Source of the DNA: a virus
IMG/VR virus record: IMGVR_UViG_3300028384_000675
Span: 28,947 to 92,946 of that record
Direction: 5' to 3' (one strand)
DNA length: 64,000 bases
Numbering within the stretch: position 1 is the stretch's first letter; every line of letters starts with the position of its first letter. This document shows positions 1-64,000 of the stretch, piece after piece. Below the pieces are notes generated by a model. The model did not search any database and was not told the origin of the DNA. It saw only the letters and a program-made list of their open reading frames with translations. The position numbers were made by a program, and so were the translations under genes.

Positions 1-685
1 GAACAGTACCCTTCGAACCAGTGAGAACGCCATCTTCATCGACAACTACAACGTGCGCTTCATCATATGCATCTGCACCGTCTTGCGACAGAGCAGCAAC
101 GTAAGATGAAGTTGTTGGAGCAGCGTCGAATGCGCCGGAATATGCCCAGTTTTCGAATGCTGAATCAGCAGCGATCGCTGGAACGTAACCAGGAGCACCT
201 GCTGAATCGCCAACTTGATCTACAGCAGCAGTTGCTGGACAAATAGAAACTGCGAGAGAGTTACCGACTGAACCAGGATACTTTGCAATGATCTGGTTAT
301 CGCTGAAGTCACCGCCATCAAACGCATCGCGATTCTTGACTTGAATGTCAATCGTTTCCGCCGCTGAGTCTTGTGTAGTTGCAAAGGTTGCTGCCGCACT
401 GTAGTCAGAATCTGCTACTGCGCGAGTTACAAAGGTGTTTGTAGAATATTTGAGGAAGTATGCCGCAGACAAAAAGTCCGTGGAAGACGCTCCTCCTGAG
501 AGAGAGGGTGCACCAAAATTCGCTGCCAATTCCGCTTCGTTACCGACAAGGATTGGTTGCTCCGCTGGTCCCCAATTAAAATCTCCGACTAACGCGCCAG
601 TTGATGATGTAACTGCCGGAACAACGCCCGACAGATCAATCTCTTTGACGACGATATTAGGAGACTCAGACAATTTGAGTGCCAT
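1..685 (-). CDS. gp18: Tail sheath protein (T4 gp18-like), 5' part; runs off the window edge
   Basis: Not in the ORF track. Manual translation from ATG at 685 gives MALKLSESPNIVVKEIDLSGVVPAVTSSTGALVGDFNWGPAEQPILVGNEAELAANFGAP...FLSAAYFLKYSTNTFVTRA...AKYPGSVGNSLAVSIC...EAHVVVVDEDGVLTGSKGTV, the classic gp18 N-terminus. It directly follows terL. Confidence 0.95.
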   Translation of the reverse strand, partial: MALKLSESPNIVVKEIDLSGVVPAVTSSTGALVGDFNWGPAEQPILVGNEAELAANFGAPSLSGGASSTDFLSAAYFLKYSTNTFVTRAVADSDYSAAATFATTQDSAAETIDIQVKNRDAFDGGDFSDNQIIAKYPGSVGNSLAVSICPATAAVDQVGDSAGAPGYVPAIAADSAFENWAYSGAFDAAPTTSSYVAALSQDGADAYDEAHVVVVDEDGVLTGSKGTV

Positions 686-755
686 AATCGTGTCCTTTTT
701 TTCGTTAAGTTATGATAAGATTTCATAATACGGTGTATTTCTTTCAATCATTCAT

Positions 756-763
756 TATTTATA
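756..763 (-). promoter_or_regulatory. T4-type late promoter TATAAATA upstream of gp18
   Basis: tatttata on the + strand in the terL-gp18 intergenic gap. Confidence 0.8.
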
Positions 764-774
764 CTTAACGCTTT

Positions 775-1881
775 TTAGAGATCATATGGGTCGAACAGTT
801 GCCACGGTTCGTATTTCATCCTTTCTTGTTCTTCGATTTGCTGAATTGCGTCGCTACCGTCGTCAATAAAACCGAACGGAACGATGTCGTCTTCGATCTG
901 TCTCATCTGTTGTTCGAACATCATCTGCTTTAGGTTGATGTCTGTCATATCAGCGAACATCTGAGTTGTAATGAAGTACCCTAGCATCACGAGGTTCATC
1001 ATGAGGTCGTCGTGGTTTCCTTCGCTTGCTTCGTATGACACTCCTTTCGATACAAAGGTAGACACTTCCATGATCGTATCTTCGTCAACAATCTCAAGCT
1101 TTTTCTCTTCTAGCAAATCTTTAATACCCGAGCAACCGAGACGCTTGACCCTTCGTGTCATCTCAATACCAATAGCATTCGCTTTCACGGCAGACTCTAC
1201 GTGTACGTTCTCGTACTCCAGATCGTAGTACAGACCATTACAGACGACTGCGCCCTGATCGTTCGACTCAATTACGACGTATGCATTGTTGTATGCTTTC
1301 GCGATTTTATATATAATATCAGGGAAGAGTATTGGAGAAATAGTGTTGTTCCGATACGCAGCGACCTGACGAAACGGGCGTGTGGCAATGTCGATAACTG
1401 TAAAAGTCGAATAGTCCTGTCCTCTTCCTTTCGCTACGTCAACAGTCATGAGATATTCATGACTGGGTTGTGTTTCTTCGTATACGTTGAGGCAACCATT
1501 CTCCAATACTTTGATCGGTGGCAGTGCCCTAAGATTCAATAGAGTTTCTGCGCCGATCAAAGTATCCCCCGTTCCGAAGAACGTGTTGTGGGAAGTAAAC
1601 GATTTATCGTGATTATAAACTTTGCCGTTTTCTACATTCAGCGGGTCATAAAAATATTGCCCCTCGCAAACTTCCCTACGAACAACAACCTTTCCTATGT
1701 CATCTCCGGAGAAAATATCTTTGGCAAACTTGACTTGACTGGTAATAACAAATTTATGATTGATTGCGGTGCAAAGTTCAGTGCCGTCTTCGAATACAAA
1801 ACGAAACCCATAATCATGCCAATAACGATTTACACCATGAAATTTTTGAAATCCAGAAGGTGTTAAGATTTGTATATCGAT
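775..1881 (-). CDS. terL: Terminase large subunit C-terminal (nuclease) half, preceded by a C-intein; start codon uncertain
   Basis: The frame of ORF 775..1560 stays open up to a TAG at 1897-1899 and reads IDIQILTPSGFQKFHGVNR...CTAINHKF...FYDPLNVENGKVYNHDKSFTSHN|TFFGTGDTLIGAE.... It then contains RNase H-like terminase motifs (VDVAKGRGQDYST, IESNDQG, HDDLMMNLV). There is no ATG/GTG/TTG upstream of 1560; ATC at 1881 and ATA at 1875 follow GGAGAGG. Confidence 0.9.
   Translation of the reverse strand: MDIQILTPSGFQKFHGVNRYWHDYGFRFVFEDGTELCTAINHKFVITSQVKFAKDIFSGDDIGKVVVRREVCEGQYFYDPLNVENGKVYNHDKSFTSHNTFFGTGDTLIGAETLLNLRALPPIKVLENGCLNVYEETQPSHEYLMTVDVAKGRGQDYSTFTVIDIATRPFRQVAAYRNNTISPILFPDIIYKIAKAYNNAYVVIESNDQGAVVCNGLYYDLEYENVHVESAVKANAIGIEMTRRVKRLGCSGIKDLLEEKKLEIVDEDTIMEVSTFVSKGVSYEASEGNHDDLMMNLVMLGYFITTQMFADMTDINLKQMMFEQQMRQIEDDIVPFGFIDDGSDAIQQIEEQERMKYEPWQLFDPYDL
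1585..1881 (-). mobile_element. C-terminal fragment (IntC, ~97-99 aa) of a split intein in terL
   Basis: Block B-like TAINHKF, block F FYDPLNV and terminal SHN followed by Thr(+1). Resembles, from memory, the AceL-TerL type IntC. Confidence 0.88.
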
Positions 1882-2585
1882 GGGAGCCTCTCCGTTCTAG
1901 TTTTTCCAGACACTATATCTGCAATGCATTTCGCAGTAACATTATAATACTCGCAATATTTTCTGGCGAATGTAGAGTATGGAGTTATCGGTTTCCAACC
2001 AGAATTTTTCTTTCTTCTTTCTTCGTTAATCGGTATCAGTTCTTCTCTTATTTTATCTAGTTCTTTCGCAAAAGTATCTCTGATCTCATCAACTTGATTG
2101 TCTGTCAATTTTGGCGGTCTTAATCTTTTTCCTGATTTGGATTCTTTTTGTTTTTTAATATATTCTGGGTTTTTGTAATTTTCTTTACTTCTCTTTGACC
2201 TTATGTGAAATCCTTCTCTTTTTGCGCGTTTTTTTGCTGACTCAGACATTTTTTTTCTTTGTTCGTCAGAAAACTTATATCCCAATGTTGTGAAGTTAGG
2301 CGAGTTGTGCCCATACCCTTTACCAGAAGGAGATTCGTTCAACCCATTATTAAACGTATCAAGGGAATTAATCCAATACTCTTCTCTTCCTTCAATATAG
2401 TTTCGGTCGTTAGATTCTTCAAGTATTTGTACATCGAAATCGTCACCTTTAAAACGATTAGACCTTTTGTGATCGCCCATTCGAATCTTGAATCTACGTT
2501 GTATGGTAATCCCAACGTATTGCTTTGAGTCTGACTTCCTCTTCAAAAGATAAACCAAGTGTTTCTCTTGTTCTGATACAGTCAT
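1863..2585 (-). CDS. Free-standing GIY-YIG homing endonuclease (Seg-like) with NUMOD3 and a C-terminal HTH
   Basis: LVYLL...QYVGIT..RFKIRMGDH...GREEYWI...GLN catalytic core; GYKFSDEQRKKMSESAK (NUMOD3); KLTDNQVDEIR...NVTAKCIADIVSGKT (HTH). AT-rich and overlaps both terL halves. Confidence 0.88.
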   Translation of the reverse strand: MTVSEQEKHLVYLLKRKSDSKQYVGITIQRRFKIRMGDHKRSNRFKGDDFDVQILEESNDRNYIEGREEYWINSLDTFNNGLNESPSGKGYGHNSPNFTTLGYKFSDEQRKKMSESAKKRAKREGFHIRSKRSKENYKNPEYIKKQKESKSGKRLRPPKLTDNQVDEIRDTFAKELDKIREELIPINEERRKKNSGWKPITPYSTFARKYCEYYNVTAKCIADIVSGKTRTERLPSIYKS

Positions 2586-2658
2586 AAAAATCGCCTATTC
2601 TTATTTCGTATATAATATTATTTATAAGAACAGTTATTTGAGAACGACTTTCTAGGCA
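2494..2658 (-). mobile_element. N-terminal fragment (IntN) of the split intein: ~28-aa core plus a tail overlapping the endonuclease gene
   Basis: Cys1 codon at 2658-2656; block A-like CLESRSQITVLINNIIYEIRIGDFYD; stop at 2496-2494. Confidence 0.85.
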
Positions 2659-3447
2659 ATTACCAAATTCTTGGTCGAACTGTAATTGCGAAGTGTTTGA
2701 AATTGTTTGTCGTTTCCACTCCTCGTCTCGACCAGGAACGTCCCACCAATTTACCGTGAATGCTTTGTACTCATTAACCTTTTGTACAGCACCTTCCCAT
2801 ATTTTATGATAGGTGTTTCCGATACCATTCGCTGTAGATGTAATAATAACTTTCGTATCTTTACCAGATGAGATAACAGGATAGGTTGAAGTATAGAACT
2901 CAGCAGCACGCTCAACAAACGCAAACTCGTCCAGAAAAAGCAGGTTAACAGACATACCACGTATAGAAGAACCAGAGGTGGCAGCAGCAATAATGCGAGA
3001 ATTATTACTAAACTCAATTGAACCTTTATTAAGAGCGCGACACCCTGGCTGTAGAAAAAACGGTAAATTTTCAAGCGCCAAGGTGACTCTGGCGAGCATC
3101 TCTCGAGCGGTTGCACCTTTGTTAGCGAGGACAGCGATCGTCTTCTCAGGGTGAAATATAGCATACCATAATAGATAAACAACGGATGAAATAGACTTAC
3201 CACTTTGTCGACAGGCGAGGACGATCGAGAAACGATTATCATTAAAGTGGTCAAACATATTTTCTTGATATGGGTAAAGGTCAAAGTTGACAAGTCCTTT
3301 ATCGAGAGAAATGATTTTTACATATGTTCGTGCAAAATATGCAGGATCTTTCATACATTTAGCATACTCAACGACCTGTTCTTCAGTCCATTGTTGTTGT
3401 ACGCCATCCCGTTTTACATTAATATTACCAAGGTAACTATCATTCAT
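2494..3447 (-). CDS. terL: Terminase large subunit N-terminal (ATPase) half fused to an N-intein
   Basis: YLGNINVKR, LYPYQ adenine-binding motif, Walker A CRQSGKS and Walker B LLFLDEFAF. Ends QEFGN|CLESRSQITVL...IRIGDFYD. Likely start is the ATG at 3447, overlapping the terS stop. Confidence 0.95.
   Translation of the reverse strand: MNDSYLGNINVKRDGVQQQWTEEQVVEYAKCMKDPAYFARTYVKIISLDKGLVNFDLYPYQENMFDHFNDNRFSIVLACRQSGKSISSVVYLLWYAIFHPEKTIAVLANKGATAREMLARVTLALENLPFFLQPGCRALNKGSIEFSNNSRIIAAATSGSSIRGMSVNLLFLDEFAFVERAAEFYTSTYPVISSGKDTKVIITSTANGIGNTYHKIWEGAVQKVNEYKAFTVNWWDVPGRDEEWKRQTISNTSQLQFDQEFGNCLESRSQITVLINNIIYEIRIGDFYDCIRTRETLGLSFEEEVRLKAIRWDYHTT
2619..2626 (-). promoter_or_regulatory. Late promoter TATAAATA inside the IntN coding sequence, upstream of the endonuclease
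   Basis: Exact consensus about 34 nt before the ATG at 2585. Confidence 0.65.
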
Positions 3448-3796
3448 CCTGATCGCTAGCATCAATCACCTTCTCATCATTTTGTTGCAGTAGTCTCTGC
3501 AGGTCAGTGGTACTTCCTATGAAAACATTATTATTAGTGATTGCCTTTTGTTCTTCTTTCTTAGGATCGCTCATTATATCCATGTTCTTTTTATTTAGAT
3601 CCATCAGTTTGTCGGTCACATCAGCGATGTTCTTGATCATGCCGGATAGAACCTCGAACGCACGTGGGTGCTCGCTCTCGCGCGCGACCTCCATCATTAG
3701 GTCCATGCCACGTTTACCGTTCTCAATTAAATCAAGATATGTATCGCGAGAGGTTTCATAATCGTCTTTGATGTTTTTCTTATCTTGATCTGTCAT
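3440..3796 (-). CDS. terS: Terminase small subunit (gp16-like)
   Basis: DYETSRDTYLDLIENG...ARESEHPRAFEVL...DKLMDL...TNNNVFIGSTTDLQRLL is typical of marine T4-like gp16. Overlaps the terL start. Confidence 0.92.
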   Translation of the reverse strand: MTDQDKKNIKDDYETSRDTYLDLIENGKRGMDLMMEVARESEHPRAFEVLSGMIKNIADVTDKLMDLNKKNMDIMSDPKKEEQKAITNNNVFIGSTTDLQRLLQQNDEKVIDASDQDE

Positions 3797-6700
3797 ACTG
3801 GTTCTCCTCCTTCAAACGCTTCATATGCTTCAAGCAATACAAGCCAACTGTCGGAATTACTAGGGTTTGAAGTTTCGCGAATCTCAAACAAAATCTGCAG
3901 GTCTGCCATAAAATTGGGATCAGTAACTGTTATGGACCAAGTTCTGTTCTGATCCAGCGTTTCCCAACTGCCGAAACTTCCAGTAGCAACTCCGGAGTAA
4001 TAATTACGAGTCGCTTTGATTACATAATCTCCTGCACTCGTTGGCAGGTTAGTGGTTGGATCTAACCAAGTTCCAACTGTGTTTGTAACAAATTGATTGA
4101 ACGGGTTGGAACTCATAATATCACCATCAGGTTCGAACCTGACAGTTGTCGTTACTGACTGACTGTTTCCAGACGTAGTGATACCAAAAGGTTTGTTGGA
4201 TATCTCAACAATATCTGCTTGGGTTGTGTCATTAATATTAATTAATCGTGAAGCGAGTAGTGAACCGACATGAGAATCGTAAACACCGAACGTATAAACG
4301 TCATCTGATAGATCAGAATCTTCTGCTACGTCGACTCGAAATGTTCCTGAGTTTGAGGAGACGCTAAATGAACCTGATGCTTCATATATGTCATCAAAGT
4401 CTTCGAACACTTCAGGTTGCGCGAAGTGAAAATCGTATCCGACTGGTAATGAAGAAAGCGGAACTGCGTTACTCATAGTCACGCCAGATCCAGGAGATAT
4501 ACTCACGATAGTTCCAGGAACATCCGGAGTGTTAGACTCCATACCCAGCGCGAGGTTGGAAGTGTCTTCAAGATATATGAAGAATGTTCCTTGAGGAACG
4601 ACCTGATCTGTTCTGACCGGATATATGTTTGATGTACGATAATAATATGTGCCATCAGTAATATTTGTGCCGTCAAACGTAAAGTTAATCGTGTCACCTT
4701 CGTTGGCAGAATCATTAGCGAGGTCAGTCGATAAAGAATAAACGGATGCTTCGTCAGATAGAACAAAGGTATCTGATGCCAAAAACAATCCATTAGCACT
4801 ATCGAGTCTTAACGTCACTGTTCCTGTCAAATCTCCATGACCAATATCATCTGAGGTCGTAACGAACTGAGTAATAGTCGGTGTTGAATTTACAACAGCA
4901 GTTTTAGAAGTTATAGGGAACCTGCTTGTTATTCCAGCACTGCCAGTGATCGCAAAATGAACCGCTTCATTTTGTGCTCTATCTGCTATAGTGCTAATGG
5001 TGAACAGATTTCCCTCTGTCACATTGAACGCATCTGCAGTGTACGTCGGAATACTTGTGTCAAGGATTGTAATCGTTGGTGATTCAGCAAGCGCACCGCC
5101 TCCTGCTGTTTTAGAAACCAGAACTTTGTATGTCTCAGTACCTTCGCGGAGAAGATCTTCGTTCAGATCAGCAAAGATTGTACCATAACTTGTAGAAACG
5201 GTAAACGCTTGTTTTGCCGAAACAGGAGCGAACCCAGAAACGAAATCGTCGGAGGTTATATTGTCCCCTTGAAACCAGTAATAGTATGTTCCGTCGGAAT
5301 CGGTCGTATAGAACGAAACAGTCTGTACCACTTTCGATTCATTGATCTCTAGGTTGGCGCTGTCCAAACTTAATTGATACACGCGGTTTCCTGCGATGGT
5401 GTAGTCTAGCGTTGCGAGTTCAGTTCCGGTAGTTGTTTCTACCACTGCAGTAAATGTTTCTGGGTCGAGGTCACCGTTAGTCGCAAACTGAAGTAGCGGT
5501 GAAGGGGAACTGACGCCGCCTGACATGGTGATGGTGTCAGGAGAACCTGATTGCGGAACCGTTCCCACGAAATCTGCAGCAGAAGTTTCCCCAAAATTGA
5601 TATAAAAGTTCACATCTGAGTCAGGGATATTTGTACCGCCGATCTCATATGATACCGAATCGCCTTCGGTCGCAATCGCAAAAGAAGGCGTGATGGTATA
5701 AACAGGTGCCTGATCTAAAATATCAAAGGTATCGTTGGCAGTAAATCCTAGGTCAGAAGTAAACGAGACAGTTCCTGCCGTTGGACCTTGATATGTGAGT
5801 AGAGAAGTTGTGTTAGACAGAAAGTAAGTATCGTTGACACCCGTAACTGTAAACGAACCAGAAGAAGATAACAAGCGCGAATCTGAAGCAGCAGCGCCTG
5901 TAACGCTCCAGTTAACTGTGTCCCCGATTGTTGTCGAATCAACTGACAGTGAAGCGAGAAGCGGATTGCCTTCCACTGGATCGTCGACAGTCAGATCAAA
6001 CGTTGGAATTGTATCAGAAACAGTAATTAAAACAGAACCTTTCGCTATGCCGCCACTCGCTTCAGTTTGTAGTGAAACTGTAAAAGTTTCGTTATCGTCT
6101 ACAACATTGTCAACCATTGTTCTCAGCGAGAATGAACCGTTGCTGTTTAATATAGAAAACGGTTGCGCGGCAGTGGACATTGGCGGTGCAACTGTGAAGT
6201 CCGAGTCTGAGGTTGTACCATGCGTAACGTAATAGTACAACGTTGTGTTGCCGTTATTCGGTACGTCTGTTCCGGCAATATCAAATGTTATGATATCGCC
6301 CTCGCTTGGTGTAGCAGACGATGGTGTGATAACATATGAAGAAACAACATCGTTCAGATTAATTAATGACTGACCCTTTACACGTTCTTCGTCATCAATT
6401 ACAAATACATTGAACTGCTCAACGCCTTCTGCTTCATCAGAATCTGTTCTAGTTGGAATAGAAAACTTACCGACCGCAGTACCAGCACTGTCATTTATTT
6501 CAAAGTATGATGGCGACAATATGCTCGGCGGAGGCGATACGAAATCTGAGTCAGATGTAGAAATATGATCCACATAATAATAAAGCGCATCTGTATTATC
6601 TGGCACATCAGTTCCGCTCACTGTAAACTTAAATAATGTTCCCTCGTCTTCAGAGTCAGAGGGTGATACCCCTATAGAATATGATGAGGTAATCCTCTGA

Positions 6701-7371
6701 GAGACTGCAGAGTCGTCCATGCGCGTACTTACCAGAGACTGTACCGTATCCTCTAGTAATACTTCTCCGGCGAGGTACATACCTGCAGGGTGTACGAACA
6801 GTTTGAACAAGTCTTTCCACTGCGATATGGGAACACTAGCACGAACCAAAAGTGCAAACGTTTGATACAGTTCATCATTGGTTAAATAGCGCAGAGAGTC
6901 GGCGCCAATCCTTGAGTTGACGTCGCCGACCTTAAATATATTTTCTTTTGGATACACTACCTCGGCATCAATCCCGTAGAAAGAACGGAAGAACCATTCG
7001 ATAGCGAACCGTGTCCCCTTTGAGCGGAACATAATATTCGAGAAGTTAGCAGCAGCACGTAGTTGCGCCTCGCGCTCTTGCGGGGTTGCGTCTTGATTCG
7101 CGAACCCTTGGAAATATGAACCACCAAGTAACAACTCGTCTTCGATAAATGAAAGCAAATCTATCTCAGTTTCATTGATATCGCGCGCAGCGAATAAGTG
7201 ATTGAGCATCTCTGTTGAGGAACCGTCAGAGTCCATGAATTCATAGTAGTGTTCGAGCAACGAAATAAATTTCGGATATGATGCCGCAAAGTGTTCAGGA
7301 AGAACACCGCCTACTTTCGCAGTGCGTAGATTTATATGCCTACGTTTCTTGTCTAGAAAATGATTATGCAC
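3793..7371 (-). CDS. Baseplate wedge initiator (gp7-like N-terminal domain) with a long array of Calx-beta/Ig-like repeats
   Basis: LPEHFAASYPKFISLLEHYYEFMD...FRSKGTRFAIEWFFRSFYG...YPKENIF...WKDLFKLFVHPAGMYLAGEV, followed by ~110-aa repeats (EG..F.V.GT.VP...YYY...SDSDF...G.F....D...EG.E.F.V). Confidence 0.7.
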   Translation of the reverse strand: MHNHFLDKKRRHINLRTAKVGGVLPEHFAASYPKFISLLEHYYEFMDSDGSSTEMLNHLFAARDINETEIDLLSFIEDELLLGGSYFQGFANQDATPQEREAQLRAAANFSNIMFRSKGTRFAIEWFFRSFYGIDAEVVYPKENIFKVGDVNSRIGADSLRYLTNDELYQTFALLVRASVPISQWKDLFKLFVHPAGMYLAGEVLLEDTVQSLVSTRMDDSAVSQRITSSYSIGVSPSDSEDEGTLFKFTVSGTDVPDNTDALYYYVDHISTSDSDFVSPPPSILSPSYFEINDSAGTAVGKFSIPTRTDSDEAEGVEQFNVFVIDDEERVKGQSLINLNDVVSSYVITPSSATPSEGDIITFDIAGTDVPNNGNTTLYYYVTHGTTSDSDFTVAPPMSTAAQPFSILNSNGSFSLRTMVDNVVDDNETFTVSLQTEASGGIAKGSVLITVSDTIPTFDLTVDDPVEGNPLLASLSVDSTTIGDTVNWSVTGAAASDSRLLSSSGSFTVTGVNDTYFLSNTTSLLTYQGPTAGTVSFTSDLGFTANDTFDILDQAPVYTITPSFAIATEGDSVSYEIGGTNIPDSDVNFYINFGETSAADFVGTVPQSGSPDTITMSGGVSSPSPLLQFATNGDLDPETFTAVVETTTGTELATLDYTIAGNRVYQLSLDSANLEINESKVVQTVSFYTTDSDGTYYYWFQGDNITSDDFVSGFAPVSAKQAFTVSTSYGTIFADLNEDLLREGTETYKVLVSKTAGGGALAESPTITILDTSIPTYTADAFNVTEGNLFTISTIADRAQNEAVHFAITGSAGITSRFPITSKTAVVNSTPTITQFVTTSDDIGHGDLTGTVTLRLDSANGLFLASDTFVLSDEASVYSLSTDLANDSANEGDTINFTFDGTNITDGTYYYRTSNIYPVRTDQVVPQGTFFIYLEDTSNLALGMESNTPDVPGTIVSISPGSGVTMSNAVPLSSLPVGYDFHFAQPEVFEDFDDIYEASGSFSVSSNSGTFRVDVAEDSDLSDDVYTFGVYDSHVGSLLASRLININDTTQADIVEISNKPFGITTSGNSQSVTTTVRFEPDGDIMSSNPFNQFVTNTVGTWLDPTTNLPTSAGDYVIKATRNYYSGVATGSFGSWETLDQNRTWSITVTDPNFMADLQILFEIRETSNPSNSDSWLVLLEAYEAFEGGEPV

Positions 7372-7377
7372 AACGAA

Positions 7378-7692
7378 TCACCAAGGGAGTCCGGAAGCAA
7401 CTCTTAAAAATTCTTCAGATTCGACTCTATATCTAAATTCTACTTCCTCTTCGGTGTCTCTTTTCAGTTTAGAATTCGAGTGAATCCAATCTAATACCAC
7501 CTCTTCTGTCAAACTATCATATTCCACAAATGAAGAGTCTTGAGAATCCGGATTAAAAATTGTCATTCCCTCATAATCAACAGAAAATATGCTGCCATCG
7601 AGGTCTTCAGATTTTGTACATTTCCAGCGGACGGCGAAAACGCCACCGTCCGAAATATTCCTGTCCATCGAGACAATAGTCCATGTTATCAT
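7378..7692 (-). CDS. Small conserved phage hypothetical protein (fibre-associated)
   Basis: TWTIVSMDR...V.W...F..YDSLTEEVVLDWI...GLPW pattern, commonly seen next to fibre genes; tightly packed in the operon. Confidence 0.7.
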   Translation of the reverse strand: MITWTIVSMDRNISDGGVFAVRWKCTKSEDLDGSIFSVDYEGMTIFNPDSQDSSFVEYDSLTEEVVLDWIHSNSKLKRDTEEEVEFRYRVESEEFLRVASGLPW

Positions 7693-7703
7693 TTCTATAT
7701 CCT

Positions 7704-10700
7704 TTACCTTTGGTATCCATAAGTCGCTTCAAGAGAGCGAAAATAAGCTAAAGCGGGTCCCACATAATTGGAAAGCTTCCATGTTACTGCGAGCGTGATT
7801 CCTTGTGATGCAGTTGTTGATGGCAAAATACCACTGAAAGGAATAGACACATTGTGAATGCGACCGTCTACTCCGCCGCCGCCTCCATTAGTTACACCAA
7901 TTTTATTCCAGTCAGCGGTGTTAGTTGCGGAAGAAGGTATTAACTCCCATGTTGCGTTATCTCCTATCGGTCCATCATCCTCATCATAAAGGAACAACGT
8001 TTCGTTGCTTGTTGGATCATAATTAGCACCATAAAATGCTCTCGAACCACCTGAGCTAGTATAAATTATTCCACCACTAACTACTCTATCAGTATAATTT
8101 CCAGAAAATCTAGCATATTCTTTACGTCCTGACCAACCGCTAGGGATAGCACCCAAGAAACCAGTAAGCGTTGTGCTAAACGTCGGACCAGATACATATC
8201 TTATTTCTACTTCAAAATTTTGATATGATGCAGAGCTGGACGGGGTTAAAATTATTCTACCGTCAATAAAGGGTCTTTTAGAAATTCCTCCTGTCGGTGG
8301 TGGAATATAAATCTCTTGCGTTTCTGTAGTTACACCAAAACTACCCCCAGACGATCTTACATAAGTATAAATTTCAGCAACATCACCAACCAGTTGTGTT
8401 GATGACAGTGTTCCGTTAATCGTAACATCGCCGTTTAGTGCAATGTCATTTCCATTAATTGAAAACGGTGTAACCGCAGTGTTTGAAGCATTCACTATTT
8501 TAAATGTGTCTGCAGTGATAACGAAACTAGAAGTCTCTCCTGTATTCAATAATTCTAAACCAGAAATATGCCCATCAACGTTAGTCGTCACAAAATATTT
8601 CGATTGAATGTTAGTAATATCACTATCTATTGCTTCAACCTGAGTCACCAACCCTTGAGTAGCTGTTGCGACACTAGAATCGATACTTGATGACAAATTT
8701 GTGATATCTTGCGATACAACGCGCAGTCTATCGCTGTCTCGGTCTATTCTGGTCGAAAGGTCACTAAGTGCCTGACCAGTAACATCTAGGACAAAGTCAG
8801 AGTCAAGCACTTCTGTAAGCGAAACTTCGAATTCTTGTACGCGTCCGGAAAGAACTGAAATACTGCTATCGGTTAGATCGATTCTAGAAATAACTGAATC
8901 AGTAGCAGTCGCTAGAGCATCCAACACGAAGTCAGAGTCAAGCGTATTATTTAATGCAGCAGACAGCGAGGTAACTTGTTGCGAGAGAATTGTTAGACTA
9001 TCGCTATCCTGGTCAATTCTGGTCGACAATTCACTGACCGCGTCACCGACAGCATCTACGACGAAACTTGAATCAATCGCATTAGATAATTCAGCAGATA
9101 ATATAGTAACATCTTGTGATAAAACTGAGAGTCTATCGCTGTCTCGATTAACGCGCGTCGACAGATCGTTTACTGCGCCACCAACAACTGACAATACCAG
9201 ATCAGAGTCAATACCTTCAGTCAACGATGCCTCGAATTCTTGTACCCGTCCAGAAAGAACTGAAATACTGCTATCGGTTAGATCGATTCTTGACATTACT
9301 GAATCTGTGGCAGTAGCAATCGCTGACTGTACAAACGATGAGTCTAGTCCAGCAGTTTCTAGACTAGTCTCGAGTTGCGTTACCTGCTCTGATAGAACAG
9401 TAACACCGCTGTCAGTTTGATCAATTCTAGAGTTGACCCCTTGAATTGATGTTGCCATCGCATCGACGACAAAATCAGAATCAATCGTTTCTAGACTTGC
9501 TTGAAATTCTTGCATCCTACCAGATAAAACTGTCACGCCACTATCAGTTTGATCAATACGAGCATATACAGAATCAACTGCGGTAGCAATCGCTGAATGT
9601 ACAAACGATGAGTCTAGTCCAGCAGTTTCTAGACTAGTCTCGAGTCGTGTTACCTGCTCTGATAGAACTGTCACGCCGCTGTCAGTTTGATCGACCCTTG
9701 AGTTGACCCCTTGAATCGCAGAAGCAGTAGCACTTTGTATGAAGTCAGAATCGATCGTTTCTAGCGTTGCTTCAAATTCTTGCATCCTACCAGATAAAAC
9801 AGAGATACTGCTATCGGTCAGATCAATACGAGCATATACAGAATCAACTGCAGTAGCGAGCGCTTCTTGGACAGAAGAATCGTTTCCGATAGTGCTCAAC
9901 CTTGCTTCTAGGTATAAGAACTGATCTGATAAAATAGTAAGGTCGCTGTCTGTTCTGTCGATTAGAGTTCGAAGTTGACTTCTCGCGTCTGCAGTAGCAT
10001 TGACAATATAGTCAGAATCAATAGTTGCGAGTTCTGATTGAAGGTCTACAATTTTTAGTGACTCGATTGTTAACCTATCGCTGTCCAGATCAAGTCGAGT
10101 CGACAGTTCTTCTCGCGCTCTCCCAACTGCGCTATCGATAATATAGTCCATGCCATCGAGTCGCTCAAATGCTGAATCGAGCGAAACTGATAATTCTACA
10201 AGGTCGCGTGAAAGGAGGTTTATGCTGTCGGAACTAACGTTGACTCTCGCTTCTAATAACGATAACGCTTGTGCCGATGCTTTAGATGCAATCACCGCAT
10301 TTAAATCAACTATTTGCCTCGCCAAGGCAGATATCCCGCTATCATTATGTTCAACGTATGCTGTTAATTGATTCAGAGCAGTCGCGAATGCAGAGTCTTC
10401 TGAGTTCAGTGCCGCTTCCAATGCCAGTGTATACTGAGATAATGCTGACAGAGAATCGCTGTCCTGATCAATCCTAACTTCTAATGTTCGTAATCCGCTG
10501 GCGACAATGCCTTGTATTGAGTTGTATTGCCCATCCATGAAACTGCGCAATGCTGCTGAAGTTGGAATAGCATCCTCTTGTTCTAAAAGCATTTCTCTGG
10601 TATTCGCAATACCAGATGCCACGACGTCGTTATCCCTATCTTCAAGTTGACCGAAAGATACCTTACCTGTTGTTCTTAAATCACCATATAAGATAATATC

Positions 10701-10907
10701 GTTGTTGACGATAAGATCTGATGCGACAACAGCATTATCGCCGGAATCGGTAACATTCTTGGTGATTTCTTTTAGAAGGTCGCCTTTGCGAACGGTTCGT
10801 GTTTTGTTGCCCAAACTGGTGTCACTGACGATGAGAATGTCATCGTCGCTGACTTCGACTACTTTCTGTAGTTCTGAGATTCTTACATCTTTATCATCTG
10901 TCGTCAT
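7704..10907 (-). CDS. Tail fibre: coiled-coil repeat shaft, DUF1983/lambda J-like domain and a variable C-terminal head
   Basis: N-terminus is paralogous to the 3595-aa fibre; heptad repeats; YFVTTNVDGHISGLELLNTGETSSFVITADTFKIVN...TPFSING. Confidence 0.75.
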   Translation of the reverse strand: MTTDDKDVRISELQKVVEVSDDDILIVSDTSLGNKTRTVRKGDLLKEITKNVTDSGDNAVVASDLIVNNDIILYGDLRTTGKVSFGQLEDRDNDVVASGIANTREMLLEQEDAIPTSAALRSFMDGQYNSIQGIVASGLRTLEVRIDQDSDSLSALSQYTLALEAALNSEDSAFATALNQLTAYVEHNDSGISALARQIVDLNAVIASKASAQALSLLEARVNVSSDSINLLSRDLVELSVSLDSAFERLDGMDYIIDSAVGRAREELSTRLDLDSDRLTIESLKIVDLQSELATIDSDYIVNATADARSQLRTLIDRTDSDLTILSDQFLYLEARLSTIGNDSSVQEALATAVDSVYARIDLTDSSISVLSGRMQEFEATLETIDSDFIQSATASAIQGVNSRVDQTDSGVTVLSEQVTRLETSLETAGLDSSFVHSAIATAVDSVYARIDQTDSGVTVLSGRMQEFQASLETIDSDFVVDAMATSIQGVNSRIDQTDSGVTVLSEQVTQLETSLETAGLDSSFVQSAIATATDSVMSRIDLTDSSISVLSGRVQEFEASLTEGIDSDLVLSVVGGAVNDLSTRVNRDSDRLSVLSQDVTILSAELSNAIDSSFVVDAVGDAVSELSTRIDQDSDSLTILSQQVTSLSAALNNTLDSDFVLDALATATDSVISRIDLTDSSISVLSGRVQEFEVSLTEVLDSDFVLDVTGQALSDLSTRIDRDSDRLRVVSQDITNLSSSIDSSVATATQGLVTQVEAIDSDITNIQSKYFVTTNVDGHISGLELLNTGETSSFVITADTFKIVNASNTAVTPFSINGNDIALNGDVTINGTLSSTQLVGDVAEIYTYVRSSGGSFGVTTETQEIYIPPPTGGISKRPFIDGRIILTPSSSASYQNFEVEIRYVSGPTFSTTLTGFLGAIPSGWSGRKEYARFSGNYTDRVVSGGIIYTSSGGSRAFYGANYDPTSNETLFLYDEDDGPIGDNATWELIPSSATNTADWNKIGVTNGGGGGVDGRIHNVSIPFSGILPSTTASQGITLAVTWKLSNYVGPALAYFRSLEATYGYQR
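9331..9850. repeat. 270-nt-period near-identical coding duplication in the 1067-aa fibre
   Basis: A 45-nt exact match at 9331 and 9601 (acaaacgatgagtctagtccagcagtttctagactagtctcgagt), and near-identical blocks at 9481 and 9751. Confidence 0.85.
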
Positions 10908-10938
10908 GTCACCAATGTTCCAAAATTTATTTACGTGT

Positions 10939-10946
10939 TATTTATA
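10939..10946 (-). promoter_or_regulatory. Late promoter TATAAATA
   Basis: Exact consensus about 30 nt upstream of the ATG at 10907. Confidence 0.8.
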
Positions 10947-10949
10947 CGG

Positions 10950-11759
10950 TTAATTGTTGTCGAATCCGCCACCACCGCCGAATCCACCGCCGAATCCACC
11001 ACCAGTAGCGCTTCCGTTACTCGCAGAAAGAGATATCTGTGTAGCAGTAACGCTGCAAACAGAATAGAACGTTCCTGCACTTGATACGATTTTTATTCTA
11101 AAATGAGGATCGCCACCTAACACCATAGGGAACGAACCAGATATATTGCCAGAAAGATTTTGATTGGGATTGCTCATCGCCAACCATTCAAACTTTAATC
11201 CTCCAGAACTCGGAACAGTATAATATGATCCGCTACTGTATCCAAATAGTGTAGGAGTGTAACTACCATCATTAGGAATTCCATTACTGCCCATTGTTGC
11301 ACAGTGACTGGTACAAGATTGCGATGATACATTGTACTGCGCTTCAATCGAAGTGATTGTACCCAGATTACTGTAATTTACATATCCAGTATATACTGTC
11401 GGTTGAGCAGTAGAATCACCATCTGCCCAGTTAATCTTTACCCGATTGTTTGTATTCTCGCGAGAAAATTGTACCCATCCATATGCTTCAGTGTAACCGC
11501 TTGGTTGATTGACAGAATTTTGAAGATCCCAACCTGACATACTCCATGACGTGTCTACTGTACCAGAAACGTTTGACGCATTATAAAAGTCACTCCAACG
11601 TATTTCGCCAGATGCCGGAACGTTTGGCGCAGTTGCAGATGTAACGAGACCAGCGCCCGAGTAGTAATCGCTGATCTCGTTTTCGGTCTGACTGTTCGTC
11701 CCCTTGAACTCAGTAATAATCTGACCGAACCCAATCTGTCCAGAAGCAGGAAGTGCCAT
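10950..11759 (-). CDS. Putative fibre-tip adhesin (gp38-like attachment N-terminus)
   Basis: MALPASGQIGFGQIITEF...ISDYY...VPASGEIRWSDFYNAS, directly after an S74-chaperoned fibre; Gly-rich C-terminus GGGFGGGFGGGGGF. Confidence 0.65.
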   Translation of the reverse strand: MALPASGQIGFGQIITEFKGTNSQTENEISDYYSGAGLVTSATAPNVPASGEIRWSDFYNASNVSGTVDTSWSMSGWDLQNSVNQPSGYTEAYGWVQFSRENTNNRVKINWADGDSTAQPTVYTGYVNYSNLGTITSIEAQYNVSSQSCTSHCATMGSNGIPNDGSYTPTLFGYSSGSYYTVPSSGGLKFEWLAMSNPNQNLSGNISGSFPMVLGGDPHFRIKIVSSAGTFYSVCSVTATQISLSASNGSATGGGFGGGFGGGGGFDNN

Positions 11760-11762
11760 ACC

Positions 11763-14700
11763 TTACCCCTTCAACGCCTTGATTTCTGCCTTTAATGCTT
11801 CAATCTGTTCTTGCTGTTCTTTAATCGCCTCAATAAACAGAGCACTCATAGTATCATAGTTGACGGTCTTGACGACTTCGCCTTCACCCATGATATCTTT
11901 CTCCTTGACTGCCTGAGGAAGAACCTTCTCGACATCTTGCGCGATCACACCAGCAGACTTTTCACCGTCCTTTTTCCACGTAAACTCTACGCCGCGAAGT
12001 TGCTGTACTTTATCTACAGCATTCTCGACGACCGTAATGTTTTCCTTCAACTTCTCATCAGATACTGAGTTAGAGTATGCGATGATATCACCGTCAGCAT
12101 GGAAATCACCAGTAGAGACATTGAAGAAGAATTTGTTAGCATTCGCCACATCACTGATATAAATGTCATTGGTAGAAACTTGATTCTGGTGAATATACAA
12201 GTGACTTCCGTCGAACGAAATTTCATAGTCATCACCAGTACCGAACTGAACCTTCTTATCATCGTTCAGATCAATATGATCACCACGAATATAATAACGT
12301 CCGTCTAGATCAACCGACGCTCCTGCCGAACCTGTGCCTGTCAGCGAGAGAACACCGCTACCTGTATTGAACGATGCCGCATTAATGTAGTCAGTAGAAC
12401 CGCCAGACGCTGCAGCAGGAAGAGAAACTGTTTTCGTGTTAACTGCAGTTATGTGACCTTCTGGGTTGGTTGTGATATTATCGACAACAGTGAACGAACC
12501 GCTGTATCCAGGAGAAGTGCTGTTCGTTGTATTCGTTCGGTCAGTCTTATTATGACTAATCGCTAGATCATATGGGTCACCAGTAGAACCAGGAGAAGTG
12601 TCGACCCAGTTCATATTGATGTAATTGGAAGATCCAGAAACAGATGCTGCTGCTTCAACAAACTTGAACCTCTTTCCGTGAGACATAGTAACAGCAGTGC
12701 CGTCTCCATCTTCAACGGTGAAGGTGGTTAGTCGATTTGTATTGGTATCAGTGTTTGTATCAGTCCAAGGAACATTGACGTACATCTGACCATTCGACAG
12801 TTCAACTGGGTAGTTCTGACCGTTCTCGTTGTAACCAATCTTGACAAGACCCAGCGTAGAACTTGTTGCTTGCGAGTAAGTCGTGTTTGTATCTGTAGTT
12901 GAGTAGCGACCATCAAGGTCAACAACAACGTTCGACATTCCTCCGCTACGACTCAGCGTCAGTTCACCGTTGCCAGTGTTAAACGAAGCACCGTCAAGGT
13001 AGTTGTTGCTGTTGCTACCAATCGTCACATCGATAGAGGACAACCCTGCACGATGTAATGTCAGTTTACCAGATCCAGCACTATAACTAGCAGAGGAAAC
13101 ATAGTTGTTTGTATCAGTAGAAGCAATGTTAATTTGGTTGCTAGAAACACGACTTACTGAAACATTGTTGCCACCTTTCAACCATACCTGATCTGACGTT
13201 CCGGTACTAGGGTCTAGTGTAATCGCCGCGCCGTCAATATTTGCGCTTGTAGAAGCATACAAATCGTATGTTGTATCTGTATTACTTGTCGCGTAACGAC
13301 CGTCAAGGTCAACTGTTACGTCACCCAGACCTGCTCGCGATAATGTTAGAATACCGTTAGTGTCATTGAACGAAGCGCCATCGACATAGTAGTTCGTGTC
13401 GGTGTTAGTGTCAGTAGAAGAAATTGTTACCGTGTTTGTTTCAGCATTATACCCTAATGACGTTGCGCCGCCTGACAAGAACTTCAGCGTATTTCCTGAG
13501 TAGATGTTGTCAGTGTTATTTGATCCAACCTTCACCTTCCAGTGATTGTAGTTGTCATAACTTCCTGCTAACTGATAGCGTCCATCAAGACTTACCGAAG
13601 CACCTGCTGCGCCGACACCACCCAAAGCGAGCACACCACCACTGAAACTTGCGCTGTTGACATAATTGTTAGTATCCGTTGAACTAATCGTTACCTTCTT
13701 ACTTGTAGCGTTGTATGAAACGCTACTAGCACCGCTTCCTGCGAACTCAATTGTTTCGCCAGAAGTAACTGCTTCGGTGGTGCTTCCATTCTTTAAGTTC
13801 CAAGAAACATAGTTATCGTATGTTCCCTGTAGCAGATAACGTCCATCCAGATCAACCGAAGCGCCTGCACCACCAGTTCCGGTGAGTGATAGAATACCTG
13901 TTCCTGTACTGAACGAAGCGCCAGTGATGAAGTCGTTAGTATCTGTCGAAGTAATTCGAAGTGTATTTGAAGCAGCATAATAAGTGGTAGAAGCAGCACC
14001 CGCCCCTTCAAATTTTACTGATTGCCCGCTGGTAACCGCCTCATCATGTGTGCCATCAGTTATAGTCCAAGAAGTATACTTGTCGAATCTTTCCGTCAGA
14101 CCCAAGTCAACCGTGACATCTGACATAGAGTGTCTGCTCAGAGTCAGAACATCGTTCGAACTATTAAACGAGGCACCGTCGACATAAGTGTTGGTAGAAC
14201 CAATTGACAACGTGTTTGTCGATGCAGTGTAAGTTGTACTTACATCGCCAGACCCAACAACCTTAAGAGTATCGTTAGAATAGATGTACTCGTGATTGGT
14301 ACCGTCGCTGATCTTCCAACGATCATACTTGTCGAACCTTTCCGCCAGACCCAGATCAACTGATAAACTGCTCAGACCGTTTCGACCAAACGTGATTTCG
14401 TCAGTAGAAGCATTCCATGAAACGCTTGAGAGATAATTGTTAGTGTCAGTTGCACTAATTGTCAATTGATTATCAGTTGTATTTAACGAAGTAGTGACAT
14501 TCGTGCCACCTACAACCTTAATGAGGTCAAGGGATGTTACTTCTTGAGAAGTAGAACCGTCAGATAAACTCCAAGAAACATAATTGTCATATGTTCCCTG
14601 TAGTAGATAGCGACCATCAAGGTCGACTGTATTCCCGTCACTGATCGTAAGTTTACCGGTGGTTCCGTTCCAAGAAAGCGTCTGATCGTCATATTCAAAG

Positions 14701-17700
14701 TAATCGCTGATCGTAACAGATTCAGAAGTGCCATCACCTTTATGGATTGTGATTGTGTCATCAGATACTGTTAATGCGTTACTGGCACGAAGTGCTTGGG
14801 GACTAGTCTGCTCAACATACCGACCATCAAAGTCAGTCGTCAATGTCTGTCCATCATTACGATTAGCAGTAAGAACTCCATTACCGGTATTAAATGATAT
14901 TCCTGTAACGAAATAGTCAGTACCGATTGCGTCACTAATTGTAACAGATTCGGTTGTGCCATCTGCTCTCTTCAGAGTAATTGTGTCATTGTTAACCTGT
15001 AGCGCATCTGTTGGATGCAACGCCTGAACGTGTGAGGTTGTTACATAATCTCCGGCAGGTTGGTAACGCCCATCAATATCGATTGTGTTACCACCAGAAA
15101 TACTGATCTGACCATTCGCTCCATTCCAACTCAGATTTTGATTCGGGAAGAAGTCGTCGTCAATTGTTACAGCATCTGTCGATCCGTCTGCCATGTGGAG
15201 TGTGATGGTATCGCCGCTGACTGTAAGAGGGTTCGTTGTTCTGAGTAACTGCGGACTCTGACTATGTACGTATCGATCGTCGAGGTCAACAGAGAAATTG
15301 CCACCATCGTTTCTACCGATCGACAATACTCCATTCACATCATTAAATACGAATGAGGTAGTGTATGTGTTTGTGTTAGCGTCCGAGATCGTTACTGATT
15401 CAACAGTGCCGTCTGCTCGAGTCAGAGTAATTGTATCATTGTTTACCGCAAGTGCCGCCCCTACAGGTAATGCTTGCGAACTTGTCTGATGAACATAACG
15501 ACCATCAAGGTCAACTGAGTTTCCATTAGAAATCGAAAGAACACCAGTACCGCTGTGACCACCGCTGAAAGAAAGGTTTTGATAATGATAGTGCTCATCA
15601 TCAAATGTAACTGATTCGTACGTCCCGTTCCCCTTATACAGGTAAATCGTGTCACCAGATATTCTCAATGCATCAGTTGAATGTAACGCCTGCACTCCAT
15701 CATTAGGAACATAACGTCCATCAAGGTTTACTGATGCTCCTGCTGCTCCGACACCAGTCAACGAAAGAGTACCGCCATTAAATGTAGCAGCGTTGATGTA
15801 GAAGTTAGTGTTTGCATCACTAATCGTCACTTCATCCGTTGTCCCATCTGCAAGATGAAGTGTTATCGTGTCATTGTTAACTGTCAGAGGGTTGGTCGCA
15901 CGTAGTGCCTGAGGACTTGTCTGTTCAACATATCGACCGTCAAGACTCACCGAAGCGCCTGCGTCTCCGGTTCCAGTTAACGAAAGAGTACCATTACTAA
16001 ACGAAGCGCCAGTGACGAAATCGTTTTCAGCACTAATCTCCAATGTATTCGTTGACGTTGACAACGTTGTGGTTACATTATCACCACCAGAAACCGTGAT
16101 AGTCTCACCAGATGATATCGATTCGGTTGACGAACCGTCAGTCAATTTCCAGTTCGAGTAATTATCGTATCTACCATCGAGACCGGCAGTCACTGAATTA
16201 CCATCGTTGCGCGTTCCGGTCAATACACCATTCGATGTATTGAAAGACAGACCTGTGATGAAGTAGTCGGTACCAAGAGCGTCAGAAATGTCGTGACTTT
16301 CTGAGGTGCCGTCTGCTTTATTAATTGTAATTGTATCGTCGTTCACTTCCAGTGCGTTTGTCGGATGCAACGCTTGGGCACTTGTTGTTGTAACATAATT
16401 ACCAACAGGTTGGTAGCGACCATCAAGACTTACCGAAGCGCCTGCAGATCCAGATCCAGTTAGGGAGAGAGTACCACCAGTAAACGAGGCGCCAGTAATA
16501 AAATCATTATTGTCAACGATAGTAACTGCTTCGCGAGTACCATCACCCTTGTATAGATAAATCGTGTCGCCGCTCGACCTTAATGCGTCAGTTGGGTGTA
16601 ACGCTTGCGGTCCTGCTTTATCAACGAAATGACTTTCTAAATCAACAGTAAATGAACCACCGTCATTTCTTCCTATGGTCAGTTCACCATCGGTGCTTAG
16701 TGCAAGAGAAGTAATATAGGTGTTAGTGTTAGCATCGCTAATTGTTACAGATTCTGATGTACCATCGCCTTTGTAGATTGTAATTGTATCATTGTTAACT
16801 GCGATTGCGTTTGTAGAACGCAAAACCTGCGCGCTTGTAGTCTGAGTATATCGCCCATCGATATCAACAGTGTTTCCATCCGATATAGTCAACTCACCTG
16901 ACGAAGCATTCCAAGAAAGCGTTTGATCGTCAGGATAAAACTCGTCGTCTATATCAACGCTGATGGATGTACCGTCAGCACGATGTAATGTAATAGTGTC
17001 ACCACTAATAGTCAGTGGAGTGTTAGCGCGTAGTGCCTGTACACTATTCTGATTGACATAACGTCCATCGAAGTTTGTTGAGACCGTATTCCCGTCATTA
17101 CGAGATCCAATCAGCGTGCCACTACTAGTATTGAACGATAAACCTGTAATGAAATAGTCAGTTCCGATTGCATCAATGATAGAATGAGATTCGAATGTAC
17201 CATCTGCTTTGTAAAGAGTGATTGTATCGTCATTCACTTCTAATGCGTTAGTTGGATGCAATGCTTGAGCGCTGGTTTGTTCAACATAGCGTCCATCCAA
17301 ACTAATTGTTACTAATCCAGCATCATTGCGATATGCGGTTAAGAGACCTGTTGTGGTATTAAATCCAACGCCAGTCAAGTAATTGTCGTTAACAGTTACC
17401 TGAACAGAATTTCCATCTGCTAGATTCAGAGTGATAGTGTCGTTAAGAACAGTGATCGGGTTAGTTGGATCTAACGCCTGTGCGCTATTGGTAGTGACAT
17501 AATTACCTGTTGGTTGATAACGACCATCAAGTGTCACATTCAGATCAGGTAATCCAGAACGTGATGCTGTTAGTACACCGTCCGATGAATTGAATGTCAA
17601 ATTATTGACGAAGTTGTTAACATCTGAATCGTCAACAGTTACCTGAGCAGTATTTCCATCTGCTAGGTGAAGCGTAATTGTATCGTTGTCAACCGTTATA

Positions 17701-20700
17701 GGGTTGACAGAACGTAACGCTTGACTACTTTGGTTGTGCACATATCTGCTATCGAATCCGGTCGCGACAGTTTGACCGTCTCTTCGGAATCCAGTCAGAA
17801 CACCTGTTGTTGGATTTAGCGAAATGCCAGTTAAGAAGTTATCGTTAACTGTAACACTGACACTAGTGTCATCAGCAAGGTGTAATGTGATTGTGTCATC
17901 GCTGACTGTAAGAGGATTCGTTTCACGAAGAACCTGCTTTCCGCCCTTTATATCCTGTATCGTTGTTCTAATGGCATCGATGTCAGAGTCATTACCATCA
18001 ACTCTTAGGTCGAGCGATGCGATATCATCGTCGTTTCCTAGGATCCTAGTGCCTAGTGCCGAGTCAGCGAGTTGTAATGAAACGATATCGCCAAGAACAT
18101 CAACCAATACTGCAGAGTTTGAGTCCAGTCGATCTTCTGTGATTTCTATTCTTGAGATAACTGAATCAAAAGCAGTCAGGTTGTACAATGCGTTTGCTGC
18201 AATATCAGATTCTGCTGCTGTCATACGACCTTCAACTAAGTCGTGCTCACCGTGTAATTCGTTGATAGAAGGAATGATTACTTGGTTAACAGTGTCGAGT
18301 GGTCCAGACCCTAGTCTGCTCTGAAGATCTGCAACATCTGACTCGCCGACTGAGGTTCTTCCTTCAAGAGAATCTAAACGGTTCTCTGCTGAATCCATTC
18401 TCGGTTGAAGATCATCAAGAATATCTTCGGCGTCATCCATCTCCCCTTGTAGAGTACCGACGTCGGTATTCAGAGTTGATAGTATCGAAGAGTTATTCTC
18501 GATTAGTGTTTTGAGATCACTATCCGCGTCTCTGAACGCTTCAATGATTTCTAGGATTGTGTCCAGATCACCAGGAGCGCTGTCCAATAACCCATCAACT
18601 CTGCGGTTTACAGCGTCAATGTTAATTTGTAGTGCAGAGTCAGCATCATATCTCGTTTCCGCTTCTTGAGTTATGGCAGTACTGAGTTCAGAATCACGAA
18701 GAATTGCGCGTGCTATTTCCTGATCGATTAATATGTTGTTCGCTCGAATGTCTGTTGCATTCGAATCAATCATGCTGGTTAAATCTGCCTCGAGGTTGAT
18801 AGATCGACTTAGACCTGAATCAATCTGACTTTGTAAATCTTTCTCAACATCCAATGCACGATTCATTTCTGAGTCGATCAGGTCACTGAGAGTCTTGTTT
18901 ATATTCGTCAGTCGAGATGTTGCCGAATCGATTCCGCTCTGTAGATCGCCTTCGGCAAGAATGGCACGAGTAATTTCATCAGCGATAGAAGTTGAGTTAG
19001 AGTCGATTCTACTGAGGAGGTCTGACTCCAAATTCACAGACCGCTCGAGTCCTGAGTCAATCTGACTTTGTAACCTTGCCTCGACGCCCTGCGCCCGAGT
19101 CATCTCAGAATCAATGAGATCAGAAAGTGTACGATTGATGTTTGTTAGGCGAGTGGTCGCAGAGTCAATCGCATCTTGTAGACCTTCTTCTGCCAAAATC
19201 GCTCTGCCTATTTCTTCAGCGATAGAGGTTGCGTTTGAGTCAATTCTTCCTAGTAAGTCAGATTCAAGGGTGACTGAACGTTCGAGTCCTGAGTCGATCT
19301 GACTTTGTAGCCTTGTTTCAACATCAATCGCTCGGCGAGTCTCAGAATCAATTAGGTCGCTCAATGCTTTGTTGATGTCAGTGACTCTTGTAGACTCGGA
19401 GTCAATCAGATCTTGTAAATCGCCTTCCGCTTCAATTGCTCGTGCGATCTCGTCAGCGATAGAAGTTGAGTTAGAGTCGATTCTGCTGAGAAGGTCAGAT
19501 TCAAGGTTCAGCGTACGACTTAAACCTGAATCAATTTGACTTTGTAAAGATCCTTCTACTGCTAAAGCGCGAGTCATCTCAGAATCAATTAGGTCGCTGA
19601 GAGTTTGATTGATGTTGGTTAGTCTTAGTGATGCTGAGTCAATCAGATCTTGTAGTTCACCATCAACACGAATCGCTCTGGTAATCTCTGAGTCAATCGC
19701 TGCTGTGTTCGCATCAATATCGAGACGAATATCTGAGTCAGCGTTGATAGAAAGCGACAGACTCGAATCGATCAGATCTCGCAAGAAACGCTCTGCGTCA
19801 ATGGCACGACTCAACTCAGAATCAATAAGTCCTCTCAATTCTGATTCGGCATCTAGAGCACGGTTCATTTCTGAATCAATAAGACCATCCAGAGTTTGAT
19901 TGATGTTGGTTAGTCGCAGTGTTGCCGAGTCAATCTGACTTTGAAGATTACCTTCGACTCTGATTGCTCGTTGCGTTTCCGAGTCTATCATGCTGGTCAG
20001 GTCTGATTCTAAATTAAGTGTTCGACCTAAACCTGAGTCAATCTGACTTTGAAGGTTTCCTTCGATTCCGATTGCTCGTTGAGACTCAGAGTCGATCAGA
20101 TCACTGAGAGTCTTATTAATATTTGATAAGCGAGCAGTTGCTGAGTCGATTGCTGTTTCGGCATCATCCAGTCTGCTCTCTGCCGAGTCCATTCTTGCAG
20201 TCAGAGAAGTAACCTCTCCTGATCGCAATCCAATAATTTCGTTATCGGTATACGTGTTCGCTTCTTGTTTCGCTGTAGCAATACGGGAGGTAATTGTGTT
20301 TCCTGCTGTACCGTCTACAGTCGCGTCACCGATCATTAATGCATCGCGTTGACGAGTGTACAGTCGCGCAGCAGAAAGGGTAGCAGAGTCTCCTACCGCC
20401 CTGAGCGATTCCTCTTGCTCGATTCTATCAATCAGTTCTTCTCGGGCAGAATCAATGTTGCCTTGTAGGTCTTCTCCGACTGAGAGGCGATTTAAAACTT
20501 CTTGGTCAATTCTTGCATTGATATCAGAATCAGCAGCAGATCGTAGACTCGCTTCTGTATTGACACTTGTATTAATCGCGTCCTGTAAGTCAGAGTCTGC
20601 TGCTCTTCGCGCAGCAATTTCCTGATCAATTCGTACGCCAAGCGCGGAGTCACCTGCCAATCGCTCGCTCGTTTCGTCAGATACGCGAGTTGTGTTAGAT

Positions 20701-22550
20701 GAAACGAGTTGCCTTACATCGCTGTCGACTTCATTAAGATAGTTGACGATTTCAGTCAACGAGTCTATAGCAGCAGGATCTGTGTTGGTTATGACGTTAT
20801 TAATCTTGTCTTCGATACGCTGTTCTTCACCCTTTGCGCGCAGTTCTTCTGCGTCAATCTGTGCTCGTAGGTCAGAGTCTGCTGCGATTCTAGCAGAGTT
20901 TTCGATACCGACAGTGTTCGCTGCTTGCTGTATAGCATAGTCTCGTGCCGAGTCAATTCTTTCTACAACAGTGTTACCAGAAGTACCATCAATTGATGCG
21001 TCACCAATGAGTAGCGTGTCATGCGCCTTCGCGCTCGCGAGTGTATCCGAGTCGCCCTGATTAATTAAATCTGTCAAATCTTGGCGTAATGATTGCTCAT
21101 CAGCAAGACGAGAGGTTCTTTCGGAATCAAGCGAACTGGTTAGTTCTGACAGCGCATCGATACGTGCTGAGATTTCTGAATCAAGTCCAGTTTGTATATT
21201 TTCATTGTCATCAATTCTATCCGATCGTTCAGAGTCAAGTAAATCGAGCAGGTCTTCGATTGCATCAAGGCGGTTTGATGTTTCTGAATCAACTTTAGAA
21301 GAGAGATTAGAAATAGCAAGGGAAAGTGCTCTCGCTTCTGAGTCAAGGTTGCTTTGTACCGCAGCGTCACCTAAAATCCTTGCGCCGCGCTCAGAGTCGA
21401 TTAAACCTAAAAGATCAGCATCTGCTTGTATTCTATCTGCACGTTCTGAATCTAAGTTTGAGGACGCGCCTTGAATTGAGTTAATTCTGTCAAATCTTTC
21501 TGAGTCGAGTTCTGCCAATAAGTCTTCTATCGCATCGAAGCGATCTTCTTTTTCAGAATCCAGTTGCGCCAGTATGCTTTCGATTGCGTCAAGACGATCA
21601 TCTTTTTCTGAGTCAAGTCGCGAGATAAGGTCATTGATTGCTGCGAAACGATCGCTCTTCTCTGAGTCGAGATCGCCAGAAAGTGCACTAAGTGCATCTA
21701 TTCTAGCATTCGTTTCTGCTGTCAAATCAGAATCAAGGTTGGCGTCACCCTGTTGCCTTGCTGCTATTTCTATTTGTAACGCAGAGTCAAGGGAAAGGAT
21801 TGCTTCTTCGTTGGTTGAAACTCGATTAGTAAGCAACCCGAGATTGATATTTGTAAGATCAATTCTAGATGACAGATCAGTGTCAAGCGAAGCAACTGTA
21901 TTGGTGAGCGTTGTAATACCACCCTCGGCAACTCCCATACGAGAATTTAAATTGCTCAACGTTGAATTATTGTTGCCAATATCTCTGTTAACGTCAATCT
22001 TAAATTGATCAAACTCACCTTCTAATGATTCGAGGTTGTCGCTGTCAATGTTTAATCGTTCTACAAGAGGAAGGGTCGCTGTCGCAATTACATCGTTAAT
22101 AAATGCAGAGTCTTTTGAATAGATATCGTATCGCAGACCTTCGATTTTATCATTAAGTGCACCAACACCCATCTCTGCCATGGTGTCGACAACATAACCT
22201 CGGATCGCACCAGAGGTAGGAATCGTAGAGTCGAGCGTTAGAAAATCGTCAGCATTATCTACAATGCCATTTACTGTAACTTGTGTGACGTGATCGCGTA
22301 ATTTACCAAAACTTAATTCACCTGTCGCACGAACGTCTCCACCAACCTCAATATCATTATTGACGATCAGGTCTTGACTAACAACCGCATCATTACCGAC
22401 ATCGGTAACGTTCTTAACAGTGTCAGCAAATAAATTTTCCTTTCTTACTTTCTTGGTTCTGCCACCGTCGCTTGCATCGTTGACAATCAGGGTGTCTTTA
22501 TCACCAACCTGATCCAATTCTTGTAATTGCGATATTTTTACGTCTGTCAT
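11763..22550 (-). CDS. Giant tail fibre (3595 aa) with a C-terminal peptidase S74 intramolecular chaperone
   Basis: About 1500 aa of coiled coil, then many beta repeats ending in LDGRY. C-terminus SDEKLKENI...LRGVEFTWK...GVIAQDVEKVLP...VNY...IEAIKEQQEQIE is an S74 domain. Confidence 0.88.
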   Translation of the reverse strand: MTDVKISQLQELDQVGDKDTLIVNDASDGGRTKKVRKENLFADTVKNVTDVGNDAVVSQDLIVNNDIEVGGDVRATGELSFGKLRDHVTQVTVNGIVDNADDFLTLDSTIPTSGAIRGYVVDTMAEMGVGALNDKIEGLRYDIYSKDSAFINDVIATATLPLVERLNIDSDNLESLEGEFDQFKIDVNRDIGNNNSTLSNLNSRMGVAEGGITTLTNTVASLDTDLSSRIDLTNINLGLLTNRVSTNEEAILSLDSALQIEIAARQQGDANLDSDLTAETNARIDALSALSGDLDSEKSDRFAAINDLISRLDSEKDDRLDAIESILAQLDSEKEDRFDAIEDLLAELDSERFDRINSIQGASSNLDSERADRIQADADLLGLIDSERGARILGDAAVQSNLDSEARALSLAISNLSSKVDSETSNRLDAIEDLLDLLDSERSDRIDDNENIQTGLDSEISARIDALSELTSSLDSERTSRLADEQSLRQDLTDLINQGDSDTLASAKAHDTLLIGDASIDGTSGNTVVERIDSARDYAIQQAANTVGIENSARIAADSDLRAQIDAEELRAKGEEQRIEDKINNVITNTDPAAIDSLTEIVNYLNEVDSDVRQLVSSNTTRVSDETSERLAGDSALGVRIDQEIAARRAADSDLQDAINTSVNTEASLRSAADSDINARIDQEVLNRLSVGEDLQGNIDSAREELIDRIEQEESLRAVGDSATLSAARLYTRQRDALMIGDATVDGTAGNTITSRIATAKQEANTYTDNEIIGLRSGEVTSLTARMDSAESRLDDAETAIDSATARLSNINKTLSDLIDSESQRAIGIEGNLQSQIDSGLGRTLNLESDLTSMIDSETQRAIRVEGNLQSQIDSATLRLTNINQTLDGLIDSEMNRALDAESELRGLIDSELSRAIDAERFLRDLIDSSLSLSINADSDIRLDIDANTAAIDSEITRAIRVDGELQDLIDSASLRLTNINQTLSDLIDSEMTRALAVEGSLQSQIDSGLSRTLNLESDLLSRIDSNSTSIADEIARAIEAEGDLQDLIDSESTRVTDINKALSDLIDSETRRAIDVETRLQSQIDSGLERSVTLESDLLGRIDSNATSIAEEIGRAILAEEGLQDAIDSATTRLTNINRTLSDLIDSEMTRAQGVEARLQSQIDSGLERSVNLESDLLSRIDSNSTSIADEITRAILAEGDLQSGIDSATSRLTNINKTLSDLIDSEMNRALDVEKDLQSQIDSGLSRSINLEADLTSMIDSNATDIRANNILIDQEIARAILRDSELSTAITQEAETRYDADSALQINIDAVNRRVDGLLDSAPGDLDTILEIIEAFRDADSDLKTLIENNSSILSTLNTDVGTLQGEMDDAEDILDDLQPRMDSAENRLDSLEGRTSVGESDVADLQSRLGSGPLDTVNQVIIPSINELHGEHDLVEGRMTAAESDIAANALYNLTAFDSVISRIEITEDRLDSNSAVLVDVLGDIVSLQLADSALGTRILGNDDDIASLDLRVDGNDSDIDAIRTTIQDIKGGKQVLRETNPLTVSDDTITLHLADDTSVSVTVNDNFLTGISLNPTTGVLTGFRRDGQTVATGFDSRYVHNQSSQALRSVNPITVDNDTITLHLADGNTAQVTVDDSDVNNFVNNLTFNSSDGVLTASRSGLPDLNVTLDGRYQPTGNYVTTNSAQALDPTNPITVLNDTITLNLADGNSVQVTVNDNYLTGVGFNTTTGLLTAYRNDAGLVTISLDGRYVEQTSAQALHPTNALEVNDDTITLYKADGTFESHSIIDAIGTDYFITGLSFNTSSGTLIGSRNDGNTVSTNFDGRYVNQNSVQALRANTPLTISGDTITLHRADGTSISVDIDDEFYPDDQTLSWNASSGELTISDGNTVDIDGRYTQTTSAQVLRSTNAIAVNNDTITIYKGDGTSESVTISDANTNTYITSLALSTDGELTIGRNDGGSFTVDLESHFVDKAGPQALHPTDALRSSGDTIYLYKGDGTREAVTIVDNNDFITGASFTGGTLSLTGSGSAGASVSLDGRYQPVGNYVTTTSAQALHPTNALEVNDDTITINKADGTSESHDISDALGTDYFITGLSFNTSNGVLTGTRNDGNSVTAGLDGRYDNYSNWKLTDGSSTESISSGETITVSGGDNVTTTLSTSTNTLEISAENDFVTGASFSNGTLSLTGTGDAGASVSLDGRYVEQTSPQALRATNPLTVNNDTITLHLADGTTDEVTISDANTNFYINAATFNGGTLSLTGVGAAGASVNLDGRYVPNDGVQALHSTDALRISGDTIYLYKGNGTYESVTFDDEHYHYQNLSFSGGHSGTGVLSISNGNSVDLDGRYVHQTSSQALPVGAALAVNNDTITLTRADGTVESVTISDANTNTYTTSFVFNDVNGVLSIGRNDGGNFSVDLDDRYVHSQSPQLLRTTNPLTVSGDTITLHMADGSTDAVTIDDDFFPNQNLSWNGANGQISISGGNTIDIDGRYQPAGDYVTTSHVQALHPTDALQVNNDTITLKRADGTTESVTISDAIGTDYFVTGISFNTGNGVLTANRNDGQTLTTDFDGRYVEQTSPQALRASNALTVSDDTITIHKGDGTSESVTISDYFEYDDQTLSWNGTTGKLTISDGNTVDLDGRYLLQGTYDNYVSWSLSDGSTSQEVTSLDLIKVVGGTNVTTSLNTTDNQLTISATDTNNYLSSVSWNASTDEITFGRNGLSSLSVDLGLAERFDKYDRWKISDGTNHEYIYSNDTLKVVGSGDVSTTYTASTNTLSIGSTNTYVDGASFNSSNDVLTLSRHSMSDVTVDLGLTERFDKYTSWTITDGTHDEAVTSGQSVKFEGAGAASTTYYAASNTLRITSTDTNDFITGASFSTGTGILSLTGTGGAGASVDLDGRYLLQGTYDNYVSWNLKNGSTTEAVTSGETIEFAGSGASSVSYNATSKKVTISSTDTNNYVNSASFSGGVLALGGVGAAGASVSLDGRYQLAGSYDNYNHWKVKVGSNNTDNIYSGNTLKFLSGGATSLGYNAETNTVTISSTDTNTDTNYYVDGASFNDTNGILTLSRAGLGDVTVDLDGRYATSNTDTTYDLYASTSANIDGAAITLDPSTGTSDQVWLKGGNNVSVSRVSSNQINIASTDTNNYVSSASYSAGSGKLTLHRAGLSSIDVTIGSNSNNYLDGASFNTGNGELTLSRSGGMSNVVVDLDGRYSTTDTNTTYSQATSSTLGLVKIGYNENGQNYPVELSNGQMYVNVPWTDTNTDTNTNRLTTFTVEDGDGTAVTMSHGKRFKFVEAAASVSGSSNYINMNWVDTSPGSTGDPYDLAISHNKTDRTNTTNSTSPGYSGSFTVVDNITTNPEGHITAVNTKTVSLPAAASGGSTDYINAASFNTGSGVLSLTGTGSAGASVDLDGRYYIRGDHIDLNDDKKVQFGTGDDYEISFDGSHLYIHQNQVSTNDIYISDVANANKFFFNVSTGDFHADGDIIAYSNSVSDEKLKENITVVENAVDKVQQLRGVEFTWKKDGEKSAGVIAQDVEKVLPQAVKEKDIMGEGEVVKTVNYDTMSALFIEAIKEQQEQIEALKAEIKALKG

Positions 22551-22585
22551 CTTAAACTGATCCTGGTGAGTAGTTATACAAGATC

Positions 22586-22593
22586 TATTTATA
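22586..22593 (-). promoter_or_regulatory. Late promoter TATAAATA for the giant fibre
   Basis: Exact consensus just downstream of a terminator. Confidence 0.8.
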
Positions 22594-22605
22594 AGATATT
22601 GAAAT

Positions 22606-22632
22606 AAAAAAAGGGGACCGAAGTCCCCTTTT
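22606..22632 (-). terminator. Rho-independent terminator with a cUUCGg tetraloop
   Basis: Minus strand reads AAAAGGGGAC-TTCG-GTCCCCTTTTTTT. Confidence 0.9.
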
Positions 22633-22655
22633 AGATTATCAATAGTGATGCCGGT

Positions 22656-23945
22656 TTAGAACTTGAGATAGCACATTACGATCTCATGACTTGAGTTAGA
22701 AGTTCTATTTTTTACGCCCACCATACCGATGACCGACTCACTAACCTTATAGAAAGACTCAGGTTGTGTTGTCATTGGTGTTACGCTCGGTGTACTGAAT
22801 GTTACAGTGCCAGAAGTGGCAGGAGAGCAGATTAGAGTGTTGCCCGAACCTGGTTTTAATACTCGGATTCTATAATTATATGGATTCCTAAATTGATCAT
22901 CAGACCATTGATCGGTGGTATTGTTAGCCCCATGATTCGAATGAATATAAACCATTGTCTTCTCATCGTCGTTACCAAGTTGATGCCATTCTAGGTAACT
23001 TGAATCGATTCTATAGTCGCGCGCTATATCATTGGCGAAACTTAGTTCTGAGGTCACATTATTACTATTAGTGCCATAACCGCGTACATATCCAACCCCT
23101 TCACCGACCATATACCAGTCGGACGTCGAGTATGCAATAGGCAGTGAATTCACCAGATCTGCCAAATCAGCATCCTGAGGTGATCCACCGGTTCTCGCCA
23201 TCACATCGTATACTTGACTTCCGGAGAAATTGCTACGGAAAATCATATACCCATTCGAGCTGCTGACTGAGCTGTTGGAGTTCAAGTAATAGGTTATAAA
23301 GAATTGTCCTGGCGTAGATTTAACTTCTTTCATACTTACCCAACCGTAAATTCTGTTGTTAGTTTCCATAAATTGTCCTGAACCAGGAACACTCATGGCG
23401 GTAACAGACATATTATCGCTAGTCGTACTGAATGAAATTTTATCAAGATGACAATACGTGTAACCAGTAGAAGATCTATATTCTGGCCAACCGAAGGCAA
23501 CTTGGTTCTCGGCAACTTGTTCAAACATCACACTCATATACTGCGGGGCAATAATACTAGGAATGGTGTATTCGTCATCTACCTGATACATATTGTTGTC
23601 ATCATCAGCATCAATTCGAATCGGGTACACATTGGCAGATGTGTTCGACTGAACTAAAATTGCAACTGTGTTGTCATTAAGTTTTGCGACTCGAAGTCCA
23701 TAATGTGAACTAGTAGTAGTTGTCGGCGCGATACCTGCGATAGATTGCGTTTTTTGAATTGTAATGGAAGGGGAACTTGTTCCTTCTCCGGTTACAGTGT
23801 AAAGGCAACCAAATACGTGGTTCGGATTAGTTTGAGCATAAACAACAAAATATTGACCATTGCCCATTTGACAATATCCAGCAGTCGACAGGTCAACAAT
23901 GGATCCGCCGTCAACTGGGATTGGAGTTAAAGATACTTGTGACAT
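22656..23945 (-). CDS. Hypothetical beta-rich protein (possible propeller) in its own transcription unit
   Basis: 429-aa ORF with an AAGGAG RBS, its own late promoter and a terminator. Confidence 0.7.
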   Translation of the reverse strand: MSQVSLTPIPVDGGSIVDLSTAGYCQMGNGQYFVVYAQTNPNHVFGCLYTVTGEGTSSPSITIQKTQSIAGIAPTTTTSSHYGLRVAKLNDNTVAILVQSNTSANVYPIRIDADDDNNMYQVDDEYTIPSIIAPQYMSVMFEQVAENQVAFGWPEYRSSTGYTYCHLDKISFSTTSDNMSVTAMSVPGSGQFMETNNRIYGWVSMKEVKSTPGQFFITYYLNSNSSVSSSNGYMIFRSNFSGSQVYDVMARTGGSPQDADLADLVNSLPIAYSTSDWYMVGEGVGYVRGYGTNSNNVTSELSFANDIARDYRIDSSYLEWHQLGNDDEKTMVYIHSNHGANNTTDQWSDDQFRNPYNYRIRVLKPGSGNTLICSPATSGTVTFSTPSVTPMTTQPESFYKVSESVIGMVGVKNRTSNSSHEIVMCYLKF

Positions 23946-23970
23946 TTGCTGTCTCCTTAAAGGTTTTGTT

Positions 23971-23978
23971 TATTTATA
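23971..23978 (-). promoter_or_regulatory. Late promoter TATAAATA
   Basis: Exact consensus about 25 nt upstream of the ATG at 23945. Confidence 0.8.
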
Positions 23979-24010
23979 GTTTTTTCGTTGTTACGCTGGA
24001 ACTAATCCAG

Positions 24011-24937
24011 TTAGTCAATAATAGTGAATGTTCCACCCATATTTTGATGCAATTGGCACTTATACTCATAACTTACACCCGACACTGGGGTGAATGAGAC
24101 ACTACCAGTTTCCGTTGGATCAGCAATGAGGACATTATTATCGTCAACGATCATAAACGGATGACCAGAAGTGTTTACATTAAACGTATATTCTGTTCCA
24201 GAAGTAAGGTCTAGTGATGGAGCTTCCACACCATTCAAATAGAACTTACCGTTAGAAACTGTCACGTTAAATGTCGTAACTTCTGGTTCTGGATCAGGTG
24301 CCGATTCAACCGTAAAGTCAGAAGTCGTTGTCGTAGCATTACCATTCGCATCAGTCGCAGTAAATCTCATTGAGAACGAAGTCGCTTCACTTCCTGGTGT
24401 TACTGTGAATACATTATCAGACTGGGATACTGTAGCGCCGTTGAGTGCGGAAGAAGCAGAAATTGCAGTAACTGAAACACCGAATTGATCGCCCCCAGAA
24501 CCATCAAACGCAGTTAGTTTGGTTGGTTGAGCAGATAGATTGTTTGCGTCATAGACGTAGACTGAACCAGTGTAAGAATCGTCATAATACGCACCAACGA
24601 CGATCTTATCAGCAGTAGCAGCAACTGATATACCGAACTGATCGCTAGCAGCGCCATCAAACGCTGTTAGTTTAGTCGGTTGAGCAGATAGATTGTTGGC
24701 ATCATAGACATAAACTGAACCCTTAGTGTCGTCACCATATGCACCAACAACGATCTTATCACTAGAAGCAGCAACTGAGTGTCCAAAGAGATCATTCGCA
24801 GCACCATCAAATGCTGTTAGTTTCGTTGGTGTTGCAGATAGATTGTTGGCGTCAAAGACATAGACTGAACCAGATTGAGTTCCATTGTCATCGTCAGCTT
24901 GTGCGCCAACAATGATCTTGTCAGCAGTAGCAGCAAC
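24011..24937 (-). pseudogene. In-frame 3' remainder of the giant FG-GAP gene beyond TAG-TAA: last blades, half Ig domain and cupredoxin-like domain
   Basis: After FG-TAG-TAA the same frame continues VAATADKIIVGAQADDDNGTQSGSVYVFDANNL... without stops into ORF 24011..24370 (36406-24370 = 12036, divisible by 3). Confidence 0.85.
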
Positions 24938-24940
24938 TTA

Positions 24941-27900
24941 CTAACCGAAGGAATCAAAAGAAGCACCATCAAACGCAGTTAGTTTAGTCGGTTGAGCAGA
25001 TAGGTCATTGGCGTCATAAACATAGACTGAACCATTGAAATCGTCACCATTTGCACCAACGACGATCTTGTCGGAAGAAGTAGTAATTGAATATCCGAAT
25101 TTATCATTCGCAGCGCCATCAAATGCAGTTAGTTTAGTTGGTTGAGCGGATAGATTGTTGATGTCATAGACATAGACTGAACCAGTGTAAGAATCTTCGC
25201 CGTATGCACCAACAATGATCTTATCAGCAGCAGTAGCAATTGAGATGCCGAAGAAATCGCCCGCAGCACCATCAAATGCTGTTAGTTTAGTTGGTGTTGC
25301 AGATAAATTATTGGCGTCATAGACGTAGACTGAACCAGACTGAGATCCATTGTCATCATCTAGGCGTGCACCAACAATAATCTTATCAGCAGTAGCAAAA
25401 ACATTCTCTCCGAAGCAATCACCTGCAGCAGCATCAAACGCTGTTAGTTTCGTTGGTGTTGCAGACAGATTGTTGGCGTCATAGACATACACTGAACCGG
25501 AACTAGATCCATTGTCGCCGTCACCCCATGCACCAACAACGACATAACTTGATCCTGACGCTACTTCCTCATAAGACCATGTAATCGCATCGCCTTCTGG
25601 ATCAGTACCAACTGCAGTAATTGCTGTTCCGCTTCCACCTGCTGTCAGCAGATATGAAGACTCAATACCAGTCACCGATGGTGCTTGGTTGACATATGTA
25701 AAGTCAAAGTCAGATGACACTGACGTTACATTACCTTCTGAGTCAGTCGCCTTAAAGGTCAACTGGAAGTCAGCGTCCTGTTGACCAGGAGTTACTGTGA
25801 ACACGTTATCAGATTGCGCAACGGTTACATCACCGAGTGGACTAGGTGCAACAGATCCAACTGCGTTAAATCCAAAGCTAATGCTAGTACCAGTTCCCGC
25901 AGGTGGATTTACTAATTCTGGTGCTGCCGATAAATCGCTCAGGATGTAAACATACATACCACCAGTACTCGCGTCTTTTCTGTGAGCAGAAGAATATAAC
26001 TTATCGCCAATTATGGTTGTGTTATATCCTAGCATTGCACCTGTTGCTGGAGATTCCAATACTGTCGGAGCAGCAGAAAGGTTGTTTATGTTATAAACAT
26101 AAATAGCACCTGCTGATGAGTTTCTTTGGTGTGCCCCGACGAAAAGTTTATCTTCGTGTGGAAGAACAGACATACCAAAGTAATCTCCTTCAGCAGCATC
26201 GAATGCTACAAGTTTCTCAACAAAGGATAAGTCGCTTTCGTTGTACACGTATACAGCACCACCACTAGTACCGTTCGAATTATGGTCCGCAGTCACAGCA
26301 GAAATATAGATCTTACCCCCATAAGTTTTTATTGAGTATCCGCCAAATCTGTCAGACTCAGACGCATCTGGCGCAGTTAATTTCTGTACGAATGCATAAG
26401 TATTGACATCGTAAACATAAACTGCTCCAGCATCAGTACTATTGTCGTCGTCTCCCATCGATCCAATCAAGATATGATTAGATGTTACTGTTATACCTCC
26501 GCCAAGTCCAAAATAGTCGCGATGATCGCCGTTGGTAGGAGTTAATGTTGCCTGAAGCGAAAGGTCAGATTTGTTGTAGATATAGACTTTTCCGGTATAA
26601 TCATCATTACTGTTCGTTGTTGGTCCCCATCCATATGCTCCAATGATCAATAAGTCGTCAGTGACGGAAATTCCGCTTCCGAATCGAAGGTTATTCTGCG
26701 CTTCGCCAGTAAGCATGGTCGGCGCGGCAGAAAGGTCGCTTCTATCGTAAATATAAACCGCTCCGCCCCAGGTTTCATCCGATTCATCTGACATCATCTC
26801 ACCTATGTAGATTTTGTCGGAATCAATTTCCATTGAAAATCCAAATCGTTCTGCTGATGAACCGTTCGGCGCAGTAAGCAATGTTGGTTCCTCTGTCAAA
26901 TCAGTTGGATTATATACATACACATAACCCTGATAACTATTAGATTGTATCGCAGAAACAAATAACTGATCTTGTGACGTGGATGACACTGCCTCATACG
27001 ACCATGTAACCGTGTCACCTTCTGGGTCAGTTGCCGCAGCAGTGATCACAGTGCCCTGACCTTGAGTCAGAGTATATGTTGAGTCAATACCAGTCACCGA
27101 TGGTGCTTGGTTAACATAGGTCAACGAGAAGTCTGCATCTCTGGTATCCGTATTTCCTGCTGTATCAGTGAGGGTGAATCGTATCGTGAAGTTTGCATCA
27201 GCAGTTCCTGGTGTTACTGTGAATTCGCCGCCATTTTGCGTTATAGCAGTTCCGTTCAAACCAGAAGGAACGCCTCCGTTCAAGACTTCTGCAAACGACC
27301 AAGTAACAGCGTCGCCGTCAGCGTCAGATGACATACCAACGATCACCTCGTCTACACCCTGAGTCAGCGTATACACAGATTCAATACCTGTGATCACTGG
27401 CGCAGCATTATAGTCAAAGGTGATGTCAGAGGTCGCAGTAGTCGCTGCACCGTTTGTATCAGTTGCCGTAAAGGTCAACTGGAAGGTAGCATCTTGATCC
27501 CCAGGAGTGATTGTGAACACGTTACCCGCCTGAGTTACTGTTGTACCTGAAAGGTCGCCAGAAGTTACTGCGTAAGTCAACGAAACAGTATCACCGTCAG
27601 AGTCTGAAGTTGTTACTGTGATCTCAGTATCTTGACCTTGATCCAGCGTATACGAAGAATCAACGCCAGTTATTGATGGCGCGTCATTATAGTCTAGTGT
27701 AAACTCAGAATCGAAGTTTGTCTGGTTTCCTGACTCATCAGTTGCAGTAAAGCGCAACGTGAAGTTAGCATCCTGTTGTCCAGGAGTTACTGTGAAGTCA
27801 TTACCGTTCTGCGTTACAGTAGTTCCGTTCATACCAGAAGGAACACCCTCGCCTAGAACTTCTTCGTAACTCATAGTAACTGTTTCGCCTTCGGCATCAG

Positions 27901-30900
27901 ATACTACAGGAACGATTACTTCGTTAACGCCCTGAGTCAATGTATACGCAGGTTCAATACCGCCGAGTGACGGTGCTTGATTCACGTATGTAAAGTCAAA
28001 GTCAGATGTTGTAGAAGTCACATTACCGTTTGAGTCAGTCGCCTTAAAGGTCAACTGGAAAGTAGCATCCTGTTGTGCAGGTGTTACTGTGAAGACATTG
28101 TCAGATTGTGTTACAGTGACACCGTTGAGTTGCGAAGATAGATTATTTGCAGAAACTGAATAACCGAAATAATCTGCTCCTGCGCCATCATATGCTGTTA
28201 GTCTGGTCGGTTGAGCAGAGAGATCATTTATATCATAGACATAAACTACTCCAGTATATGTACTACCAGGACCGCCGTATGCTCCGACAATGATTTGTTC
28301 AGACGTTACCGCAAGACCAGTGCCGAACATATCAGTCGCAGCACCATCAAACGCTGTTAGTTTCGTTGGTTGAGCAGACAGATCGTTTGCGTCAAAGACA
28401 TAAACTGATCCAGATTGCGCCCCTCGGTCATCATCAGCATATGCGCTCACAACTACCTTATCAGAACTTATAGCAACGTGTTGCCCGAACATATCGCTCG
28501 TTGCCCCATCGTATGCTGTTAGTTTCGTTGGTGTCGCAGAAAGATCGTTCGCGTCATAGACATAGGCAGTGCCTGTATTGCTATTATCGCCCCTCGCTCC
28601 GATAACGACCTGACTAGAGGATGCTTCGATTGATATTCCAAACATTTGGTTTTCTGAAGCATCCGGAGATACCAACTTAGTTGGTTGAACAGAAAGGTCT
28701 GACTTATCGAAAACGTATACCGCTCCAGAATTATTTCCGTGATCGTCATCAAACGATCCGACTAATATCTTATCAGCAGTCGTAGCGAATCGATATCCGA
28801 AGTTATCACTCACAGCGCCATCATATGCTGTCAACTTAGTTGGTTGTGCATTAAGGTTATTTATGTCAAAGACATAAACTGCACCGGCATAAGTTGCCTC
28901 TTGATCATCCCAAGAATTTCCGACAATAATTTGATCTTCGGTAACTAGAACACGTTCTCCGAACCTTTTATCTCCTGCTTGATTATGCATATCATATGCT
29001 GTCAGTTTTGTTGGAGTAGCAGAAAGGTTGTTCAAATCGTACACGTAAACTGAACCAGAGTTAGGTTGCCCATCATCATCACCATATGATGTTACAGCTA
29101 ATATATTAGAATTTAAAGAAGAATGCCTGCCGAAGGAATCACCCGCAGCACCATCAAACGCAGTTAGTTTCGTTGGTTGGGCAGATAGATTATTCGCGTC
29201 AAAGACATAAACTGAACCAGAATTAGACCCGTTGTCATCGTCTCCTGCTGCTGACACAACCACATAATTCGTACCAGAGATTACTTCCTCATAACTCCAT
29301 GCGATCGCATCACCTTCTGGATCAGTTCCGACTGCAGTGATCACAGTGTCCTGACCTTGAGTCAACGTGTAAGCAGACTGGATTCCAGTCACCGATGGCG
29401 CTTGGTTGACGTAAGTAAAGTCAAAGTCAGAAGTTGCTGAAGTTGCGTTACCTTCTGAGTCAGTCGCAGTAATGCGTAACTGGAAGTCAGCATCAGCAGT
29501 TCCTGGCGTTACTGTAAACACGTTATCAGATTGTGTTACAGTGACACCGTTGAGTTGTGAAGGAGCAGAAACTGCAGCGACTGCCCAACCGAAACGATCG
29601 TCGTAAGCAGCATCAAATGCGAACAACTTAGTTGGTGCTGCTGATAGATCGTTTCTATCATAAACCCATACTGACCCATTTCTGCCATCGTCCATATTGG
29701 CGCCAATTACAATACTGTCTTCATTTATAGAGATATCTTGTCCGAAGTATTCGGATTCAGTATCGCCATCATCAGGTGCCGTGAGTTTTGTTGGAGCAGC
29801 AGAAAGATCGCTAGTATCATAGACATAAACTGCGCCTTGATAAGCATTACCATTTTCTGATTTTCTTTCTGCACCAACTACAAGAGACCCATGACGTGCA
29901 TCGACCCGCTCTCCAAAGTAACTATTTGACGTTAAATCTGACTCAGTAATAATTGTTGGCGCTGCTGATAGATCACTCAGAGCGTAAGCAAAGACTGCAC
30001 CTTTTCTACCATTATATCCCATGGCACCAACGTAAAGATTAGTGTCATCAGAAGCGAGGTAACAACCTAACTGTAAGTAATCTGTACCATCTTCGAGTTT
30101 TGTTGGTGCTGCTGATAGATCGCTCAGAGAATATACATAAACTGCTCCGTGATTATAAGAACCATGTTGTCGGCAACCAACATAAACATTATTGCTGTCT
30201 ATGTGTACAGCTCTTCCAAATTGATCAGAACTACCGCCATCAGGTGTAACCAACTTGGTAGGAGTTGCACCTAAATTAGAAGCGTCATAGACATAAACTG
30301 CACCGGCATTAGTCGTTTTTGTATCGTCGTTGATTGCAGAGACTACTACATGCGTTTCAGTTGCTGAAATTGCCCAACCCACATTGTCAGACGCAGTTGA
30401 TGGTGATAGTATTGTTGGTGCTGCTGATAGATCGCTTAAATCATAGACGTAGGCGCTACCAAAATTGTTCCCTCCGGTGTCATCGGAATAAGCACCAACG
30501 TAAAGTTTAGTGCTAGTCATAAACATACTCGCACCATAATTGCCGGAAACTGGTGATAATTTAGTTGGTCGAACAGATAAATTGTTAGCATCATAGACAT
30601 AAACTGAACCAGAGTTAGTTCCGTGAACGTCATCGAGCGGTGCACCAACAGCAATATAACTTGATCCAGACTTAACTTCTTCGAACGACCATGTAATCGC
30701 GTCACCTTCTGGATCAGTTGCCGCAGCAGTGATCACAGTATCCTGACCTTGAGTCAGCGTGTAAGCAGACTGGATTCCAGTGACGGTTGGCGCTTGGTTG
30801 ACATAGTCGAAGTTGACCGTTGCTGGTACAGTTGCCGTGTTACCGTTTGAGTCAGTCGCCTTGATGTTCAATGTAAACGAAGCATCCTGAGTTCCTGGCG

Positions 30901-33900
30901 TTACTGTGAACACGTTATCAGACTGTGTTACAGTAGTTCCGTTGAGTGCAGATGATAATACATTATATTCATTAACATTCTTAGAGTCATTGTAGTCCGC
31001 AACAAAAACCTTACCAGATCCGAAACCTATACCCAACTCAGAATAATTATATGAGTATTCAGATGGATTGTATGATCCTGCTAAAGCATTTGTACTTAGA
31101 TCATATATCCTCATCTCACCAGAATTATGATTCAGTATCAAATATCCATCAGAGACAGATATCTGTTCAGATATCTGACTACTAGAATATGAAACTACAT
31201 CAGAGAGTCTATTTCCAGTGGTAGCATCGTATACGAAGATGGTTCTTTGGTCCGAAACATAAATCTTATCGTTCGAAATCTCAACATCCGCTATCTCATT
31301 AACTCCATCGAAATCGATTCTAAATGAACCATTTTGATAATCTGTGATGTCTGGATATACAGTTAAGTGTTTTCCATATGAACTCTTGCTAGCCACTACA
31401 ACCTTATTCTCTTCGGATACTATAACTTCTCCCCATTTAGCATATTCTACAGCACCTTGTGGATCAGCAATCCATCCATCTATTTCAGCATATGTGTTTT
31501 TGTCGTAAATACGAATTGCACCAGATTGGTTTCCTGATTGATGTCTCCCATGAGCACCAACAACAATTCTATCGGTTGTCACAGTGACAGCGAAACCGAA
31601 TTTTTCACCGTTAGATCCAGATGGGTTGTAGATTGATTGGAGTTTATTACCATTCAGGTCTGCAATCACAATACCACCTGCTTGGGTTCCGCCTGTAGGC
31701 GCTAATTGCTCCCCGCCGCTGACAACAATATCGTCCCCAAAGGCAATTGAAGCGCCTAAAAACTGAGATCCGGATGTCGAATCAGGTTCTATTCTATTAA
31801 TCAATTGTCCTGTTTGATGATTGAACAGGAATACTGCTCCTCCATAACTACTATATCCAGTATTACTGATCGCAACGATATCACCGCTTACTTTTACCGT
31901 CTTCCCTGGGCGATCAGAAGACCCCGGATCTGCAAATTTATATGGTGCATAACTGTTTCGAACGAACGATTCAGAAGTTAGAGAAACAGATAGTTGCTCC
32001 TCGAACGACCATGTGATCGCATCACCTTCTGGATCAGTTGCAGCAGCAGTGATCACTGTATCCTGACCCTGAGTCAGCGTATATGCTGCGTCAATACCAG
32101 TAACGGTTGGAGCGAAGTTATGCGCTCTTGCGTCTGCTGTATCATACATTGCAAGAGAAGATCCCAAGAATGCGCGATTAGTTGGATTAGACTGGTGAAT
32201 TGTATTCAGTAGATTACCGCTCATGTCGTATACACGGAGTTCACCAGAAGAAGTCTCTGCTGCATTCTTACCGTAGTCGCCGACAACGATTCTGTTGTTT
32301 GCAACAGAGATTCGAGTGTTGTTGGTAGATGCGATCTTTTGCATATTCGATCCATCAAGGTCGAAGATGTAGAAGTGAGCGGCGTTATCTGAACCGACAA
32401 CAACCTTCTCATGTCCAATTGCGAGACCAGTACCGAAACGGGCAACACTTGTAAGTGCTGGATCGTAGAGTCTTACCTCATTAGATCCATCGAGGTCATA
32501 AAGATAAACCGATCCAGCGAAACTGTTGATTGATCCGCCGTCAGCGATAAACGCAGTAACTGCAATTTTTCCGTTACCAATAGCGATCTCATAATCGCCG
32601 AATTGATCGCTTTCAGTCTGACCATCTGTAGCAGAAATTGTATTTATGAACGTTCCCTGCATGTCATAGATATAAACCTGACCTGAATCTGTAACACCGT
32701 CAGCATCTGCCATTGGAGCGCCGACTACGATTCTTCCATGACCCGCAGCAACTTTCCAACCGAATTTGGTCCAACCGTTCTGACTTCCTGCTCCTGGTAA
32801 TCCAGCAGAAGGTTCAGTAACTTTAATTTCGTTTGAACCATCCAAGTCGTAAATGTAGAATTCCCCTAGTCCAGAACCGCCTTCATAAGTACCGACGATA
32901 ATCTTCCCATCGCTGATTGCGACTGATGTACCGAATAGGGTACTAGGTGCCGAAGGAGTTATCTCTATTGGTTCGTTTGTAGTTGCGAGATCGTATACGA
33001 AGACTCTCTGTTCAGTTCGTTGACCAACAACGAGGATTGTACCGTCGATTGCCATGTTTTCGTCAGCACCGAACTGAGAATCATTATCCATACCTGCTGG
33101 GATGAACAATTCTTTCTCGTTTGATCCGTCAAGGTCAAACGCATACAATTTGTTCGAGTAGTTGTTATTTGATGCTGCTGCAATAATTCTTCCAACAGAA
33201 GTATCATTAACAACTGGTACCGGAATCTCATAATCGAACGTTGGTGTGACCTTAGTAGAATTGCCTTCTGAGTCAGTCGCCTTGATGTTCAATGTAAACG
33301 AAGCATCCTGAGTTCCTGGTGTTACTGTGAATACGTTATCAGATTGTGTGATAGTGACACCGTTGAGTGCAGACGAAGAAACATACCCTACCATATTGTC
33401 ACTAAATGCAACATAAGTATTTGACCCAGAGATTTGATGCGATGTTCCTTGCCCAGTATAGAGATATGTACCAGAACTTAAATCCGCAAAGTCATATACA
33501 TACAATTTTCCGGTGTTATTATTCTCAGTCTTGTCTCCAACAAAGAGTCTATCTCCTGATACGGCAAGATCTGAACCGAATTCATAACCCGTATTGGAAG
33601 GTTTGTATATGATTGCTGGATTGGCACTCAAGTTATTCCTATCGAACACCCATACGCTTCTATCACTTTCTTTCTGGACTATTACATGATCAGAAGAAAG
33701 TGCAACACTTCTACCAAATTTAGCGCTTCTAATAGCAAACAAAGGTACAGATATTGGCGCTGCAGACAAATTTTCAGTATCGTAAATATACGCTGCTCCG
33801 GAGTTTGCCTGAGATCCATTATATTCAAACGGTATACCAACGACAAAATGCGTTCCGAAAGCGGCAATGGAACAGTCTTGTAAAGTTGCAGACGCATTTA

Positions 33901-36406
33901 GTACTGTTGGAGACGCAGATAAATCGTCAAGGTCATATACGACCAAAATTCCATAACTTTGACCTGACGCAGTCGACTGCGAACAGATCAACTTATTACC
34001 CGAAACGACGATATTTTCACCAAAATCACGATTCATTGCAGAATTTGGCGAAGTTAGTACTGTCTTGTTAACAGTATACGGATCGACGGTACCAGAACCT
34101 AAATCATTCAGATCAAATACCCATATTGCACCGCGATTGTTTGTTAATGATGGATGACCTACAATTAGGTGATTATCTGTAATTGCAATTGATTCTGCAG
34201 TAGATTGATACTGTATTTCAACTTCATGGGTAGATAAATCATTTAGGTCATATATTCTTATTGAATTACCACGCTTTCCTGCTAATTTACCGCCGCCAAC
34301 AGTCATCATTATCAGAGGATCTTGAATGGTTTCGATTAGTTCCATTGTAGACGGGTTGTACAAATATGTGTCGTAACTGCTTTTAACAAAAACGCCTGAT
34401 CCCAGTACTTCTTCGAACGACCATGTGATTGCATCGCCTTCTGGATCAGTTCCGACTGCTGTGATCACAGTATCCTGACCTTGAGTCAGTTCATATGTTG
34501 AGTCAACGCCAGCAATTACTGGTGGTTGATTGACATATATGATGTTAGTTGTTACAGATGTTGTGTTGTCTTCAGTGTCAGTCGCAGTAATACGCAAGTT
34601 GAAATCTGCATTTTTCATTTCTGCTGTTGGTGTCACTGTAAACGTGTTATCAGATTGCGTGATAGTGACGCTGCTCGCTGGAGCAGTGTTTGCTGAAACT
34701 CTAATTCCAAAGAAATCCCGATATCCACCATCGAATGCTGTTAACTTGGTTGGTGCTGCGGATAGATCGTTTAGATCATAAACATAAGTCGAACCGGCTT
34801 GATTTTCACTATAACTCGATCCGACGATAACATGATCGTCAGTTATCGCAACATCTGATCCGAAAAATTCGAATTCAGAGTCGCCGTCATCTCCCACATA
34901 CAATTGAGTCGGTTGAGCAGAAAGGTCGCTTAGGTCAAAGACGTAAACAGCACCTTGATACACTTGTCCATCCATTGTTTTTCTATGGGCAGCGATTACA
35001 GCAAAATTTTCGTTCGCTACAATCCTATCTCCGAAGTTGTCTCGACCATGACTAGTTGGTGGAGACGATCCATCAAACGCTGTTAGTTTCGTTGGTTCGG
35101 CAGAAAGGTCGTTTAGGTCATAGACATAAACTGCACCAGTATCGATACCTAGATCGTCGTCACCCACGGCGCCAACAAACAATTTACTGCTTGTCAATTC
35201 AATGTCGGCACCAAATTGGTGCGCGGCACCAGTGTACTGGTTTGTCAACAAATCACTTGGCACGATTTCAGTTGGAGCGGCAGAAAGATCGTTTATATCA
35301 TAAAGGTATACTATACCTTCGTCGACGGTGGGATTCCCAGCATCGTTTGTTCCATCCACCCTAGACACGCCGACAGCAAGATAACTTTCGTTCAAAGACA
35401 TATATTCTCCGAACTTATGTTGATTGCCGCGCGGATCTTCGAGTATCTTAATTGGATCAGCAGACAAATCATTCAAGTCGTAAACATATACAGCACCTTT
35501 GGATCCATTTGACGTACTGATATACCCATCGAACGCACCAACCACAAGTTTGTTACTATTGACAGCGATACGCTTTCCAAATACAGTCCACTCTCCTTGA
35601 TCAGGTGGAACTATTTTTATTGGATCAGCAGAAAGGTCGCTGGTGTCATAAACATAAACTGCGCCGCCGGCACTGAGACCGGAGTCAGTTTTGACATAAG
35701 AACTAATGAAAAGTCTTTCAGGAGTAACTAAAACGTCGCCCGCACCAAACTGATCACTCGCAGCACCATCAAATGCTGTCAACTTAGTTGGCGCTACAGA
35801 TAAATTGTTTGCATCATAGACATAAACTGCACCAGCGTTAGATCCTTTATCATCGTCACCACTTGACGTTACAACTATATAACCGCCGCTTCTAAGTTCT
35901 TCGAACGACCATGTGATCGCATCACCTTCTGGGTCAGTACCAACTGCAGTAATTACGGTGTCCTGACCATATGTCAGATTGTAAGTAGATTGGATTCCAG
36001 AAACGAATGGTGGGAAGTTGATCATCAATTCTGGTTGGAATGATATTGAATCGATTACGTAATCATTCTTACCGTACCAACCAGTGTGGAATTTAAGGTC
36101 TGGATTGTAGTCTGCTGCGGTAGGTCGCATTGATACTGTATCGAGATCAACCGAATCCTTACCATAAATTCCAGTGTGGAATTTAAGGTCTGGATTATAT
36201 GTGGCGTCCGTTGGTTGTAACGATATTGAATCGATTACATAACCGTCACCCTTACCATACCATCCAGTGTGGTATTTTAAATCTTCATTATAATCTGCGG
36301 AAACTGGTCTAATCGAAGTTGTAACGACTACGACTTCCTCTATCTCTGCTTCAAACCAGCTTTGCTTACTTCCTGCTAATGCCGACGTTAGGTGTCTAAA
36401 GCGCAT
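24941..36406 (-). CDS. Giant virion adhesin-like protein: cadherin/Ig-like domains carrying FG-GAP beta-propellers (3821 aa to the first stop; ~4130 codons in total)
   Basis: Many repeats of KLTAFDGAA.D.FG.SVA....IVVGA..DD...GSVYVYD, plus NQAP.V.GI...TDPEGDAITWS / TVTQSDNVFTVTPG...F.L...ATDS.GN domains. Confidence 0.88.
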   Translation of the reverse strand: MRFRHLTSALAGSKQSWFEAEIEEVVVVTTSIRPVSADYNEDLKYHTGWYGKGDGYVIDSISLQPTDATYNPDLKFHTGIYGKDSVDLDTVSMRPTAADYNPDLKFHTGWYGKNDYVIDSISFQPELMINFPPFVSGIQSTYNLTYGQDTVITAVGTDPEGDAITWSFEELRSGGYIVVTSSGDDDKGSNAGAVYVYDANNLSVAPTKLTAFDGAASDQFGAGDVLVTPERLFISSYVKTDSGLSAGGAVYVYDTSDLSADPIKIVPPDQGEWTVFGKRIAVNSNKLVVGAFDGYISTSNGSKGAVYVYDLNDLSADPIKILEDPRGNQHKFGEYMSLNESYLAVGVSRVDGTNDAGNPTVDEGIVYLYDINDLSAAPTEIVPSDLLTNQYTGAAHQFGADIELTSSKLFVGAVGDDDLGIDTGAVYVYDLNDLSAEPTKLTAFDGSSPPTSHGRDNFGDRIVANENFAVIAAHRKTMDGQVYQGAVYVFDLSDLSAQPTQLYVGDDGDSEFEFFGSDVAITDDHVIVGSSYSENQAGSTYVYDLNDLSAAPTKLTAFDGGYRDFFGIRVSANTAPASSVTITQSDNTFTVTPTAEMKNADFNLRITATDTEDNTTSVTTNIIYVNQPPVIAGVDSTYELTQGQDTVITAVGTDPEGDAITWSFEEVLGSGVFVKSSYDTYLYNPSTMELIETIQDPLIMMTVGGGKLAGKRGNSIRIYDLNDLSTHEVEIQYQSTAESIAITDNHLIVGHPSLTNNRGAIWVFDLNDLGSGTVDPYTVNKTVLTSPNSAMNRDFGENIVVSGNKLICSQSTASGQSYGILVVYDLDDLSASPTVLNASATLQDCSIAAFGTHFVVGIPFEYNGSQANSGAAYIYDTENLSAAPISVPLFAIRSAKFGRSVALSSDHVIVQKESDRSVWVFDRNNLSANPAIIYKPSNTGYEFGSDLAVSGDRLFVGDKTENNNTGKLYVYDFADLSSGTYLYTGQGTSHQISGSNTYVAFSDNMVGYVSSSALNGVTITQSDNVFTVTPGTQDASFTLNIKATDSEGNSTKVTPTFDYEIPVPVVNDTSVGRIIAAASNNNYSNKLYAFDLDGSNEKELFIPAGMDNDSQFGADENMAIDGTILVVGQRTEQRVFVYDLATTNEPIEITPSAPSTLFGTSVAISDGKIIVGTYEGGSGLGEFYIYDLDGSNEIKVTEPSAGLPGAGSQNGWTKFGWKVAAGHGRIVVGAPMADADGVTDSGQVYIYDMQGTFINTISATDGQTESDQFGDYEIAIGNGKIAVTAFIADGGSINSFAGSVYLYDLDGSNEVRLYDPALTSVARFGTGLAIGHEKVVVGSDNAAHFYIFDLDGSNMQKIASTNNTRISVANNRIVVGDYGKNAAETSSGELRVYDMSGNLLNTIHQSNPTNRAFLGSSLAMYDTADARAHNFAPTVTGIDAAYTLTQGQDTVITAAATDPEGDAITWSFEEQLSVSLTSESFVRNSYAPYKFADPGSSDRPGKTVKVSGDIVAISNTGYSSYGGAVFLFNHQTGQLINRIEPDSTSGSQFLGASIAFGDDIVVSGGEQLAPTGGTQAGGIVIADLNGNKLQSIYNPSGSNGEKFGFAVTVTTDRIVVGAHGRHQSGNQSGAIRIYDKNTYAEIDGWIADPQGAVEYAKWGEVIVSEENKVVVASKSSYGKHLTVYPDITDYQNGSFRIDFDGVNEIADVEISNDKIYVSDQRTIFVYDATTGNRLSDVVSYSSSQISEQISVSDGYLILNHNSGEMRIYDLSTNALAGSYNPSEYSYNYSELGIGFGSGKVFVADYNDSKNVNEYNVLSSALNGTTVTQSDNVFTVTPGTQDASFTLNIKATDSNGNTATVPATVNFDYVNQAPTVTGIQSAYTLTQGQDTVITAAATDPEGDAITWSFEEVKSGSSYIAVGAPLDDVHGTNSGSVYVYDANNLSVRPTKLSPVSGNYGASMFMTSTKLYVGAYSDDTGGNNFGSAYVYDLSDLSAAPTILSPSTASDNVGWAISATETHVVVSAINDDTKTTNAGAVYVYDASNLGATPTKLVTPDGGSSDQFGRAVHIDSNNVYVGCRQHGSYNHGAVYVYSLSDLSAAPTKLEDGTDYLQLGCYLASDDTNLYVGAMGYNGRKGAVFAYALSDLSAAPTIITESDLTSNSYFGERVDARHGSLVVGAERKSENGNAYQGAVYVYDTSDLSAAPTKLTAPDDGDTESEYFGQDISINEDSIVIGANMDDGRNGSVWVYDRNDLSAAPTKLFAFDAAYDDRFGWAVAAVSAPSQLNGVTVTQSDNVFTVTPGTADADFQLRITATDSEGNATSATSDFDFTYVNQAPSVTGIQSAYTLTQGQDTVITAVGTDPEGDAIAWSYEEVISGTNYVVVSAAGDDDNGSNSGSVYVFDANNLSAQPTKLTAFDGAAGDSFGRHSSLNSNILAVTSYGDDDGQPNSGSVYVYDLNNLSATPTKLTAYDMHNQAGDKRFGERVLVTEDQIIVGNSWDDQEATYAGAVYVFDINNLNAQPTKLTAYDGAVSDNFGYRFATTADKILVGSFDDDHGNNSGAVYVFDKSDLSVQPTKLVSPDASENQMFGISIEASSSQVVIGARGDNSNTGTAYVYDANDLSATPTKLTAYDGATSDMFGQHVAISSDKVVVSAYADDDRGAQSGSVYVFDANDLSAQPTKLTAFDGAATDMFGTGLAVTSEQIIVGAYGGPGSTYTGVVYVYDINDLSAQPTRLTAYDGAGADYFGYSVSANNLSSQLNGVTVTQSDNVFTVTPAQQDATFQLTFKATDSNGNVTSTTSDFDFTYVNQAPSLGGIEPAYTLTQGVNEVIVPVVSDAEGETVTMSYEEVLGEGVPSGMNGTTVTQNGNDFTVTPGQQDANFTLRFTATDESGNQTNFDSEFTLDYNDAPSITGVDSSYTLDQGQDTEITVTTSDSDGDTVSLTYAVTSGDLSGTTVTQAGNVFTITPGDQDATFQLTFTATDTNGAATTATSDITFDYNAAPVITGIESVYTLTQGVDEVIVGMSSDADGDAVTWSFAEVLNGGVPSGLNGTAITQNGGEFTVTPGTADANFTIRFTLTDTAGNTDTRDADFSLTYVNQAPSVTGIDSTYTLTQGQGTVITAAATDPEGDTVTWSYEAVSSTSQDQLFVSAIQSNSYQGYVYVYNPTDLTEEPTLLTAPNGSSAERFGFSMEIDSDKIYIGEMMSDESDETWGGAVYIYDRSDLSAAPTMLTGEAQNNLRFGSGISVTDDLLIIGAYGWGPTTNSNDDYTGKVYIYNKSDLSLQATLTPTNGDHRDYFGLGGGITVTSNHILIGSMGDDDNSTDAGAVYVYDVNTYAFVQKLTAPDASESDRFGGYSIKTYGGKIYISAVTADHNSNGTSGGAVYVYNESDLSFVEKLVAFDAAEGDYFGMSVLPHEDKLFVGAHQRNSSAGAIYVYNINNLSAAPTVLESPATGAMLGYNTTIIGDKLYSSAHRKDASTGGMYVYILSDLSAAPELVNPPAGTGTSISFGFNAVGSVAPSPLGDVTVAQSDNVFTVTPGQQDADFQLTFKATDSEGNVTSVSSDFDFTYVNQAPSVTGIESSYLLTAGGSGTAITAVGTDPEGDAITWSYEEVASGSSYVVVGAWGDGDNGSSSGSVYVYDANNLSATPTKLTAFDAAAGDCFGENVFATADKIIVGARLDDDNGSQSGSVYVYDANNLSATPTKLTAFDGAAGDFFGISIATAADKIIVGAYGEDSYTGSVYVYDINNLSAQPTKLTAFDGAANDKFGYSITTSSDKIVVGANGDDFNGSVYVYDANDLSAQPTKLTAFDGASFDSFG

Positions 36407-36473
36407 TTTACTCTCCCAAAATCTGTTAAAAAAAACAGGAAAACTAAATATTCCCCTATTCTAGTCTTCGTTA

Positions 36474-36932
36474 TTAAACTTCTATTGCTTCGCCAACATA
36501 AGCGCCATAGATCGAAGAACCTACTTTCCAGAGGTTAATAATATGTGTTCCAGCGGTGCTAATAGTGTCAGGCGCTTCACCATTAATCCACTTGGTGGTT
36601 GGCCATGTAATAGCGTGATTATTGCTTTCGATATGAAGTGTAATGCTTTCGCCTGATGCCCAACCTGCTGCATATGAATATGTTGTTGCGCCTGACAGCG
36701 TGTGAACTGCGAGACTTCCGTTAGATGGGTCGATCGAAACTGATGTTCCGTTAAGCGAATCAACGCCTTCAACATAGTTATCAGCAGTTACTGATCCAGA
36801 AAAGGTTGAAGGGACAAGATCTGATACAGTAATTTTCTTAGATACATCCTCACTAACGTCAACGATTGCTACTACGTCGTCGTTTGATGGGGATCCTGAG
36901 AGTTGTGGAAGATCTGTGAATTTAATTGCCAT
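36474..36932 (-). CDS. Small structural/adapter protein with a KISQL-type N-terminal module
   Basis: MAIKFTDLPQL...DDVVAIVDVSEDVSKKITVSDL; C-terminal ITWPTTKWINGEAP domain typical of phage fibre ends; AGGAG RBS. Confidence 0.7.
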   Translation of the reverse strand: MAIKFTDLPQLSGSPSNDDVVAIVDVSEDVSKKITVSDLVPSTFSGSVTADNYVEGVDSLNGTSVSIDPSNGSLAVHTLSGATTYSYAAGWASGESITLHIESNNHAITWPTTKWINGEAPDTISTAGTHIINLWKVGSSIYGAYVGEAIEV

Positions 36933-37084
36933 TTTAGATTTCTCCTAAAATTTTTTTTTAGTTTTAGTTTTATGACGACATTATAGGAATCTAATGTCAG
37001 ATTGACGATTCCATTATAACCACCACATACATCAGAATCTAATTTACGAAAAAAATGTGTGATATGAACAAGCGATTTCTAACT

Positions 37085-37092
37085 TATTTATA
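37085..37092 (-). promoter_or_regulatory. Late promoter TATAAATA heading the adsorption island
   Basis: Exact consensus just after the gp15 stop. Confidence 0.8.
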
Positions 37093-37104
37093 AGAAAAAT
37101 ATTT

Positions 37105-37818
37105 CTAAGATAAGGCGCTGTCTTCGATGCTGCTAAAAATTTCAGAACCATCCAGATTCAGGGTGTCAACGTCATATTGTGTAATGACAGGTTGATTCCT
37201 TGAAGCATCTTTATATAGGTTTATTTTCATTTCGAAATCTAGCGTGTAGATGATAGTTCTTCTTGCTTCGAGAACTGCCTCGTAATCGTCAGAAAATGTG
37301 ACACCCTGTAATGTAATTGGTGTATCTTCTTTGACGTCATCAAAATCTGATAGCGGATTCACAGTAAGAGTATAGTGAGGTGTGAAGTATGGTAGGACTT
37401 GCTCAACCACTTGTAATGCATCGTCCTGGGACTTTGCATAGATGTTCAATTGAAAGTTAATATTGTATGGTGAAGGACTGTATAACTTAGTGCGAGTGCT
37501 CTCAGTATCCGTGTCACCTCCCTTTGGGCAGAAGTTCATTTTCGGTAATTGCCGCGATGGGTCGTATTGCATTGCTACAATCTCAAATGACATACGAGGC
37601 AATTTGATCGCGATCTGACGTTCGTCTGCTCCAGCAGCATTCAATTGATCAATACGTGCTAGGAAATCTCTTCTTGGACCATAGGATAATGGGACCTTGG
37701 TTTCGCTCAAAATATTACCGGAACTGTTTTTACGAATAATATGAATGTCATTGAACAGCGTACCGAATACAGCAACCGCTTTTCGTATTCTTTGATTGTA
37801 GAAATGATCACCGAACAT
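37105..37818 (-). CDS. gp15: Tail sheath stabiliser / tail terminator (gp15)
   Basis: MFGDHFYNQRIRKAVAVFGTLFNDI...VPLSYGP...LPRMSFE...PYNINFQLNIYAKSQDDALQVVEQVLPYFTP. Confidence 0.93.
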   Translation of the reverse strand: MFGDHFYNQRIRKAVAVFGTLFNDIHIIRKNSSGNILSETKVPLSYGPRRDFLARIDQLNAAGADERQIAIKLPRMSFEIVAMQYDPSRQLPKMNFCPKGGDTDTESTRTKLYSPSPYNINFQLNIYAKSQDDALQVVEQVLPYFTPHYTLTVNPLSDFDDVKEDTPITLQGVTFSDDYEAVLEARRTIIYTLDFEMKINLYKDASRNQPVITQYDVDTLNLDGSEIFSSIEDSALS

Positions 37819-38459
37819 TAGGTTGGATCTCCGAATGGGTTACTTTCAGTAAAGTCAATGATTGAGTCACCAACTTCTTCAAAGTCATTGTTCTGCGCTT
37901 CGACTGGTAAACTCTCTGCCGAGTCACCATCATTGATGTCATCAAGGTCAGCGATACCTGTGTCGAAGTCTTCTTTATTGTATTCAAAGAGTTCACAACG
38001 TAGTTTGAACACTGGCAGGTTCTTTAATTGAAAGAACGGTTGCTGCGTTTCACAACGTGTGATCTCAAAGATAGAGTTAGAGAGTGTCAGATAAATCAGA
38101 TCGCCCTCGCGTGGGCGCGCGAACGATTCAGTTGCTGTTTGTTCATGATACGCAACGGTTGTATTCCATCGGCGTTTTGCTACAACGAATGTGGCAGCAT
38201 CACGAATCTCAACGCCGAACTTAGTGAACAGATCACCTTCTCCATCGAACCCTTCCGTATTCTCAATGTACATCTCAATTTTATATGCGTTATCGAATCT
38301 CGACACTGAGTCATCAACAAAGATTCGGTCGCGATCTACAATCTCACGTGGAATGTAATAGACATCCTGCCCATACATCTTGAGTGATTCAATGATTATA
38401 TCTTCGTAGAGAAGTTGTTCGCTACGAGTGCCTTGTGAGAAGTAAGGATTCGTGCTCAT
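37818..38459 (-). CDS. gp14: Neck protein (gp14)
   Basis: MSTNPYF...EQLLYEDIIIESLKMYGQDVYYIPR...FTKFGVEIRD...RPREGDLIY...DFTESNPFGDP; real start is the ATG at 38459. Confidence 0.93.
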   Translation of the reverse strand: MSTNPYFSQGTRSEQLLYEDIIIESLKMYGQDVYYIPREIVDRDRIFVDDSVSRFDNAYKIEMYIENTEGFDGEGDLFTKFGVEIRDAATFVVAKRRWNTTVAYHEQTATESFARPREGDLIYLTLSNSIFEITRCETQQPFFQLKNLPVFKLRCELFEYNKEDFDTGIADLDDINDGDSAESLPVEAQNNDFEEVGDSIIDFTESNPFGDPT

Positions 38460-38466
38460 ATTATCA

Positions 38467-39219
38467 TTATCCCATAAAGAAGTCGACAGGCAGTTCGTAT
38501 TCAGAACGAATCTTCTCATCGAGTCTTTCGATTTCGCTGTTCGCATCTTCAAGTATCTGACGACCGTTCAGTGTCACCCCACCAGGAAGTTGCATACCCT
38601 CGAACTTAATCAGGTTCATACCCCACTGTTGTTTGATCAGCGCAGTGGTATATTCCTTCAACCAGATATCATTCCAGACAGCAGTGTGATCGTTCTCGTT
38701 AATGATCTGGAATGCTTCTGCGATTAGGAACTGACCTTCTGAAATATCACGGTCTTCGATGTTTCCGTGCAAATACAAACGCCCTTGCTTGCGCGAGAAT
38801 GTAGTCAGCGGAGTTCCGTCCAATAACATATCGAGGAAGTCGAGATACTGTTCTAATTGATAATAGTACGACATCCCGCCAGCAAAGTTCATGAAATCGC
38901 CCAGACTGTTTAACATCATCTGATAGCGAATATCAAACATATTGACGTTTGCGTATGTTGGACTTAGAGGGAAAACTTTTGTGAGGTAAACGATCTCGTC
39001 AGAGACAGGAATGTACTTGTTGGCAATATCATCAGCAGTCATCTGATGTTTTAAGAAGATGCGCACAGTAGCATCGCTATGGTATTCGCGATACTTCTGT
39101 AACGCATCGTCTACTTTGTCTTCAATCTGATCGGGATCAACGTTGACCTCGATCACTGGCTCGCCTAATTTCCTCAGGCAATAGTCAATAAAAGTTTGTC
39201 TTGAGTTAGGTGATGCCAT
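38467..39219 (-). CDS. gp13: Neck protein (gp13)
   Basis: MASPNSRQTFIDYCLRKLGEPVIEVNVD.DQIED...WLKEYTTALIKQQWGMNLIKFEGMQLPGGVTLNG. Confidence 0.94.
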   Translation of the reverse strand: MASPNSRQTFIDYCLRKLGEPVIEVNVDPDQIEDKVDDALQKYREYHSDATVRIFLKHQMTADDIANKYIPVSDEIVYLTKVFPLSPTYANVNMFDIRYQMMLNSLGDFMNFAGGMSYYYQLEQYLDFLDMLLDGTPLTTFSRKQGRLYLHGNIEDRDISEGQFLIAEAFQIINENDHTAVWNDIWLKEYTTALIKQQWGMNLIKFEGMQLPGGVTLNGRQILEDANSEIERLDEKIRSEYELPVDFFMG

Positions 39220-39251
39220 GAAGCACTCCATTGGTATAAACGATTCTCATC

Positions 39252-39259
39252 TATTTATA
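39252..39259 (-). promoter_or_regulatory. Late promoter TATAAATA for gp13-15
   Basis: Exact consensus in the intergenic gap. Confidence 0.8.
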
Positions 39260-39276
39260 CTTATACAAAACACCCT

Positions 39277-41004
39277 TTATTGAATGGTATATTCCTCACC
39301 AGATTGAGAAATAAATTCAATTCCCAACTGCGAACCATATATGGTTTCAACGCCAAGATCCGGATCTGGTGCAAGACCACCGCCATTGTTTCCAGTATCA
39401 ACGCCCGTGTCAACACCCGAACCTGCTCCTGATCCAGGAGTAGTTTTGACTGAAACTAAACTAAATGGACTGTCAACACCGTATCGACTAAACAGGAACT
39501 TGTTCGGGCCACCCACCAAACTTCCGGTGGTTGTCACGTAATCGCTGTTCCTTGACGTATCTTCAATCATATCGTCAACAGCATCAGCAATCATTTTCCT
39601 CTTAAGTTTTGCCGGAGAAATATTAGGTTGACTTTGCAGGTGTAGTGCTGCCACACCGGCAACCTGAGGTGCTGCCTGACTGGTACCATCAAGAACCATG
39701 ATCTTATAATTAGGGTCTTCTGGGTATGCCAGAGTAGAACGACTTGAAGCAACTGTATTACTTGCCGCACTCATAATGTTAGTACCTGCTGCCCACATAT
39801 TAACTGCAGGACCACGGTTACTATTTTGCGCCGCACCATCTGTTGAAGAACCAGCAACACGAGGTTCGTTGGAAACGTTACCGACAAAGAATGCATCTTC
39901 GTGATACGGAGACGCCGGACGATGATAATAATATGTGTTGCCGTTGATCGTTACAGAGTTGTTGTAATCATCACCACCAGAAACATCTGCTTTGTAGTAT
40001 CCATTACCTGCAGAAATACAGACGTGAATACCAGCATCGATCATTTCCTCAATCTCCACATCATATGCAGTTATTTGCGCAGGAATAGAACGATTTCCGT
40101 TGCTAAACTTACTGACGATACCAAACTGAGAGTAAAGCGTAGAATCCGATTGACCACTATAGTTCCAAGAAGATCCACGATAAACACCAGAAGTAGGGTT
40201 TAGTGAAGTTGCGTGACGAACACCCCAACTCATATTAACAATCGTTGGACGACCGTTAGTCTTAGAATTGTGCCAGAGGCGAATCATATCAAATGCAGTT
40301 GATGGTGAAGTGCCGAACGGAACACCGCCAGTACCGCCAAGATCTACAATCTTTTGAGAATAAATGTGAGCACCTTTCGCCCAACCGTATGTTTTACCGG
40401 CAGCAATCGCAGCAACGTGAGTACCGTGACCGTCGGTGTCAGTGTAGTGATCCGGATGTTGCGATCCAGAGATACCGCTTTCTGCATACCAATCAATTTG
40501 TTGTAGGCGTGAGTTGCCCTCAGCATCTTGCCATTCAGGGTGATCTGCTTGAATACCAGTATCCTGAATAACAACATCGACACCAGCACCGTTCAGCGCG
40601 AAAACGTAATCACTCTCAAGGTTTTCGTTTACGTCTTCTTGACCGAAGTAAATATTAGTTCTGGCATTTGAGCGTCTCAACCCCCAGTTAACATTCGATG
40701 CAGTTGGTGCGCCTTTTCTCTTAAATCTACCGCCACGCTTTGCTTTTGCGTCGAGGGTAAATTCGATATCGTCTCTCATGTGTGGCGGTATCTCAACCGC
40801 AAGAACACGCTGATCAGATTGAAGCGTTGCCGCTTCTTCTTCTGTCAACATCCAATGCGTCATACGCTTAGAACCCTCGCGAGGGTCAGCAACTTGTACT
40901 GCACGATTAGGGATTGGAGAATCCCCAGTCGCAGCAGCAAGTTCTGCGTCGAACGCTGCTAAGTCCACTCCTTTGTGGACAATTACTACATATTCTTTTT
41001 CCAT
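39277..41004 (-). CDS. Subtilisin-like (S8) serine protease with propeptide
   Basis: Triad motifs VVIQDTG, DGHGTHVAAIAAG and DGTSQAAPQVAG; oxyanion motif SAGN; N-terminal I9-like prodomain (KEYVVIV...). Confidence 0.9.
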   Translation of the reverse strand: MEKEYVVIVHKGVDLAAFDAELAAATGDSPIPNRAVQVADPREGSKRMTHWMLTEEEAATLQSDQRVLAVEIPPHMRDDIEFTLDAKAKRGGRFKRKGAPTASNVNWGLRRSNARTNIYFGQEDVNENLESDYVFALNGAGVDVVIQDTGIQADHPEWQDAEGNSRLQQIDWYAESGISGSQHPDHYTDTDGHGTHVAAIAAGKTYGWAKGAHIYSQKIVDLGGTGGVPFGTSPSTAFDMIRLWHNSKTNGRPTIVNMSWGVRHATSLNPTSGVYRGSSWNYSGQSDSTLYSQFGIVSKFSNGNRSIPAQITAYDVEIEEMIDAGIHVCISAGNGYYKADVSGGDDYNNSVTINGNTYYYHRPASPYHEDAFFVGNVSNEPRVAGSSTDGAAQNSNRGPAVNMWAAGTNIMSAASNTVASSRSTLAYPEDPNYKIMVLDGTSQAAPQVAGVAALHLQSQPNISPAKLKRKMIADAVDDMIEDTSRNSDYVTTTGSLVGGPNKFLFSRYGVDSPFSLVSVKTTPGSGAGSGVDTGVDTGNNGGGLAPDPDLGVETIYGSQLGIEFISQSGEEYTIQ

Positions 41005-41023
41005 GGTTCAAACCCCCCTTGGA

Positions 41024-41650
41024 TTAGAATTCGTAGATCGTTACAGTAAGTGTTCCCGTCTCTAGCGGATCGCCGTTCTCTTTGTAGATATATCCAAGGT
41101 CAACATAACCTGTTGAGCGGTTGACCGGAATAAATGCGCCAGCATAATAATCCATCATTGTTACCATAACTGCATAATCTTCTACACTAGTAAACGCTGA
41201 TGGGAATGTTAAACGGAAAGTTGCTTCGCTTTGACGAGAAGCAGTAATACCAACAGAACCTGTCCACGCTGGAGCGTTTGAACCGTTCAACTTCAGCATG
41301 CCGCCGTAGGTTGGAAGCGGAACGCCATTCGCTGTAACTGCATCAGAAGCAGTAAAGTTGATGCTGCTTGCGCTGTTCAGATTAAATGGACCAGTGCCTG
41401 TACTGACTAAAGTCGAGATAGAAAGGTCCCCAGTGAAAGATACATCAGGGTTAAATATTACATTCGCATTACCAGTTGTATTGATAGTAGCACTGTCGAA
41501 TACGAAAGAACCAACTTCTGATGTACCAGAAAGAAGATCTGCGACTGTGATTTGCTTCGAAGCGTCTTCGCTGACATCAGTGATCAGAATTACATCTGTG
41601 TCCGCTGGCGTCCCAACAAGTTGTGTTAATTCGGTGATTTTTGTTGACAT
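41024..41650 (-). CDS. Small fibre/spike-like protein with a KISQL-type N-terminal module
   Basis: MSTKITELTQLVGTPADTDVILITDVSEDASKQITVADLL, followed by a beta-rich C-terminal domain. Confidence 0.65.
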   Translation of the reverse strand: MSTKITELTQLVGTPADTDVILITDVSEDASKQITVADLLSGTSEVGSFVFDSATINTTGNANVIFNPDVSFTGDLSISTLVSTGTGPFNLNSASSINFTASDAVTANGVPLPTYGGMLKLNGSNAPAWTGSVGITASRQSEATFRLTFPSAFTSVEDYAVMVTMMDYYAGAFIPVNRSTGYVDLGYIYKENGDPLETGTLTVTIYEF

Positions 41651-41711
41651 GTTACTGTCTCCCTAGTTTGAGATTTTGTTGGTATGACAAATGAAAGAAT
41701 TACATCAATGT

Positions 41712-41719
41712 TATTTATA
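41712..41719 (-). promoter_or_regulatory. Late promoter TATAAATA
   Basis: Exact consensus in the intergenic gap. Confidence 0.8.
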
Positions 41720-41723
41720 AATT

Positions 41724-43073
41724 TTATCCCGTTGAAACTTTAAGAGTTCCGCCATCGTTCCAAAGTTGACCCGCATTTACTGGATCTGCTGTAGGTAATG
41801 CGCTGAATATAACCACACCGCTTGATGTAAGATCGGTCATTGTAACACCAGCACCAAACGTCCAATCGTTTGTAGTGTCGTATGTTAATGAACCAGCGGC
41901 AGATGTACGAATATCGATGCCGAACTGAGTTGCGACGATAGAGTTCGCGCCTGTTGCTGCAAGAGCGATAGTATTATTCGCATTCGCTTTAGCACCACGA
42001 CCAAGCGCCAGAGAAGCGTTACCTGTCGCGCCAGCAAATGGACCAATTGCAATGCTTTCGGTTCCTGTTGTCACAGAAGCATTAGAACCAATGGCGACAC
42101 TCGCTTGAGATGCTGCGGCAGTTTGACCGATCGATATACCTTGCGCTCCTGACACTTCAGTATTAGAACCAATGGCAATACCGTCAGTGTTTACATTAGT
42201 GTCAGCAGACACTCCGATTGCGATTGCATTTGTTGCTAACGCCTGCGCCGAATTTCCTAATGCTACGCTACTACTACCTGTAGCATCTGTCCCATTACCG
42301 ATTGCGACAGATCGTGATCCTGACGCTACTGATGATGTTCCCATAGCAATTGTATCTGCTTGAGATGACGTTGCTGATCTTCCGATAGCAATTGCGTCTT
42401 CATAAGTAGCATTTGATCCTCTACCCAATGAAAGAGTAAAGAGTGCAGTTGCGTTAGCATCATAACCGATAGCGATGGCATCCGCACCCGTTGCGTCAGC
42501 GAGATAACCGATAGCAACTTCGCCAGATGTATTTTGAGTTGTCGCACCTTCACCAAGTCTAATTGATTGCTGATTATCAAAGACTGATTGTACACCAGCA
42601 GAGTCTAAACCGCCACTGGCAGCAGGTGCTCGTGCCGCAACATAGTCTGAATCAACTGTTGCTGGGATATCCGCAGCAGTAATGTAGTTAGTGTCATTGG
42701 TAAATGAACTGAGCGCAGTTGGTGCGCCTGTCAGAGAAGAATATGCAAAGTCTTGTGGGGTCTGACGTGCTTGGACGTATGGTGCATCAACTGTCGAGAG
42801 TATCTCACTATTCGCGATAGACTGCGCAGTTGCCGAGTCGATTCCTACACCGTCAAGTGTAACCCTTGCTTGAACATAGTCGCTATCTACAATTCCGATT
42901 ACGTCAGCAGAGTCGAACCCATTTGCTGCCGGAGATCGCGCCGCAACATAATCAGAATCTATCAAATCAATAACAGCGGCAGAGTCGAGAGCACCAGCAG
43001 GAACAATGCTTCGAATCTGAGTTCCTGTTACAATATTTTCAACAACGTATTTGGAGAATTTATTCGTGGACAT
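41724..43073 (-). CDS. Fibre protein with YadA/Hep-Hag head-like repeats
   Basis: About 14-aa repeats (A.A.G..AIAIG..A); N-terminal IDSDYVAAR repeats; C-terminal LPTADPVNAGQLWNDGGTLKVS. Confidence 0.8.
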   Translation of the reverse strand: MSTNKFSKYVVENIVTGTQIRSIVPAGALDSAAVIDLIDSDYVAARSPAANGFDSADVIGIVDSDYVQARVTLDGVGIDSATAQSIANSEILSTVDAPYVQARQTPQDFAYSSLTGAPTALSSFTNDTNYITAADIPATVDSDYVAARAPAASGGLDSAGVQSVFDNQQSIRLGEGATTQNTSGEVAIGYLADATGADAIAIGYDANATALFTLSLGRGSNATYEDAIAIGRSATSSQADTIAMGTSSVASGSRSVAIGNGTDATGSSSVALGNSAQALATNAIAIGVSADTNVNTDGIAIGSNTEVSGAQGISIGQTAAASQASVAIGSNASVTTGTESIAIGPFAGATGNASLALGRGAKANANNTIALAATGANSIVATQFGIDIRTSAAGSLTYDTTNDWTFGAGVTMTDLTSSGVVIFSALPTADPVNAGQLWNDGGTLKVSTG

Positions 43074-43082
43074 ATTATACCT

Positions 43083-43439
43083 TTACTTTGTAACTGATGG
43101 CGCAATTGTAATAAGTCCTTCGAGGACGCGCTCAATGATTAATTCTTCGTCGCTATCCTCGAACATAATCTCTACGTCATACACGTATTTTCTTCGAGGG
43201 TTCAGCAAGTCTGTTTGTGTGTTTGATAGTGAAAGCGTGACGATACCGTCAGTTGCTGGTTGAGCAACAAATGCGGTGAAGGTAGTTTTGTCGGAATCAC
43301 TGGCGGCATAGTTCGGCGCCATTTTCGCTGCTACTGAGTAACCCGTAAGGTCAATCGCGTCTTTTTCTTGATCGACCAGACGCAACTCCAGCGCAATATC
43401 CGAACCTTGATCGAATGTAAAATCTTCGTAACGTGCCAT
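43083..43439 (-). CDS. Baseplate/fibre adapter (BppU N-terminal-like fold)
   Basis: FDQGSD...IDLTGYSVAAKM...GIVTLSLSNTQT...KYVYDVEI...RVLEGLITIAPSVT; start is the ATG at 43439. Confidence 0.7.
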   Translation of the reverse strand: MARYEDFTFDQGSDIALELRLVDQEKDAIDLTGYSVAAKMAPNYAASDSDKTTFTAFVAQPATDGIVTLSLSNTQTDLLNPRRKYVYDVEIMFEDSDEELIIERVLEGLITIAPSVTK

Positions 43440-43472
43440 ACTCGCTTCCAAAAAATAAATTTATCTTGACAC

Positions 43473-43480
43473 TATTTATA
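43473..43480 (-). promoter_or_regulatory. Late promoter TATAAATA
   Basis: Exact consensus in the intergenic gap. Confidence 0.8.
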
Positions 43481-43488
43481 GTGAAATA

Positions 43489-43719
43489 TCAGTCCATCTT
43501 TGAGACAACAATCTCAAGCATCCTTTTGATATCAGATATGTCTGTCTCAAGGGAAGAAACTCTCTGTTTGAGTTCTTGTTCTTCCTGTCTTTTCTTTCTT
43601 CTTAATTCTTTCTTTTCTCGGGCTTGTTGAATAGCAGACTTATCAACGTTAATCAATGCGTTCGTTTCTGTATCACGAACAAGACCCGAGTGCCCTTTAA
43701 CTGGTACATATCGACTCAT
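43489..43719 (-). CDS. Conserved small T4-like hypothetical protein (coiled coil)
   Basis: VPVKGHSGLVRDTETNALIN...DISDIKRML; usually follows the VrlC-like gene in marine myoviruses. Confidence 0.75.
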   Translation of the reverse strand: MSRYVPVKGHSGLVRDTETNALINVDKSAIQQAREKKELRRKKRQEEQELKQRVSSLETDISDIKRMLEIVVSKMD

Positions 43720-43722
43720 AAT

Positions 43723-46700
43723 TTATACCGCTAGGAATCGAATCCCAGCACTCTTAATTGTAGGTGCCTTACCACCACCAGTCATAACATATTTCAACTG
43801 CGCTTGGTTAAACGGATTTGTTGTACCACCCATACCACCTACAAGGAAATGCGCCTCACGGAAAGTCAAATCGTTATCCCTAGAAATTTCTGATTGAATT
43901 GGTTGCTCAATCCAGCGTTGATCGAGAATATTCTCATCAGATGCAGCGACACGATAGTACAATCGCAAGTCTGACCCGAACGGAAGGTTGATAAGCAATC
44001 GCGCGTCAATTCCTACTGCCGCTTCTTCTAATGTGATCGGAGTAGTGATATGACGCGAACCAGTTGTACCGCCATATGGATTCGTTTCATCGACCGGATA
44101 GATGTGCGGCGTAACCTCGGGGTTATCCATCTTATAACCTGCCATAATGAGAGAAGTGCGCTGTAAGTCGATAATCGGAGAGACGTAATCATTCGACGTC
44201 TTCATATCCACCTTGATGTATGATGAGTAATTACCTGGACCCAACTCTGACGTTTCGGTCGCTTCGTTGTAGATTGCCTTTGTTTCAGTAAAATCAACGT
44301 TCTGCTTCGGAGTAACGCGCGCATACTGCGGATCAGCATCGAACCGTGATGCGCCTTCAGAAATAAATGATCCTGAAGTAAACTTCGCTGATATGTCAAC
44401 CGAAGTAAAGTTCGGAATAATTGATTCGATGTATGGATTGGCGACGTTGAATACCTTATTCTTTCTTGCTAGTGTTCGGTCACCGCCACCGTATCCTGTA
44501 TCAGTTGCTGAAGAACCAACGTCAAACGTGTACCCGTGTATATCAGCAGAGTCAATGGTTTGCGTTGTATTGATACTTGATTCTAAAATACCATTGACAT
44601 CAGAACAACTATCAAGGGATGTAGTATCACCTGCTTGGAAACCATGATTCGGGTGAGACACATACACGCGCGAAGAACCTGCAGTTGTACGGATAGGGTT
44701 CTCTTCAAGCAGCGCTGCTGGTAGATTAGCGTTGCGAAGAATCAAACTACCACCGCCAACGTCGAAGCGAGCACGTGTCAACTTATACATTAGATCTTGA
44801 TCTTTTGACTCAACCCAAACTAGACCATTCTGAGGTAGATAAAGTGAACCAGGAGCAGGTTGAGTTGTAATAAACCGCGAAGTTGAACCGAATAACGGTT
44901 CCTTCGTTTTCGCGCTGAACAATTCATACTCAGTTGACTGAGATGTAACGACGATCGCATATTCAGTCCATGGTTGTAAATATATAGGTTCGTCAAACAC
45001 GAATGAAGTTGGTGTTTCTTGTATCGTCGACATCTGAGGGTTTGAACCAATTTCATTAACGTCTGACGCATTTAGGTACACGTGAGAATCAGGAACAATA
45101 TTCGATGTGGACGGTTTTCCATCTTCTACTGGACGTAAGTGAATAGAAACTGGAATCCCCGTAGTATCCTTTGTGCGGAAGAACAGATCAACCTTAGTTA
45201 GTACCACGCCGAACTGGTTATCGACATAGAATGTTTGCGACATCGGATTCTGTGGTAGTGAGAGAACATTAATCGCAGGACCGGCAAACTGATTATTGTT
45301 TACGTTGATATAATCAGACAGAACCTGAGACATCTGACCGTTGGCATCCAATCCCGCCAATGCGGCAGCAGATAACGGCGAAGTCGCTGGACCATACTGC
45401 CCTGCGAGTTTAGGGTCAACGATGCTAACCTGAGATGCAGTTACCTGATTGAGTAGATCTCTTGACTCTGATGCCGAGTATGCGTTAACGCGTGTTGGCA
45501 AGTTGCTCCACGGAAGAACCTGCTGTCGAGCACGGTTTGATAGAATATTGTGATAACGTTTGTGATATGCACCCAACGCTGAGTAATATGCGAAACACTT
45601 ACTATCCGCAGCAGTCCAGTCATTTGTGTTGATGTCAAGGAGTTTAAACTCACGAACACCAGTACGGAATCGAATATATGTACGCTTCCTGATCTTTCCG
45701 CGACGATACTGTACAATGTCATATAATGGTTTGATGTTTGGAATAAAGAATGAACCAATCACCTCGCCGTTTTCGTCGGCGATCAACTCAGTTTTCCCGT
45801 TAGGGTGCTCAACCAAGTTAGATTGACGGAATTGATTACCGATGTCATCTTTACGATCTGCCCAACGTACAAACGTCGATTCTTCTCTACACCAGTCAGA
45901 AACATCTTGACCGTCAAAGAATGGTGTGAATTTGGTATTTGGTTTCAGACCTTTCGCGTGGAAGTAAACTTTTCGCGAACGCATCCAAGGGATTAGAGCA
46001 ACATCGACACATCTTCCGTTAACGATGGAGCGTAGTGTATCAGAAGCAATTACACGAGAAACATATTTACCGTTAGCAGTGTCAGTTGGCACGCTGCTAA
46101 ACGTTGAGTTGTACTTTTCATTACCGAACAACGAGCGACGTTGTTGCTCACGAACTTCGCGCAACTTGTTTCTAGGTTTCTTGTTGTAGTCTAGATGGAT
46201 ATCTTCGACGCTTCGACCGCACCAGTTCCACATCCAGTTATTCCAGAGGAATGCTTGACGCCGATCAACTCTAGACGCACCGCCTAATGCTGTTTCTGCT
46301 TCTTCATACGATTCTTTCCATTCGTCTGATGAAGGCGATAGTTTTAATGTCCCGACATTATCGACTAAACCGAATGGGTTAATATTTACAGAACGAGAAG
46401 CGAGCGACTGATACGCCCACTCTGCAGAATCGTAGTTCAGATATACTTGATCACCGCTCTTAACAACGTTGTTGCCAACAGGGTTTAGTGCATCATCCCA
46501 TACCAAACGAATATTGTCTTCGTCAACAGATGGACGGATCAAGCGACTCTCTGGGTCAATCGATGCTGCATAGTCTGGATTGGATGTGTCCGCTCCAGTT
46601 TGATCTGAGAAATCATCAACCAGCGATCCGCTCTCAGTACGCTCGTTACCATCGCTGTCGTATGATGGACTCATACGCTGTTCCATCTCTAGGAATGTGA

Positions 46701-49098
46701 GCGTGGTGTACTCTTCAAGTTGATCAAGTTTCGCTTCGATCTTAGCAATGTCTGCCATCGTGTAACGCTTGTGTTCGATAGGAGTTGCCTGTAGATCATT
46801 CTCGTCTAGAGTATTGGCGTTCATTATGACCTTGTATAACTCAAGCGCATTATCTGGCGTTGGTTTAAACTGAGGTTTCTCTGCCTGTTGACCCATGAGC
46901 AACTGGACGTCGCCTTCTTGCGTTACGATTAGTTTGTCGGCACGTGGTAGGAAATAACTTACATCTGCTGTAATGTTTGTTCCGTTACGCGGTAGTGCGT
47001 GAATGTTAGAGAACGTTCCGTCGTTCTTGTCCGCGCGGAAATCAAGGTAGTTAAACAGACTGACTTCTGTACCGTCTTGCAGAGTGTGTGTAGGAATATC
47101 TTTGTATCCAATAGCATACGACGTCGCATCATAAAAATCTCCTGCGCCGCGCGTGAAGTGCTGATAATTGACATAAATCTGACTCGGAGCAGAGTCTTGA
47201 GAGTTTAGAATTAATCGACCATCGGCATAGAAATTATCGCGTTGACCATCATCCAATACGAACCTTCCTAACATATCGAAACCAGCAGCATCAAAGTTTC
47301 TTGCTGAATCTACTGCGTAAACATCTGGAACTTGGAAGTCATAGAAGTTGTACGTATTACCCTCTGCGTCAGATGATGTCTGTAAAGGCAATGTTGCTGT
47401 GGAGGAGGTTAGTGTTTTCGAGCGGCGTGTTGCCGTCTTTGTGTAATAGTAGATAATTTCATATGTTTTTCCGGCAGTAAGTCCACCGGATACCTGAGCA
47501 TCTCTTCCGCCATTAGTAGTTGTTACAATCGTTCCAGTCCTGAAAGATTCGTCGTCAGCAGCAATCACCCAAAGAGAGGTGTCGCTATACGCTTCCCCTA
47601 CAGGTAATTGTGACATTGTGATTACACCGCCAGGAGCACTCTGAGATTGACGTGCTTGAACTGTCATAGTTATATCAGAGAATGATTCAGGTCTTGGTCT
47701 TGCCGTAGGGAATAACAGATCATTGTCTGTTGTTTGGAATAGTCGAGCATCAGTTCCTTGAAGAACAAGGTTGAAATAATCTGTTGCTGATGTACCAATA
47801 CTTCTTGCAGTCTTAAGATCTTGATCTGAGTCGACGTGCACATCGAATACATATACTTTGTGGAATTCTCCGTCTTCTTCTACTGCACGAATTCTAGCAG
47901 TACCTATACTCGTTCCCGCGCCACCAAGTGAATTATACAAATTAATTTCAGAAAAGTCAAGGTCTGGAAGTCCACGGCAACTATCAACGAGGAAGTAGTT
48001 TCCATAGACCGCAGGAATTAGATCGTTTGTAACTGTTTCTGTTTCGAGAGGTTTCGGTACGCTTAACTTGATCGGTGATTGGTTTTCGACGCGATAACCA
48101 TTGACATATGCAGACCCAGATGAGATAACAAGGTCAAGGTTTGAGTCGCCGACAACGCCATCTTCGAAATGAATGGTGAATGGGTTTACGATATAGTCGC
48201 CTGATTCTTCGTTAGTACGAAGCGCCATCAACTCGTTTATTTTGTTGTATGCATCTGACTCTTGAATCTCTTCGACGATCTTTGAGTTCTCAACTCTTGC
48301 GAGGAAAACGAACGTGTCGTCTACGGATACTTTATCCTGAGTTGTCAACGCCAATCTGATACGATAACGGTCAGCACCAGGAGAAGCAGTGTTAACAATA
48401 CCGCCAGTGTTATCATAAAGATCCGTCGTATCGTTGACAGTGATAACTTCTTGTTCTACTTTAAAACCAACGACTGCATCTACTGAATTAGAATATGGTG
48501 AAATGATAATTGACTGCGCGTTCGCATGTACGAAACGACCAAGTACAAAGAAGTCTCCCTCAGATACATCAAAACGAACACCTTTACCTGTCGCATTAGG
48601 CGTCTCAGTAACAAGTTCGTATGAATTGTCAGTTAAGTTTACTGATTCGAGTGTCTCGTTGTCTCCAAATACTGTTGGCGCGTCAGATATTGCTGCGTTG
48701 TTGCTGTTAATGTACTGAACGTATAATGTATTGAAAGTAAAATCGCCGTCAAGAGGTTCGACGCGAAGAACTTTCGCCTTCACGCCAGTAGATGTATTTT
48801 GAAATACAGTTCCTACAGGGATATTATCAAATGCGCCACCAGAGTTTACCGAAGCGATTTTGATGAAGTCGATGTCAGCATTGATTGCAGAACCGCCAGA
48901 AGAAACAGCGGCACCTTCTTTAAATACATTGCGACCGAACCTTCCCATTTCTTCATAGATCAGTGTCTGTAGTTGAGTTAGTTCTCTCGCCTGTAATGCT
49001 CGCCCAGAGTTGAATAATATCTGATGATAATTATCGTTCTGGTCGAAGTCGTCGCTGTATAGACTTGGGAGTGTACTTGATGTAAATACTGTTGCCAT
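43723..49098 (-). CDS. Large baseplate-associated virion protein (VrlC/DUF4815 family)
   Basis: YSDDFD...QILFNSGRALQARELTQLQT...PGADRYRI...ALRTNEESGDYIV...KRYTMADI...LVDDF...NPMSQTFYV. Confidence 0.88.
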   Translation of the reverse strand: MATVFTSSTLPSLYSDDFDQNDNYHQILFNSGRALQARELTQLQTLIYEEMGRFGRNVFKEGAAVSSGGSAINADIDFIKIASVNSGGAFDNIPVGTVFQNTSTGVKAKVLRVEPLDGDFTFNTLYVQYINSNNAAISDAPTVFGDNETLESVNLTDNSYELVTETPNATGKGVRFDVSEGDFFVLGRFVHANAQSIIISPYSNSVDAVVGFKVEQEVITVNDTTDLYDNTGGIVNTASPGADRYRIRLALTTQDKVSVDDTFVFLARVENSKIVEEIQESDAYNKINELMALRTNEESGDYIVNPFTIHFEDGVVGDSNLDLVISSGSAYVNGYRVENQSPIKLSVPKPLETETVTNDLIPAVYGNYFLVDSCRGLPDLDFSEINLYNSLGGAGTSIGTARIRAVEEDGEFHKVYVFDVHVDSDQDLKTARSIGTSATDYFNLVLQGTDARLFQTTDNDLLFPTARPRPESFSDITMTVQARQSQSAPGGVITMSQLPVGEAYSDTSLWVIAADDESFRTGTIVTTTNGGRDAQVSGGLTAGKTYEIIYYYTKTATRRSKTLTSSTATLPLQTSSDAEGNTYNFYDFQVPDVYAVDSARNFDAAGFDMLGRFVLDDGQRDNFYADGRLILNSQDSAPSQIYVNYQHFTRGAGDFYDATSYAIGYKDIPTHTLQDGTEVSLFNYLDFRADKNDGTFSNIHALPRNGTNITADVSYFLPRADKLIVTQEGDVQLLMGQQAEKPQFKPTPDNALELYKVIMNANTLDENDLQATPIEHKRYTMADIAKIEAKLDQLEEYTTLTFLEMEQRMSPSYDSDGNERTESGSLVDDFSDQTGADTSNPDYAASIDPESRLIRPSVDEDNIRLVWDDALNPVGNNVVKSGDQVYLNYDSAEWAYQSLASRSVNINPFGLVDNVGTLKLSPSSDEWKESYEEAETALGGASRVDRRQAFLWNNWMWNWCGRSVEDIHLDYNKKPRNKLREVREQQRRSLFGNEKYNSTFSSVPTDTANGKYVSRVIASDTLRSIVNGRCVDVALIPWMRSRKVYFHAKGLKPNTKFTPFFDGQDVSDWCREESTFVRWADRKDDIGNQFRQSNLVEHPNGKTELIADENGEVIGSFFIPNIKPLYDIVQYRRGKIRKRTYIRFRTGVREFKLLDINTNDWTAADSKCFAYYSALGAYHKRYHNILSNRARQQVLPWSNLPTRVNAYSASESRDLLNQVTASQVSIVDPKLAGQYGPATSPLSAAALAGLDANGQMSQVLSDYINVNNNQFAGPAINVLSLPQNPMSQTFYVDNQFGVVLTKVDLFFRTKDTTGIPVSIHLRPVEDGKPSTSNIVPDSHVYLNASDVNEIGSNPQMSTIQETPTSFVFDEPIYLQPWTEYAIVVTSQSTEYELFSAKTKEPLFGSTSRFITTQPAPGSLYLPQNGLVWVESKDQDLMYKLTRARFDVGGGSLILRNANLPAALLEENPIRTTAGSSRVYVSHPNHGFQAGDTTSLDSCSDVNGILESSINTTQTIDSADIHGYTFDVGSSATDTGYGGGDRTLARKNKVFNVANPYIESIIPNFTSVDISAKFTSGSFISEGASRFDADPQYARVTPKQNVDFTETKAIYNEATETSELGPGNYSSYIKVDMKTSNDYVSPIIDLQRTSLIMAGYKMDNPEVTPHIYPVDETNPYGGTTGSRHITTPITLEEAAVGIDARLLINLPFGSDLRLYYRVAASDENILDQRWIEQPIQSEISRDNDLTFREAHFLVGGMGGTTNPFNQAQLKYVMTGGGKAPTIKSAGIRFLAV

Positions 49099-49101
49099 GT
49101 T

Positions 49102-50424
49102 TTATCCTAATTCAATAACTATTCGAATGTCTTCGGTTTGGTTACTTGTCCGGTCAATTACTTCTGAAACATTATTTAGGTACAGAATATCACCCGAATA
49201 TGCATCGATGTCTGGGTTAGTTTGCGAGAGAATAGAAGCAGTCACTGTATCGTCAGTAATTGTTAATCCGTTAGTGAATGATTCAAACCCTGTGTCCAGA
49301 TCCTGATAGTAATACAACCTCTCATTGATTGTGTCGTGGAAAAACACTTTTCCTGTTGCTCCATTTGTACTTGTTCGAAATACTGCATCCTCAGGGAATG
49401 TACCATTCGCTGAACCAGGATTAAGGTTTAATCGCTTCATACCGATTCCGGTGTTTCCTGTGAAATCAGAGTCTGAGTTGAACTTTCTAGGGTTACGAAT
49501 CAACGCAACCTGTCGGAAATCGTTCTCCGCTGGAATCGTGCCAGTCTCGTCTCCCTGAATGTCAACTTGGAGCATCAATGACTTAGACTTTAATGAGGTC
49601 ACTGGATTTGCGTTTAATCCACCTTGAGGAGCGAAGATCGGAGTTACTGCGCCGTCACCGCCAGTTACCTCTGCTGAGGCAGCGTCATATCCTGCTCCAT
49701 GCATATAATCGCCTTCACTATCTGTTTCCAGATTAATTGATTCAATACCACCATCAGATATAGAAGCTGAGAAGTCAGCAGGAGAAGTAGGAATTCCGCT
49801 GATTGTAAGTTCTGCGCTTCCTCCTGGATATGACGTTCCGGCAGAGTCAATCGTGAACCCTAGGATCTCTCCGTCGACTGAACTGTTTTGTAGCGCGAGT
49901 TGCTCAATTTCCTGAGCGATTGTAGGATTACCAGAAACTTTCTTGACAGGCATGTAACTGCGCGTTCTAAAGTTAGAGAAATCAAGATTAGACATCTTGT
50001 ACATATATCGCCACAGATAACCATCTCCAGTAGCGAATGTCTTGACATCATTATTCGCGAGTGCCGCAGTAGGTTCGGTTGTCGATGCTGCGTTAGGAGA
50101 CTCGACGCAAATAAATACTTCGTTGATAGAATTAATTACATAAAAATTAGACTGGTTCGGATCTTGATCTGTGTATGCGTTATAGATGTCATTGTTTTGC
50201 CATTCTACTGTAGGGACAACGAAAGAGGCATTGCTCAATACCTTTACTGCCTGCAGACCGTTTCTAAATTTAAACTGTTCTGCTCGAGAGTCAGCGTTAG
50301 CATCCGGAGTGTAACTTTCTGCACGAGAGATGCCGATATAGTAAGTTGCACTATCCCCTTCAACATCTTGTATCATCTGATTGAATAGAAGGGTTCGAAG
50401 GTCGTTTGTAACTACGGATGTCAT
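49102..50424 (-). CDS. gp8: Baseplate wedge subunit (gp8-like)
   Basis: YYIGISR...FYVINS..EVFIC...STTEPT...GDGYLWRYMY...NDFRQVALIRNP...SGDILYLNN...RTSNQTEDIRIVIEL. Confidence 0.88.
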   Translation of the reverse strand: MTSVVTNDLRTLLFNQMIQDVEGDSATYYIGISRAESYTPDANADSRAEQFKFRNGLQAVKVLSNASFVVPTVEWQNNDIYNAYTDQDPNQSNFYVINSINEVFICVESPNAASTTEPTAALANNDVKTFATGDGYLWRYMYKMSNLDFSNFRTRSYMPVKKVSGNPTIAQEIEQLALQNSSVDGEILGFTIDSAGTSYPGGSAELTISGIPTSPADFSASISDGGIESINLETDSEGDYMHGAGYDAASAEVTGGDGAVTPIFAPQGGLNANPVTSLKSKSLMLQVDIQGDETGTIPAENDFRQVALIRNPRKFNSDSDFTGNTGIGMKRLNLNPGSANGTFPEDAVFRTSTNGATGKVFFHDTINERLYYYQDLDTGFESFTNGLTITDDTVTASILSQTNPDIDAYSGDILYLNNVSEVIDRTSNQTEDIRIVIELG

Positions 50425-50450
50425 AATTCAGTCTCTTAACATTATGAAGG

Positions 50451-50458
50451 TATTTATA
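50451..50458 (-). promoter_or_regulatory. Late promoter TATAAATA overlapping the gp6 stop
   Basis: Exact consensus about 26 nt upstream of the gp8 ATG. Confidence 0.7.
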
Positions 50459-52220
50459 CGGTATCTGTTATAATCGCTGTCGCGCTCGATTCTTCACCAT
50501 CAAACAAGAGGATATTGTTTCTTGTTGGGTTAATCGTCGCCTGATTCGCCGGAATCGCAGTGATCTTAAAGAAATCGCCAGTAATTAAAGTGCTGTTAAA
50601 TCCAGACAAGATCAATGTTCCCTCTGCTGGATCATAGTACCCAACGTTGTCAATCTCAGGTTTCCCAGTAGCAGTATCAATAACCTCAATGACAGTACTG
50701 TCGAGTCGATTCTGTAAGAAACACACTTTACCGTTTAGGAAGAAATTCTTAGACTTCAACGTGTGTATTTCGTCGCTCGGCGCTGAAATAGAAGTCGGGA
50801 ATGTAATAGCATAACTGTCGATTAGTGATTGTGGTACAAATCGATGCTGCATCTTGACGACCGCTCGACTTGAAAGAACTGAAGGATCTGATTCGTCAAT
50901 GCGCGTCAATAGGTTTGAGCGCCGGAAAGACTGATCGAACTGCCCGAGTTGTTCGTCGAAATAAACTCTAACTGTCTCTGCGACTTTCGCTTCAATTGAT
51001 GATTCTGAGGAGGAAGTCAAATATGGGTTAAACTGAAAGAACGTTTCTACTTCGAGGAAGGTGAGGTTCGGGTCTACAAATTCTATATTAAAAGAAGCAA
51101 CAGAAAGGTCTTTTGCCAGATTCTTGATATTACCTTTCGTGATATCTTGTACGGTTTCATCTTCTGTTTCGAACAGAATAGAAACAAACACCTTACCATA
51201 CTCTGGCGGCACGTTATCTTCGCCGCCCCAAGATTTTATATCAGCGATCGACGTTCCATAGTTTCTTTGAATCAGTGCCGAATAATCTTCAGCGGTGACC
51301 ATACGGTTTTGTGCTGCATAAAGGTATGGCGCATTTTTTCTGATTGACTCAATGTTTTCTTTGAATGAACCTGATGCCGAATTAGAAACAGTTTTAAGAG
51401 AAGGAAACAATCCGGTTGTATCGTCAAACTTTACAGCACCATTTGCCTCTGGTCCAGACACTGTTTCATATAGAACCTGCACTCTATTTCCTGGTCGCGG
51501 AATCTGATCTGTTATGATACCATTACCGAACGATATTTCGTAGAAACCATTTGGTGTTTCTTTAATCACGAATATCTTTGAATCGCTGTTTATATTTGTT
51601 GCTTCATTAATATTCGTATATGCATCATACACAGAAGTTGAGGTGTTATCATAGACGCGTACACGAACTGTTTCGATATCTAGGTTGGATTCAGGAATAA
51701 CATAAGTATCGTTTTCTCCTGTTGTTCCTGATATAAAGTTCTTTGAACGAGGAACGCCTTCATATACTGGAATATTTGCATTACCATCAATCGTCATTGT
51801 GTACTGATTGGTACCCGTTGATACCGGAGTCATAACGTCGCGAGTTCTAAATGTATATGTTTTGTTGTCCACTGTCGTAGTAAACGCAGTACCGATAGGG
51901 ATTGTACCAGGATCTGATGATGTAGTCAACTGTAATACTGCAACTGATGCCGACCTTGATCTAACAGTATATCCTAGTGCGCCAGCGAGACCAACCATCG
52001 AGGAACGTAACTGCGCAGTTGATAGGAATGATTCGTTTAAAGCAAAGTTTGCCATCAGGGCATTCTGGTGAGTGTTGTAGGCAAGTACGTCTAACAGGTT
52101 AGATAAACCTGATGCTTCGAAATTATAGTCAGCGAACTCCGGTTGTCTTTGGAAATATTCTTTTAGACTATTCTTTATTGTATTAAAATCAAGTTCCGCA
52201 GAACGTATTGTGGTTGCCAT
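50454..52220 (-). CDS. gp6: Baseplate wedge subunit (gp6)
   Basis: ELDFNTIKNSLKEYF...DYNFEASGLSNLLDVLAYNTH...NESFLSTAQLRSS...AQNRMVTAEDY...WGGEDNVPPEYGKVF. Confidence 0.95.
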   Translation of the reverse strand: MATTIRSAELDFNTIKNSLKEYFQRQPEFADYNFEASGLSNLLDVLAYNTHQNALMANFALNESFLSTAQLRSSMVGLAGALGYTVRSRSASVAVLQLTTSSDPGTIPIGTAFTTTVDNKTYTFRTRDVMTPVSTGTNQYTMTIDGNANIPVYEGVPRSKNFISGTTGENDTYVIPESNLDIETVRVRVYDNTSTSVYDAYTNINEATNINSDSKIFVIKETPNGFYEISFGNGIITDQIPRPGNRVQVLYETVSGPEANGAVKFDDTTGLFPSLKTVSNSASGSFKENIESIRKNAPYLYAAQNRMVTAEDYSALIQRNYGTSIADIKSWGGEDNVPPEYGKVFVSILFETEDETVQDITKGNIKNLAKDLSVASFNIEFVDPNLTFLEVETFFQFNPYLTSSSESSIEAKVAETVRVYFDEQLGQFDQSFRRSNLLTRIDESDPSVLSSRAVVKMQHRFVPQSLIDSYAITFPTSISAPSDEIHTLKSKNFFLNGKVCFLQNRLDSTVIEVIDTATGKPEIDNVGYYDPAEGTLILSGFNSTLITGDFFKITAIPANQATINPTRNNILLFDGEESSATAIITDTV

Positions 52221-52247
52221 TTGACTTCTCCAGATTCATAACAAGGT

Positions 52248-52255
52248 TATTTATA
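52248..52255 (-). promoter_or_regulatory. Late promoter TATAAATA for gp6
   Basis: Exact consensus immediately after a terminator. Confidence 0.8.
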
Positions 52256-52258
52256 TAC

Positions 52259-52283
52259 AAAAAAGGCACCCGAAGGTGCCTTT
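52259..52283 (-). terminator. Rho-independent terminator with a cUUCGg tetraloop
   Basis: Minus strand reads AAAGGCACC-TTCG-GGTGCCTTTTTT. Confidence 0.9.
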
Positions 52284-52310
52284 CAAATATTTCTTCAATT
52301 GATAATTAAC

Positions 52311-54995
52311 TTATAACTTAAACCAGATGTTCTTGATATAACAGATTGAAACACCATACTCCACTATCTGCATTAAGTCGTTAGCAGTAGGATCGAATGA
52401 TTCCTCTAGAGGTTGATCAGTTATATTCGGACCATTGTTGACATTAATGTGTCCGCTATTAAACCCATCAACATATCCCCACTCAACTTTTATTTGAGTG
52501 GCACCGGATGGACCATTCCAAGAAGTCATAATTATACCACCGTTAGAAGAACCAGTTCCCCAGAACATAATTGACTCTGATGGACGTGTATAATCATTAC
52601 CTCCTCCGGCGACATTAGTACCGTCGTGATATTCCGGAGCATATTGAGCGTTATATCCATAAGTAGACATATCTGGCATCAATATGTTATTACCGTTCCA
52701 AGCAGTAGATGTTGACGCATCCAACGTATTATCGCTAGCGAACGAGGAATAGAGAATCCATCCTTCATTGTCCATATATGACTGAGTTTCAGTACCGCCT
52801 TCAGAGAATGATACGATTTCATTACCTTTTCCTGCTGCTACCGCATCAGATGAAGAAGTATATGAAACTTCCGGTTCTGGTTCTGGTTCTGGTTCTGGTT
52901 CAGGAGCAAGACTATCTGTTGATCCAGAGTCTGTTCCAGCACCACCAGTTGTTGGGTTATTCAGGACGATGTAGATACCGTCCTGAGTAATCATCAGTTC
53001 GCCTTCTTGTGACGCGAGTGTATCATCTGGTACACTAATACCATCAGCACGTCCAATAATACCTTCAGGAGAAGAACCAGTCTCATCCATCTCAGTTATG
53101 TTTGCCAGCATGAAGAAACTTGCGTTGCTTGCGTCAACCTCAGAAGTAATTCCTACAGTGTTTGCATCAATCGCTCTTGCTTCAACGCTGAGCAGGTCAC
53201 CCGAACCATCCATGACGCCCATGGTGAAACCAGCAATAAACGGCAATGACAGATTGTGAGTGATAACGAATTCAACATCAGCGAGCAGGTTAATGCCGTC
53301 TTGGTTGAATGCTTTGATCTCAGCGTGCGTTTCGCGCGAGTATACAATATCAGTCAGAATCGATAAGTCTGAGTCGTTGCCGTCTACATCGTTTTTTAGT
53401 TCGTTGACTGCCTCTGCCAGTGTTTGCGCTGAAGTTTGCAGCGAACCAGGAGTTCCTAGATATCCTTGCAGAGAAAGAATGTCAGAATCGTTAGCAGTGA
53501 TAGGACCATTAGCAGAATCGTTGCGACCATGTAACTCATTGAGTGCCTCCGCAAGGTTATTTGCCGTTGTGTTCAGTACTGTTCCTTCTCCAGTATATGC
53601 TTGTAGAGAAGTAATCAAACCTGCGTTTGCTAGGATATCTGAATCGTTTGTTACGATATTACCTTCTGCTGTCAGCATACGCGCAGCAAGAGAAGCAATA
53701 TCGACGTCGTTAGAAACAATATTAGTTTCTGCTGTTGTCAAACGGGCGACGAGTGAAGCGATATCCGAATCGTTTCCGCTGTTACCGATTTGCTCAAATG
53801 CCGAAGCGATATCTGAATCGTTTGCTGCGATCTGAGCATACAGACTAGCAATGTCACTGTCGACTCCGCTGAATGTAGTATCTACAGAATCAACTCTTGT
53901 CAGCAACGCCAAGATTTCTTGACGGTTCGCAGCAGTTTCGTTTGTGTTTAAAAGAACTGCCGCAGTATTCGTTGCGATCTCGGCAGCGTTAGCAGCAATG
54001 TCTGTTGCGTTAACATTGATTTCGCCATGTAATTCGTTAATCGCATTGGCAATAGTAGTTGCGATTGTAGAAAGAGCAGTACCTTCTCCAGTAAATGTCT
54101 GAAGAGAAGATACGTTTAAGTCTTCGGCATCAATTCTTGCAACTAAAGCGTTGTCGGAAGTAACCAATTCATTGATCGCACCAGCAATATTAGTCGCTAG
54201 AGTATCGAGAGAAGTACCTTCGCCGACAAATGATTCGATAGCATCAACTTCACCAGAGGCAGAGTCAGCACGCGCAACCAAAAGGTTGATCGCTTCTGCT
54301 AGATCAGCACCAATAGAAAGTGGCGTCCCTTCTCCAGTAAATCCTTGTAGAGACTGAATATCTGCAGCGTTCGCTTGGTGAGGTGCTACGTTAGCAGCAA
54401 TTGCTGCCGCCAGTTGAGATCCTGCTAATGTCGCTGGAGTTACTGCTTCAGAATCGCTTAGACCGTCATCAACCGTTTGTTGTGTCGCGATGTCGATCGT
54501 ACCTGCTTGCTCTGTTGTAGCAGGACCAGTGTTAGACTGGAAGATCCAAGCAGTCGATGCATCCCAGAAGATAACTGCGTCGCCGATCTGAACTTTGTTG
54601 TTCGGATAGAATGTAACGCCAGACATGACAAGGTCGCCAGCAGCATTCGCAATATACTGGTTGCCCTTTCTTGCTTGAATTGGACCGGAGGTAGAAGTCG
54701 ACTGACTTGTGAGTGTAGGGTTAATGTCCCCTCTATAAATGACATCCCCTTGAATGTCATTTGAAATTCGTTCGAACTGTGAGTTTGCAGAAACAAAAAC
54801 AAACAACTGACCTTCGTTGACATCGAAGACGACCTGACCATTGTGATCGTTGCCGAGCAGTTCTGATGCTACGAGTTCTTGTTCTAGCGTTAGACGACCA
54901 GCAGAGGTGACGTTCTGTAAACGCGCGTTGCTTAACTGACCAACCTTAGATATGCTGAGGTTAGCATCAATCACTAAATTTGGGTATTGTGGCAT
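52311..54995 (-). CDS. Fibre/whisker-like protein: coiled coils, (EP)n linker and a fibrinogen-like/lectin-type C-terminal domain
   Basis: Repeated L.T.A..LA.AINEL and NDSDIASL motifs; PEPEPEPEPE linker; TQSYMDNEGWILYSSF. Likely start is the ATG at 54995, after GGAG. Confidence 0.65.
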   Translation of the reverse strand: MPQYPNLVIDANLSISKVGQLSNARLQNVTSAGRLTLEQELVASELLGNDHNGQVVFDVNEGQLFVFVSANSQFERISNDIQGDVIYRGDINPTLTSQSTSTSGPIQARKGNQYIANAAGDLVMSGVTFYPNNKVQIGDAVIFWDASTAWIFQSNTGPATTEQAGTIDIATQQTVDDGLSDSEAVTPATLAGSQLAAAIAANVAPHQANAADIQSLQGFTGEGTPLSIGADLAEAINLLVARADSASGEVDAIESFVGEGTSLDTLATNIAGAINELVTSDNALVARIDAEDLNVSSLQTFTGEGTALSTIATTIANAINELHGEINVNATDIAANAAEIATNTAAVLLNTNETAANRQEILALLTRVDSVDTTFSGVDSDIASLYAQIAANDSDIASAFEQIGNSGNDSDIASLVARLTTAETNIVSNDVDIASLAARMLTAEGNIVTNDSDILANAGLITSLQAYTGEGTVLNTTANNLAEALNELHGRNDSANGPITANDSDILSLQGYLGTPGSLQTSAQTLAEAVNELKNDVDGNDSDLSILTDIVYSRETHAEIKAFNQDGINLLADVEFVITHNLSLPFIAGFTMGVMDGSGDLLSVEARAIDANTVGITSEVDASNASFFMLANITEMDETGSSPEGIIGRADGISVPDDTLASQEGELMITQDGIYIVLNNPTTGGAGTDSGSTDSLAPEPEPEPEPEPEVSYTSSSDAVAAGKGNEIVSFSEGGTETQSYMDNEGWILYSSFASDNTLDASTSTAWNGNNILMPDMSTYGYNAQYAPEYHDGTNVAGGGNDYTRPSESIMFWGTGSSNGGIIMTSWNGPSGATQIKVEWGYVDGFNSGHINVNNGPNITDQPLEESFDPTANDLMQIVEYGVSICYIKNIWFKL
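52873..52902. repeat. Hexanucleotide tandem repeat (GGTTCT)x4+GGTTCA encoding a Glu-Pro linker
   Basis: Seen directly in the sequence. Confidence 0.9.
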
Positions 54996-55084
54996 CTTTT
55001 TCTCCAAAGAGTTTTTGTTTTTATTATTTTATCGCAAAGGAGATATTCGGAAAAACCGAAGAATCAAAGATAACGAGTCAATTG

Positions 55085-55092
55085 TATTTATA
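55085..55092 (-). promoter_or_regulatory. Late promoter TATAAATA
   Basis: Exact consensus just after the gp25 stop. Confidence 0.8.
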
Positions 55093-55104
55093 GATTTGGA
55101 CTGT

Positions 55105-55668
55105 CTATTCGTCGACAATAATCTTGAAACCAAGATCTGTCATTACAAACAGATCGCCAGAAGAGAGGAGGTATTCAACACCATCGTCTTCTGTCGTTGG
55201 TAGTGCTTTCTCAATGACTACCGGAGTCCTTAAATCTAAGTTCAATGTTTCGGACACATTACTATTTATAACTTTAAATTCTAGTGTGACGCCCAGTGAG
55301 TTGTTATCAGGAGTTGAGAATACTTTTATATTTAGTATTTTTGCTCTTGGTTCATATCGTTCTATTGAGTTTTTAATTGCATCGATGACTTCATTGCCCG
55401 TGTTACCATCTGCAAGTTCAAATAGTTTGGCGCCAAGGTCAGCACCGAAAGCAGGTCGATATGGTTTCTCAAAACGGTTCGTCAAGATCAACGTCTTGAT
55501 TGACTGCTTGACTGCTGCAGCATCTAGTTTTTTGTAGATGTCGCCTTTGGAATCCACACCGCCATACTTAGCAGAAAACGTCAGGTCGAGGTCTGAGTAG
55601 ACTCTATCCCTCGTGACACGAATGCTCGATGCTAGATTACCGTCTTCGTATGAGAATACCTTTGGCAT
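55105..55668 (-). CDS. gp25: Baseplate wedge subunit (gp25) with a C-terminal extension
   Basis: YSDLDLTF...GDIYKKLDAAAVKQSIKTLILTNRFEKPYRPAFG...IERYEPRAKI. Confidence 0.92.
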   Translation of the reverse strand: MPKVFSYEDGNLASSIRVTRDRVYSDLDLTFSAKYGGVDSKGDIYKKLDAAAVKQSIKTLILTNRFEKPYRPAFGADLGAKLFELADGNTGNEVIDAIKNSIERYEPRAKILNIKVFSTPDNNSLGVTLEFKVINSNVSETLNLDLRTPVVIEKALPTTEDDGVEYLLSSGDLFVMTDLGFKIIVDE

Positions 55669-55694
55669 TATTATTACTCTTCAAATAATAGTAT

Positions 55695-56435
55695 TTAGTC
55701 ATCTTCTGGCAAGATTTCTAATAATTCATTGACTGTTTGTAGTGCACCGTTGAAGGTTGTCTCGAGTCCGTAGCGATATGAAACTTCCCACGAGGTAGGA
55801 ACCTCCGGCATTTCTAGGATAATTGAGCAGGTGAGATCTCCGCTCGGATCGAACGTGTCATAGTCTAGCGTCAGTTTGTCATAGTCCAGATAATCTTTCC
55901 AAAACACTGCGAGGTCAAACGACTTGCGGGAATCAGTTTTACCGTTCTTGTCAATGAGCTGGTAACCAATGGCGCGACCTGTTCTCCTCAAATCATTGAT
56001 GCTGCCGCCCGATGGTGTTTCGCCAGTATAAAGAGGGACACGAGCAACCCAACCGTCTGGTCCTTCTCCATATGAACCGCGAGGAAACTGTTTCGCCAGA
56101 TTTTTCGCTGCCTTCTCAGTGCCAGCATTGAGTTCTGATATCTCAAAGTTTGGGTTGGGTTCGTAGATGCCATCAGAAACGATCAGTCGATGCTGAGAAA
56201 AGTCAAGGTTGCCTGTCACCATATTCATTGCATTCGCATGAAGCACCAGATTGCGAGCAACCTCTTTTCGATCTACTGAACCGAAGAAGTCTTGACGATA
56301 CAGTTTCTCAAACTGTGTACGCGAACCCTTGGCACCGAGAAATTTAGCGCAGGCGATTCCTGGTGCCAGTTTAGTCTCAGAGGTTATGCGGGTTATTAAT
56401 TCAGGGTTATATTGTGGATCAACGAGTATCTTCAT
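55695..56435 (-). CDS. Hypothetical baseplate-region protein
   Basis: 246-aa ORF translationally coupled to the gp5 C-terminal gene; no family recognised. Confidence 0.65.
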   Translation of the reverse strand: MKILVDPQYNPELITRITSETKLAPGIACAKFLGAKGSRTQFEKLYRQDFFGSVDRKEVARNLVLHANAMNMVTGNLDFSQHRLIVSDGIYEPNPNFEISELNAGTEKAAKNLAKQFPRGSYGEGPDGWVARVPLYTGETPSGGSINDLRRTGRAIGYQLIDKNGKTDSRKSFDLAVFWKDYLDYDKLTLDYDTFDPSGDLTCSIILEMPEVPTSWEVSYRYGLETTFNGALQTVNELLEILPEDD

Positions 56436-57898
56436 TTTGTATTCACCTTGAATCTCTTGCTACGATTATCAGTTGGATTGTTTCCCAGTACATTAGATCC
56501 GAAACGGAGTGTCCCCTTCTTACCTTCTGACCTGCCAATCTTTGGATGCAGGTTCTTCTTAAAGTTTTTGTTCAACTTACCTTCAGCAACGAGATAACTT
56601 GTAAACTCATTGTTGTTCAGATTCGCTGGGTCGCGCAACTTTGATCGAATCTCATGTATGGATGGGTCATGATTGAACAATCCTTTGTACTCATCGCTGC
56701 GACTTAACTTCTTCTCAAGCTTAGGATCAACTGTAACGTTTCGTATGCCATACGTTGATGACGAAAGTTGAAGTTCTACAACTGCCGGATTAGGAATCGG
56801 AGCAGTTGCCGGAATCGGAGTATATGGCATGATTCCTGGTTTCGGCGCGACAGGTGTTGGCGGTATTCCTGGTTTACTGTCTTTCGCTGTAACTGCAGTC
56901 TGCGCACGAATCGCGCCTTGAGCGAATCCTGCTGTCGATGCAAACATAGCATAGTCAGCGTGTAATGATTCAGTTGCCTTACCGACGAGCGTCCCATAAA
57001 ACGTTGACATATTTGTAATCGCAGCAGGAAACCCACCATACGTCTTACCATAGTAATCTACGAGAGGACCACCGATTGTACCTTTATGACCGAACATACT
57101 GATATGCCTTGCTGCTAAACTTGCAGTAGAAGATGCAACGACCCACTCGCCGACGGCAGTCGTAGTCAGATCTTGACCGGCAAGCAACTCAACGCTGCCC
57201 TGAGTCAATGAAGTATTATTACCAGAAACAACTTGATAATGATCGCCCAACAACGTCTCAGTATTATTACCGATAACTTTCGTACCACGTGTTCCGCGAA
57301 TCGTATAGTTCTGATCGAGGTTGACAGTCTTAGTGTGCCTGCCTTTTATGTCTTCCTTCTTGTCGCCAGCGACGTTGAGGTTATAGTTACCGCCAACGTT
57401 CATGTTGAGATCGCCAGAGACATCCAGCGTTAGGTTTCCTTTGTAGATTAGTTTACCTTCACCCTCAACGATCGTTGTGTGATCACCGCCAGTGACCTCT
57501 ACACGCTGATTGCGAGATGAGATTACAACTGTACCATCAGCACGCAACTCAACTCCTGCGCCTGTACGGTGCTTGATCAGTACACGTTCCCCGCCAGGAG
57601 TGTCGTCCATCTCGAACGAATGCCCCGACTGCGTTTCTTGTATTTGATTGTGTGGAAACAAAGAAGGTTTTTGATCTGGTATGTTGAGTGACACATCATA
57701 GTCGCCACCACCCATACTCAGATTATTGACTTTCTCGCCTTTCGCTGCCTTGTTGACACTGGTACTATAATAATGCTCTCGCGTAGGAAACGCGCCACTC
57801 GGGTCAACAAAACCGTCGACGGTCACGCCTTCAGTTTCTTCTGTGCCGATTTTTAATTTTTCGACACGAGCATTGTAGTTGTCGGTTTTATTCGTCAT
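56432..57898 (-). CDS. gp5: Baseplate central spike, gp5 C-terminal (beta-helix) part
   Basis: DPSGAFP...FPHNQIQETQSGHSFEMDDTPGGERVLIKHRTG...V.G octapeptide repeats (LDVSGDLNMNVGGNYNLNVAGDK). Confidence 0.85.
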   Translation of the reverse strand: MTNKTDNYNARVEKLKIGTEETEGVTVDGFVDPSGAFPTREHYYSTSVNKAAKGEKVNNLSMGGGDYDVSLNIPDQKPSLFPHNQIQETQSGHSFEMDDTPGGERVLIKHRTGAGVELRADGTVVISSRNQRVEVTGGDHTTIVEGEGKLIYKGNLTLDVSGDLNMNVGGNYNLNVAGDKKEDIKGRHTKTVNLDQNYTIRGTRGTKVIGNNTETLLGDHYQVVSGNNTSLTQGSVELLAGQDLTTTAVGEWVVASSTASLAARHISMFGHKGTIGGPLVDYYGKTYGGFPAAITNMSTFYGTLVGKATESLHADYAMFASTAGFAQGAIRAQTAVTAKDSKPGIPPTPVAPKPGIMPYTPIPATAPIPNPAVVELQLSSSTYGIRNVTVDPKLEKKLSRSDEYKGLFNHDPSIHEIRSKLRDPANLNNNEFTSYLVAEGKLNKNFKKNLHPKIGRSEGKKGTLRFGSNVLGNNPTDNRSKRFKVNTK

Positions 57899-59765
57899 TG
57901 TTTATCTCATCAATAGTAAACGGTGATTGCTTCAGTGGATTCGTAAACTTGGATGCCTTACCAAAGTTTGCAAAAACGTATTCGCGAACATCGAACCCAG
58001 GATCGCCTTCGAGCGGATCAATGTCATTATGCCCTACGATCTGACCACCAGGAAAACGCGAGTAGAATCCGCGGCAGAAATGATCGAACGTATTAAATTG
58101 ACTGCGCGTCAACGACTGAACCGAAACAAAGTTTTCTAAGTTAGGTGTACCGCTCGGCACATTGATTCCTCCAACGAAAGCGATACCGATACTGCGCTCG
58201 TTATGATCGTTCGTTGGAGCGTGTTGACCTTCGATATTAATTGGTCTTCCGCGCTGTAACGAACCGTCGCGACGAATCACATAGTGATACCCAATGCCCT
58301 TTAGATTCGACGCTAGGTGTATCGCGTTGAGTTCTTCAGAACCAATGTTTTTGTTGGTTGGCGTTTCAGTCCAGTGTACAACGACCTCGGTCACCTCACG
58401 ACTAATCTTTTTGAATTCTGCTTGTAGCTCTTCGGTCGATGAGATGTACGGGAACTTCGGGTCGCCTTCGCCTTGCTTCCATTCTTTTTCAAAGGAACCG
58501 ATGACATATGGTTCTTCGAATACAAACTCCGAGGGAATCGGTTTTGTTGCAGAAGATATCGTAGAGTCTATCGTCTTAATAAAGGTGCGAATTACTGAGT
58601 ATGATTTACCCGTCTTGTTAAACAATATCTTAACAGCATCTGCCTGAGCAGCAGCATCATCCTGAGAAAGATTGATAACACGTTCAACTTCAGCATCGGT
58701 CAGTTTAGGTGCGAAGTCTTTAACACGCTTGTTGATATCTGTTAGTTGTTCTTTGCTTAATGATTGTACGATACCGACTTCGCCGCTCTTAGCGATACGT
58801 GTTTGAATGATAGAATTTGTTTCGTCTATCGACTTAGATAACTTCGCGCGAGTGAGGGAAGCATTGTTAACAGCATCCTTAACTTCTTTCGCATCCTTGC
58901 CACCTGATAGGTTTTCGAGGTCAGATTTGTCTCGTTTGTTTAAACTGACCTCTAATTCTTTTGTCACGAGTTGACTCAGATCGGTTGATGACTGTGTTGC
59001 ATTTGACAATGCTTCATTGAATTCTGATGCGCTTGTTGGTCCACTACTCGTTGCCGAATCATAATCGATCACGAGGTTTCCTGATCCATCTGAGTCAACT
59101 CCCGAAACGAAACTAATAGTTCTGTTCAAATCAATTGGTGTTCCGACGAGCGTGCTGAGTTCATCGGTCACACTATTAATCGCTGAGGTTGCCAACTGAT
59201 TGATTGTTTCTGAAGCGAATGCTCCGATCTTTCCGCCGATGTCCAGATCTTTTCCTGCAGCGAGGAGACCCTCTGGCGAACCATCGACAACTGCCTTCTG
59301 TAATGCCCCAGCATCAATCCCCACGAGACCTGTAATTAATTGAAGCACTGCGCCGATAGTACCGTCGACGCCTCCTTGTTCTTCGAGAGACGCTGAGATA
59401 GGAAAGACCAGACCGTTTGAGTCAGGCTCAGAAAATTCTACAGAAACGTTTGCACCGAACTTAGAAGAGATTGCCGCTGCTGCGCCATTGACCAGATCAG
59501 TTTTTAGATTGTCCCAAGTTTGTGCACCAGCATCTAGTAGACCTTCTTTGGTTGAAAGTTTGTCGACCTGATCTTGAAACTTGTCTACTTCCTGAGTAAG
59601 AGATTGAATACCACCATCAATCTGCCCTGCGATATTACCTGCTGTCGTCTCGAGCGAGTTCTGTAATTCGTTGACAGTTCGTTCGGCGAGGTTTTCTGTT
59701 TTCGTTTTGTCGAGTGATGCTTCTGCTGTTGAAACTGCTGACTTGAGATTTTCATTTTTACTCAT
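57888..59765 (-). CDS. Tail-associated N-acetylmuramoyl-L-alanine amidase (Amidase_2/T7-lysozyme-like C-terminal domain)
   Basis: VVVHWT...IGYHYVIRRDGSLQRGRP...GQHA...NERSIGIAFVGG...IVGHNDI...DPGFDV. Confidence 0.85.
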   Translation of the reverse strand: MSKNENLKSAVSTAEASLDKTKTENLAERTVNELQNSLETTAGNIAGQIDGGIQSLTQEVDKFQDQVDKLSTKEGLLDAGAQTWDNLKTDLVNGAAAAISSKFGANVSVEFSEPDSNGLVFPISASLEEQGGVDGTIGAVLQLITGLVGIDAGALQKAVVDGSPEGLLAAGKDLDIGGKIGAFASETINQLATSAINSVTDELSTLVGTPIDLNRTISFVSGVDSDGSGNLVIDYDSATSSGPTSASEFNEALSNATQSSTDLSQLVTKELEVSLNKRDKSDLENLSGGKDAKEVKDAVNNASLTRAKLSKSIDETNSIIQTRIAKSGEVGIVQSLSKEQLTDINKRVKDFAPKLTDAEVERVINLSQDDAAAQADAVKILFNKTGKSYSVIRTFIKTIDSTISSATKPIPSEFVFEEPYVIGSFEKEWKQGEGDPKFPYISSTEELQAEFKKISREVTEVVVHWTETPTNKNIGSEELNAIHLASNLKGIGYHYVIRRDGSLQRGRPINIEGQHAPTNDHNERSIGIAFVGGINVPSGTPNLENFVSVQSLTRSQFNTFDHFCRGFYSRFPGGQIVGHNDIDPLEGDPGFDVREYVFANFGKASKFTNPLKQSPFTIDEINNDE

Positions 59766-60583
59766 CAGACTAGAACCTCATTATATGCAAACTCTGCTAA
59801 ATTTTCAGTGTCAACTGTAGTGAACAGATAGTCGCGGTTGATTACTTTACTCGCTTCTTTCAAATCAGTCGTCGCCAATAACTTACTGTTAACCTGATTA
59901 AACCGATTGTTCAGTTCATAAAGAACGAACTGTAACTGTGTCGAATACGATCTCCAGTCCTTGCTTGGTTGCTGATTCGCAGCAAATCGTAGCAACCCGT
60001 TGTATCGACTTCCGGCAGTATTTACTCTTTCCCAATTAGCAATACCGACATAAGAACTCGCCGGACCTTTTTCGAAATATGTGATCAAAGAAGAAGCACC
60101 GATTAATGCTCCGGTGATTGCTGCCGCATGTATCGGAGAGTAATTGTTATCTATAAAGAACTTCATAGACTGTAAACGTCGAAGGTCAACTTTGGCGGCA
60201 GGAACGTTGTCGTCTTTGAACACCATTTCTGATTGAGCAGTTTGTACGCTTGTCGGTTGCTCTACGCGCGGGAGACTACCGAGAATCAATGGGATCTGCG
60301 ACGACTTACCGTCGATGAACACGCCGAAGACGAATGCTCCTGCGACGAGTTGTGGAATACGACCAATACCCGATACACCACCTTCAGTTGTTGGAATTAA
60401 AACCTGCGCCCAAGGTAGGTCGCGTTCAGGTATCTCACCTGTAGAGGGATTATGCACGCCGTTAATACGAATCTTGACTCGACCCTCTAAACCTGCTGGC
60501 GGTACAGCGTTGATTACCGTAGCAAAAAACCAACGGTAATCGTCGCCATAGAATTCTTGTTGTATTGGTCTTAAAATATTCAT
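59765..60583 (-). CDS. gp5: gp5 N-terminal OB-fold fused to a Phage_lysozyme2-like domain
   Basis: FYGDDYRWFFATV...GRVKIRINGVH...DLPWAQVLIP...GAFVFGVFIDGKSSQIPLILGSLP, then AAAITGAL...GIANW...QLQFVLYEL. Confidence 0.82.
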   Translation of the reverse strand: MNILRPIQQEFYGDDYRWFFATVINAVPPAGLEGRVKIRINGVHNPSTGEIPERDLPWAQVLIPTTEGGVSGIGRIPQLVAGAFVFGVFIDGKSSQIPLILGSLPRVEQPTSVQTAQSEMVFKDDNVPAAKVDLRRLQSMKFFIDNNYSPIHAAAITGALIGASSLITYFEKGPASSYVGIANWERVNTAGSRYNGLLRFAANQQPSKDWRSYSTQLQFVLYELNNRFNQVNSKLLATTDLKEASKVINRDYLFTTVDTENLAEFAYNEVLV

Positions 60584-61932
60584 ATCGCAAAGTTCTTCGG
60601 CAAGTCGCCCAGTTTAGTAAGACGCATCGATGCATCATGGTTTTGATCTACGAGTTTGTGCCCGATCGCTATTATTAAATAGTCGCCGGACTTTCTCTTA
60701 TCTATCCTTTTCTCTAGAGGTGTTCCAGTATTTTGATCTGAATTCAAGAACAACACACGGACCCGACGACCAACGTTGACCTTGCCCTTGAATAATGAGA
60801 CGCCATCGATCCCAATATCAATTGTATTCTTTCCTAGGATGTGGCGAATGATTTTGTTCTTCGCCTTTAGTTTTGATTCATATATGTTGTTGTTCTCATC
60901 GAGTAGAGTCGCTTCTTCGTGATAACTCAGGAACTGATTGTAGGTCTTGGACGAAGAGACTTGATGTACGTGATATGAGTTGTATTGATCTGATAACGCT
61001 CCATCAATTAACAGTGACGGATCGAAGATAGACTGCGTTGTACTGTTATCGATGGTGCCATTCGTGTACATCTCAGTCAGAATATCGCGAACCGACAAGT
61101 GAGATCCCGAGGATATGCCTGTACCTGCGTCTAAATTCTCATAGAATGAACCCACCGCGCCGGACTCGAACAACTCTAATGTGTTTTCATCATTCTGCGA
61201 CTTGAACGATTTGATAACATAATAAGGAGCGAGCGTTTGATCTTCGGCGGACTTGATTGCCTGACTGTACCGATACGGTAGTTTTAGATTCACGGGATCT
61301 TGTAGCAACAGCGAGTCTAGGTCAGATAAAAACAGCAAATCGCTGTACAAATCTGATGTTAGGAAAATAGGTGCACCAGTTTTAGTGGTTGCTCTGCTCA
61401 GCAACCAGTACACCGCTTGAAGTGGGTTCATGTACGGAACAATTACTTTCCTCACACCCTGCGCTGAACCCGAGAAGTACGGATAAGCGATATCCTTTTT
61501 CAGTTCATTTAAACTGAGATCGGCGACCATATTCTCGATGGTTTCAGTAAACGAGCGACTGATCTGTTTAACTGAGTTGACATACACATGCTCTTCGACC
61601 AACTCGAGCGAAAGAACTTCAGAGTTATCGTTGGTACGATAAGAGTCCATGATCCTAGCGATGAAAAACGTCTTATCGATTACTTGTTCAGTTGGTTTAT
61701 CTGGATCGCCGATTCGTATGTTGATACGCTCAACACCCTGCATCGACAGATAGTTCTTCAGACCAGCATCATCAAGGAATACCAGTTTGGCGTCGATGTA
61801 TGACTTGTATAGATTCTCGAAGAACTGTAATTCCAGTATACTGTTTTTGATGTCGACAGAAAATGCCTCTCCTGTTGTAGAAGACGAAACAAGGTTCGCT
61901 TGCAAAATAGAATACGGTGATCTGATGTTCAT
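60580..61932 (-). CDS. Baseplate hub protein (gp27-like)
   Basis: ILELQFFENLYKSYIDAKLVFLD...QGVERINI...IVPYMNPLQA...DKRKSGDYLIIAIGH; located between gp53 and gp5. Confidence 0.7.
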   Translation of the reverse strand: MNIRSPYSILQANLVSSSTTGEAFSVDIKNSILELQFFENLYKSYIDAKLVFLDDAGLKNYLSMQGVERINIRIGDPDKPTEQVIDKTFFIARIMDSYRTNDNSEVLSLELVEEHVYVNSVKQISRSFTETIENMVADLSLNELKKDIAYPYFSGSAQGVRKVIVPYMNPLQAVYWLLSRATTKTGAPIFLTSDLYSDLLFLSDLDSLLLQDPVNLKLPYRYSQAIKSAEDQTLAPYYVIKSFKSQNDENTLELFESGAVGSFYENLDAGTGISSGSHLSVRDILTEMYTNGTIDNSTTQSIFDPSLLIDGALSDQYNSYHVHQVSSSKTYNQFLSYHEEATLLDENNNIYESKLKAKNKIIRHILGKNTIDIGIDGVSLFKGKVNVGRRVRVLFLNSDQNTGTPLEKRIDKRKSGDYLIIAIGHKLVDQNHDASMRLTKLGDLPKNFAI

Positions 61933-62693
61933 TAATTATTTTCCAACGCTCGCTTAAACTCAGCGACGACTGCTTCAATATCGTTCTTCTTTATCAAACG
62001 AATACGCTTTGACGCATCATTCTCATCGACTAAATATTCAAGGTTCGTCTTAGGAATCGCCCCGACGATATCAGAAGGTGCATCCAGATAAATGTTAACC
62101 CATTGATCAGAATCGTTGACATAATGATGCGTGCCCTCATACTCGTAGACTGTATTCCTCAATGGGGCATTTACCGTCAATGGTCTCTCCGGATCTTGAA
62201 TCGAATACGCCAAAGAAGTTGATCCAGTGATGTCATCGTTCGAAGCGATAACGATCTCTCCAACATCAAGGTTCTTTCGTATCACAACTCCTGGTCTACC
62301 ATCAACCATAACCTCTTGACCTTTCGGATATAGGTCTGCATATTGTGCAACGCCACCAGCACTATCAACGTCAAGTTTCACTGAGTAGTTAGGGTAGAAG
62401 TCAGTTTGAATTTTATCAATCAGGTCTTGCTGCGCCAATGGCCACCCCGTCTCGCGGAGTCGTTCATTCATCAGGAACAGTGTCCACTCGTAATCGGTTG
62501 TGCCGTAGAGGCGATATGAGAGAGTCTCAGGTCTATCGAAGTCTCGGATTTCGTAATCAACATATGCTGAAATACGGTTTTTGATTTGATCAATGACATC
62601 AGAATACTTGGACAGTTTTTGATATTCTACAGGTTGATCCTCATTACCGAAACGGTATGCGACCTTGGGAAACTTGTTAAAATAGTTTGACAT
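61932..62693 (-). CDS. gp53: Baseplate wedge subunit (gp53)
   Basis: MSNYFNKFPKVAY...YEIRDFDRPETLSYRLYGTTDYEWTLFLMN...WPL...HHY...TNLEYLVDENDASKRIRLIK. Confidence 0.92.
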   Translation of the reverse strand: MSNYFNKFPKVAYRFGNEDQPVEYQKLSKYSDVIDQIKNRISAYVDYEIRDFDRPETLSYRLYGTTDYEWTLFLMNERLRETGWPLAQQDLIDKIQTDFYPNYSVKLDVDSAGGVAQYADLYPKGQEVMVDGRPGVVIRKNLDVGEIVIASNDDITGSTSLAYSIQDPERPLTVNAPLRNTVYEYEGTHHYVNDSDQWVNIYLDAPSDIVGAIPKTNLEYLVDENDASKRIRLIKKNDIEAVVAEFKRALENN

Positions 62694-63970
62694 TAGAATC
62701 CTCTCTCAACTTTACCCTTGTCCATTGTCATAACCTCGATGAACTCGAGTTGTAGATCAACTTCAATAAAGTAGTTATTTTCTGCACCTTTATACATGCC
62801 CGTGGCAGTTTGATTGAACGTTGTCGTTACAGAGTTTAGATAACATCGCTGAATATCGAACGCAGGATTTTCTTCCCGTGTATCTTTAATTTGTATATCA
62901 AACACATTAGGAAACTTGTAACCAAATGGTATATCTGGCGACGCGTCACTAACTTCTGGATAAACTTCTGCCCTGAGGAATTTAACAATATTTTTAACTT
63001 CTCTTGCTTCTTGTTCGCTTTTGGCAACCATTCGAAATGCCATCGGGAATGATCTAATCTGAACGCCTTCGAACAAAGTTCTGAGGTTAGGGTTCAATGT
63101 GACGCGAGATGCCTCCTTGGCAAAATTTGCCAGCGGTTCTGCACCTATTGCACCAGCGAGAGCACCAAGACCTGCCATCCCTGCTGGTTTAGCAAGAGCA
63201 GCAGCAGCACCAGCGCCGACCACTCTGGAAAGAACTTGAGATAATAACCCCCCGCTTGTCTGATTCAACTCTCCGTTCTCTCCAGAGATCAATGATCCTG
63301 CCGCGCCGATTATACCTTGACCAAAATTAGTAGCACCCTGATTATATGTAGAAGCATCATTGTATGTTAATCCTCTCTGCAACGGTAGAGTCACGGTTCC
63401 TACCAACTTTCCCTTTGTGTAATTCTCGTAAGAAGTAAGCGTTGCGGTATTGTTCGCTATGTTAGATATGCTTGTACCAAAATCGCTAATTTTACCACCA
63501 GCAGTGATCAGTCCAAGTGTCACGCCACCGGCAACTCCTACACCTGTTGCAATTTTTGATCCGGTCAAAGAAGCGAGCGCACTGGTAGCAACAGCAGTAG
63601 ATGCTGTTCCTAGTACGTTTTCTAATCTTTCTGCAGGATCTTCTTCTTGAAATATAGAATCAACACCAGATTTAACATATCCACGAACTTTATCAACTTC
63701 TTCTTCAATCGCCACGAATGATTTCTCTGCCGTAAAATCGAGTTCGTATGCATTAAAAATAATTCTGACAGGATAATCGGTGTCTATCGACAGGGGATAT
63801 CTGTACGAGGGAGGCGCAACCTCTTTATCTACGCTTTCTTCAGTCACTCCGAGTTCTTCTAACTTGGGTTTGTATTCCGCGACAATTGCAGTATAGTCGG
63901 TCACCCCTGCTGCTTTAGTTAAATCAGCATCCCCTCGTTTCGACAGATTCAGTTTGGTTTCGTCAGTCAT
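62693..63970 (-). CDS. gp48: Baseplate tail tube cap (gp48-like)
   Basis: YRYPL...TLPL...NPNLRTLFEGVQIRSFPMAFRMVAKSEQEAREVKNIVKFLR...FPNVFDI...CYLNSVTTTFN...LQLEFIE. Confidence 0.85.
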   Translation of the reverse strand: MTDETKLNLSKRGDADLTKAAGVTDYTAIVAEYKPKLEELGVTEESVDKEVAPPSYRYPLSIDTDYPVRIIFNAYELDFTAEKSFVAIEEEVDKVRGYVKSGVDSIFQEEDPAERLENVLGTASTAVATSALASLTGSKIATGVGVAGGVTLGLITAGGKISDFGTSISNIANNTATLTSYENYTKGKLVGTVTLPLQRGLTYNDASTYNQGATNFGQGIIGAAGSLISGENGELNQTSGGLLSQVLSRVVGAGAAAALAKPAGMAGLGALAGAIGAEPLANFAKEASRVTLNPNLRTLFEGVQIRSFPMAFRMVAKSEQEAREVKNIVKFLRAEVYPEVSDASPDIPFGYKFPNVFDIQIKDTREENPAFDIQRCYLNSVTTTFNQTATGMYKGAENNYFIEVDLQLEFIEVMTMDKGKVERGF

Positions 63971-64000
63971 ATCTTTTCCAATAAATACTAGTGGATTATT

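Follow-up and report, generated by a model that had tools for sequence, protein, structure and literature searches.

We found that the terminase gene terL of an uncultured marine T4-like myovirus is fractured into three ORFs on the minus strand (an ATPase half, a GIY-YIG endonuclease gene, and a nuclease half), in which the two terL halves carry the fragments of a split intein, IntN and IntC. All elements of the original prediction, namely a fractured terL with a split intein around a GIY-YIG gene, were present on this strand of the window, the 64,000-nucleotide stretch that was analysed (Table 1). What stands out is that IntC has no canonical start codon, yet the fragment is kept by selection. 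We consider it very probable that a mobile element fractured terL, that trans-splicing restores a normal TerL, and that IntC is translated from a non-canonical start with coupling.

Anatomy of the fractured terL locus

The two terL halves lie in one shared frame, and about 30 stop codons of all three kinds occur between them in this frame, indicating that terL is truly a fractured gene. With the gene order terS-terL-sheath, terL occupies its normal position; terS lies directly upstream, and it ends in a TGA that overlaps the ATG at 3447, a likelier start for the N-half than the TTG at 3465 with which the N-half ORF (2494-3465) opens. This is the single terL on the 93-kb record, which is a metagenomic fragment of about 52% completeness (CheckV), so a second terL may lie in the rest of the genome. 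The same fractured arrangement was seen in independent metagenomes and in sequencing runs from 12 studies. Among GenBank phages, no match to the locus was obtained by megablast, and a tblastn search with IntC found only the Campylobacter phages CP21 and IBB_35, at 32% identity.

Table 1 Features of the fractured terL locus (positions in the window).
Feature	Position	Strand	Evidence and remarks
terS (small terminase)	3440..3796	-	phrog_445 terminase small subunit, 2.5e-38
terL N-extein (ATPase domain), ends in QFDQEFGN	2659..3465	-	Terminase_6N, 1.9e-19; T4 gp17 3ezk, E 4.7e-52
IntN core, 26 aa, Cys1 to IGDFYD, Hint block A	2581..2658	-	Cys1 conservation; complex model
T4-type late-promoter motif TATAAATA	2619..2626	-	in IntN codons L-I-N-N, 33 nt upstream of endonuclease ATG
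IntN tail, 28 codons + TAG, read-through into endonuclease 5' end	2494..2580	-	substitution pattern; model
Free-standing GIY-YIG homing endonuclease gene, 240 aa	1863..2585	-	PF01541, 4.6e-7; phrog_314 homing endonuclease, 2.7e-17
Shine-Dalgarno-like GGAGAGG	1887..1893	-	5 nt before ATC (1881-1879), 11 nt before ATA (1875-1873)
IntC, 97 aa (from ATA 1875) or 99 aa (from ATC 1881), ends in FTSHN	1585..1881	-	6DSL_B; fold; dN/dS
terL C-extein (RNase H-like nuclease domain), from Thr+1, TFFGTGDTLI	775..1584	-	Terminase_6C, 1.9e-18; RB49 gp17 nuclease 3c6a, E 1.3e-44

The gap between the halves had been described as filled by an out-of-frame GIY-YIG gene overlapping both of them. Indeed, the endonuclease ORF differs in frame from both terL halves and shares 92 nt with the N-half ORF and 34 nt with the open frame of the C-half, its ATG lying within the IntN codons Y25-D26 and its TAA at 1865-1863. 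The gene is intact and under purifying selection, with a dN/dS of 0.068 between the window and L004, a contig of the lineage related at 89%. The same endonuclease family was found at the same position in many related clades.

The N-half reads QEFGN followed by CLESRSQ and on to IGDFYD as predicted, whereas the stop expected right after IGDFYD was not there: 28 further codons follow, and the stop lies at 2494-2496. In the comparison of the window with L004, the IntN core had a dN/dS of 0.23. The stretch encoding the tail showed four synonymous and no non-synonymous changes in the endonuclease frame, and one synonymous and three non-synonymous changes in the IntN frame. The tail is also outside the modelled interface of IntN with IntC, and it is probably not a functional part of the intein.

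Thirteen copies of the late-promoter motif TATAAATA occur in the window, all on the minus strand, versus 2.3 expected, and this number was reached in none of 100 shuffles. Eight related split clades and the unbroken intein of L069 also have the copy that lies within IntN, likewise 32 nt from Cys1, and it may serve as a promoter for both the endonuclease gene and the IntC-TerL(C) gene. Scans for sigma-70 promoters and terminators gave no more sites than in shuffled sequences.

Identity of the intein fragments and the predicted splice junction

A search of the C fragment against PDB sequences gave chain B of 6DSL, the consensus atypically split TerL intein CatC, with an E of 1.3e-11 and 34% identity. 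The AlphaFold (AF2) model of IntC had a pLDDT of 83.5; its top Foldseek match was again 6DSL_B (E 9.7e-8, TMq 0.82), and the remaining matches above E 0.001 were inteins only. A Hint fragment of about 98 aa ending in SHN before Thr had been proposed to open the nuclease half, and the fragment of about 97 aa that we observed there agrees with this proposal and matches CatC. The profile search suggested as a check failed to detect it, as none of the three ORFs matched a Hint or intein family of Pfam at E ≤ 1; the Hint identity of the fragments was borne out by the PDB sequence and fold searches, not by Pfam.

The residues expected for catalysis were conserved. Cys1 is invariant in 23 relatives, and the 37 IntC sequences compared all have H40 (the block-B His) and the block-G pair H96 and N97, with Thr at the +1 position here; the positions conserved across these 37 relatives also include the F-block Asp, and their +1 residue is Thr, Ser, or Cys. 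Block B carries Ala at a position that is mostly Thr or Ser in inteins, which is a non-defining deviation. The locus thus presents what characterizes a class-1 Hint intein (an in-frame insertion, exact exteins, the set of nucleophiles, His, and Asn, and the Hint fold) and what characterizes an atypical split (an IntN core of 26 aa, an IntC of 97-99 aa, and separate terL ORFs).

When IntN and IntC were modelled as a complex, the ipSAE was 0.75 versus 0.04 for the best control, a value that may reflect memory of the like complex (6DSL) already solved; 58 of 80 solved complexes attained that mark, as did 2 of 110 mismatched pairs. The runs agreed in at least 79% of contacts, the partner had a pLDDT of at least 75, and the modelled contacts with IntC involved IntN residues 1-12 and 21-28. 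Because the like complex has been solved, the model is to be read as likeness rather than proof. Taken together, these findings support the original interpretation that the fragments are an atypically split intein.

The exteins abut exactly. In the alignment to T4 gp17, N269 corresponds to residue 354 and Thr+1 to residue 355, which bears out the earlier claim that the usual gp17 linker is restored when the exteins are joined, and terL was uninterrupted in all 80 of the closest IMG/VR relatives (N-extein 77-94% identical), with QEFGN-TFFGTGDT or near variants at this site. At 2659, the DNA run X1 has loose ends with the reading T-F-H-G-R-G-D-T-L-V; this is an intein-free allele that breaks exactly at the intein boundary. 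Low-depth joints were also seen in the DNA run X12, from 1428 to 2659 and from 2685 to 2825, with short sides of 20 and 26 letters, and one of them breaks at 2659; these most likely come from related phages. Besides intein-free alleles (L080 and others), the relatives include an unbroken mini-intein of 134 aa with an endonuclease remnant (L069), a split intein without the endonuclease (the L026 type), and IntN-endonuclease and endonuclease-IntC fusions.

The intein halves could instead be a mere docking module that holds the ATPase and nuclease halves together non-covalently, and the Ala in place of the block-B Thr, as well as known two-chain products of fractured phage genes (PMC2677866, PMC3045599), some of which, such as Aeh1 NrdA, function with no intein, would be compatible with such an assembly. 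However, all catalytic positions are conserved across the 37 relatives, IntC has a dN/dS of 0.05, the characterised members of the family splice, and a Hint domain of about 14 kDa in the interdomain linker of gp17 would be unusual; we therefore regard assembly without splicing as highly improbable. We infer that the two TerL halves are joined by protein trans-splicing.

Start of the IntC gene and its probable coupling to the endonuclease gene

The frame of the C-half is open from 1896 to 775 on the minus strand, with the stop codon of the C-extein at 775-777. The first ATG, GTG, or TTG in this frame is the TTG at 1560, past the splice junction, and IntC is absent from the ORF track, as had been remarked. 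No ATG, GTG, or TTG precedes IntC in the window, in L001 and L002 (99%), in L003 and L004 (89%), or in the ENA contig L160, and in-frame stops lie just upstream of it: TAG in the window, and TGA in L003 and L004. Since this TGA is located seven codons before ILTPSGF, the start in L003 and L004 is confined to ATC, ATA, or ATC. Despite having no canonical start, IntC is under strong purifying selection; its dN/dS between the window and L004 was 0.052, versus 1.5 and 2.9 in the control frames.

Other clades have an ATG or a TTG exactly at the position of the ATA. The GAGAGG of the Shine-Dalgarno-like sequence is kept in the 89% lineage, and relatives of the L026 type have AAGGAG followed after 11 nt by TTG, the same distance as in the window, with an upstream ORF that stops at the same TAA. 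These features suggest that translation of IntC most likely starts at the ATA (1875) or the ATC (1881) behind GGAGAGG, and that this start is probably coupled to termination of the endonuclease, the stop of which lies 8 nt downstream of the start. In E. coli, initiation at AUA or AUC is very weak. RNA folding around the IntC start and around the endonuclease start did not differ from that of shuffled sequences (z 0.52 and -0.54, respectively), and a 4-bp GGAG/CUCC hairpin over the Shine-Dalgarno-like sequence was too weak to build on. We also considered reassignment of a stop codon, which would allow use of an ATG 60 nt upstream in the IntC frame. This was rejected because it needs read-through of both the TAG here and the TGA in the 89% lineage, and TAG is also the stop codon of the N-half.

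A -1 ribosomal frameshift close to the 3' end of the endonuclease ORF would give a GIY-YIG-IntC-TerL(C) fusion and dispense with a separate start. The endonuclease frame is one base off the IntC frame, so that a single -1 shift within the 34-nt overlap would suffice, and the natural in-frame HNH-IntC fusions in L049 and L078 indicate that a nuclease at the N-terminus of IntC is tolerated. Nevertheless, the overlap has no slippery heptamer (X XXY YYZ), A-run, or T-run, the stimulatory structure is absent, and the TGA of L003 and L004 inside the overlap leaves only about 28 nt for the shift, which makes a frameshifted fusion very unlikely. The C-half might otherwise be a relic of terL that is not translated as IntC-TerL(C), in a phage that is defective or uses another terminase. 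The absence of a canonical start, the in-frame stops that arose just upstream, and the partial completeness of the contig fit such decay, but we find it scarcely plausible in view of the selection on IntC, the conservation of both exteins between lineages (window and L004) with saturated synonymous sites, and the recurrence of the arrangement across independent metagenomes and 12 studies, at the normal position and as the only terL on the record. Removal of the insert as a group I intron, with a spliced mRNA encoding an unbroken mini-intein, can practically be dismissed: T4-type group I introns are frequent sites of GIY-YIG genes and the two terL halves share a reading frame, but no Rfam (group I intron) match was found at E ≤ 1, the endonuclease ORF covers the whole gap and overlaps the flanks so that no room is left for a ribozyme core, and contigs from RNA libraries, X15 (7.3 kb) and X16, run through the insert in the order of the DNA and show no joint, in a comparison of assembled contigs, which drop rare forms, from libraries that may contain DNA.

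Returning to a non-canonical start with coupling, a further possibility, which we put forward only tentatively, is that the endonuclease is now hard to lose after a substitution in one of its own codons removed the ATG of IntC, as IntC-TerL(C) would be made only by termination and re-initiation at AUA or AUC after translation of the endonuclease. If so, loss or silencing of the endonuclease gene would cost the phage its packaging motor, and a free-standing homing endonuclease would be bound to a host gene by an addiction-like tie, a new mode of persistence. The deletion in the L026 type kept the last codons and the stop of the endonuclease, fused in frame to the N-half. An upstream ORF ending on the IntC start was thereby preserved, which fits this tie.

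Proposed mechanism and comparison with known systems

In the mechanism that we propose, the mobile element consists of a class-1 Hint intein split near its N-terminus and a GIY-YIG gene inserted at the split. The locus would produce two polypeptides, TerL(ATPase)-IntN, with a 26-aa core and the 28-aa tail, and IntC-TerL(nuclease), with an IntC of about 97 aa. The Hint fold would be completed when IntN docks on IntC, which is nearly whole by itself. Protein trans-splicing by Cys1, the block-B His, the His-Asn pair at the end of IntC, and Thr+1 would then yield a TerL of normal form, about 532-538 aa long, in which the exteins meet as QEFGN-TFFGTGDTLI. When related phages co-infect, their intein-free terL alleles are presumably cleaved by the endonuclease, by which the whole element would spread. 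In this clade, the ancestral ATG of IntC was lost through a substitution that also turned a Trp codon (TGG) of the overlapping endonuclease gene into a Gly codon (GGA); with this ATG gone, initiation would have to occur at the ATA or the ATC behind GGAGAGG, most likely assisted by ribosomes ending at the endonuclease stop through translational coupling or re-initiation.

Gene callers truncate or miss the C-half of such loci, and database proteins from this clade (P0001 and P0027-P0029) begin inside or past the intein, so that an essential gene looks broken. Short-IntN split inteins are sought-after tools for protein engineering, and the Thr+1 junction residue may be less reactive than Cys+1.

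AceL-TerL, GOS-TerL, and Cat are experimentally active (PMC11766414), and the intein described here shares with them (Cat, 6DSL) the host gene, the linker region, the class-1 catalytic set, and sequence and fold homology. Like the present intein, they have an IntN that is short (25-37 aa) and an IntC that is long (104-115 aa). The nucleophiles differ, being Cys1/Thr+1 here, Cys1/Cys+1 in AceL and Cat, and Ser1/Cys+1 in GOS (PMC11766414); the present intein thus adds a Cys1/Thr+1 member to the atypically split TerL inteins, one in which the +1 residue is the native Thr conserved in the gp17 linker. It is inserted one codon downstream of the site used in the sampled Cys+1 clades (QEFGN-TFFG versus QEVL-CSFLG). 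In contrast to AceL, GOS, and Cat, it has Ala at the block-B Thr/Ser position, and its IntN ORF has the 28-aa tail, which is endonuclease sequence in another frame.

The proposed start resembles those of E. coli infC (AUU) and the M13 geneV-geneVII pair (PMC2268962), in which a weak start is offset by a Shine-Dalgarno sequence and/or by terminating upstream ribosomes. Here the case is drawn from sequence, the upstream ORF is a selfish endonuclease, and the downstream gene encodes half of an essential enzyme.

The layout of a split-intein terminase with a free-standing endonuclease is of an already known kind. In 2009, Dassa, London, Stoddard, Schueler-Furman, and Pietrokovski reported a fractured gp17 terminase with an unusual split point and a long IntC (PMC2677866). 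The present locus is the same as their Lake Gatun 'Terminase' locus in that a gp17-type terminase is encoded by two genes that carry the halves of a split intein and flank a free-standing homing endonuclease gene (GIY-YIG or Vsr-like) (PMC2677866); here too, the endonuclease has its own ORF, which lies on the strand of the two split-intein genes and between them. In 15 of their loci, the endonuclease gene runs at its 3' end 6-69 bp into the start of the gene that follows, and in their model the initiator Met of that downstream gene comes from the invading element (PMC2677866), whereas here the ATG has been lost and no canonical start is left. A further difference from the earlier locus is the context now at hand, with a 93-kb viral contig, the terS-terL-sheath order, and cis, endonuclease-less, and intein-free relatives. 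Together, the intein-free, unbroken, endonuclease-less, and fused relatives illustrate, step by step, the gene fracture and repair proposed in 2009.

The three pieces of terL and their junction

The record that holds the window is a linear IMG/VR viral record of 92,946 bp (CheckV completeness estimate, 52%), and marine metagenome runs of 12 studies contain near-identical sequence. Leftmost in the window, terS, terL, and the tail sheath gene follow the T4 gene order on the minus strand, where terL consists of three pieces. The ORF next upstream of terS (3793-7371, minus strand; 1192 aa) gave only weak PHROG matches (phrog_3465 'head closure Hc2', 1.4e-13 over ~60 residues).

Table Coordinates of terL and the associated features in the window.
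Feature	Position	Strand	Match or remark
Tail sheath	2-685	-	3' of terL in T4 order
terL C piece	frame open 1896 to 775	-	Terminase_6C, 1.9e-18
GIY-YIG protein, 240 aa	ORF 1863-2585	-	PF01541, 4.6e-7; phrog_314 homing endonuclease, 2.7e-17
terL N piece	ORF 2494-3465	-	Terminase_6N, 1.9e-19
terS	3440-3796	-	phrog_445, 2.5e-38
TATAAATA copies	2619-2626, 756-763, and 11 more sites	-	T4 late-promoter motif

Both terL pieces are in a common reading frame, with ~30 stop codons of all three kinds in between, and the N piece most likely starts at ATG 3447, overlapping the terS stop. The gene was split as originally predicted; however, the N ORF, which had been described as stopping right after IGDFYD, continues for 28 codons.

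When aligned to T4 gp17 (PDB 3ezk), the N piece reached Asn269, corresponding to gp17 residue 354, and the C piece picked up at the Thr corresponding to residue 355, with the sequence from Cys-Leu-Glu-Ser (N side) to Ser-His-Asn (C side) lying between the exteins. Uninterrupted terL of ~535-547 aa was found in all 80 of the 80 IMG/VR loci with the N-extein closest to that of the window (77-94% identity), QEFGN being followed directly by TFFGTGDT or close variants. Furthermore, short contigs from one phage-containing DNA run matched the N-extein to 2659 and continued with codons for T-F-H-G-R-G-D-T-L-V; they represent an intein-free allele that breaks at the same base as the intein boundary. 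Together, the exact gp17 junction, the 80 uninterrupted relatives, and this allele confirm the observation that the joined exteins give the normal gp17 linker.

Identity of the intein and its endonuclease

For the fragments expected to belong to a Hint domain, Pfam gave no Hint match, whereas chain B of PDB 6DSL (CatC, the consensus atypically split TerL intein) was matched both by sequence, over the ~100 residues before the first C-extein residue Thr+1 (E 1.3e-11), and by fold. An AlphaFold model of IntC built with 37 relatives (pLDDT 83.5) retrieved 6DSL_B first in Foldseek (E 9.7e-8, TMq 0.82, rmsd 2.0 A), and the remaining matches above E 0.001 were inteins only. Cys1 was invariant in the 23 N fragments compared, as were the block-B His and the terminal His-Asn in the 37 C fragments compared. 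Complex prediction with the N-fragment region and IntC gave a score of 0.75, whereas the highest of three controls scored 0.04. Among solved complexes 58 of 80 attained that mark, and among mismatched pairs 2 of 110; contact agreement between runs was at least 79% and partner pLDDT at least 75. Because the Cat complex is already solved, this score indicates a likeness and may echo the known structure. The confident modelled contacts joined IntN residues 1-12 and 21-28 to the first IntC strand, leaving the 28-residue tail uninvolved. The window element belongs to the atypically split TerL inteins, and the interpretation in the original prediction, in which the packaging motor would be assembled by protein trans-splicing, is supported.

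Ala occupies the block-B position (TxxH; most often Thr or Ser) in the window (1764-1778, CTAINHKF) and in several sister clades; Ser or Thr is kept in other clades of this intein family.

Selection was compared between the window and L004, a related locus with 89% identical IntC. The endonuclease gene had a dN/dS of 0.068, indicating purifying selection. In the 92-nt overlap of the endonuclease and N ORFs, 4 synonymous and 0 non-synonymous changes were counted in the endonuclease frame, versus 1 and 3, respectively, in the IntN frame. On these counts, the IntN tail is a stretch of the endonuclease gene read out of frame and has no selected role in the intein. The same endonuclease family, with a GIY...YIG motif within residues 1-25 and the C-terminus ...LPSIYKS, occupies this position in many clades.

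The T4 late-promoter motif TATAAATA occurred 13 times in the window, where 2.3 copies were expected, always on the coding (minus) strand. The copy at 2619-2626 lies within the IntN codons L-I-N-N, 33 nt upstream of the endonuclease ATG, and its offset from Cys1 is kept in 8 related split clades and the unbroken relative L069; in a second locus group (L009, L016, and L073) the motif stands at offset 53. Late transcription of both the endonuclease gene and the C-half may be driven from this copy.

The start of the C-terminal half

The feature of interest at this locus is an essential half-gene without a canonical start. In the IntC frame, no ATG, GTG, or TTG was found from the stop at 1897-1899 to TTG 1560, past the splice junction. 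IMG/VR was scanned for the conserved first IntC strand (ILTPSGFQxF), giving 75 loci; nearly all split loci had a canonical start shortly upstream of this strand, and several had ATG or TTG exactly two codons ahead of it. Only the window clade lacked one (the window, two 99% relatives, two contigs of the 89% lineage, and one ENA contig from the metagenome scan), apart from L022, whose 61-aa frame appears to be a chance match. In sister clades, an ATG lies 13 codons upstream, owing to a Trp codon (TGG) in the overlapping endonuclease frame; in the window clade Gly (GGA) replaces this Trp, so the ATG is gone. The in-frame stops acquired since then differ (TAG in the window, TGA in the 89% lineage) and limit the start to ATC (1881), ATA (1875), or ATC (1869).

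For the 92 IntC codons outside the endonuclease overlap, dN/dS between the window and L004 was 0.052, compared with 1.5 and 2.9 in the other two frames, so the fragment is both translated and needed. GGAGAGG lies 5 nt upstream of ATC 1881 and 11 nt upstream of ATA 1875, and the endonuclease TAA starts 8 nt past the first base of ATA 1875. In four IMG/VR loci of a split form with the endonuclease gene deleted (L026, L029, L037, and L060), the N-half ORF is fused in frame to the last endonuclease codons (...LPSICKS) and to the endonuclease stop, which comes 4 nt past the first base of the IntC strand. The IntC start in these loci is a TTG two codons ahead of the strand, at the position of the window ATA, and AAGGAG precedes it by 11 nt, as GGAGAGG does the window ATA. 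This spacing and geometry favour initiation at ATA 1875 (or ATC 1881), which would be aided by ribosomes that finish translating the overlapping ORF upstream. In E. coli, both re-initiation and the disadvantage of non-canonical codons have been documented (PMC2268962).

The relative frames would allow ribosomes to pass from the endonuclease into IntC by a -1 frameshift, but a slippery site is absent. A group I intron removed from the RNA is excluded as far as sequence analysis allows: Rfam gave no match at E<=1, a ribozyme core would not fit, and contigs of two RNA-seq libraries, which may contain DNA, were colinear across the insert. The dN/dS values and the presence of the locus in independent samples contradict a dead gene, and stop-codon reassignment was rejected, as two close lineages would require different codes. 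Expression of the half-gene is probably linked to the selfish gene that precedes it.

In four database proteins of the window clade (P0001 and P0027-P0029), gene callers placed the start of the C-half inside IntC (GTG, MFEDGTEL...) or close to its end (MNVENGK...), so that the versions in public protein sets are truncated and non-functional.

Related forms and known systems

In the gp17 linker, homologous inteins are inserted at two sites that differ by one codon (the window, 2656-2661 and 1582-1587, versus L009, L016, L018, and others). The Thr/Ser+1 superclade is inserted at QEFGN/T (gp17 354/355) and the Cys+1 clades at QEVL/C (353/354), in the latter the N side being one residue shorter and the C side one longer.

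Unbroken (cis) versions of the window intein were observed at the same terL site in L069 (3593-4024, minus strand) and L036. The former has a 134-aa mini-intein within a 676-aa terL, and its linker, read in the endonuclease frame, is a 15-codon remnant linking the first and last endonuclease codons; the latter (720 aa) retains ~30 IntN-tail residues in frame. Both have the appearance of deletions of the endonuclease by which a single reading frame was regained. In L015, L021, and L071, IntN continues in frame into a different GIY-YIG endonuclease, and the N-half (~380+ aa) ends 5 nt before the IntC strand. L049 and L078 carry an HNH endonuclease in frame on the IntC N-terminus, with a C-extein that is not terL-like (HN/CHIIKD or CEIIRD). 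In L018, L053, and L055, the terL frame is open for at least 844 aa with three Hint inserts (...SHN/TQT, ...SHN/CNLLYVDEA, and a cis-form intein at the linker site). A tblastn search with IntC gave a 32%-identical fragment beside terL in the Campylobacter phages IBB_35 and CP21 (HM246721.1 / NC_019507.1), annotated alongside with a MobE homing endonuclease in IBB_35 and without annotation there in CP21; a distant relative of the window element may thus be present in cultured phages.

The kind of element is already known. Dassa et al. described 26 fractured loci in 2009, with 6-69 bp overlaps between endonuclease ends and downstream starts (PMC2677866), and AceL-TerL (25/104 aa, Cys1/Cys+1), GOS-TerL (37/115 aa, Ser1/Cys+1), and Cat (30/104 aa) are characterised and active (PMC11766414). 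Compared with these members, the window intein differs in its missing canonical start, the read-through tail on the IntN ORF, and Ala at the block-B Thr/Ser position. Its insertion point lies one codon further downstream than in the sampled Cys+1 clades (QEFGN/TFFG versus QEVL/CSFLG), and it combines Cys1 with a Thr+1 that is native and conserved in intein-free alleles.

Follow-up and report, generated by a model that had tools for sequence, protein, structure and literature searches.

Host genes that are divided by a split intein and carry a free-standing GIY-YIG or Vsr-like homing endonuclease gene (HEG) between the two halves were described as 'fractured genes' by Dassa, London, Stoddard and Pietrokovski in 2009, who included the gp17 terminase locus from Lake Gatun (PMC2677866). 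At 15 such loci the end of the HEG and the start of the C-terminal intein half (IntC) overlap by 6-69 bp, and it was proposed that the 3′ end of the HEG supplies the start of the downstream gene (PMC2677866). The split inteins AceL-TerL, GOS-TerL and Cat-TerL, found in phage large terminase (TerL), combine an N-terminal half (IntN) of 25-37 aa with an IntC of 104-115 aa (PMC11766414).

The window, that is the whole 64,000-nucleotide stretch of viral DNA analysed here, belongs to a marine T4-like phage in which gp17 lies on the minus strand within the gene order gp16-gp17-gp18 seen in T4-like phages, and its gp17 terminase (TerL) is a fractured gene of three parts, TerL(N)-IntN, HEG and IntC-TerL(C). 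The resemblance to the loci of Dassa 2009 extends from the split host gene with its intervening free-standing HEG to the overlap between the HEG 3′ end and the IntC 5′ end, the presence of TATAAATA before the HEG and, as in their terminase intein, a split that follows block A and leaves a long IntC (PMC2677866). Unlike their model, in which the 3′ end of the HEG provides an initiator Met for the downstream half, the window has no ATG, GTG or TTG at this place, and the former ATG is TGG. Fractured TerL genes being already known, it is only the state of the start codon that is new, and the locus does not represent a new kind of system.

Organisation of the fractured terminase locus

All features of the locus lie on the minus strand. 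A gp16-like small terminase subunit of 118 aa (3440..3796), assigned from a Pfam DNA_Packaging match (E 2.9e-4) and from gene order, is followed by the ATPase part of TerL, the N-extein (2659..3447; Pfam Terminase_6N, E 1.8e-19), which starts at ATG 3447 and ends in ..QEFGN. IntN (2494..2658) begins with Cys1 at 2658-2656 and totals 54 aa, with a core of ~27 aa and a tail running to the TAG at 2496-2494, and it shares its final 92 nt with the beginning of the HEG. The IntN pattern CL..S.IT...IGDLY.C is found in seven related lineages, and in L081 and L048 IntN is joined in frame to IntC, giving a contiguous version of the same intein. Within IntN, 34 nt upstream of the HEG ATG, lies the T4-type late-promoter-like box TATAAATA (2619..2626), which occurs 13 times in the window, every copy on the minus strand, against an expectation of 2.3. 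Its position is kept in L007, L017, L020, L060 and L075, and we regard it as a putative promoter.

The HEG itself is a separate ORF between the two gp17 halves, encoding a free-standing GIY-YIG endonuclease of 240 aa (1863..2585; Pfam GIY-YIG, E 4.6e-7) from ATG 2585 to the TAA at 1865-1863. Homologues with 41-86% identity occupy the same place in L007, L017, L020, L026, L055, L060 and L075, and its pN/pS against L008, a relative from another metagenome assembly, is 0.14. IntC (1585..1881), ending in ..TSHN, shows homology to CatC, an engineered consensus intein (PDB 6DSL chain B, E 1.3e-11, residues 5-93), and measures 97-99 aa depending on the start codon, 99 aa if counted from ATC 1881; its overlap with the HEG is likewise 19, 13 or 7 nt according to the start used. 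The boundary ..SHN-TFFG leads into the nuclease part of TerL, the C-extein (775..1584; Pfam Terminase_6C, E 1.9e-18), which begins TFFGTGDT with its Thr codon at 1584-1582, stops at the TAA 777-775 and shares 66% identity with TerL of phage C48C1. The predicted catalytic residues of the intein, Cys1, the terminal ..SHN and Thr+1, are all present. With its split after block A, an IntN core of ~27 aa, an IntC of 97-99 aa and its homology to CatC, the intein resembles AceL-TerL, GOS-TerL and Cat-TerL; it differs from these, which use Cys+1, in its Cys1/Thr+1 pair with Asn at -1 and in the non-canonical start codon.

The nearest relatives are sister elements from marine metagenomes (L020, L026, L060, L075, L055 and L017; proteins P0007-P0023; the contigs of P0007, P0010 and also P0024 were found by a degenerate DNA pattern). 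They carry a homologous IntN, an HEG with 41-58% and an IntC with 38-60% identity, share the insertion site QEFGN-TFFG with the window, and their HEG ends at the same TAA within ATCTTAACA. Unlike the window, all have an ATG ahead of the ILTPSGF strand near the start of IntC, at a distance of 13, 11, 8 or 2 codons. A megablast of phage records with the locus returned no match. Fractured gp17 genes with the split site and gene order of the window do occur in cultured T4-like phages, namely Yersinia MHG19, Serratia 92A1, Providencia PSTRCR_127, Vibrio EniLVp02 and K469, and Aeromonas PX29, and in the first three of these the middle ORF runs 14 nt into IntC. These differ from the window in having a canonical ATG, except for PX29, where HEG and IntC form one continuous frame and an ATT is all that lies near the IntC start; their IntC is ~25% identical to that of the window and uses Cys+1, and their middle ORFs are unrelated or remote.

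The junction has no canonical start codon

The original prediction held that IntC-TerL(C) lacks a canonical start codon, and this is borne out with every coordinate intact. From the TAG that closes the frame upstream (1897..1899; in L007 and L008 a TGA at 1893-1891 instead) there is no ATG, GTG or TTG until the TTG at 1558..1560, which lies past the whole intein. As this TTG falls 8 codons into the C-extein, any gene caller that chooses it drops IntC. In the public annotation of the contig the gene begins at CTG 1641 (P0031, 288 aa) and the intein is likewise lost, while the full start list of NCBI table 11 gives an ORF of 368 aa from ATC 1881. Among 75 IMG/VR loci encoding ILTPSGFQxF, a canonical start upstream of the motif is missing in the window's lineage only, in which the ancestral ATG position is now TGG and stop codons close that extension. 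Before it was lost, the ancestral ATG would have stood at codon -13, as in L020.

Three codons in the IntC frame upstream of the TTG could act as starts in its place, ATC 1881 (1879..1881), ATA 1875 (1873..1875) and ATC 1869 (1867..1869), which are codons -4 and -2 relative to ILTPSGF and the first codon of that strand. A Shine-Dalgarno (SD)-like GGAGAGG (1887..1893) lies within the last codons of the HEG, with ATC 1881 following after 5 nt and ATA 1875 after 11 nt, in line with the spacings that had been predicted, and thus at a functional distance from an in-frame AUC or AUA. Its anti-SD duplex of -6.6 kcal/mol for ATC 1881 falls in the top 2.4% of coding-strand positions and exceeds the median (-4.1) of 28 gene starts; the value for ATA 1875 is -5.8 kcal/mol. 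ATC 1869, the AUH codon nearest the HEG stop and part of the overlap AUCUUAA, has no SD at usable distance (+0.3 kcal/mol) and could serve by reinitiation only.

Conservation of the junction and translation of IntC

Assembly or sequencing error, for which a check of the reads and an alignment of homologous loci had been proposed, is excluded by identical, indel-free junctions in independent assemblies and runs. Five other metagenome assemblies (L005, L006, L007, L008 and L092) carry the 40-nt junction letter for letter, six other metagenome contigs have the same junction without an indel, and contigs of four public runs from three studies show neither indel nor joint over 1500-2700. The start-less state is common to lineages with only 71-79% identity of the terminase extein. 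The stretch was found in runs of 13 studies, labelled marine or seawater wherever most of it was present, and a metagenome scan with a lineage-specific pattern recovered two contigs only, one new and one a duplicate of L008.

Other routes to an intact reading frame were considered and rejected. A homopolymer indel at A5 (1905-1901) would not fuse the ORFs, one additional A leading to the TAG and one fewer to the third frame. Read-through of TAG 1899 from the in-frame ATG 1929 is contradicted by L007 and L008, which carry two TGA there and no TAG, and the absence of tRNA genes from the whole 92.9-kb contig also counts against it. RNA-level repair or splicing was set aside on the weaker ground that contigs from two of the four public runs, metatranscriptome libraries that may contain DNA, are colinear with the DNA and show no joint.

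In a comparison of IntC with L008, 33.8 synonymous and 13.2 non-synonymous differences give a pN/pS of 0.10 in the IntC frame, compared with 1.4 and 2.5 in the other two frames. IntC is therefore translated, as purifying selection acts in exactly this frame, and the divergence postdates the loss of the start, since the window's lineage and L008 both lack a canonical one. The same observation weighs heavily on the least probable reading, that the locus is a decaying allele kept by co-infecting phages or that TerL(C) made from TTG 1560 works unspliced without IntC: an SD-like GGGGGA precedes this TTG (-8.6 kcal/mol), intein-less TerL alleles co-occur in the same samples and the contig, at ~52% of the genome, leaves room for a second TerL elsewhere, but strong purifying selection on IntC after the start was lost, the spread of the state through diverged lineages in many samples, the single TerL match in 92.9 kb and the consequences of starting at TTG 1560, namely loss of the conserved TFFGTGDT and no remaining purpose for IntN and IntC, make it very improbable.

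Proposed initiation within the end of the endonuclease gene

Of the three mechanisms originally offered, initiation at AUC or AUA behind GGAGAGG, coupling to HEG termination and a -1 shift, the first best fits the comparative data. On these grounds we favour, at a probability of roughly 65%, a model in which IntC-TerL(C) would be started at the non-canonical AUC 1881 or AUA 1875 behind GGAGAGG, perhaps aided by termination of the HEG, and the two halves of TerL would then be trans-spliced. The candidate codons are homologous to starts in use elsewhere. Codon -2 is ATG in six lineages (L022, L029, L043, L055, L075 and L078) and in L038/41/49/72 it is TTG, the sole canonical start of that group, placed 11 nt behind AAGGAG just as the window's ATA is placed behind GGAGAGG. 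In the MKMK group an ATG stands at codon -4. With ATG or TTG at these positions in sister lineages, natural IntC proteins begin at codons -2 and -4.

The GGAGAGG is absent from sister lineages with an upstream ATG, which have ACACACG, ACAAAAG or ACACAGA, while purine-rich SDs are seen in L007 (TGAGAGG) and L038 (AAGGAG), a correlation that covers two or three lineages which may not be independent. The residues E-R, which the HEG frame has at this place, vary among HEG homologues. The presence of the two codons is inherited and does not speak for selection, since L020, with its ATG 13 codons upstream, carries ATC at -4 and ATA at -2 as ordinary Ile codons. One A-to-G substitution would be enough to bring back ATG at -2, at the sole cost of a Tyr-to-Cys replacement in the HEG tail that L075 tolerates. 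No sampled strain has it, an absence without explanation if a stronger start would be of benefit.

There is precedent for AUH codons read as starts behind an SD in infC (AUU) and in the AUA mutant of T4 rIIB (PMC5499595). Studies cited there report that ~15% of translation is kept when the rIIB AUG is changed to AUA, and that a phage hydrolase in E. coli is made at 7.5% (AUA) or 5% (AUU/AUC) of the AUG level. AUH starts can be weaker still, as ATT reaches ~0.3% of ATG in Hecht 2017, as cited in PMC10666635. The infC and rIIB starts were demonstrated by experiment, and that of the window, deduced from comparative data, differs further in lying inside another gene and serving half of an essential split protein.

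We tentatively propose the following sequence of events. Initiator tRNA would read AUC 1881 or AUA 1875, 19 or 13 nt from the end of the HEG gene, the ribosome either loading directly at the junction or being handed over from those ending at the HEG stop 10-16 nt downstream; we infer fMet at one of these two codons, and some degree of coupling is conceivable. A weak start of this kind would give low output, which may be tolerable for a catalytic packaging enzyme. TerL(N)-IntN and IntC-TerL(C) would be made as separate polypeptides and joined through an atypical split intein of the AceL/GOS-TerL type, and purifying selection on IntC indirectly supports such trans-splicing at this locus.

Hand-over from the HEG might also, though with low probability, be the whole of the mechanism. 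In a pure termination-reinitiation scheme, ribosomes released at the HEG UAA (1865-1863) would slide back to AUC 1869, AUA 1875 or AUC 1881, making TerL(C) dependent on translation of the HEG. The geometry is suggestive, the HEG stop lying 1-13 nt past the three AUH codons; overlaps between HEG and IntC are the rule in fractured genes (PMC2677866), and the scanning model of Adhin and van Duin, together with the short range of reinitiation, is summarised in PMC10666635. The overlaps of 7-19 nt are nevertheless longer than the -1/-4 nt that couple best (PMC10666635), and the strong SD at the junction would be superfluous if coupling were all. The SD of the HEG itself is weak (-2.8 kcal/mol). HEG genes of T4-like phages are in general poorly translated, a further point against coupling.

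The original prediction had gone on to suggest that, with coupling, expression of the terminase would hinge on translation of the selfish gene, an idea that the evidence weakens. The L038 lineage has lost the HEG body, which is thus dispensable there, yet it kept the initiation region, which together with the SD at the junction speaks against dependence on the endonuclease; an upstream ORF in that lineage still ends at the very same TAA, so that coupling as such stays conceivable. We consider it rather unlikely, though the best of the alternatives, that the HEG, or any other ORF terminating at that TAA, is an obligatory translational leader of an essential gene, with the weak AUH start yielding useful amounts of IntC-TerL(C) only via reinitiation. 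Were it so, a phage that ceased to translate the HEG would be left without terminase, and the HEG would have a hold on it that resembles addiction and differs from homing.

Less can be said for a -1 ribosomal frameshift close to the HEG 3′ end. The IntC frame is -1 relative to that of the HEG, so that a slip anywhere from 1890 to 1866 joins both, and this model, a P-site slip on C_CCA (1881..1884), predicts an HEG-IntC-TerL(C) fusion with the junction ..ERLP-IDIQILTPSGFQK that then trans-splices. Such an architecture exists in cultured phage, as Aeromonas phage PX29 and its relatives have a gene, annotated 17B, in which a GIY-YIG HEG continues in frame into IntC-TerL(C). The PX29 HEG is only remotely similar to that of the window, however, and PX29 may also use an internal start, given its ATT at codon -2, 4 nt behind GAGAG. 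The signals expected of a shift are missing: no X_XXY_YYZ heptamer occurs in the HEG frame between 1896 and 1866, C_CCA being the only conceivable slip site and a single-tRNA one, and RNA folds over 1935-1835 and 1900-1800 are no better than shuffles (z 0.52 and 0.38), which indicates no stimulatory structure. An SD stimulates -1 shifts from 10-14 nt, whereas the 3 nt that separate GGAGAGG from C_CCA correspond to the +1 geometry of prfB. The same C_CCA is present in L020, which has a normal ATG, and a search for fused forms of the window's HEG family (at least 421 aa) found none, weak evidence in itself. The fusion that had been envisaged as the third mechanism is accordingly unlikely at this junction.

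Implications

Standard gene callers overlook one half of an essential enzyme here, in a marine phage lineage that is widespread. Because they miss the start and lose the intein, fractured genes like this one will be annotated wrongly, as truncated terminases. With initiation at AUC 1881 or AUA 1875, the junction would provide a natural, population-tested AUC/AUA start on an essential gene, and the ATG or TTG at the homologous codon in sister lineages an allelic series for how far start strength can drop. The finding also bears on how HEGs become entangled with host-gene expression, for which they supply stops, promoters and starts, and would extend the model of Dassa 2009.

Results

The IntC-TerL(C) gene, which encodes one half of a split large terminase (TerL), has no canonical start codon. 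Its source is a 92.9-kb IMG/VR contig, about 52% of the genome of a T4-like myovirus, whose minus strand carries the gp16 small terminase (3796-3440), the TerL N-extein (ATG 3447 to a terminal QEFGN at 2659), the split-intein half IntN (Cys 2658 to TAG 2496-2494), a free-standing GIY-YIG homing endonuclease gene, or HEG (ATG 2585 to TAA 1865-1863), the IntC frame (open from 1896, with IntC ending in TSHN at 1585), the TerL C-extein (TFFGTGDT to TAA 777-775) and, beyond it, the sheath gene. IntC is read in the -1 frame relative to the HEG, and the earliest ATG, GTG or TTG of this frame is, as originally predicted, TTG 1560, which falls eight codons within the C-extein. The other coordinates of that prediction are likewise all correct; the landmarks of the region are TAG 1899-1897, GGAGAGG 1893-1887, ATC 1881, ATA 1875, ATC 1869 and the HEG stop at 1865-1863. 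The public gene call begins at CTG 1641 (P0031, 288 aa; 775-1641) and therefore cuts off the intein, so that the gene resembles a truncated terminase.

The missing start is real and not an artefact. The element recurs in four IMG/VR contigs of other samples, two at about 99% identity (L005 and L006) and two at about 86-89% (L007 and L008), and the junction of an ENA contig (L092) is identical to that of the window; from 1892 to 1853 all five match the window exactly, and the alignment with L008 holds no indel from 3486 to 831. Both L007 and L008 have a TGA at 1893-1891 and more upstream, so the frame opens even later there, and these stops exclude read-through from the in-frame ATG 1929. Contigs of four further public runs (three studies; two of the runs are metatranscriptome libraries) show neither indel nor joint over 1500-2700, and their junctions vary only by 1893 G>T, as in L007, and by 1886 C>A, neither of which makes a start. 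The stretch occurs in runs from 13 studies, and those containing most of it are labelled marine or seawater. Assembly error, which had been raised as a possible cause, is rejected on these data.

Elsewhere on the minus strand (24011-24943), a giant repeat protein (3839 aa) is interrupted in mid repeat unit by tandem in-frame stops, TAG TAA (24943-24938), beyond which the same repeat goes on in frame for 308 aa, the first 40% without ATG, GTG or TTG; a segment bearing a cupredoxin-like C..H..M motif closes this downstream part.

Codon substitutions between the window and L008 indicate that IntC is translated: codons 1860-1585 differ by 33.8 synonymous and 13.2 non-synonymous changes (pN/pS 0.10), against 1.4 and 2.5 for the same DNA in the two other frames. 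Neither lineage has a canonical start, and each carries TGG at the position of the relatives' ATG; selection therefore filtered this divergence once the start had gone. That the locus is non-functional is the least probable of the readings considered.

Relatives gathered with a degenerate DNA pattern for ILTPSGFQxF (75 IMG/VR loci) place the loss in context. Outside the window lineage, all real IntC loci have an ATG, GTG or TTG 2-30 codons before the ILTPSGF strand, from which codons are counted back here, or are contiguous inteins (L081 and L048). Seven lineages carry a homologous HEG (41-86% identity) behind a homologous IntN, and six of these HEGs share the TAA inside ATCTTAACA as their stop (that of L060 lies 9 nt earlier). 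IntC starts with ATG at codon -13 in L020 and L060, at -13 and -2 in L075, at -11 in L026, at -8 in L017 and at -2 in L055; the window and L007 have no canonical start. Codon by codon, the window has TGG opposite the L020 ATG and TAG opposite the L020 ACG; the second of these changes is silent for the HEG. In the MKMK group of IntC proteins (P0009, P0010 and P0016), codons -4 and -2 are both ATG. In L038/41/49/72, whose IntC protein P0024 is on 16 contigs, the HEG body is deleted: a 333-aa TerL(N)-IntN ORF reads into the final eight codons of the HEG (ending LPSICKS) and terminates at its former TAA (junction about 1426-1470, minus strand, in L038). The result is a HEG-less split intein whose only canonical IntC start is a TTG at codon -2, with AAGGAG 11 nt ahead of it. 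In L081 (minus, 2068-4100) and L048 (minus, 3889-6050) the intein is contiguous, lacks a HEG and occupies the QEFGN|T site as in the window; the linker of L048 shows homology to the tail of the window IntN (EEIRLKAI.W), which suggests that an in-frame HEG deletion re-fused the intein.

Discussion

We propose that ribosomes loaded by the gene's own Shine-Dalgarno (SD) sequence would initiate IntC-TerL(C) at AUC 1881 or AUA 1875, the best supported of the original options and the most likely mechanism (probability roughly 0.65). The ATC at codon -4 lies 5 nt behind GGAGAGG and the ATA at codon -2 lies 11 nt behind it. At the corresponding position, sister lineages that start from an upstream ATG lack an SD and read ACACACG, ACAAAAG or ACACAGA. 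The predicted anti-SD duplexes are -6.6 kcal/mol for ATC 1881 (equalled or beaten at only 2.4% of coding-strand positions) and -5.8 for ATA 1875; the median over 28 long ORFs of this phage, taken at their first ATG, is -4.1 kcal/mol. ATC 1869 lacks a usable SD (+0.3 kcal/mol). SD spacing favours AUC 1881, whereas homology to the ATG and TTG starts favours AUA 1875. Terminase works catalytically, and small amounts suffice. As summarised in PMC5499595, earlier studies found that translation of T4 rIIB persisted at about 15% when its AUG was mutated to AUA, and that a phage hydrolase in E. coli reached 7.5% of the AUG level from AUA and 5% from AUU or AUC; in the optimised in-vitro system of that paper an AUA mRNA behaved like an AUG mRNA. 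Much lower output, about 0.3% for ATT, is attributed to Hecht 2017 in PMC10666635.

Ribosomes leaving the HEG may add reinitiation as a helper. The HEG stop lies 1-13 nt past the three AUH codons (AUC 1881, AUA 1875 and AUC 1869), and fractured genes typically have a HEG whose end overlaps the start of IntC (Dassa et al. 2009, PMC2677866). Within IntN, 34 nt ahead of the ATG of the HEG, lies a TATAAATA box (2619-2626) that five related lineages have conserved; it is one of 13 copies in the window, all on the minus (coding) strand against 2.3 expected, and could yield a late HEG-IntC-TerL(C) transcript. Together these make such a contribution plausible. The stronger form of the coupling idea, terminase expression strictly dependent on the HEG, is argued against by the SD at the junction, the weak SD of the HEG itself (-2.8 kcal/mol) and the initiation region kept after HEG deletion in L038.

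A -1 slip at the HEG end, also put forward originally, would fuse HEG to IntC if it occurred between 1890 and 1866, and Aeromonas phage PX29 (L002) carries an in-frame GIY-YIG-IntC-TerL(C) fusion of just this type (annotated 17B, 2299-4098). However, the HEG of PX29 is no more than a remote relative, and the PX29 junction (about 2985-3010) reads ATT at codon -2, 4 nt after GAGAG, with no ATG, GTG or TTG in the IntC boundary stretch (about 2950-3040); an internal AUH start is conceivable there also. The HEG frame of the window has no X_XXY_YYZ heptamer, only a C_CCA that L020 shares without needing it, the RNA around the site folds no better than shuffles, and the SD lies 3 nt from the slip site. 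No member of this HEG family with at least 421 aa was found in a collection of 5.8 billion proteins, which is weak evidence. We consider frameshifting improbable, if marginally less so than a dead locus.

The window IntC matches CatC, the engineered consensus of atypical TerL inteins (PDB 6DSL_B; E 1.3e-11), and the locus therefore is a fractured gene as defined by Dassa et al. The intein belongs to the AceL/GOS-TerL type, which pairs a short IntN with a long IntC (PMC11766414). Its junction runs from Asn(-1)/Cys1 to His-Asn/Thr(+1) (2656-2661 and 1582-1584); cultured-phage and characterised TerL split inteins have Cys+1 instead of this Thr+1, and Ser+1 is also found among its relatives.

Between the window and L008 the exteins (79% and 71% nucleotide identity; range 60-80%) have diverged far more than IntN (96%) or the two zones in which HEG and intein overlap. 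IntN and these zones (2450-2720 and 1820-1910) are 88-98% identical, a contrast consistent with lateral movement of the element. Intein-less TerL alleles, with the N-extein joined directly to TFFGTG (window 2659/2660), co-occur in the same samples (sequencing runs X5 and X9), and these potential homing targets coexist with the fractured allele. With its diverged exteins, the locus thus looks like a mobile element for which homing sites are available. The system is of a known kind, its only novelty being that half of an essential split gene has a conserved non-canonical start.

Follow-up and report, generated by a model that had tools for sequence, protein, structure and literature searches.

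In the adhesins of T4-type phages, conserved motifs are known to flank exchangeable specificity segments (PMC3157838). Glycine-rich motifs of T-even gp38 flank its hypervariable segments, and gp37 shows shuffling by conserved motifs (Trojet et al. 2011, PMC3157838, citing Tetart et al. 1998); that such motifs permit phages to exchange specificity segments was a proposal which, for gp38, crosses have borne out (PMC3157838). The gene described here, 12.4 kb long and from an uncultured T4-like marine phage, compares with gp37 and gp38 in two respects: conserved structural motifs of a T4-type phage alternate with variable, putatively specificity-bearing segments, and crossovers fall in the conserved parts, for which the evidence here is comparative only. 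It departs from gp38, where the variable parts are short loops in one small domain, in that a whole folded domain of 345 to 404 aa is nested in another, an arrangement that recurs in one chain up to nine or more times. No T-even gp37 or gp38 family was listed by Pfam for the protein.

Integrins nest domains too, an α-I domain being inserted in a loop of their propeller, and fibers of phiKZ-like jumbo phages (gp131; PDB 4GBF) bear a propeller that is terminal, not nested, and present once per chain. The protein described here shares with gp131 the character of a propeller-bearing phage fiber, but its propellers are nested and many per chain. Its cassettes have a fold identical to that of the integrin α head (4wjk, 7p2d), seven-bladed (Z 37) and built of FG-GAP_2 repeats; the nesting, however, is reversed, with the propeller as guest and a cadherin-like sandwich as host, and the protein is viral, multiheaded, and without a β-subunit partner. 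The host domains, herein sockets, match in fold the CDHL modules of the staphylococcal adhesin SraP (4m00) and, by profile, the bacterial Ig family Big_9; like the SraP modules, they are tandem stalk modules of a (here putative) adhesin. The SraP modules align end to end with an empty socket and have no large insert, whereas the phage loop carries a whole domain. A literature search found no paper on the nested socket/propeller architecture, in phages or in the Dehalococcoidia considered below; as far as that search reached, a repeated array of sockets with whole domains nested in them as cassettes is undescribed.

We consider it likely that the gene encodes a giant fiber on the virion surface of a T4-like (Kyanoviridae-like) marine phage, in which propeller cassettes are set in an array of cadherin-like sockets and can be swapped by homologous recombination. 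Presence on the virion, the mechanism, and receptor binding are inferred.

Domain array and predicted folds

The window (the whole stretch of DNA analyzed, 64,000 nucleotides) is part of a 92.9-kb contig whose genes match structural genes of T4-like, Kyanoviridae-type phages. Within it the gene runs on the minus strand (36406..24011, 4131 codons). The main open reading frame (24941-36406, 3821 aa) is closed by an in-frame tandem TAG TAA, past which 308 further codons stay open in the same frame to 24011 (Table 1).

Sockets were parsed by half-domain HMMs and by two motifs, [ST]D..G[DE]..[WLM][ST][FY].. for the half ahead of the insertion point (N-half) and TVTQ..N.FTVTP for the half behind it (C-half). 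The N-half motif occurs 10 times, as does the C-half motif, nine copies being found by regular expression and one as the variant AITQNGGEFTVTP. N-halves end in ...TWSFEE and C-halves start with S.LNG.TVTQSDNVFTVTP; seven N/C pairs are 345 to 404 aa apart and three are 2 to 7 aa apart (∼351-410 and 8-13 by the motif-based count). The array totals 10 cadherin-like domains (seven filled, three empty) and one interdomain propeller; the empty sockets are consecutive (aa 2809-3102, nt 27101-27982). An earlier note, made from the sequence alone, had described about 10 cadherin/Ig-like domains, seven of them split at one loop by a propeller and three consecutive ones empty, with one extra propeller between domains, and each of these counts holds. 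Its "eight-headed" adhesin is right as to the seven nested propellers and the interdomain one, provided that translation gets past the TAG-TAA of the last head. Pfam FG-GAP_2 (PF14312) matches 27 stretches in P0001 (E 6e-235, 760 bits; cut-off 23) and four additional stretches in the 308-codon tail, and Big_9 (PF17963) matches an empty domain (aa 2907-2996; 30.3 bits against a cut-off of 23.6). Asp-rich loops (DDDNG and similar) recur ahead of a VYVYD strand.

Table 1. Positions of the parts of the socket gene in the window
Feature	Position	Strand	N-half	Cassette	C-half	Remarks
N-terminal region, aa 1-129	36020..36406	-				peptide MRF(R/K)HL(T/N)SA and three ~30-aa repeats
Socket 1, filled	34520..36019	-	35897-36019	34685-35896 (404 aa)	34520-34684	
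Socket 2, filled	33215..34531	-	34409-34531	33374-34408 (345 aa)	33215-33373	
Interdomain propeller, aa 1065-1429	32120..33214	-				between C-half of socket 2 and N-half of socket 3
Socket 3, filled	30788..32119	-	31997-32119	30953-31996 (348 aa)	30788-30952	
Socket 4, filled	29396..30799	-	30677-30799	29561-30676 (372 aa)	29396-29560	unit modeled
Socket 5, filled	27971..29407	-	29285-29407	28136-29284 (383 aa)	27971-28135	cassette of common type A
Socket 6, empty	27677-27982	-				halves joined by 2-7-residue linker
Socket 7, empty	27398-27688	-				halves joined by 2-7-residue linker
Socket 8, empty	27101-27409	-				halves joined by 2-7-residue linker
Socket 9, filled	25679..27112	-	26990-27112	25844-26989 (382 aa)	25679-25843	cassette of type G
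Socket 10, terminal type, filled	24296..25690	-	25565-25690	24452-25564	24296-24451	
In-frame tandem stops TAG TAA	24938..24943	-				stand for two residues after FG, blade of last propeller
C-terminal domain, ~94 aa and stop codon	24011..24295	-				PHROG 677 and PHROG 708 matches

Interruption of the last head is not found in the three relatives compared: the gene of the related phage L004 has none, the available part of the L005 gene is open up to its own stop, and P0229 (available as a protein only) continues through the terminal socket into the C-terminal region. A search for tRNA genes in the window and in the 92.9-kb contig found none, and hence no suppressor tRNA; with TAG-TAA in its last head, the window allele may be truncated at this point.

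The peptide at the N terminus is common to phage C48C1 (CDS0129), P0153/P0223, P0229, and L003/L008. The N-terminal region, with its 90-nt repeats (family D16), is 89% identical in amino acids to that of L003 and is presumed to be the end that attaches to the virion. The C-terminal domain aligns with the C-terminal portion of two families, PHROG 677 (baseplate wedge tail fiber connector; E 5.7e-7) and PHROG 708; it has no sequence relative in the PDB (best E 0.51).

A filled unit (socket 4, aa 1870-2337) was modeled with AF2 from an 18-row alignment (pLDDT 91, pTM 0.87). The cassette in this model (residues ∼45-413) aligns to the integrin α5 propeller 4wjk_A with Z 37 and an rmsd of 2.5 over 335 residues, and the top 11 matches of a fold search with the filled unit are all integrin α chains. 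As that search returns propeller matches only, it cannot test the socket part. The model of empty socket 6 (pLDDT 94) matches the SraP cadherin-like module 4m00_A (Z 10.6, rmsd 1.7 over 86 residues, 23% identity) and cadherin EC domains (Z 8.5-8.9); a BFVD search with the socket gave generic Ig-like matches only. The empty socket has strands at residues 5-7, 12-15, 21-23, 26-28, and 35-41, a loop at 42-54, and further strands at 55-59, 62-66, 72-82, and 87-96. The filled unit has the identical five strands ahead of the propeller and four behind it, the insertion loop following the fifth strand of the model and preceding the sixth.

When folded as separate chains, the two halves scored 0.45, against 0.01 for the best control, with contact agreement of at least 97% in the two-chain runs and a partner pLDDT of at least 77. 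We regard this as weak support: the mark is reached by 58 of 80 solved complexes and by 2 of 110 mismatched pairs, and scores of 0.60 or below take in only 7 of the 80 complexes, yet both of the passing mismatches. Resemblance to Ig-like folds of known structure may account for the pass. Halves joined without a large insert also occur naturally, in the three empty copies of this gene and in one copy in P0091, with linkers of 2 to 7 residues. From the pTM, the shared strand pattern, the empty copies that occur in nature, and the weak score of the two-chain runs, we infer that the N-half and C-half are predicted to close into one domain around the cassette; the AlphaFold check that the earlier note had suggested for the split domain favors it, the two-chain part only faintly, and the note's refuting outcome of two halves that make no single domain did not arise. 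The proposed arrangement is a seven-bladed, integrin-type FG-GAP propeller nested in one loop of most sockets. Since the ends of the propeller are adjacent, the host domain would be able to close around it, and a row of independent heads would be displayed.

Genomic placement and putative role of the heads

Read along the minus strand, baseplate hub and wedge genes are followed by a giant DUF4815 gene, by gp13/gp14/gp15-like neck/sheath-stabilizer genes, and by a 152-aa ORF; then come the socket gene, a 429-aa ORF, and two fiber genes of 3595 aa (with a Peptidase_S74 chaperone) and 1067 aa. The socket gene is thus within the late structural block, downstream of the gp13/14/15-like genes and upstream of the long fiber genes. 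Its placement in L004 is the same, after a gp15-like gene and before fiber-like genes. The neighboring 3595-aa gene was considered as a second socket array and rejected, being a fiber with a Peptidase_S74 chaperone and another architecture. In S-TIM5, a lone FG-GAP propeller is annotated as a virion structural protein. That the socket protein is part of the virion is inferred from the gene context and the C-terminal PHROG 677/708 match only, without proteomic or imaging data.

The heads would most likely bind host or environmental surface ligands. An adhesin or receptor-binding role is inferred from the integrin-type heads, the placement among fiber genes, and the fast turnover of cassettes, and no binding data stand behind it. 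It remains conceivable that the architecture and the exchange are real and that the heads do not bind host receptors, serving instead as particle, mucus, or nonhost decoration (of the Hoc type, Ig-like) or in another structural role. Receptor data are lacking, up to eight or more different heads per chain would be unusual for a host-range determinant, the two conventional long fiber genes adjoin (3595 aa with the S74 chaperone; 1067 aa), and one allele tolerates a TAG-TAA. We judge such a role unlikely, although it deserves to be kept in view: a locus under host-driven diversifying selection would be expected to turn its cassettes over fast and keep its backbone, as seen here, the gene is placed among tail and fiber genes, and FG-GAP propellers, here recognized by their fold match, are generally known as the ligand-binding heads of integrins.

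Relatives and exchange of cassettes

FG-GAP propellers being widespread, a profile search with the unit returned 72,628 proteins, of which no more than a handful have this socket. There are two filled sockets in phage C48C1 (CDS0129), seven in P0153/P0223, in L004 (= P0154), and in P0229, which has one interdomain propeller as well, and at least nine in L008 (the same phage as L003), together with two empty sockets and one interdomain propeller; P0057 carries a 127-aa nonpropeller insert in the equivalent loop. All of these relatives are metagenome assemblies except C48C1, a deposited complete genome that is annotated with a UvsY-like mediator and on which a literature search found no phage paper. 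P0153, P0155, P0184, and P0229 were analyzed as proteins only. Both L003 and L008 were assembled from one sample; they differ by 1 nt in 5538 and are therefore not independent. A fixed cassette order, which the earlier note had named, together with congruent socket and propeller trees, as an outcome that would refute it, is not what these genes present: both order and number differ (2, 7, or at least 9 filled).

Cassette 1 of the window is 75% identical in amino acids to cassette 1 of L003/L008, and the interdomain propeller, of a type also present in P0229, is 90% identical to theirs. The cassette in socket 3 is the most divergent and has an at least 60% identical counterpart in the sixth socket of P0229; that in socket 9 is 79% identical to the last cassette of P0153, with the corresponding sockets at 72%. 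The orthologues of empty sockets 6 and 7 in L008 are at 93-96% and 78-95%, respectively.

Within the gene, amino acid identity has a median of 32% (22-61%) for cassettes against 69% (54-84%) for sockets. The propellers are divergent, as the earlier note had stated, yet the blades of the interrupted, type A cassette in socket 10 are ∼80% identical in DNA. The 37-nt degenerate pattern that the note had drawn from the socket halves recurs exactly at its four sites (30682, 32002, 34414, and 35902; 0 expected by chance), with one more match at three mismatches, and the match of ∼50 nt that it had seen between ∼33270 and ∼30850 proves to be 51 nt long (30848/33269), the longest exact repeat, between the C-halves of sockets 3 and 2. 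The next exact repeats (32, 32, 30, 29, and 29 nt) are all within sockets. To call the DNA of the socket halves "near-identical" was nonetheless an overstatement, with N-halves pairwise 41-85% identical and C-halves 35-79%. Where the pattern is degenerate (N), the base is the third of a codon, so that protein conservation accounts for much of the pattern, and codon identity at conserved socket residues (0.5-0.8) gives no sign of DNA homogenization beyond protein constraint.

The window and L003/L008 share three colinear blocks of DNA (gene nt 1-2001, 82% identity; 3034-4410, 88.7%; 8277-9122, 85.6%). The first ends at the last codon of the socket 2 N-half (WSFEE) and the second starts at the first C-half codon (SALNG) and ends, at 4410, with the end of the socket 3 N-half; the third extends from the first residues of the socket 5 C-half to the end of the socket 8 N-half. 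The latter N-half is only 54% identical in amino acids to its L008 counterpart, and on this ground L008 socket 10 was rejected as a filled orthologue of the empty window socket 8; the window–L008 identity table holds no strict pair of orthologous sockets, one empty and one filled. In comparison with L003, the N-halves of sockets 1-3 are 88-98% identical in amino acids and the C-halves of sockets 1-2 are 71-81% identical. Socket 2 is at 88% and its cassette at 31%, the N-half of socket 3 is at 88% and its cassette at 25%, and overall orthologous sockets at 88-98% carry cassettes at 25-34%. Only two propellers of the whole gene (cassette 1 and the interdomain propeller) are common to the window and L003/L008 at 75% or more.

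Cassettes are also found in nonorthologous sockets. The terminal socket of L005 and socket 6 of L004 share a tract of 1130 nt with 0 mismatches, which starts in the ITWSFEE codons and ends just ahead of the TV.QSDNVFTVTP codons. It is socket 7 of L004, and not its socket 6, that the L005 flanks of this tract match (93.7% and 91.7%). The loss of identity is gradual at one end, much as a conversion tract would fade at its edge. Given a background divergence of 7%, an identical tract of this length is not expected by chance (0.93^1130). Over most of their length the cassettes of L008 socket 2 and of the L004 terminal socket agree in DNA at 96-100% (84% in the lowest windows), and identity drops to 62-82% in the socket halves; the same cassette type is terminal in P0021 and P0229 too. 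The terminal sockets of four phages form one clade (100/99 support) and hold three cassette types. Separate phylogenies of sockets and propellers, a check that the earlier note had proposed, are incongruent: AU tests reject congruence both ways (socket tree, p 0.0007 and 0.028; cassette tree, 8e-6 and 5e-7), the groups having been picked after the identity matrices were seen.

These comparisons support the view that conserved sockets are where entire propellers were swapped, acquired, or lost. Recombination itself is deduced from the breakpoints, not observed, and it is from breakpoints at or inside sockets and from moved cassettes that the earlier proposal of conserved flanks acting as recombination arms draws its support.

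Assemblers that jumped between co-occurring strains or repeats at socket sequences could in principle have produced the appearance of shuffling, and we regard this as very unlikely though not excludable without long reads. All mosaic evidence comes from short-read metagenome contigs, in which repeats favor mis-joins, and the L003 and L008 assemblies of one sample do not count twice. The best of the public sequencing runs carry no more than 20% of sampled words, as short Logan contigs, and, aligned to the gene, these contigs break up at the sockets; many of the joints that result have short sides at 90% likeness and were flagged as unreliable. Several points speak against an artifact. The flanks of the identical tract are 6-8% off the other phage, so that L005 is not a rethreaded L004, and the exact words common to both at its borders do not exceed ∼21 nt, which is short for a mis-join at the final k. 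Between the window and L008 the difference is in cassettes missing from the other gene, not in their order. P0153 has the same architecture as P0223, a relative of 3472 aa in its cluster (at least 90% identity), and the two were recorded on four contigs in all; P0184/P0227 is recorded on two contigs, the nested design is present in the deposited complete genome of C48C1, and Dehalococcoidia records titled as single chromosomes show like nesting in fn3 domains.

Least probable of all is an origin by tandem duplication of whole units only, with propellers diverging fast, sockets under purifying selection, and no cassette moved: the six type A cassettes of P0153 do cluster, and their sockets largely too, as in-gene duplication predicts, the likeness among blades of the window's last propeller is a sign of recent local duplication, and a weak correlation links the identities of sockets and cassettes (Spearman 0.38), but, provided that the assemblies are correct, identical cassettes between diverged flanks are beyond duplication and divergence alone (the mismatch-free tract lies between flanks of 55-92% identity, and a nearly unchanged cassette occupies socket 2 in L008 and the terminal socket in L004), and neither the contrast between orthologous sockets and their cassettes nor the AU tests agree with it.

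Exchange at the sockets, the reading that we prefer, could proceed as follows. The socket halves flanking each cassette are conserved and so form the sole homology between otherwise unrelated cassettes. Homologous recombination may use these halves, within one gene from socket to socket or across relatives in a co-infected cell, and would replace, duplicate, add, or delete whole heads with the reading frame and the fold kept. T4-type phages replicate via recombination and depend on it. In view of this dependence, of homology confined to the sockets, of tract ends inside sockets, and of the UvsY-like mediator of C48C1, we read the sockets as putative de facto recombination arms; on sequence comparison alone, selection for that role and conservation for folding are indistinguishable.

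Recurrence of the design and its implications

Fifty-six of the 229 retrieved proteins have fn3 domains split by an insert of 300 to 520 aa, and in P0156, which was inspected, the inserts are FG-GAP propellers. Most of the fn3-split proteins are from Mb-scale bacterial contigs; P0156 (OZ252295.1) and relatives are from Dehalococcoidia MAGs. The Dehalococcoidia giants (4000-5000 aa, typically with 6-7 filled and 7-8 intact copies) resemble the phage protein in having FG-GAP_2 propellers (∼390-440 aa) nested in one loop of a repeated β-sandwich. They differ from it in that their host domain is fn3, not cadherin-like, and in that they are cellular, not viral. The nesting in fn3 domains makes propellers in β-sandwich loops a recurrent design, and its presence in abundant surface giants of Dehalococcoidia suggests that the design is broader than phages. 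That socket arrays are a general evolvable display scaffold, whose repeated β-sandwich would hold fold and DNA homology constant for recombination to swap entire binding domains in or out, in parallel in marine T4-like phages (cadherin-like sockets with propellers or other inserts) and in cell-surface giants of Dehalococcoidia (fn3 sockets), and in the phage a multivalent, rapidly reassortable host-range organ, is a tentative proposal that we find doubtful on present evidence.

The host range of T4-type phages is known to evolve through short variable segments shuffled among conserved motifs; here the exchanged unit is a complete folded domain, and there are natural cases of one head in different sockets. 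The array defines an insertion point, linker residues, and homology arms, and offers a design rule for the engineering of phage and protein display. If the heads bind receptors, the protein would be a multihead adhesin whose set of specificities is redealt in single recombination events, and this would bear on the dynamics of phages and their hosts in the ocean.

The last cassette: blade repeats and an interrupted frame

The blades of the type A propeller nested in the terminal socket (window 24425-25655) share ~80% DNA identity with one another, and the pattern recurs every two blades (312 nt; repeat families D2, D6 and D14); this identity and periodicity suggest, from the sequence alone, that blades were recently duplicated or converted within the cassette. 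In the window's sequence as assembled, the propeller is also interrupted mid-blade by tandem in-frame stop codons, downstream of which 308 codons of the same gene remain intact. The corresponding stop is absent from the copy in L004, a related metagenomic gene; of a second such gene, L005, the available part reads open to its end. No suppressor tRNA was found on the contig carrying the window.

Positions of the features discussed
Feature	Position	Strand
Tandem TAG TAA, in frame, mid-blade of last propeller	window 24938-24943	minus
N-terminal region of propeller gene	window 36020-36406	minus
C-terminal domain of propeller gene (~94 aa)	window 24011-24295	minus
Neighbouring fibre gene (3595 aa)	window 11763-22550	minus
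Stand-alone FG-GAP propeller (407 aa; L035)	Cyanophage S-TIM5 NC_019516.2, 159352-160575	
fn3/FG-GAP_2 giant proteins, Dehalococcoidia MAGs	L009-L024, e.g. OZ252295.1 812199-827443	

Termini of the propeller gene

A 10-residue N-terminal peptide is kept in all relatives and is followed here by three ~30-aa repeats (family D16; spacing 90-93 nt). Its length differs widely across relatives: the N-terminal region is only 15 aa long in P0153 but reaches ~740 aa in L004 and P0229, where it includes an extra propeller. The C-terminal region likewise varies (about 94, 232, 293 and 364 aa). The C-terminal domain has no sequence relative that we could find in the PDB and matches only the C-terminal part of the baseplate and fibre-connector profiles PHROG 677/708; its His ... 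Cys-x2-His-x2-Met pattern, judged on sequence alone, is reminiscent of cupredoxin copper sites. The neighbouring fibre differs in architecture from the propeller gene and carries a Peptidase_S74 intramolecular chaperone at its C-terminus.

Propellers elsewhere and another guest of the socket

The S-TIM5 propeller, annotated in its record as 'virion structural protein and packaging', shares ~31% identity with the window cassettes. The Dehalococcoidia giants are conserved proteins of 4000-5000 aa; a 390-440-aa FG-GAP_2 propeller interrupts one loop in each of 6-7 fn3 domains, and a further 7-8 fn3 domains are intact; no published description of them was found in the literature searched. In P0057, a socket-bearing ENA metagenome protein of 1113 aa, the same socket loop is occupied by a 127-aa non-propeller insert (within residues 567-786), which argues, at the level of sequence, that propellers are not the sole guests and that the socket lacks specificity for them.

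Follow-up and report, generated by a model that had tools for sequence, protein, structure and literature searches.

The window analysed here is a stretch of 64,000 nucleotides, bases 28947–92946 of a linear 92,946-nt IMG/VR virus record that is estimated to be about 52% complete. Its source is a T4-like marine myophage (myovirus). Matches to PHROG families include a baseplate tail tube cap, baseplate wedge subunits (among them a gp6-like protein, phrog_219, E = 7e-125) and an amidase, and the gp6-like protein shares 40% identity with its counterpart in Phage C48C1 (Kyanoviridae) and about 34% with that of Synechococcus phage S-PM2. The long open reading frames (ORFs) are all encoded on the minus strand, with standard stops of which TAA is the most frequent; together, TAA and TAG terminate 24 of the 28 listed genes. 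Two pairs of neighbouring minus-strand ORFs share about 90 nt each, read in different frames (2494–3465 with 1863–2585, and 38467–39231 with 37818–38552); within 1863–3465 and 37818–39231, these may be genuine long overlaps, wrong start calls or frameshifts.

The gene under study is a giant adhesin- or fibre-like gene, and the 3595-aa gene next to it ends in a C-terminal Peptidase_S74 chaperone domain, which identifies the region as the fibre region of the genome. Its ORF starts at ATG 36406 and ends at a TAG after 3821 codons. The resulting 3821-aa product matches FG-GAP_2 (PF14312) over 27 stretches (E = 6e-235, above the Pfam gathering score), with FG motifs that group into about eight propellers, and it also matches the bacterial Ig-like Pfam families Big_13, Big_3_2 and Big_9. 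Searched against the PHROG families, the same protein has no match at E ≤ 0.001 despite these strong Pfam matches.

The TAG is followed directly by a second stop. On the minus strand the sequence reads ...TTC GGT TAG TAA GTT GCT GCT..., with TAG at 24943–24941 and TAA at 24940–24938 right after an FG motif, exactly as the original prediction had placed them. The frame then remains open for 308 codons up to a TAA at 24013–24011, again as predicted, so that the full read-through gene has about 4,130 codons and is intact apart from the double stop. At 43% GC, some 308 open codons cannot be due to chance, so this part was coding sequence until very recently. The blade register also runs on unbroken past the stops (FG-stop-stop-VAATADKIIVGA compared to FGHSVAASSDKIVVGA in the next blade, with no insertion or skip), and the first in-frame ATG, GTG or TTG on their 3′ side is codon 189 (ATG 24370). 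When we considered every place in the 92,946-nt record where two long segments share a frame, the double stop was the sole interruption that lacks a start close behind it; every other junction of this kind in the 93 kb is an ordinary gene boundary, with a normal stop and then a normal start. The double stop is a real feature of the record and not a chance pattern. The features of the locus are listed in Table 1.

Table 1. Features at and around the double stop (coordinates in the window).
Feature	Coordinates	Strand	Remarks
Truncated ORF, 3821 aa, giant adhesin/fibre-like	24941..36406	-	Pfam FG-GAP_2, Ig-like domains
Last seven-blade beta-propeller	24419..25591	-	AlphaFold2; about 4 blades precede the stops
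Tandem in-frame stops TAG TAA	24938..24943	-	In place of the 2 residues after the FG motif, blade 5
Open 3′ part, 308 codons + TAA	24011..24937	-	Blades 5–7, closing strand, Ig-like half-domain, linker, cupredoxin
Ig-like half-domain	24299..24460	-	..QSDNVFTVTPG..ATDANGN..; precedes the tip
C-terminal cupredoxin domain	24014..24295	-	His, Cys-x2-His-x2-Met; assigned by fold and ligands
Only ATG-started downstream ORF, 119 aa	24011..24370	-	Starts inside the Ig half-domain

To place the stops in the protein, we modelled the last propeller with AlphaFold2 as a read-through product, with Q at both stops and an alignment that includes 39 relatives. The prediction is a closed propeller of seven four-stranded blades (pLDDT 91.5, pTM 0.90), in which the stops take residues 217–218, within the first strand of blade 5 (E215–221). 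As encoded, only about four blades of this propeller are made, and the part cut off comprises three blades, the Ig-like half-domain and the C-terminal cupredoxin. The 3′ part retains its own match to FG-GAP_2 (E = 9e-41, four stretches, above the Pfam gathering score). That the truncation removes half a propeller and a copper-type domain had been proposed from the DNA alone, and it is borne out by the predicted folds (three of seven blades plus the cupredoxin).

Behind the last propeller follow the Ig-like half-domain, a Pro/Glu linker and a domain of 94 residues. AlphaFold2 predicts a Greek-key cupredoxin fold for the latter (pLDDT 88.7), for which the top Foldseek matches in the PDB are rusticyanin, amicyanin, azurin and CuA (TMq up to 0.79), and each of the 12 PDB matches at E ≤ 0.001 is to a copper protein or domain with the cupredoxin fold. 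Its set of ligands (His45, Cys80, His83 and Met86) is invariant in eight homologues and is also present in Phage C48C1. Under the curated Pfam cut-offs the domain has no match (Cupredoxin_1, 18.6 bits compared to 27, E = 0.002; Copper-bind, 14.7 compared to 21.2), so the assignment rests on fold and ligands; by the model, the tip is a cupredoxin domain with a predicted type-1 copper site. It is 74% identical at the amino acid level and 82% at the nucleotide level to the C terminus of WJE88004.1 of Phage C48C1 (L009:8001–8267), and such similarity between phages whose gp6 proteins are only 40% identical points to a recent horizontal exchange of the tip module. Residues 218–260 of the downstream piece, where the cupredoxin starts, also match phrog_708 (‘baseplate wedge subunit’) weakly.

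The Ig half-domain in front of the tip is shared more widely. It is 92% identical at the nucleotide level to two related loci (L015 and L042) over 147 nt and nearly identical in related phages (L010, L011, L015 and L042), with other modules behind it: in L010 a further propeller follows, and in the related protein P0122 (4235 aa), whose Ig half-domain is almost identical to the one here, the C-terminal domain is a different one. P0122 and a further relative, P0121 (3384 aa), have the same type of propeller with different C-terminal domains. In this pattern of sequence similarity, the Ig half-domain looks like a conserved recombination joint. The closest relative by gp6 (IMGVR_UViG_3300017751_003482, 95% amino acid identity) carries a giant gene whose first 2 kb are 82% and whose later part is 89% identical to ours at the nucleotide level, with the other propellers missing or reordered, and it ends before any orthologous site. 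Judged by such comparisons, the giant gene gains and loses modules quickly. The tip shared with C48C1 and the rearranged sets of modules indicate that tips are exchanged between phages, and that altered ends are normal in the evolution of this gene. The propeller also occurs outside giant genes, in stand-alone proteins of about 400–410 residues with a single propeller (P0241–P0264) that are found on many phage and metagenome contigs and share 65–73% identity with the last propeller here; the unit thus occurs as a gene of its own as well as a bead within the giant chains. A literature search on cyanophage FG-GAP fibres, C48C1 and cupredoxins in cyanophages returned nothing relevant.

The truncated protein itself (P0123) is present on one contig only. 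An exact-flank pattern with six free bases at the site had zero matches among the viral contigs of IMG/VR, and protein-guided scans of IMG/VR and JGI metagenome contigs reached at most 73% amino acid identity, with no near-identical comparator. A set of 5.8 billion proteins was searched for longer proteins, for giant ones that match the C-terminal region as read through, and for fragments around the site, and no match exceeded 78% identity. The stop-bearing word TTYGGNTAGTAAGTNGCNGC has ten matches in viral contigs, all out-of-frame in an unrelated gene. Two IMG/VR fragments encode a gp6 that is 95% identical at the amino acid level, and neither covers an orthologous site. No public sequencing run contains more than 31% of the words of the region, and the Logan contigs that match it are short pieces of related propellers, 87–95% identical, with many joints between blades. 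Roughly 420 kb of related loci contain no similar mid-gene interruption. Relatives of the giant gene stop behind complete propellers, and the genes that follow have proper starts.

At the two positions of the stops, all 120 related proteins have sense residues (YS in 22, RS in 13, ES in 9, WS and VS in 6 each, and others), with Ser at the second position in at least 91 of them. The codons given for the sister blades by the original prediction (TAT TCA, CAC TCA and ATA TCA) are all correct, and its description of two variable codons holds for the first, which differs between blades, and fails for the second, which is a conserved Ser. This Ser codon is TCA in five of the six sister blades of the last propeller, and in most aligned propellers of related phage contigs, which puts TAA a single C-to-A change away; several plausible codons (TAT, TGG, TCG, CAG, GAG and TTG) are a single change away from TAG. 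Two sister blades of the same gene, TTCGGTTATTCAGTT and TTCGGTTGGAAAGTT (FGYSV and FGWKV), are each exactly two substitutions from the observed 15-mer.

The blades around the site are well preserved. Pairwise comparison of the six full blades gave dN of 0.08–0.22 and dS of 0.2–0.7, with no difference between those upstream and downstream of the stops; these values indicate old duplicates under purifying selection that were not freshly homogenised. At the DNA level the blades are 75–86% identical over their core, the nearest paralogous whole blade (181 nt) being 80% identical, and 85–87% is reached only over tracts of 69–86 nt. In an alignment with 105 relatives that span the site, the 150 residues downstream average 56.9% identity and the 150 upstream 53.7%. 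The lack of any other decay, claimed on the letters alone, thus stands: there is a single lesion, and conservation behind it equals or exceeds that in front of it, for which reason we rejected a decayed pseudogene.

How the stops arose, and whether they lie in the phage population at all, allows more than one account. Sense codons may be present in the population and the stops may derive from library damage, a minority variant chosen by the assembler or the propagation of cloned DNA, an artefact of sequencing, consensus building or cloning that we consider unlikely and still worth keeping in mind. The allele rests on one contig, with at most 31% of the region's words in any public run, and the step from TCA to TAA is a C-to-A change, which is a known signature of damage. 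Speaking against an artefact, two consensus errors 2–4 nt apart that both produce stops would be an odd coincidence, and the rest of the contig, with its 11-kb ORFs, has no other broken frame; the two giant ORFs, of 3595 and 3821 codons, show no further break, which speaks for a consensus of high quality. A consensus error within a repeat, as first suggested, is unlikely, since paralogous blades are at most 80% identical as a whole, which makes repeat collapse improbable, and at most 87% over shorter tracts (85–87% over 69–86 nt), so that short-read k-mers at the site are unique. Far less probable is that the stops are a by-product of targeted diversification, by a diversity-generating retroelement (DGR)-like system or other hypermutation after FG, or an ON/OFF switch thrown by gene conversion from a sister blade. 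The first codon after FG does differ between blades, and T4-like phages recombine actively. The local hypermutation once proposed here finds no counterpart in the contig, which is incomplete: there is no reverse transcriptase (no match to PF00078) and no template-like copy (the best-matching blade, at 80% identity, differs at scattered positions), and the second codon is the conserved Ser. The recombination-reversible switch fares no better, for the blades differ by old substitutions (dS 0.2–0.7 under purifying selection) and are not homogenised, their identity tracts at the site extend just 6 nt upstream and about 20 nt downstream, and neither repeats (simple or inverted) nor a recombinase are present at the site. 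The sequence around it shows no homopolymer or short tandem repeat of the kind used in phase variation, and the contig contains no second copy of the stop-bearing 12–24-mer, which excludes a conversion patch from elsewhere in the contig sequence.

Other accounts take the stops as real and differ in what they do. An ochre-type suppressor tRNA from the part of the genome that the contig lacks, readthrough or bypass, or a restart could pass or compensate the stops and yield a full-length or two-chain protein, which we hold to be very improbable. The downstream frame is intact and the contig covers only about 52% of the genome; tRNA genes are frequent in T4-like phages, and a UUA anticodon reads both UAA and UAG. 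In the assembled half, however, no tRNA gene was found, and with 24 of the 28 listed genes terminating in TAA or TAG, a suppressor would be costly. Two stops in a row make the context anything but leaky, and the stops are not conserved in any of the relatives (120 proteins and the aligned propellers of related contigs). Programmed readthrough or recoding found no support, as the event is single in 93 kb, absent from the roughly 420 kb of related loci and replaced by sense codons in all 120 relatives. Nor did a bypass of the T4 gene 60 type: there is no gap and no matching landing codon, the blade register runs directly on after the stops, and RNA folding around the site is no better than in shuffled sequences (z = −1.37). 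Restart fails on the absence of a start codon for 189 codons; the ORF that begins at ATG 24370 is not a credible gene, because it starts inside a domain and has no Shine–Dalgarno motif within reach. Scans for promoters, terminators and restart signals at the site gave nothing above shuffles. Even more remote is the idea that the double stop acts as a gate, through which a suppressor tRNA or rare restart would give few full-length fibres, or two chains would assemble into a split propeller; if true, most fibres on the virions would lack the cupredoxin tip and a few would bear it. Finally, the truncation may have been positively selected, with the loss of the cupredoxin tip and the last propeller altering adsorption or host range. 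Fibre tips are frequent targets of selection, the family swaps its C-terminal modules and the intact downstream sequence would fit a very recent sweep. We find this doubtful, as half a propeller is a poor end point, the giant genes of relatives end after complete propellers and not mid-blade, and the roughly 420 kb of related loci contain no comparable truncation.

With a probability of roughly 55%, we favour a real and very recent clustered nonsense change that truncates a large accessory adhesin or fibre gene in which decay has not yet set in. Among the options raised at the outset, a recent truncation fits best, given one lesion, no decay and a loss confirmed by the predicted folds. Two base substitutions 2–4 nt apart would have turned a variable codon and a conserved Ser codon (TCA) into TAG TAA, most likely in one clustered mutational event. 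Residue 3821 would then be the last to be translated, and the chain would break off within the first strand of blade 5; the last propeller could not close, and its final three blades, the Ig half-domain and the cupredoxin tip would not be made. The remaining 3821 residues, a protein built like beads on a string, would presumably still fold and be mounted. The outcome would be a tip-less allele of a large, modular and fast-evolving accessory fibre gene, which may be tolerated or transient in the population. Two points count against the favoured truncation: two adjacent nonsense codons are improbable as independent hits, so that a clustered event has to be assumed, and a truncation in the middle of a propeller is expected to be deleterious, which makes its presence in a consensus somewhat surprising.

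Nonsense (amber and ochre) alleles and truncations of tail-fibre and accessory-fibre genes are classical in T4 phages. The amber mutants and host-range variants of T4 likewise have a point nonsense change in a virion appendage gene that leaves the gene otherwise intact and removes the distal part of the product; here, in contrast, there are two adjacent and different stops, found in an assembly from the environment rather than in a mutant selected in the laboratory. Compared to the Q-beta A1 readthrough protein and T4 gene 60, the locus shares an in-frame stop followed by a meaningful open frame, and a GGT codon before TAG, but it has a tandem stop, a continuous register and no leaky context, landing codon, structure or conservation. 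The interrupted domain, a confident seven-blade propeller, shares 65–73% identity with the stand-alone FG-GAP_2 (PF14312) propellers P0241–P0264, whereas here it belongs to a chain of about 4,130 residues with about eight propellers and is cut after blade 4. The tip, in turn, shares its fold with amicyanin and rusticyanin (TMq 0.55–0.79), with a short amicyanin-type loop (Cys-x2-His-x2-Met) and ligands at the expected places; unlike the solved cupredoxins, to which it is 14–25% identical, it is the C-terminal domain of a phage structural protein, and its copper binding is a prediction.

As a genetic event, the double stop is an ordinary finding that provides useful context and no new mechanism. 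The gene that carries it, a string of about eight propellers among Ig-like domains that ends in a copper-protein-like tip which distant phages share, is more interesting than its stop codons. If the allele is real, it would capture a moment in the loss or change of tips among giant modular phage adhesins, with a point truncation coming first and deletion or replacement of the module possibly following. The last propeller and the cupredoxin tip would then be dispensable to the phage, at least for a time.
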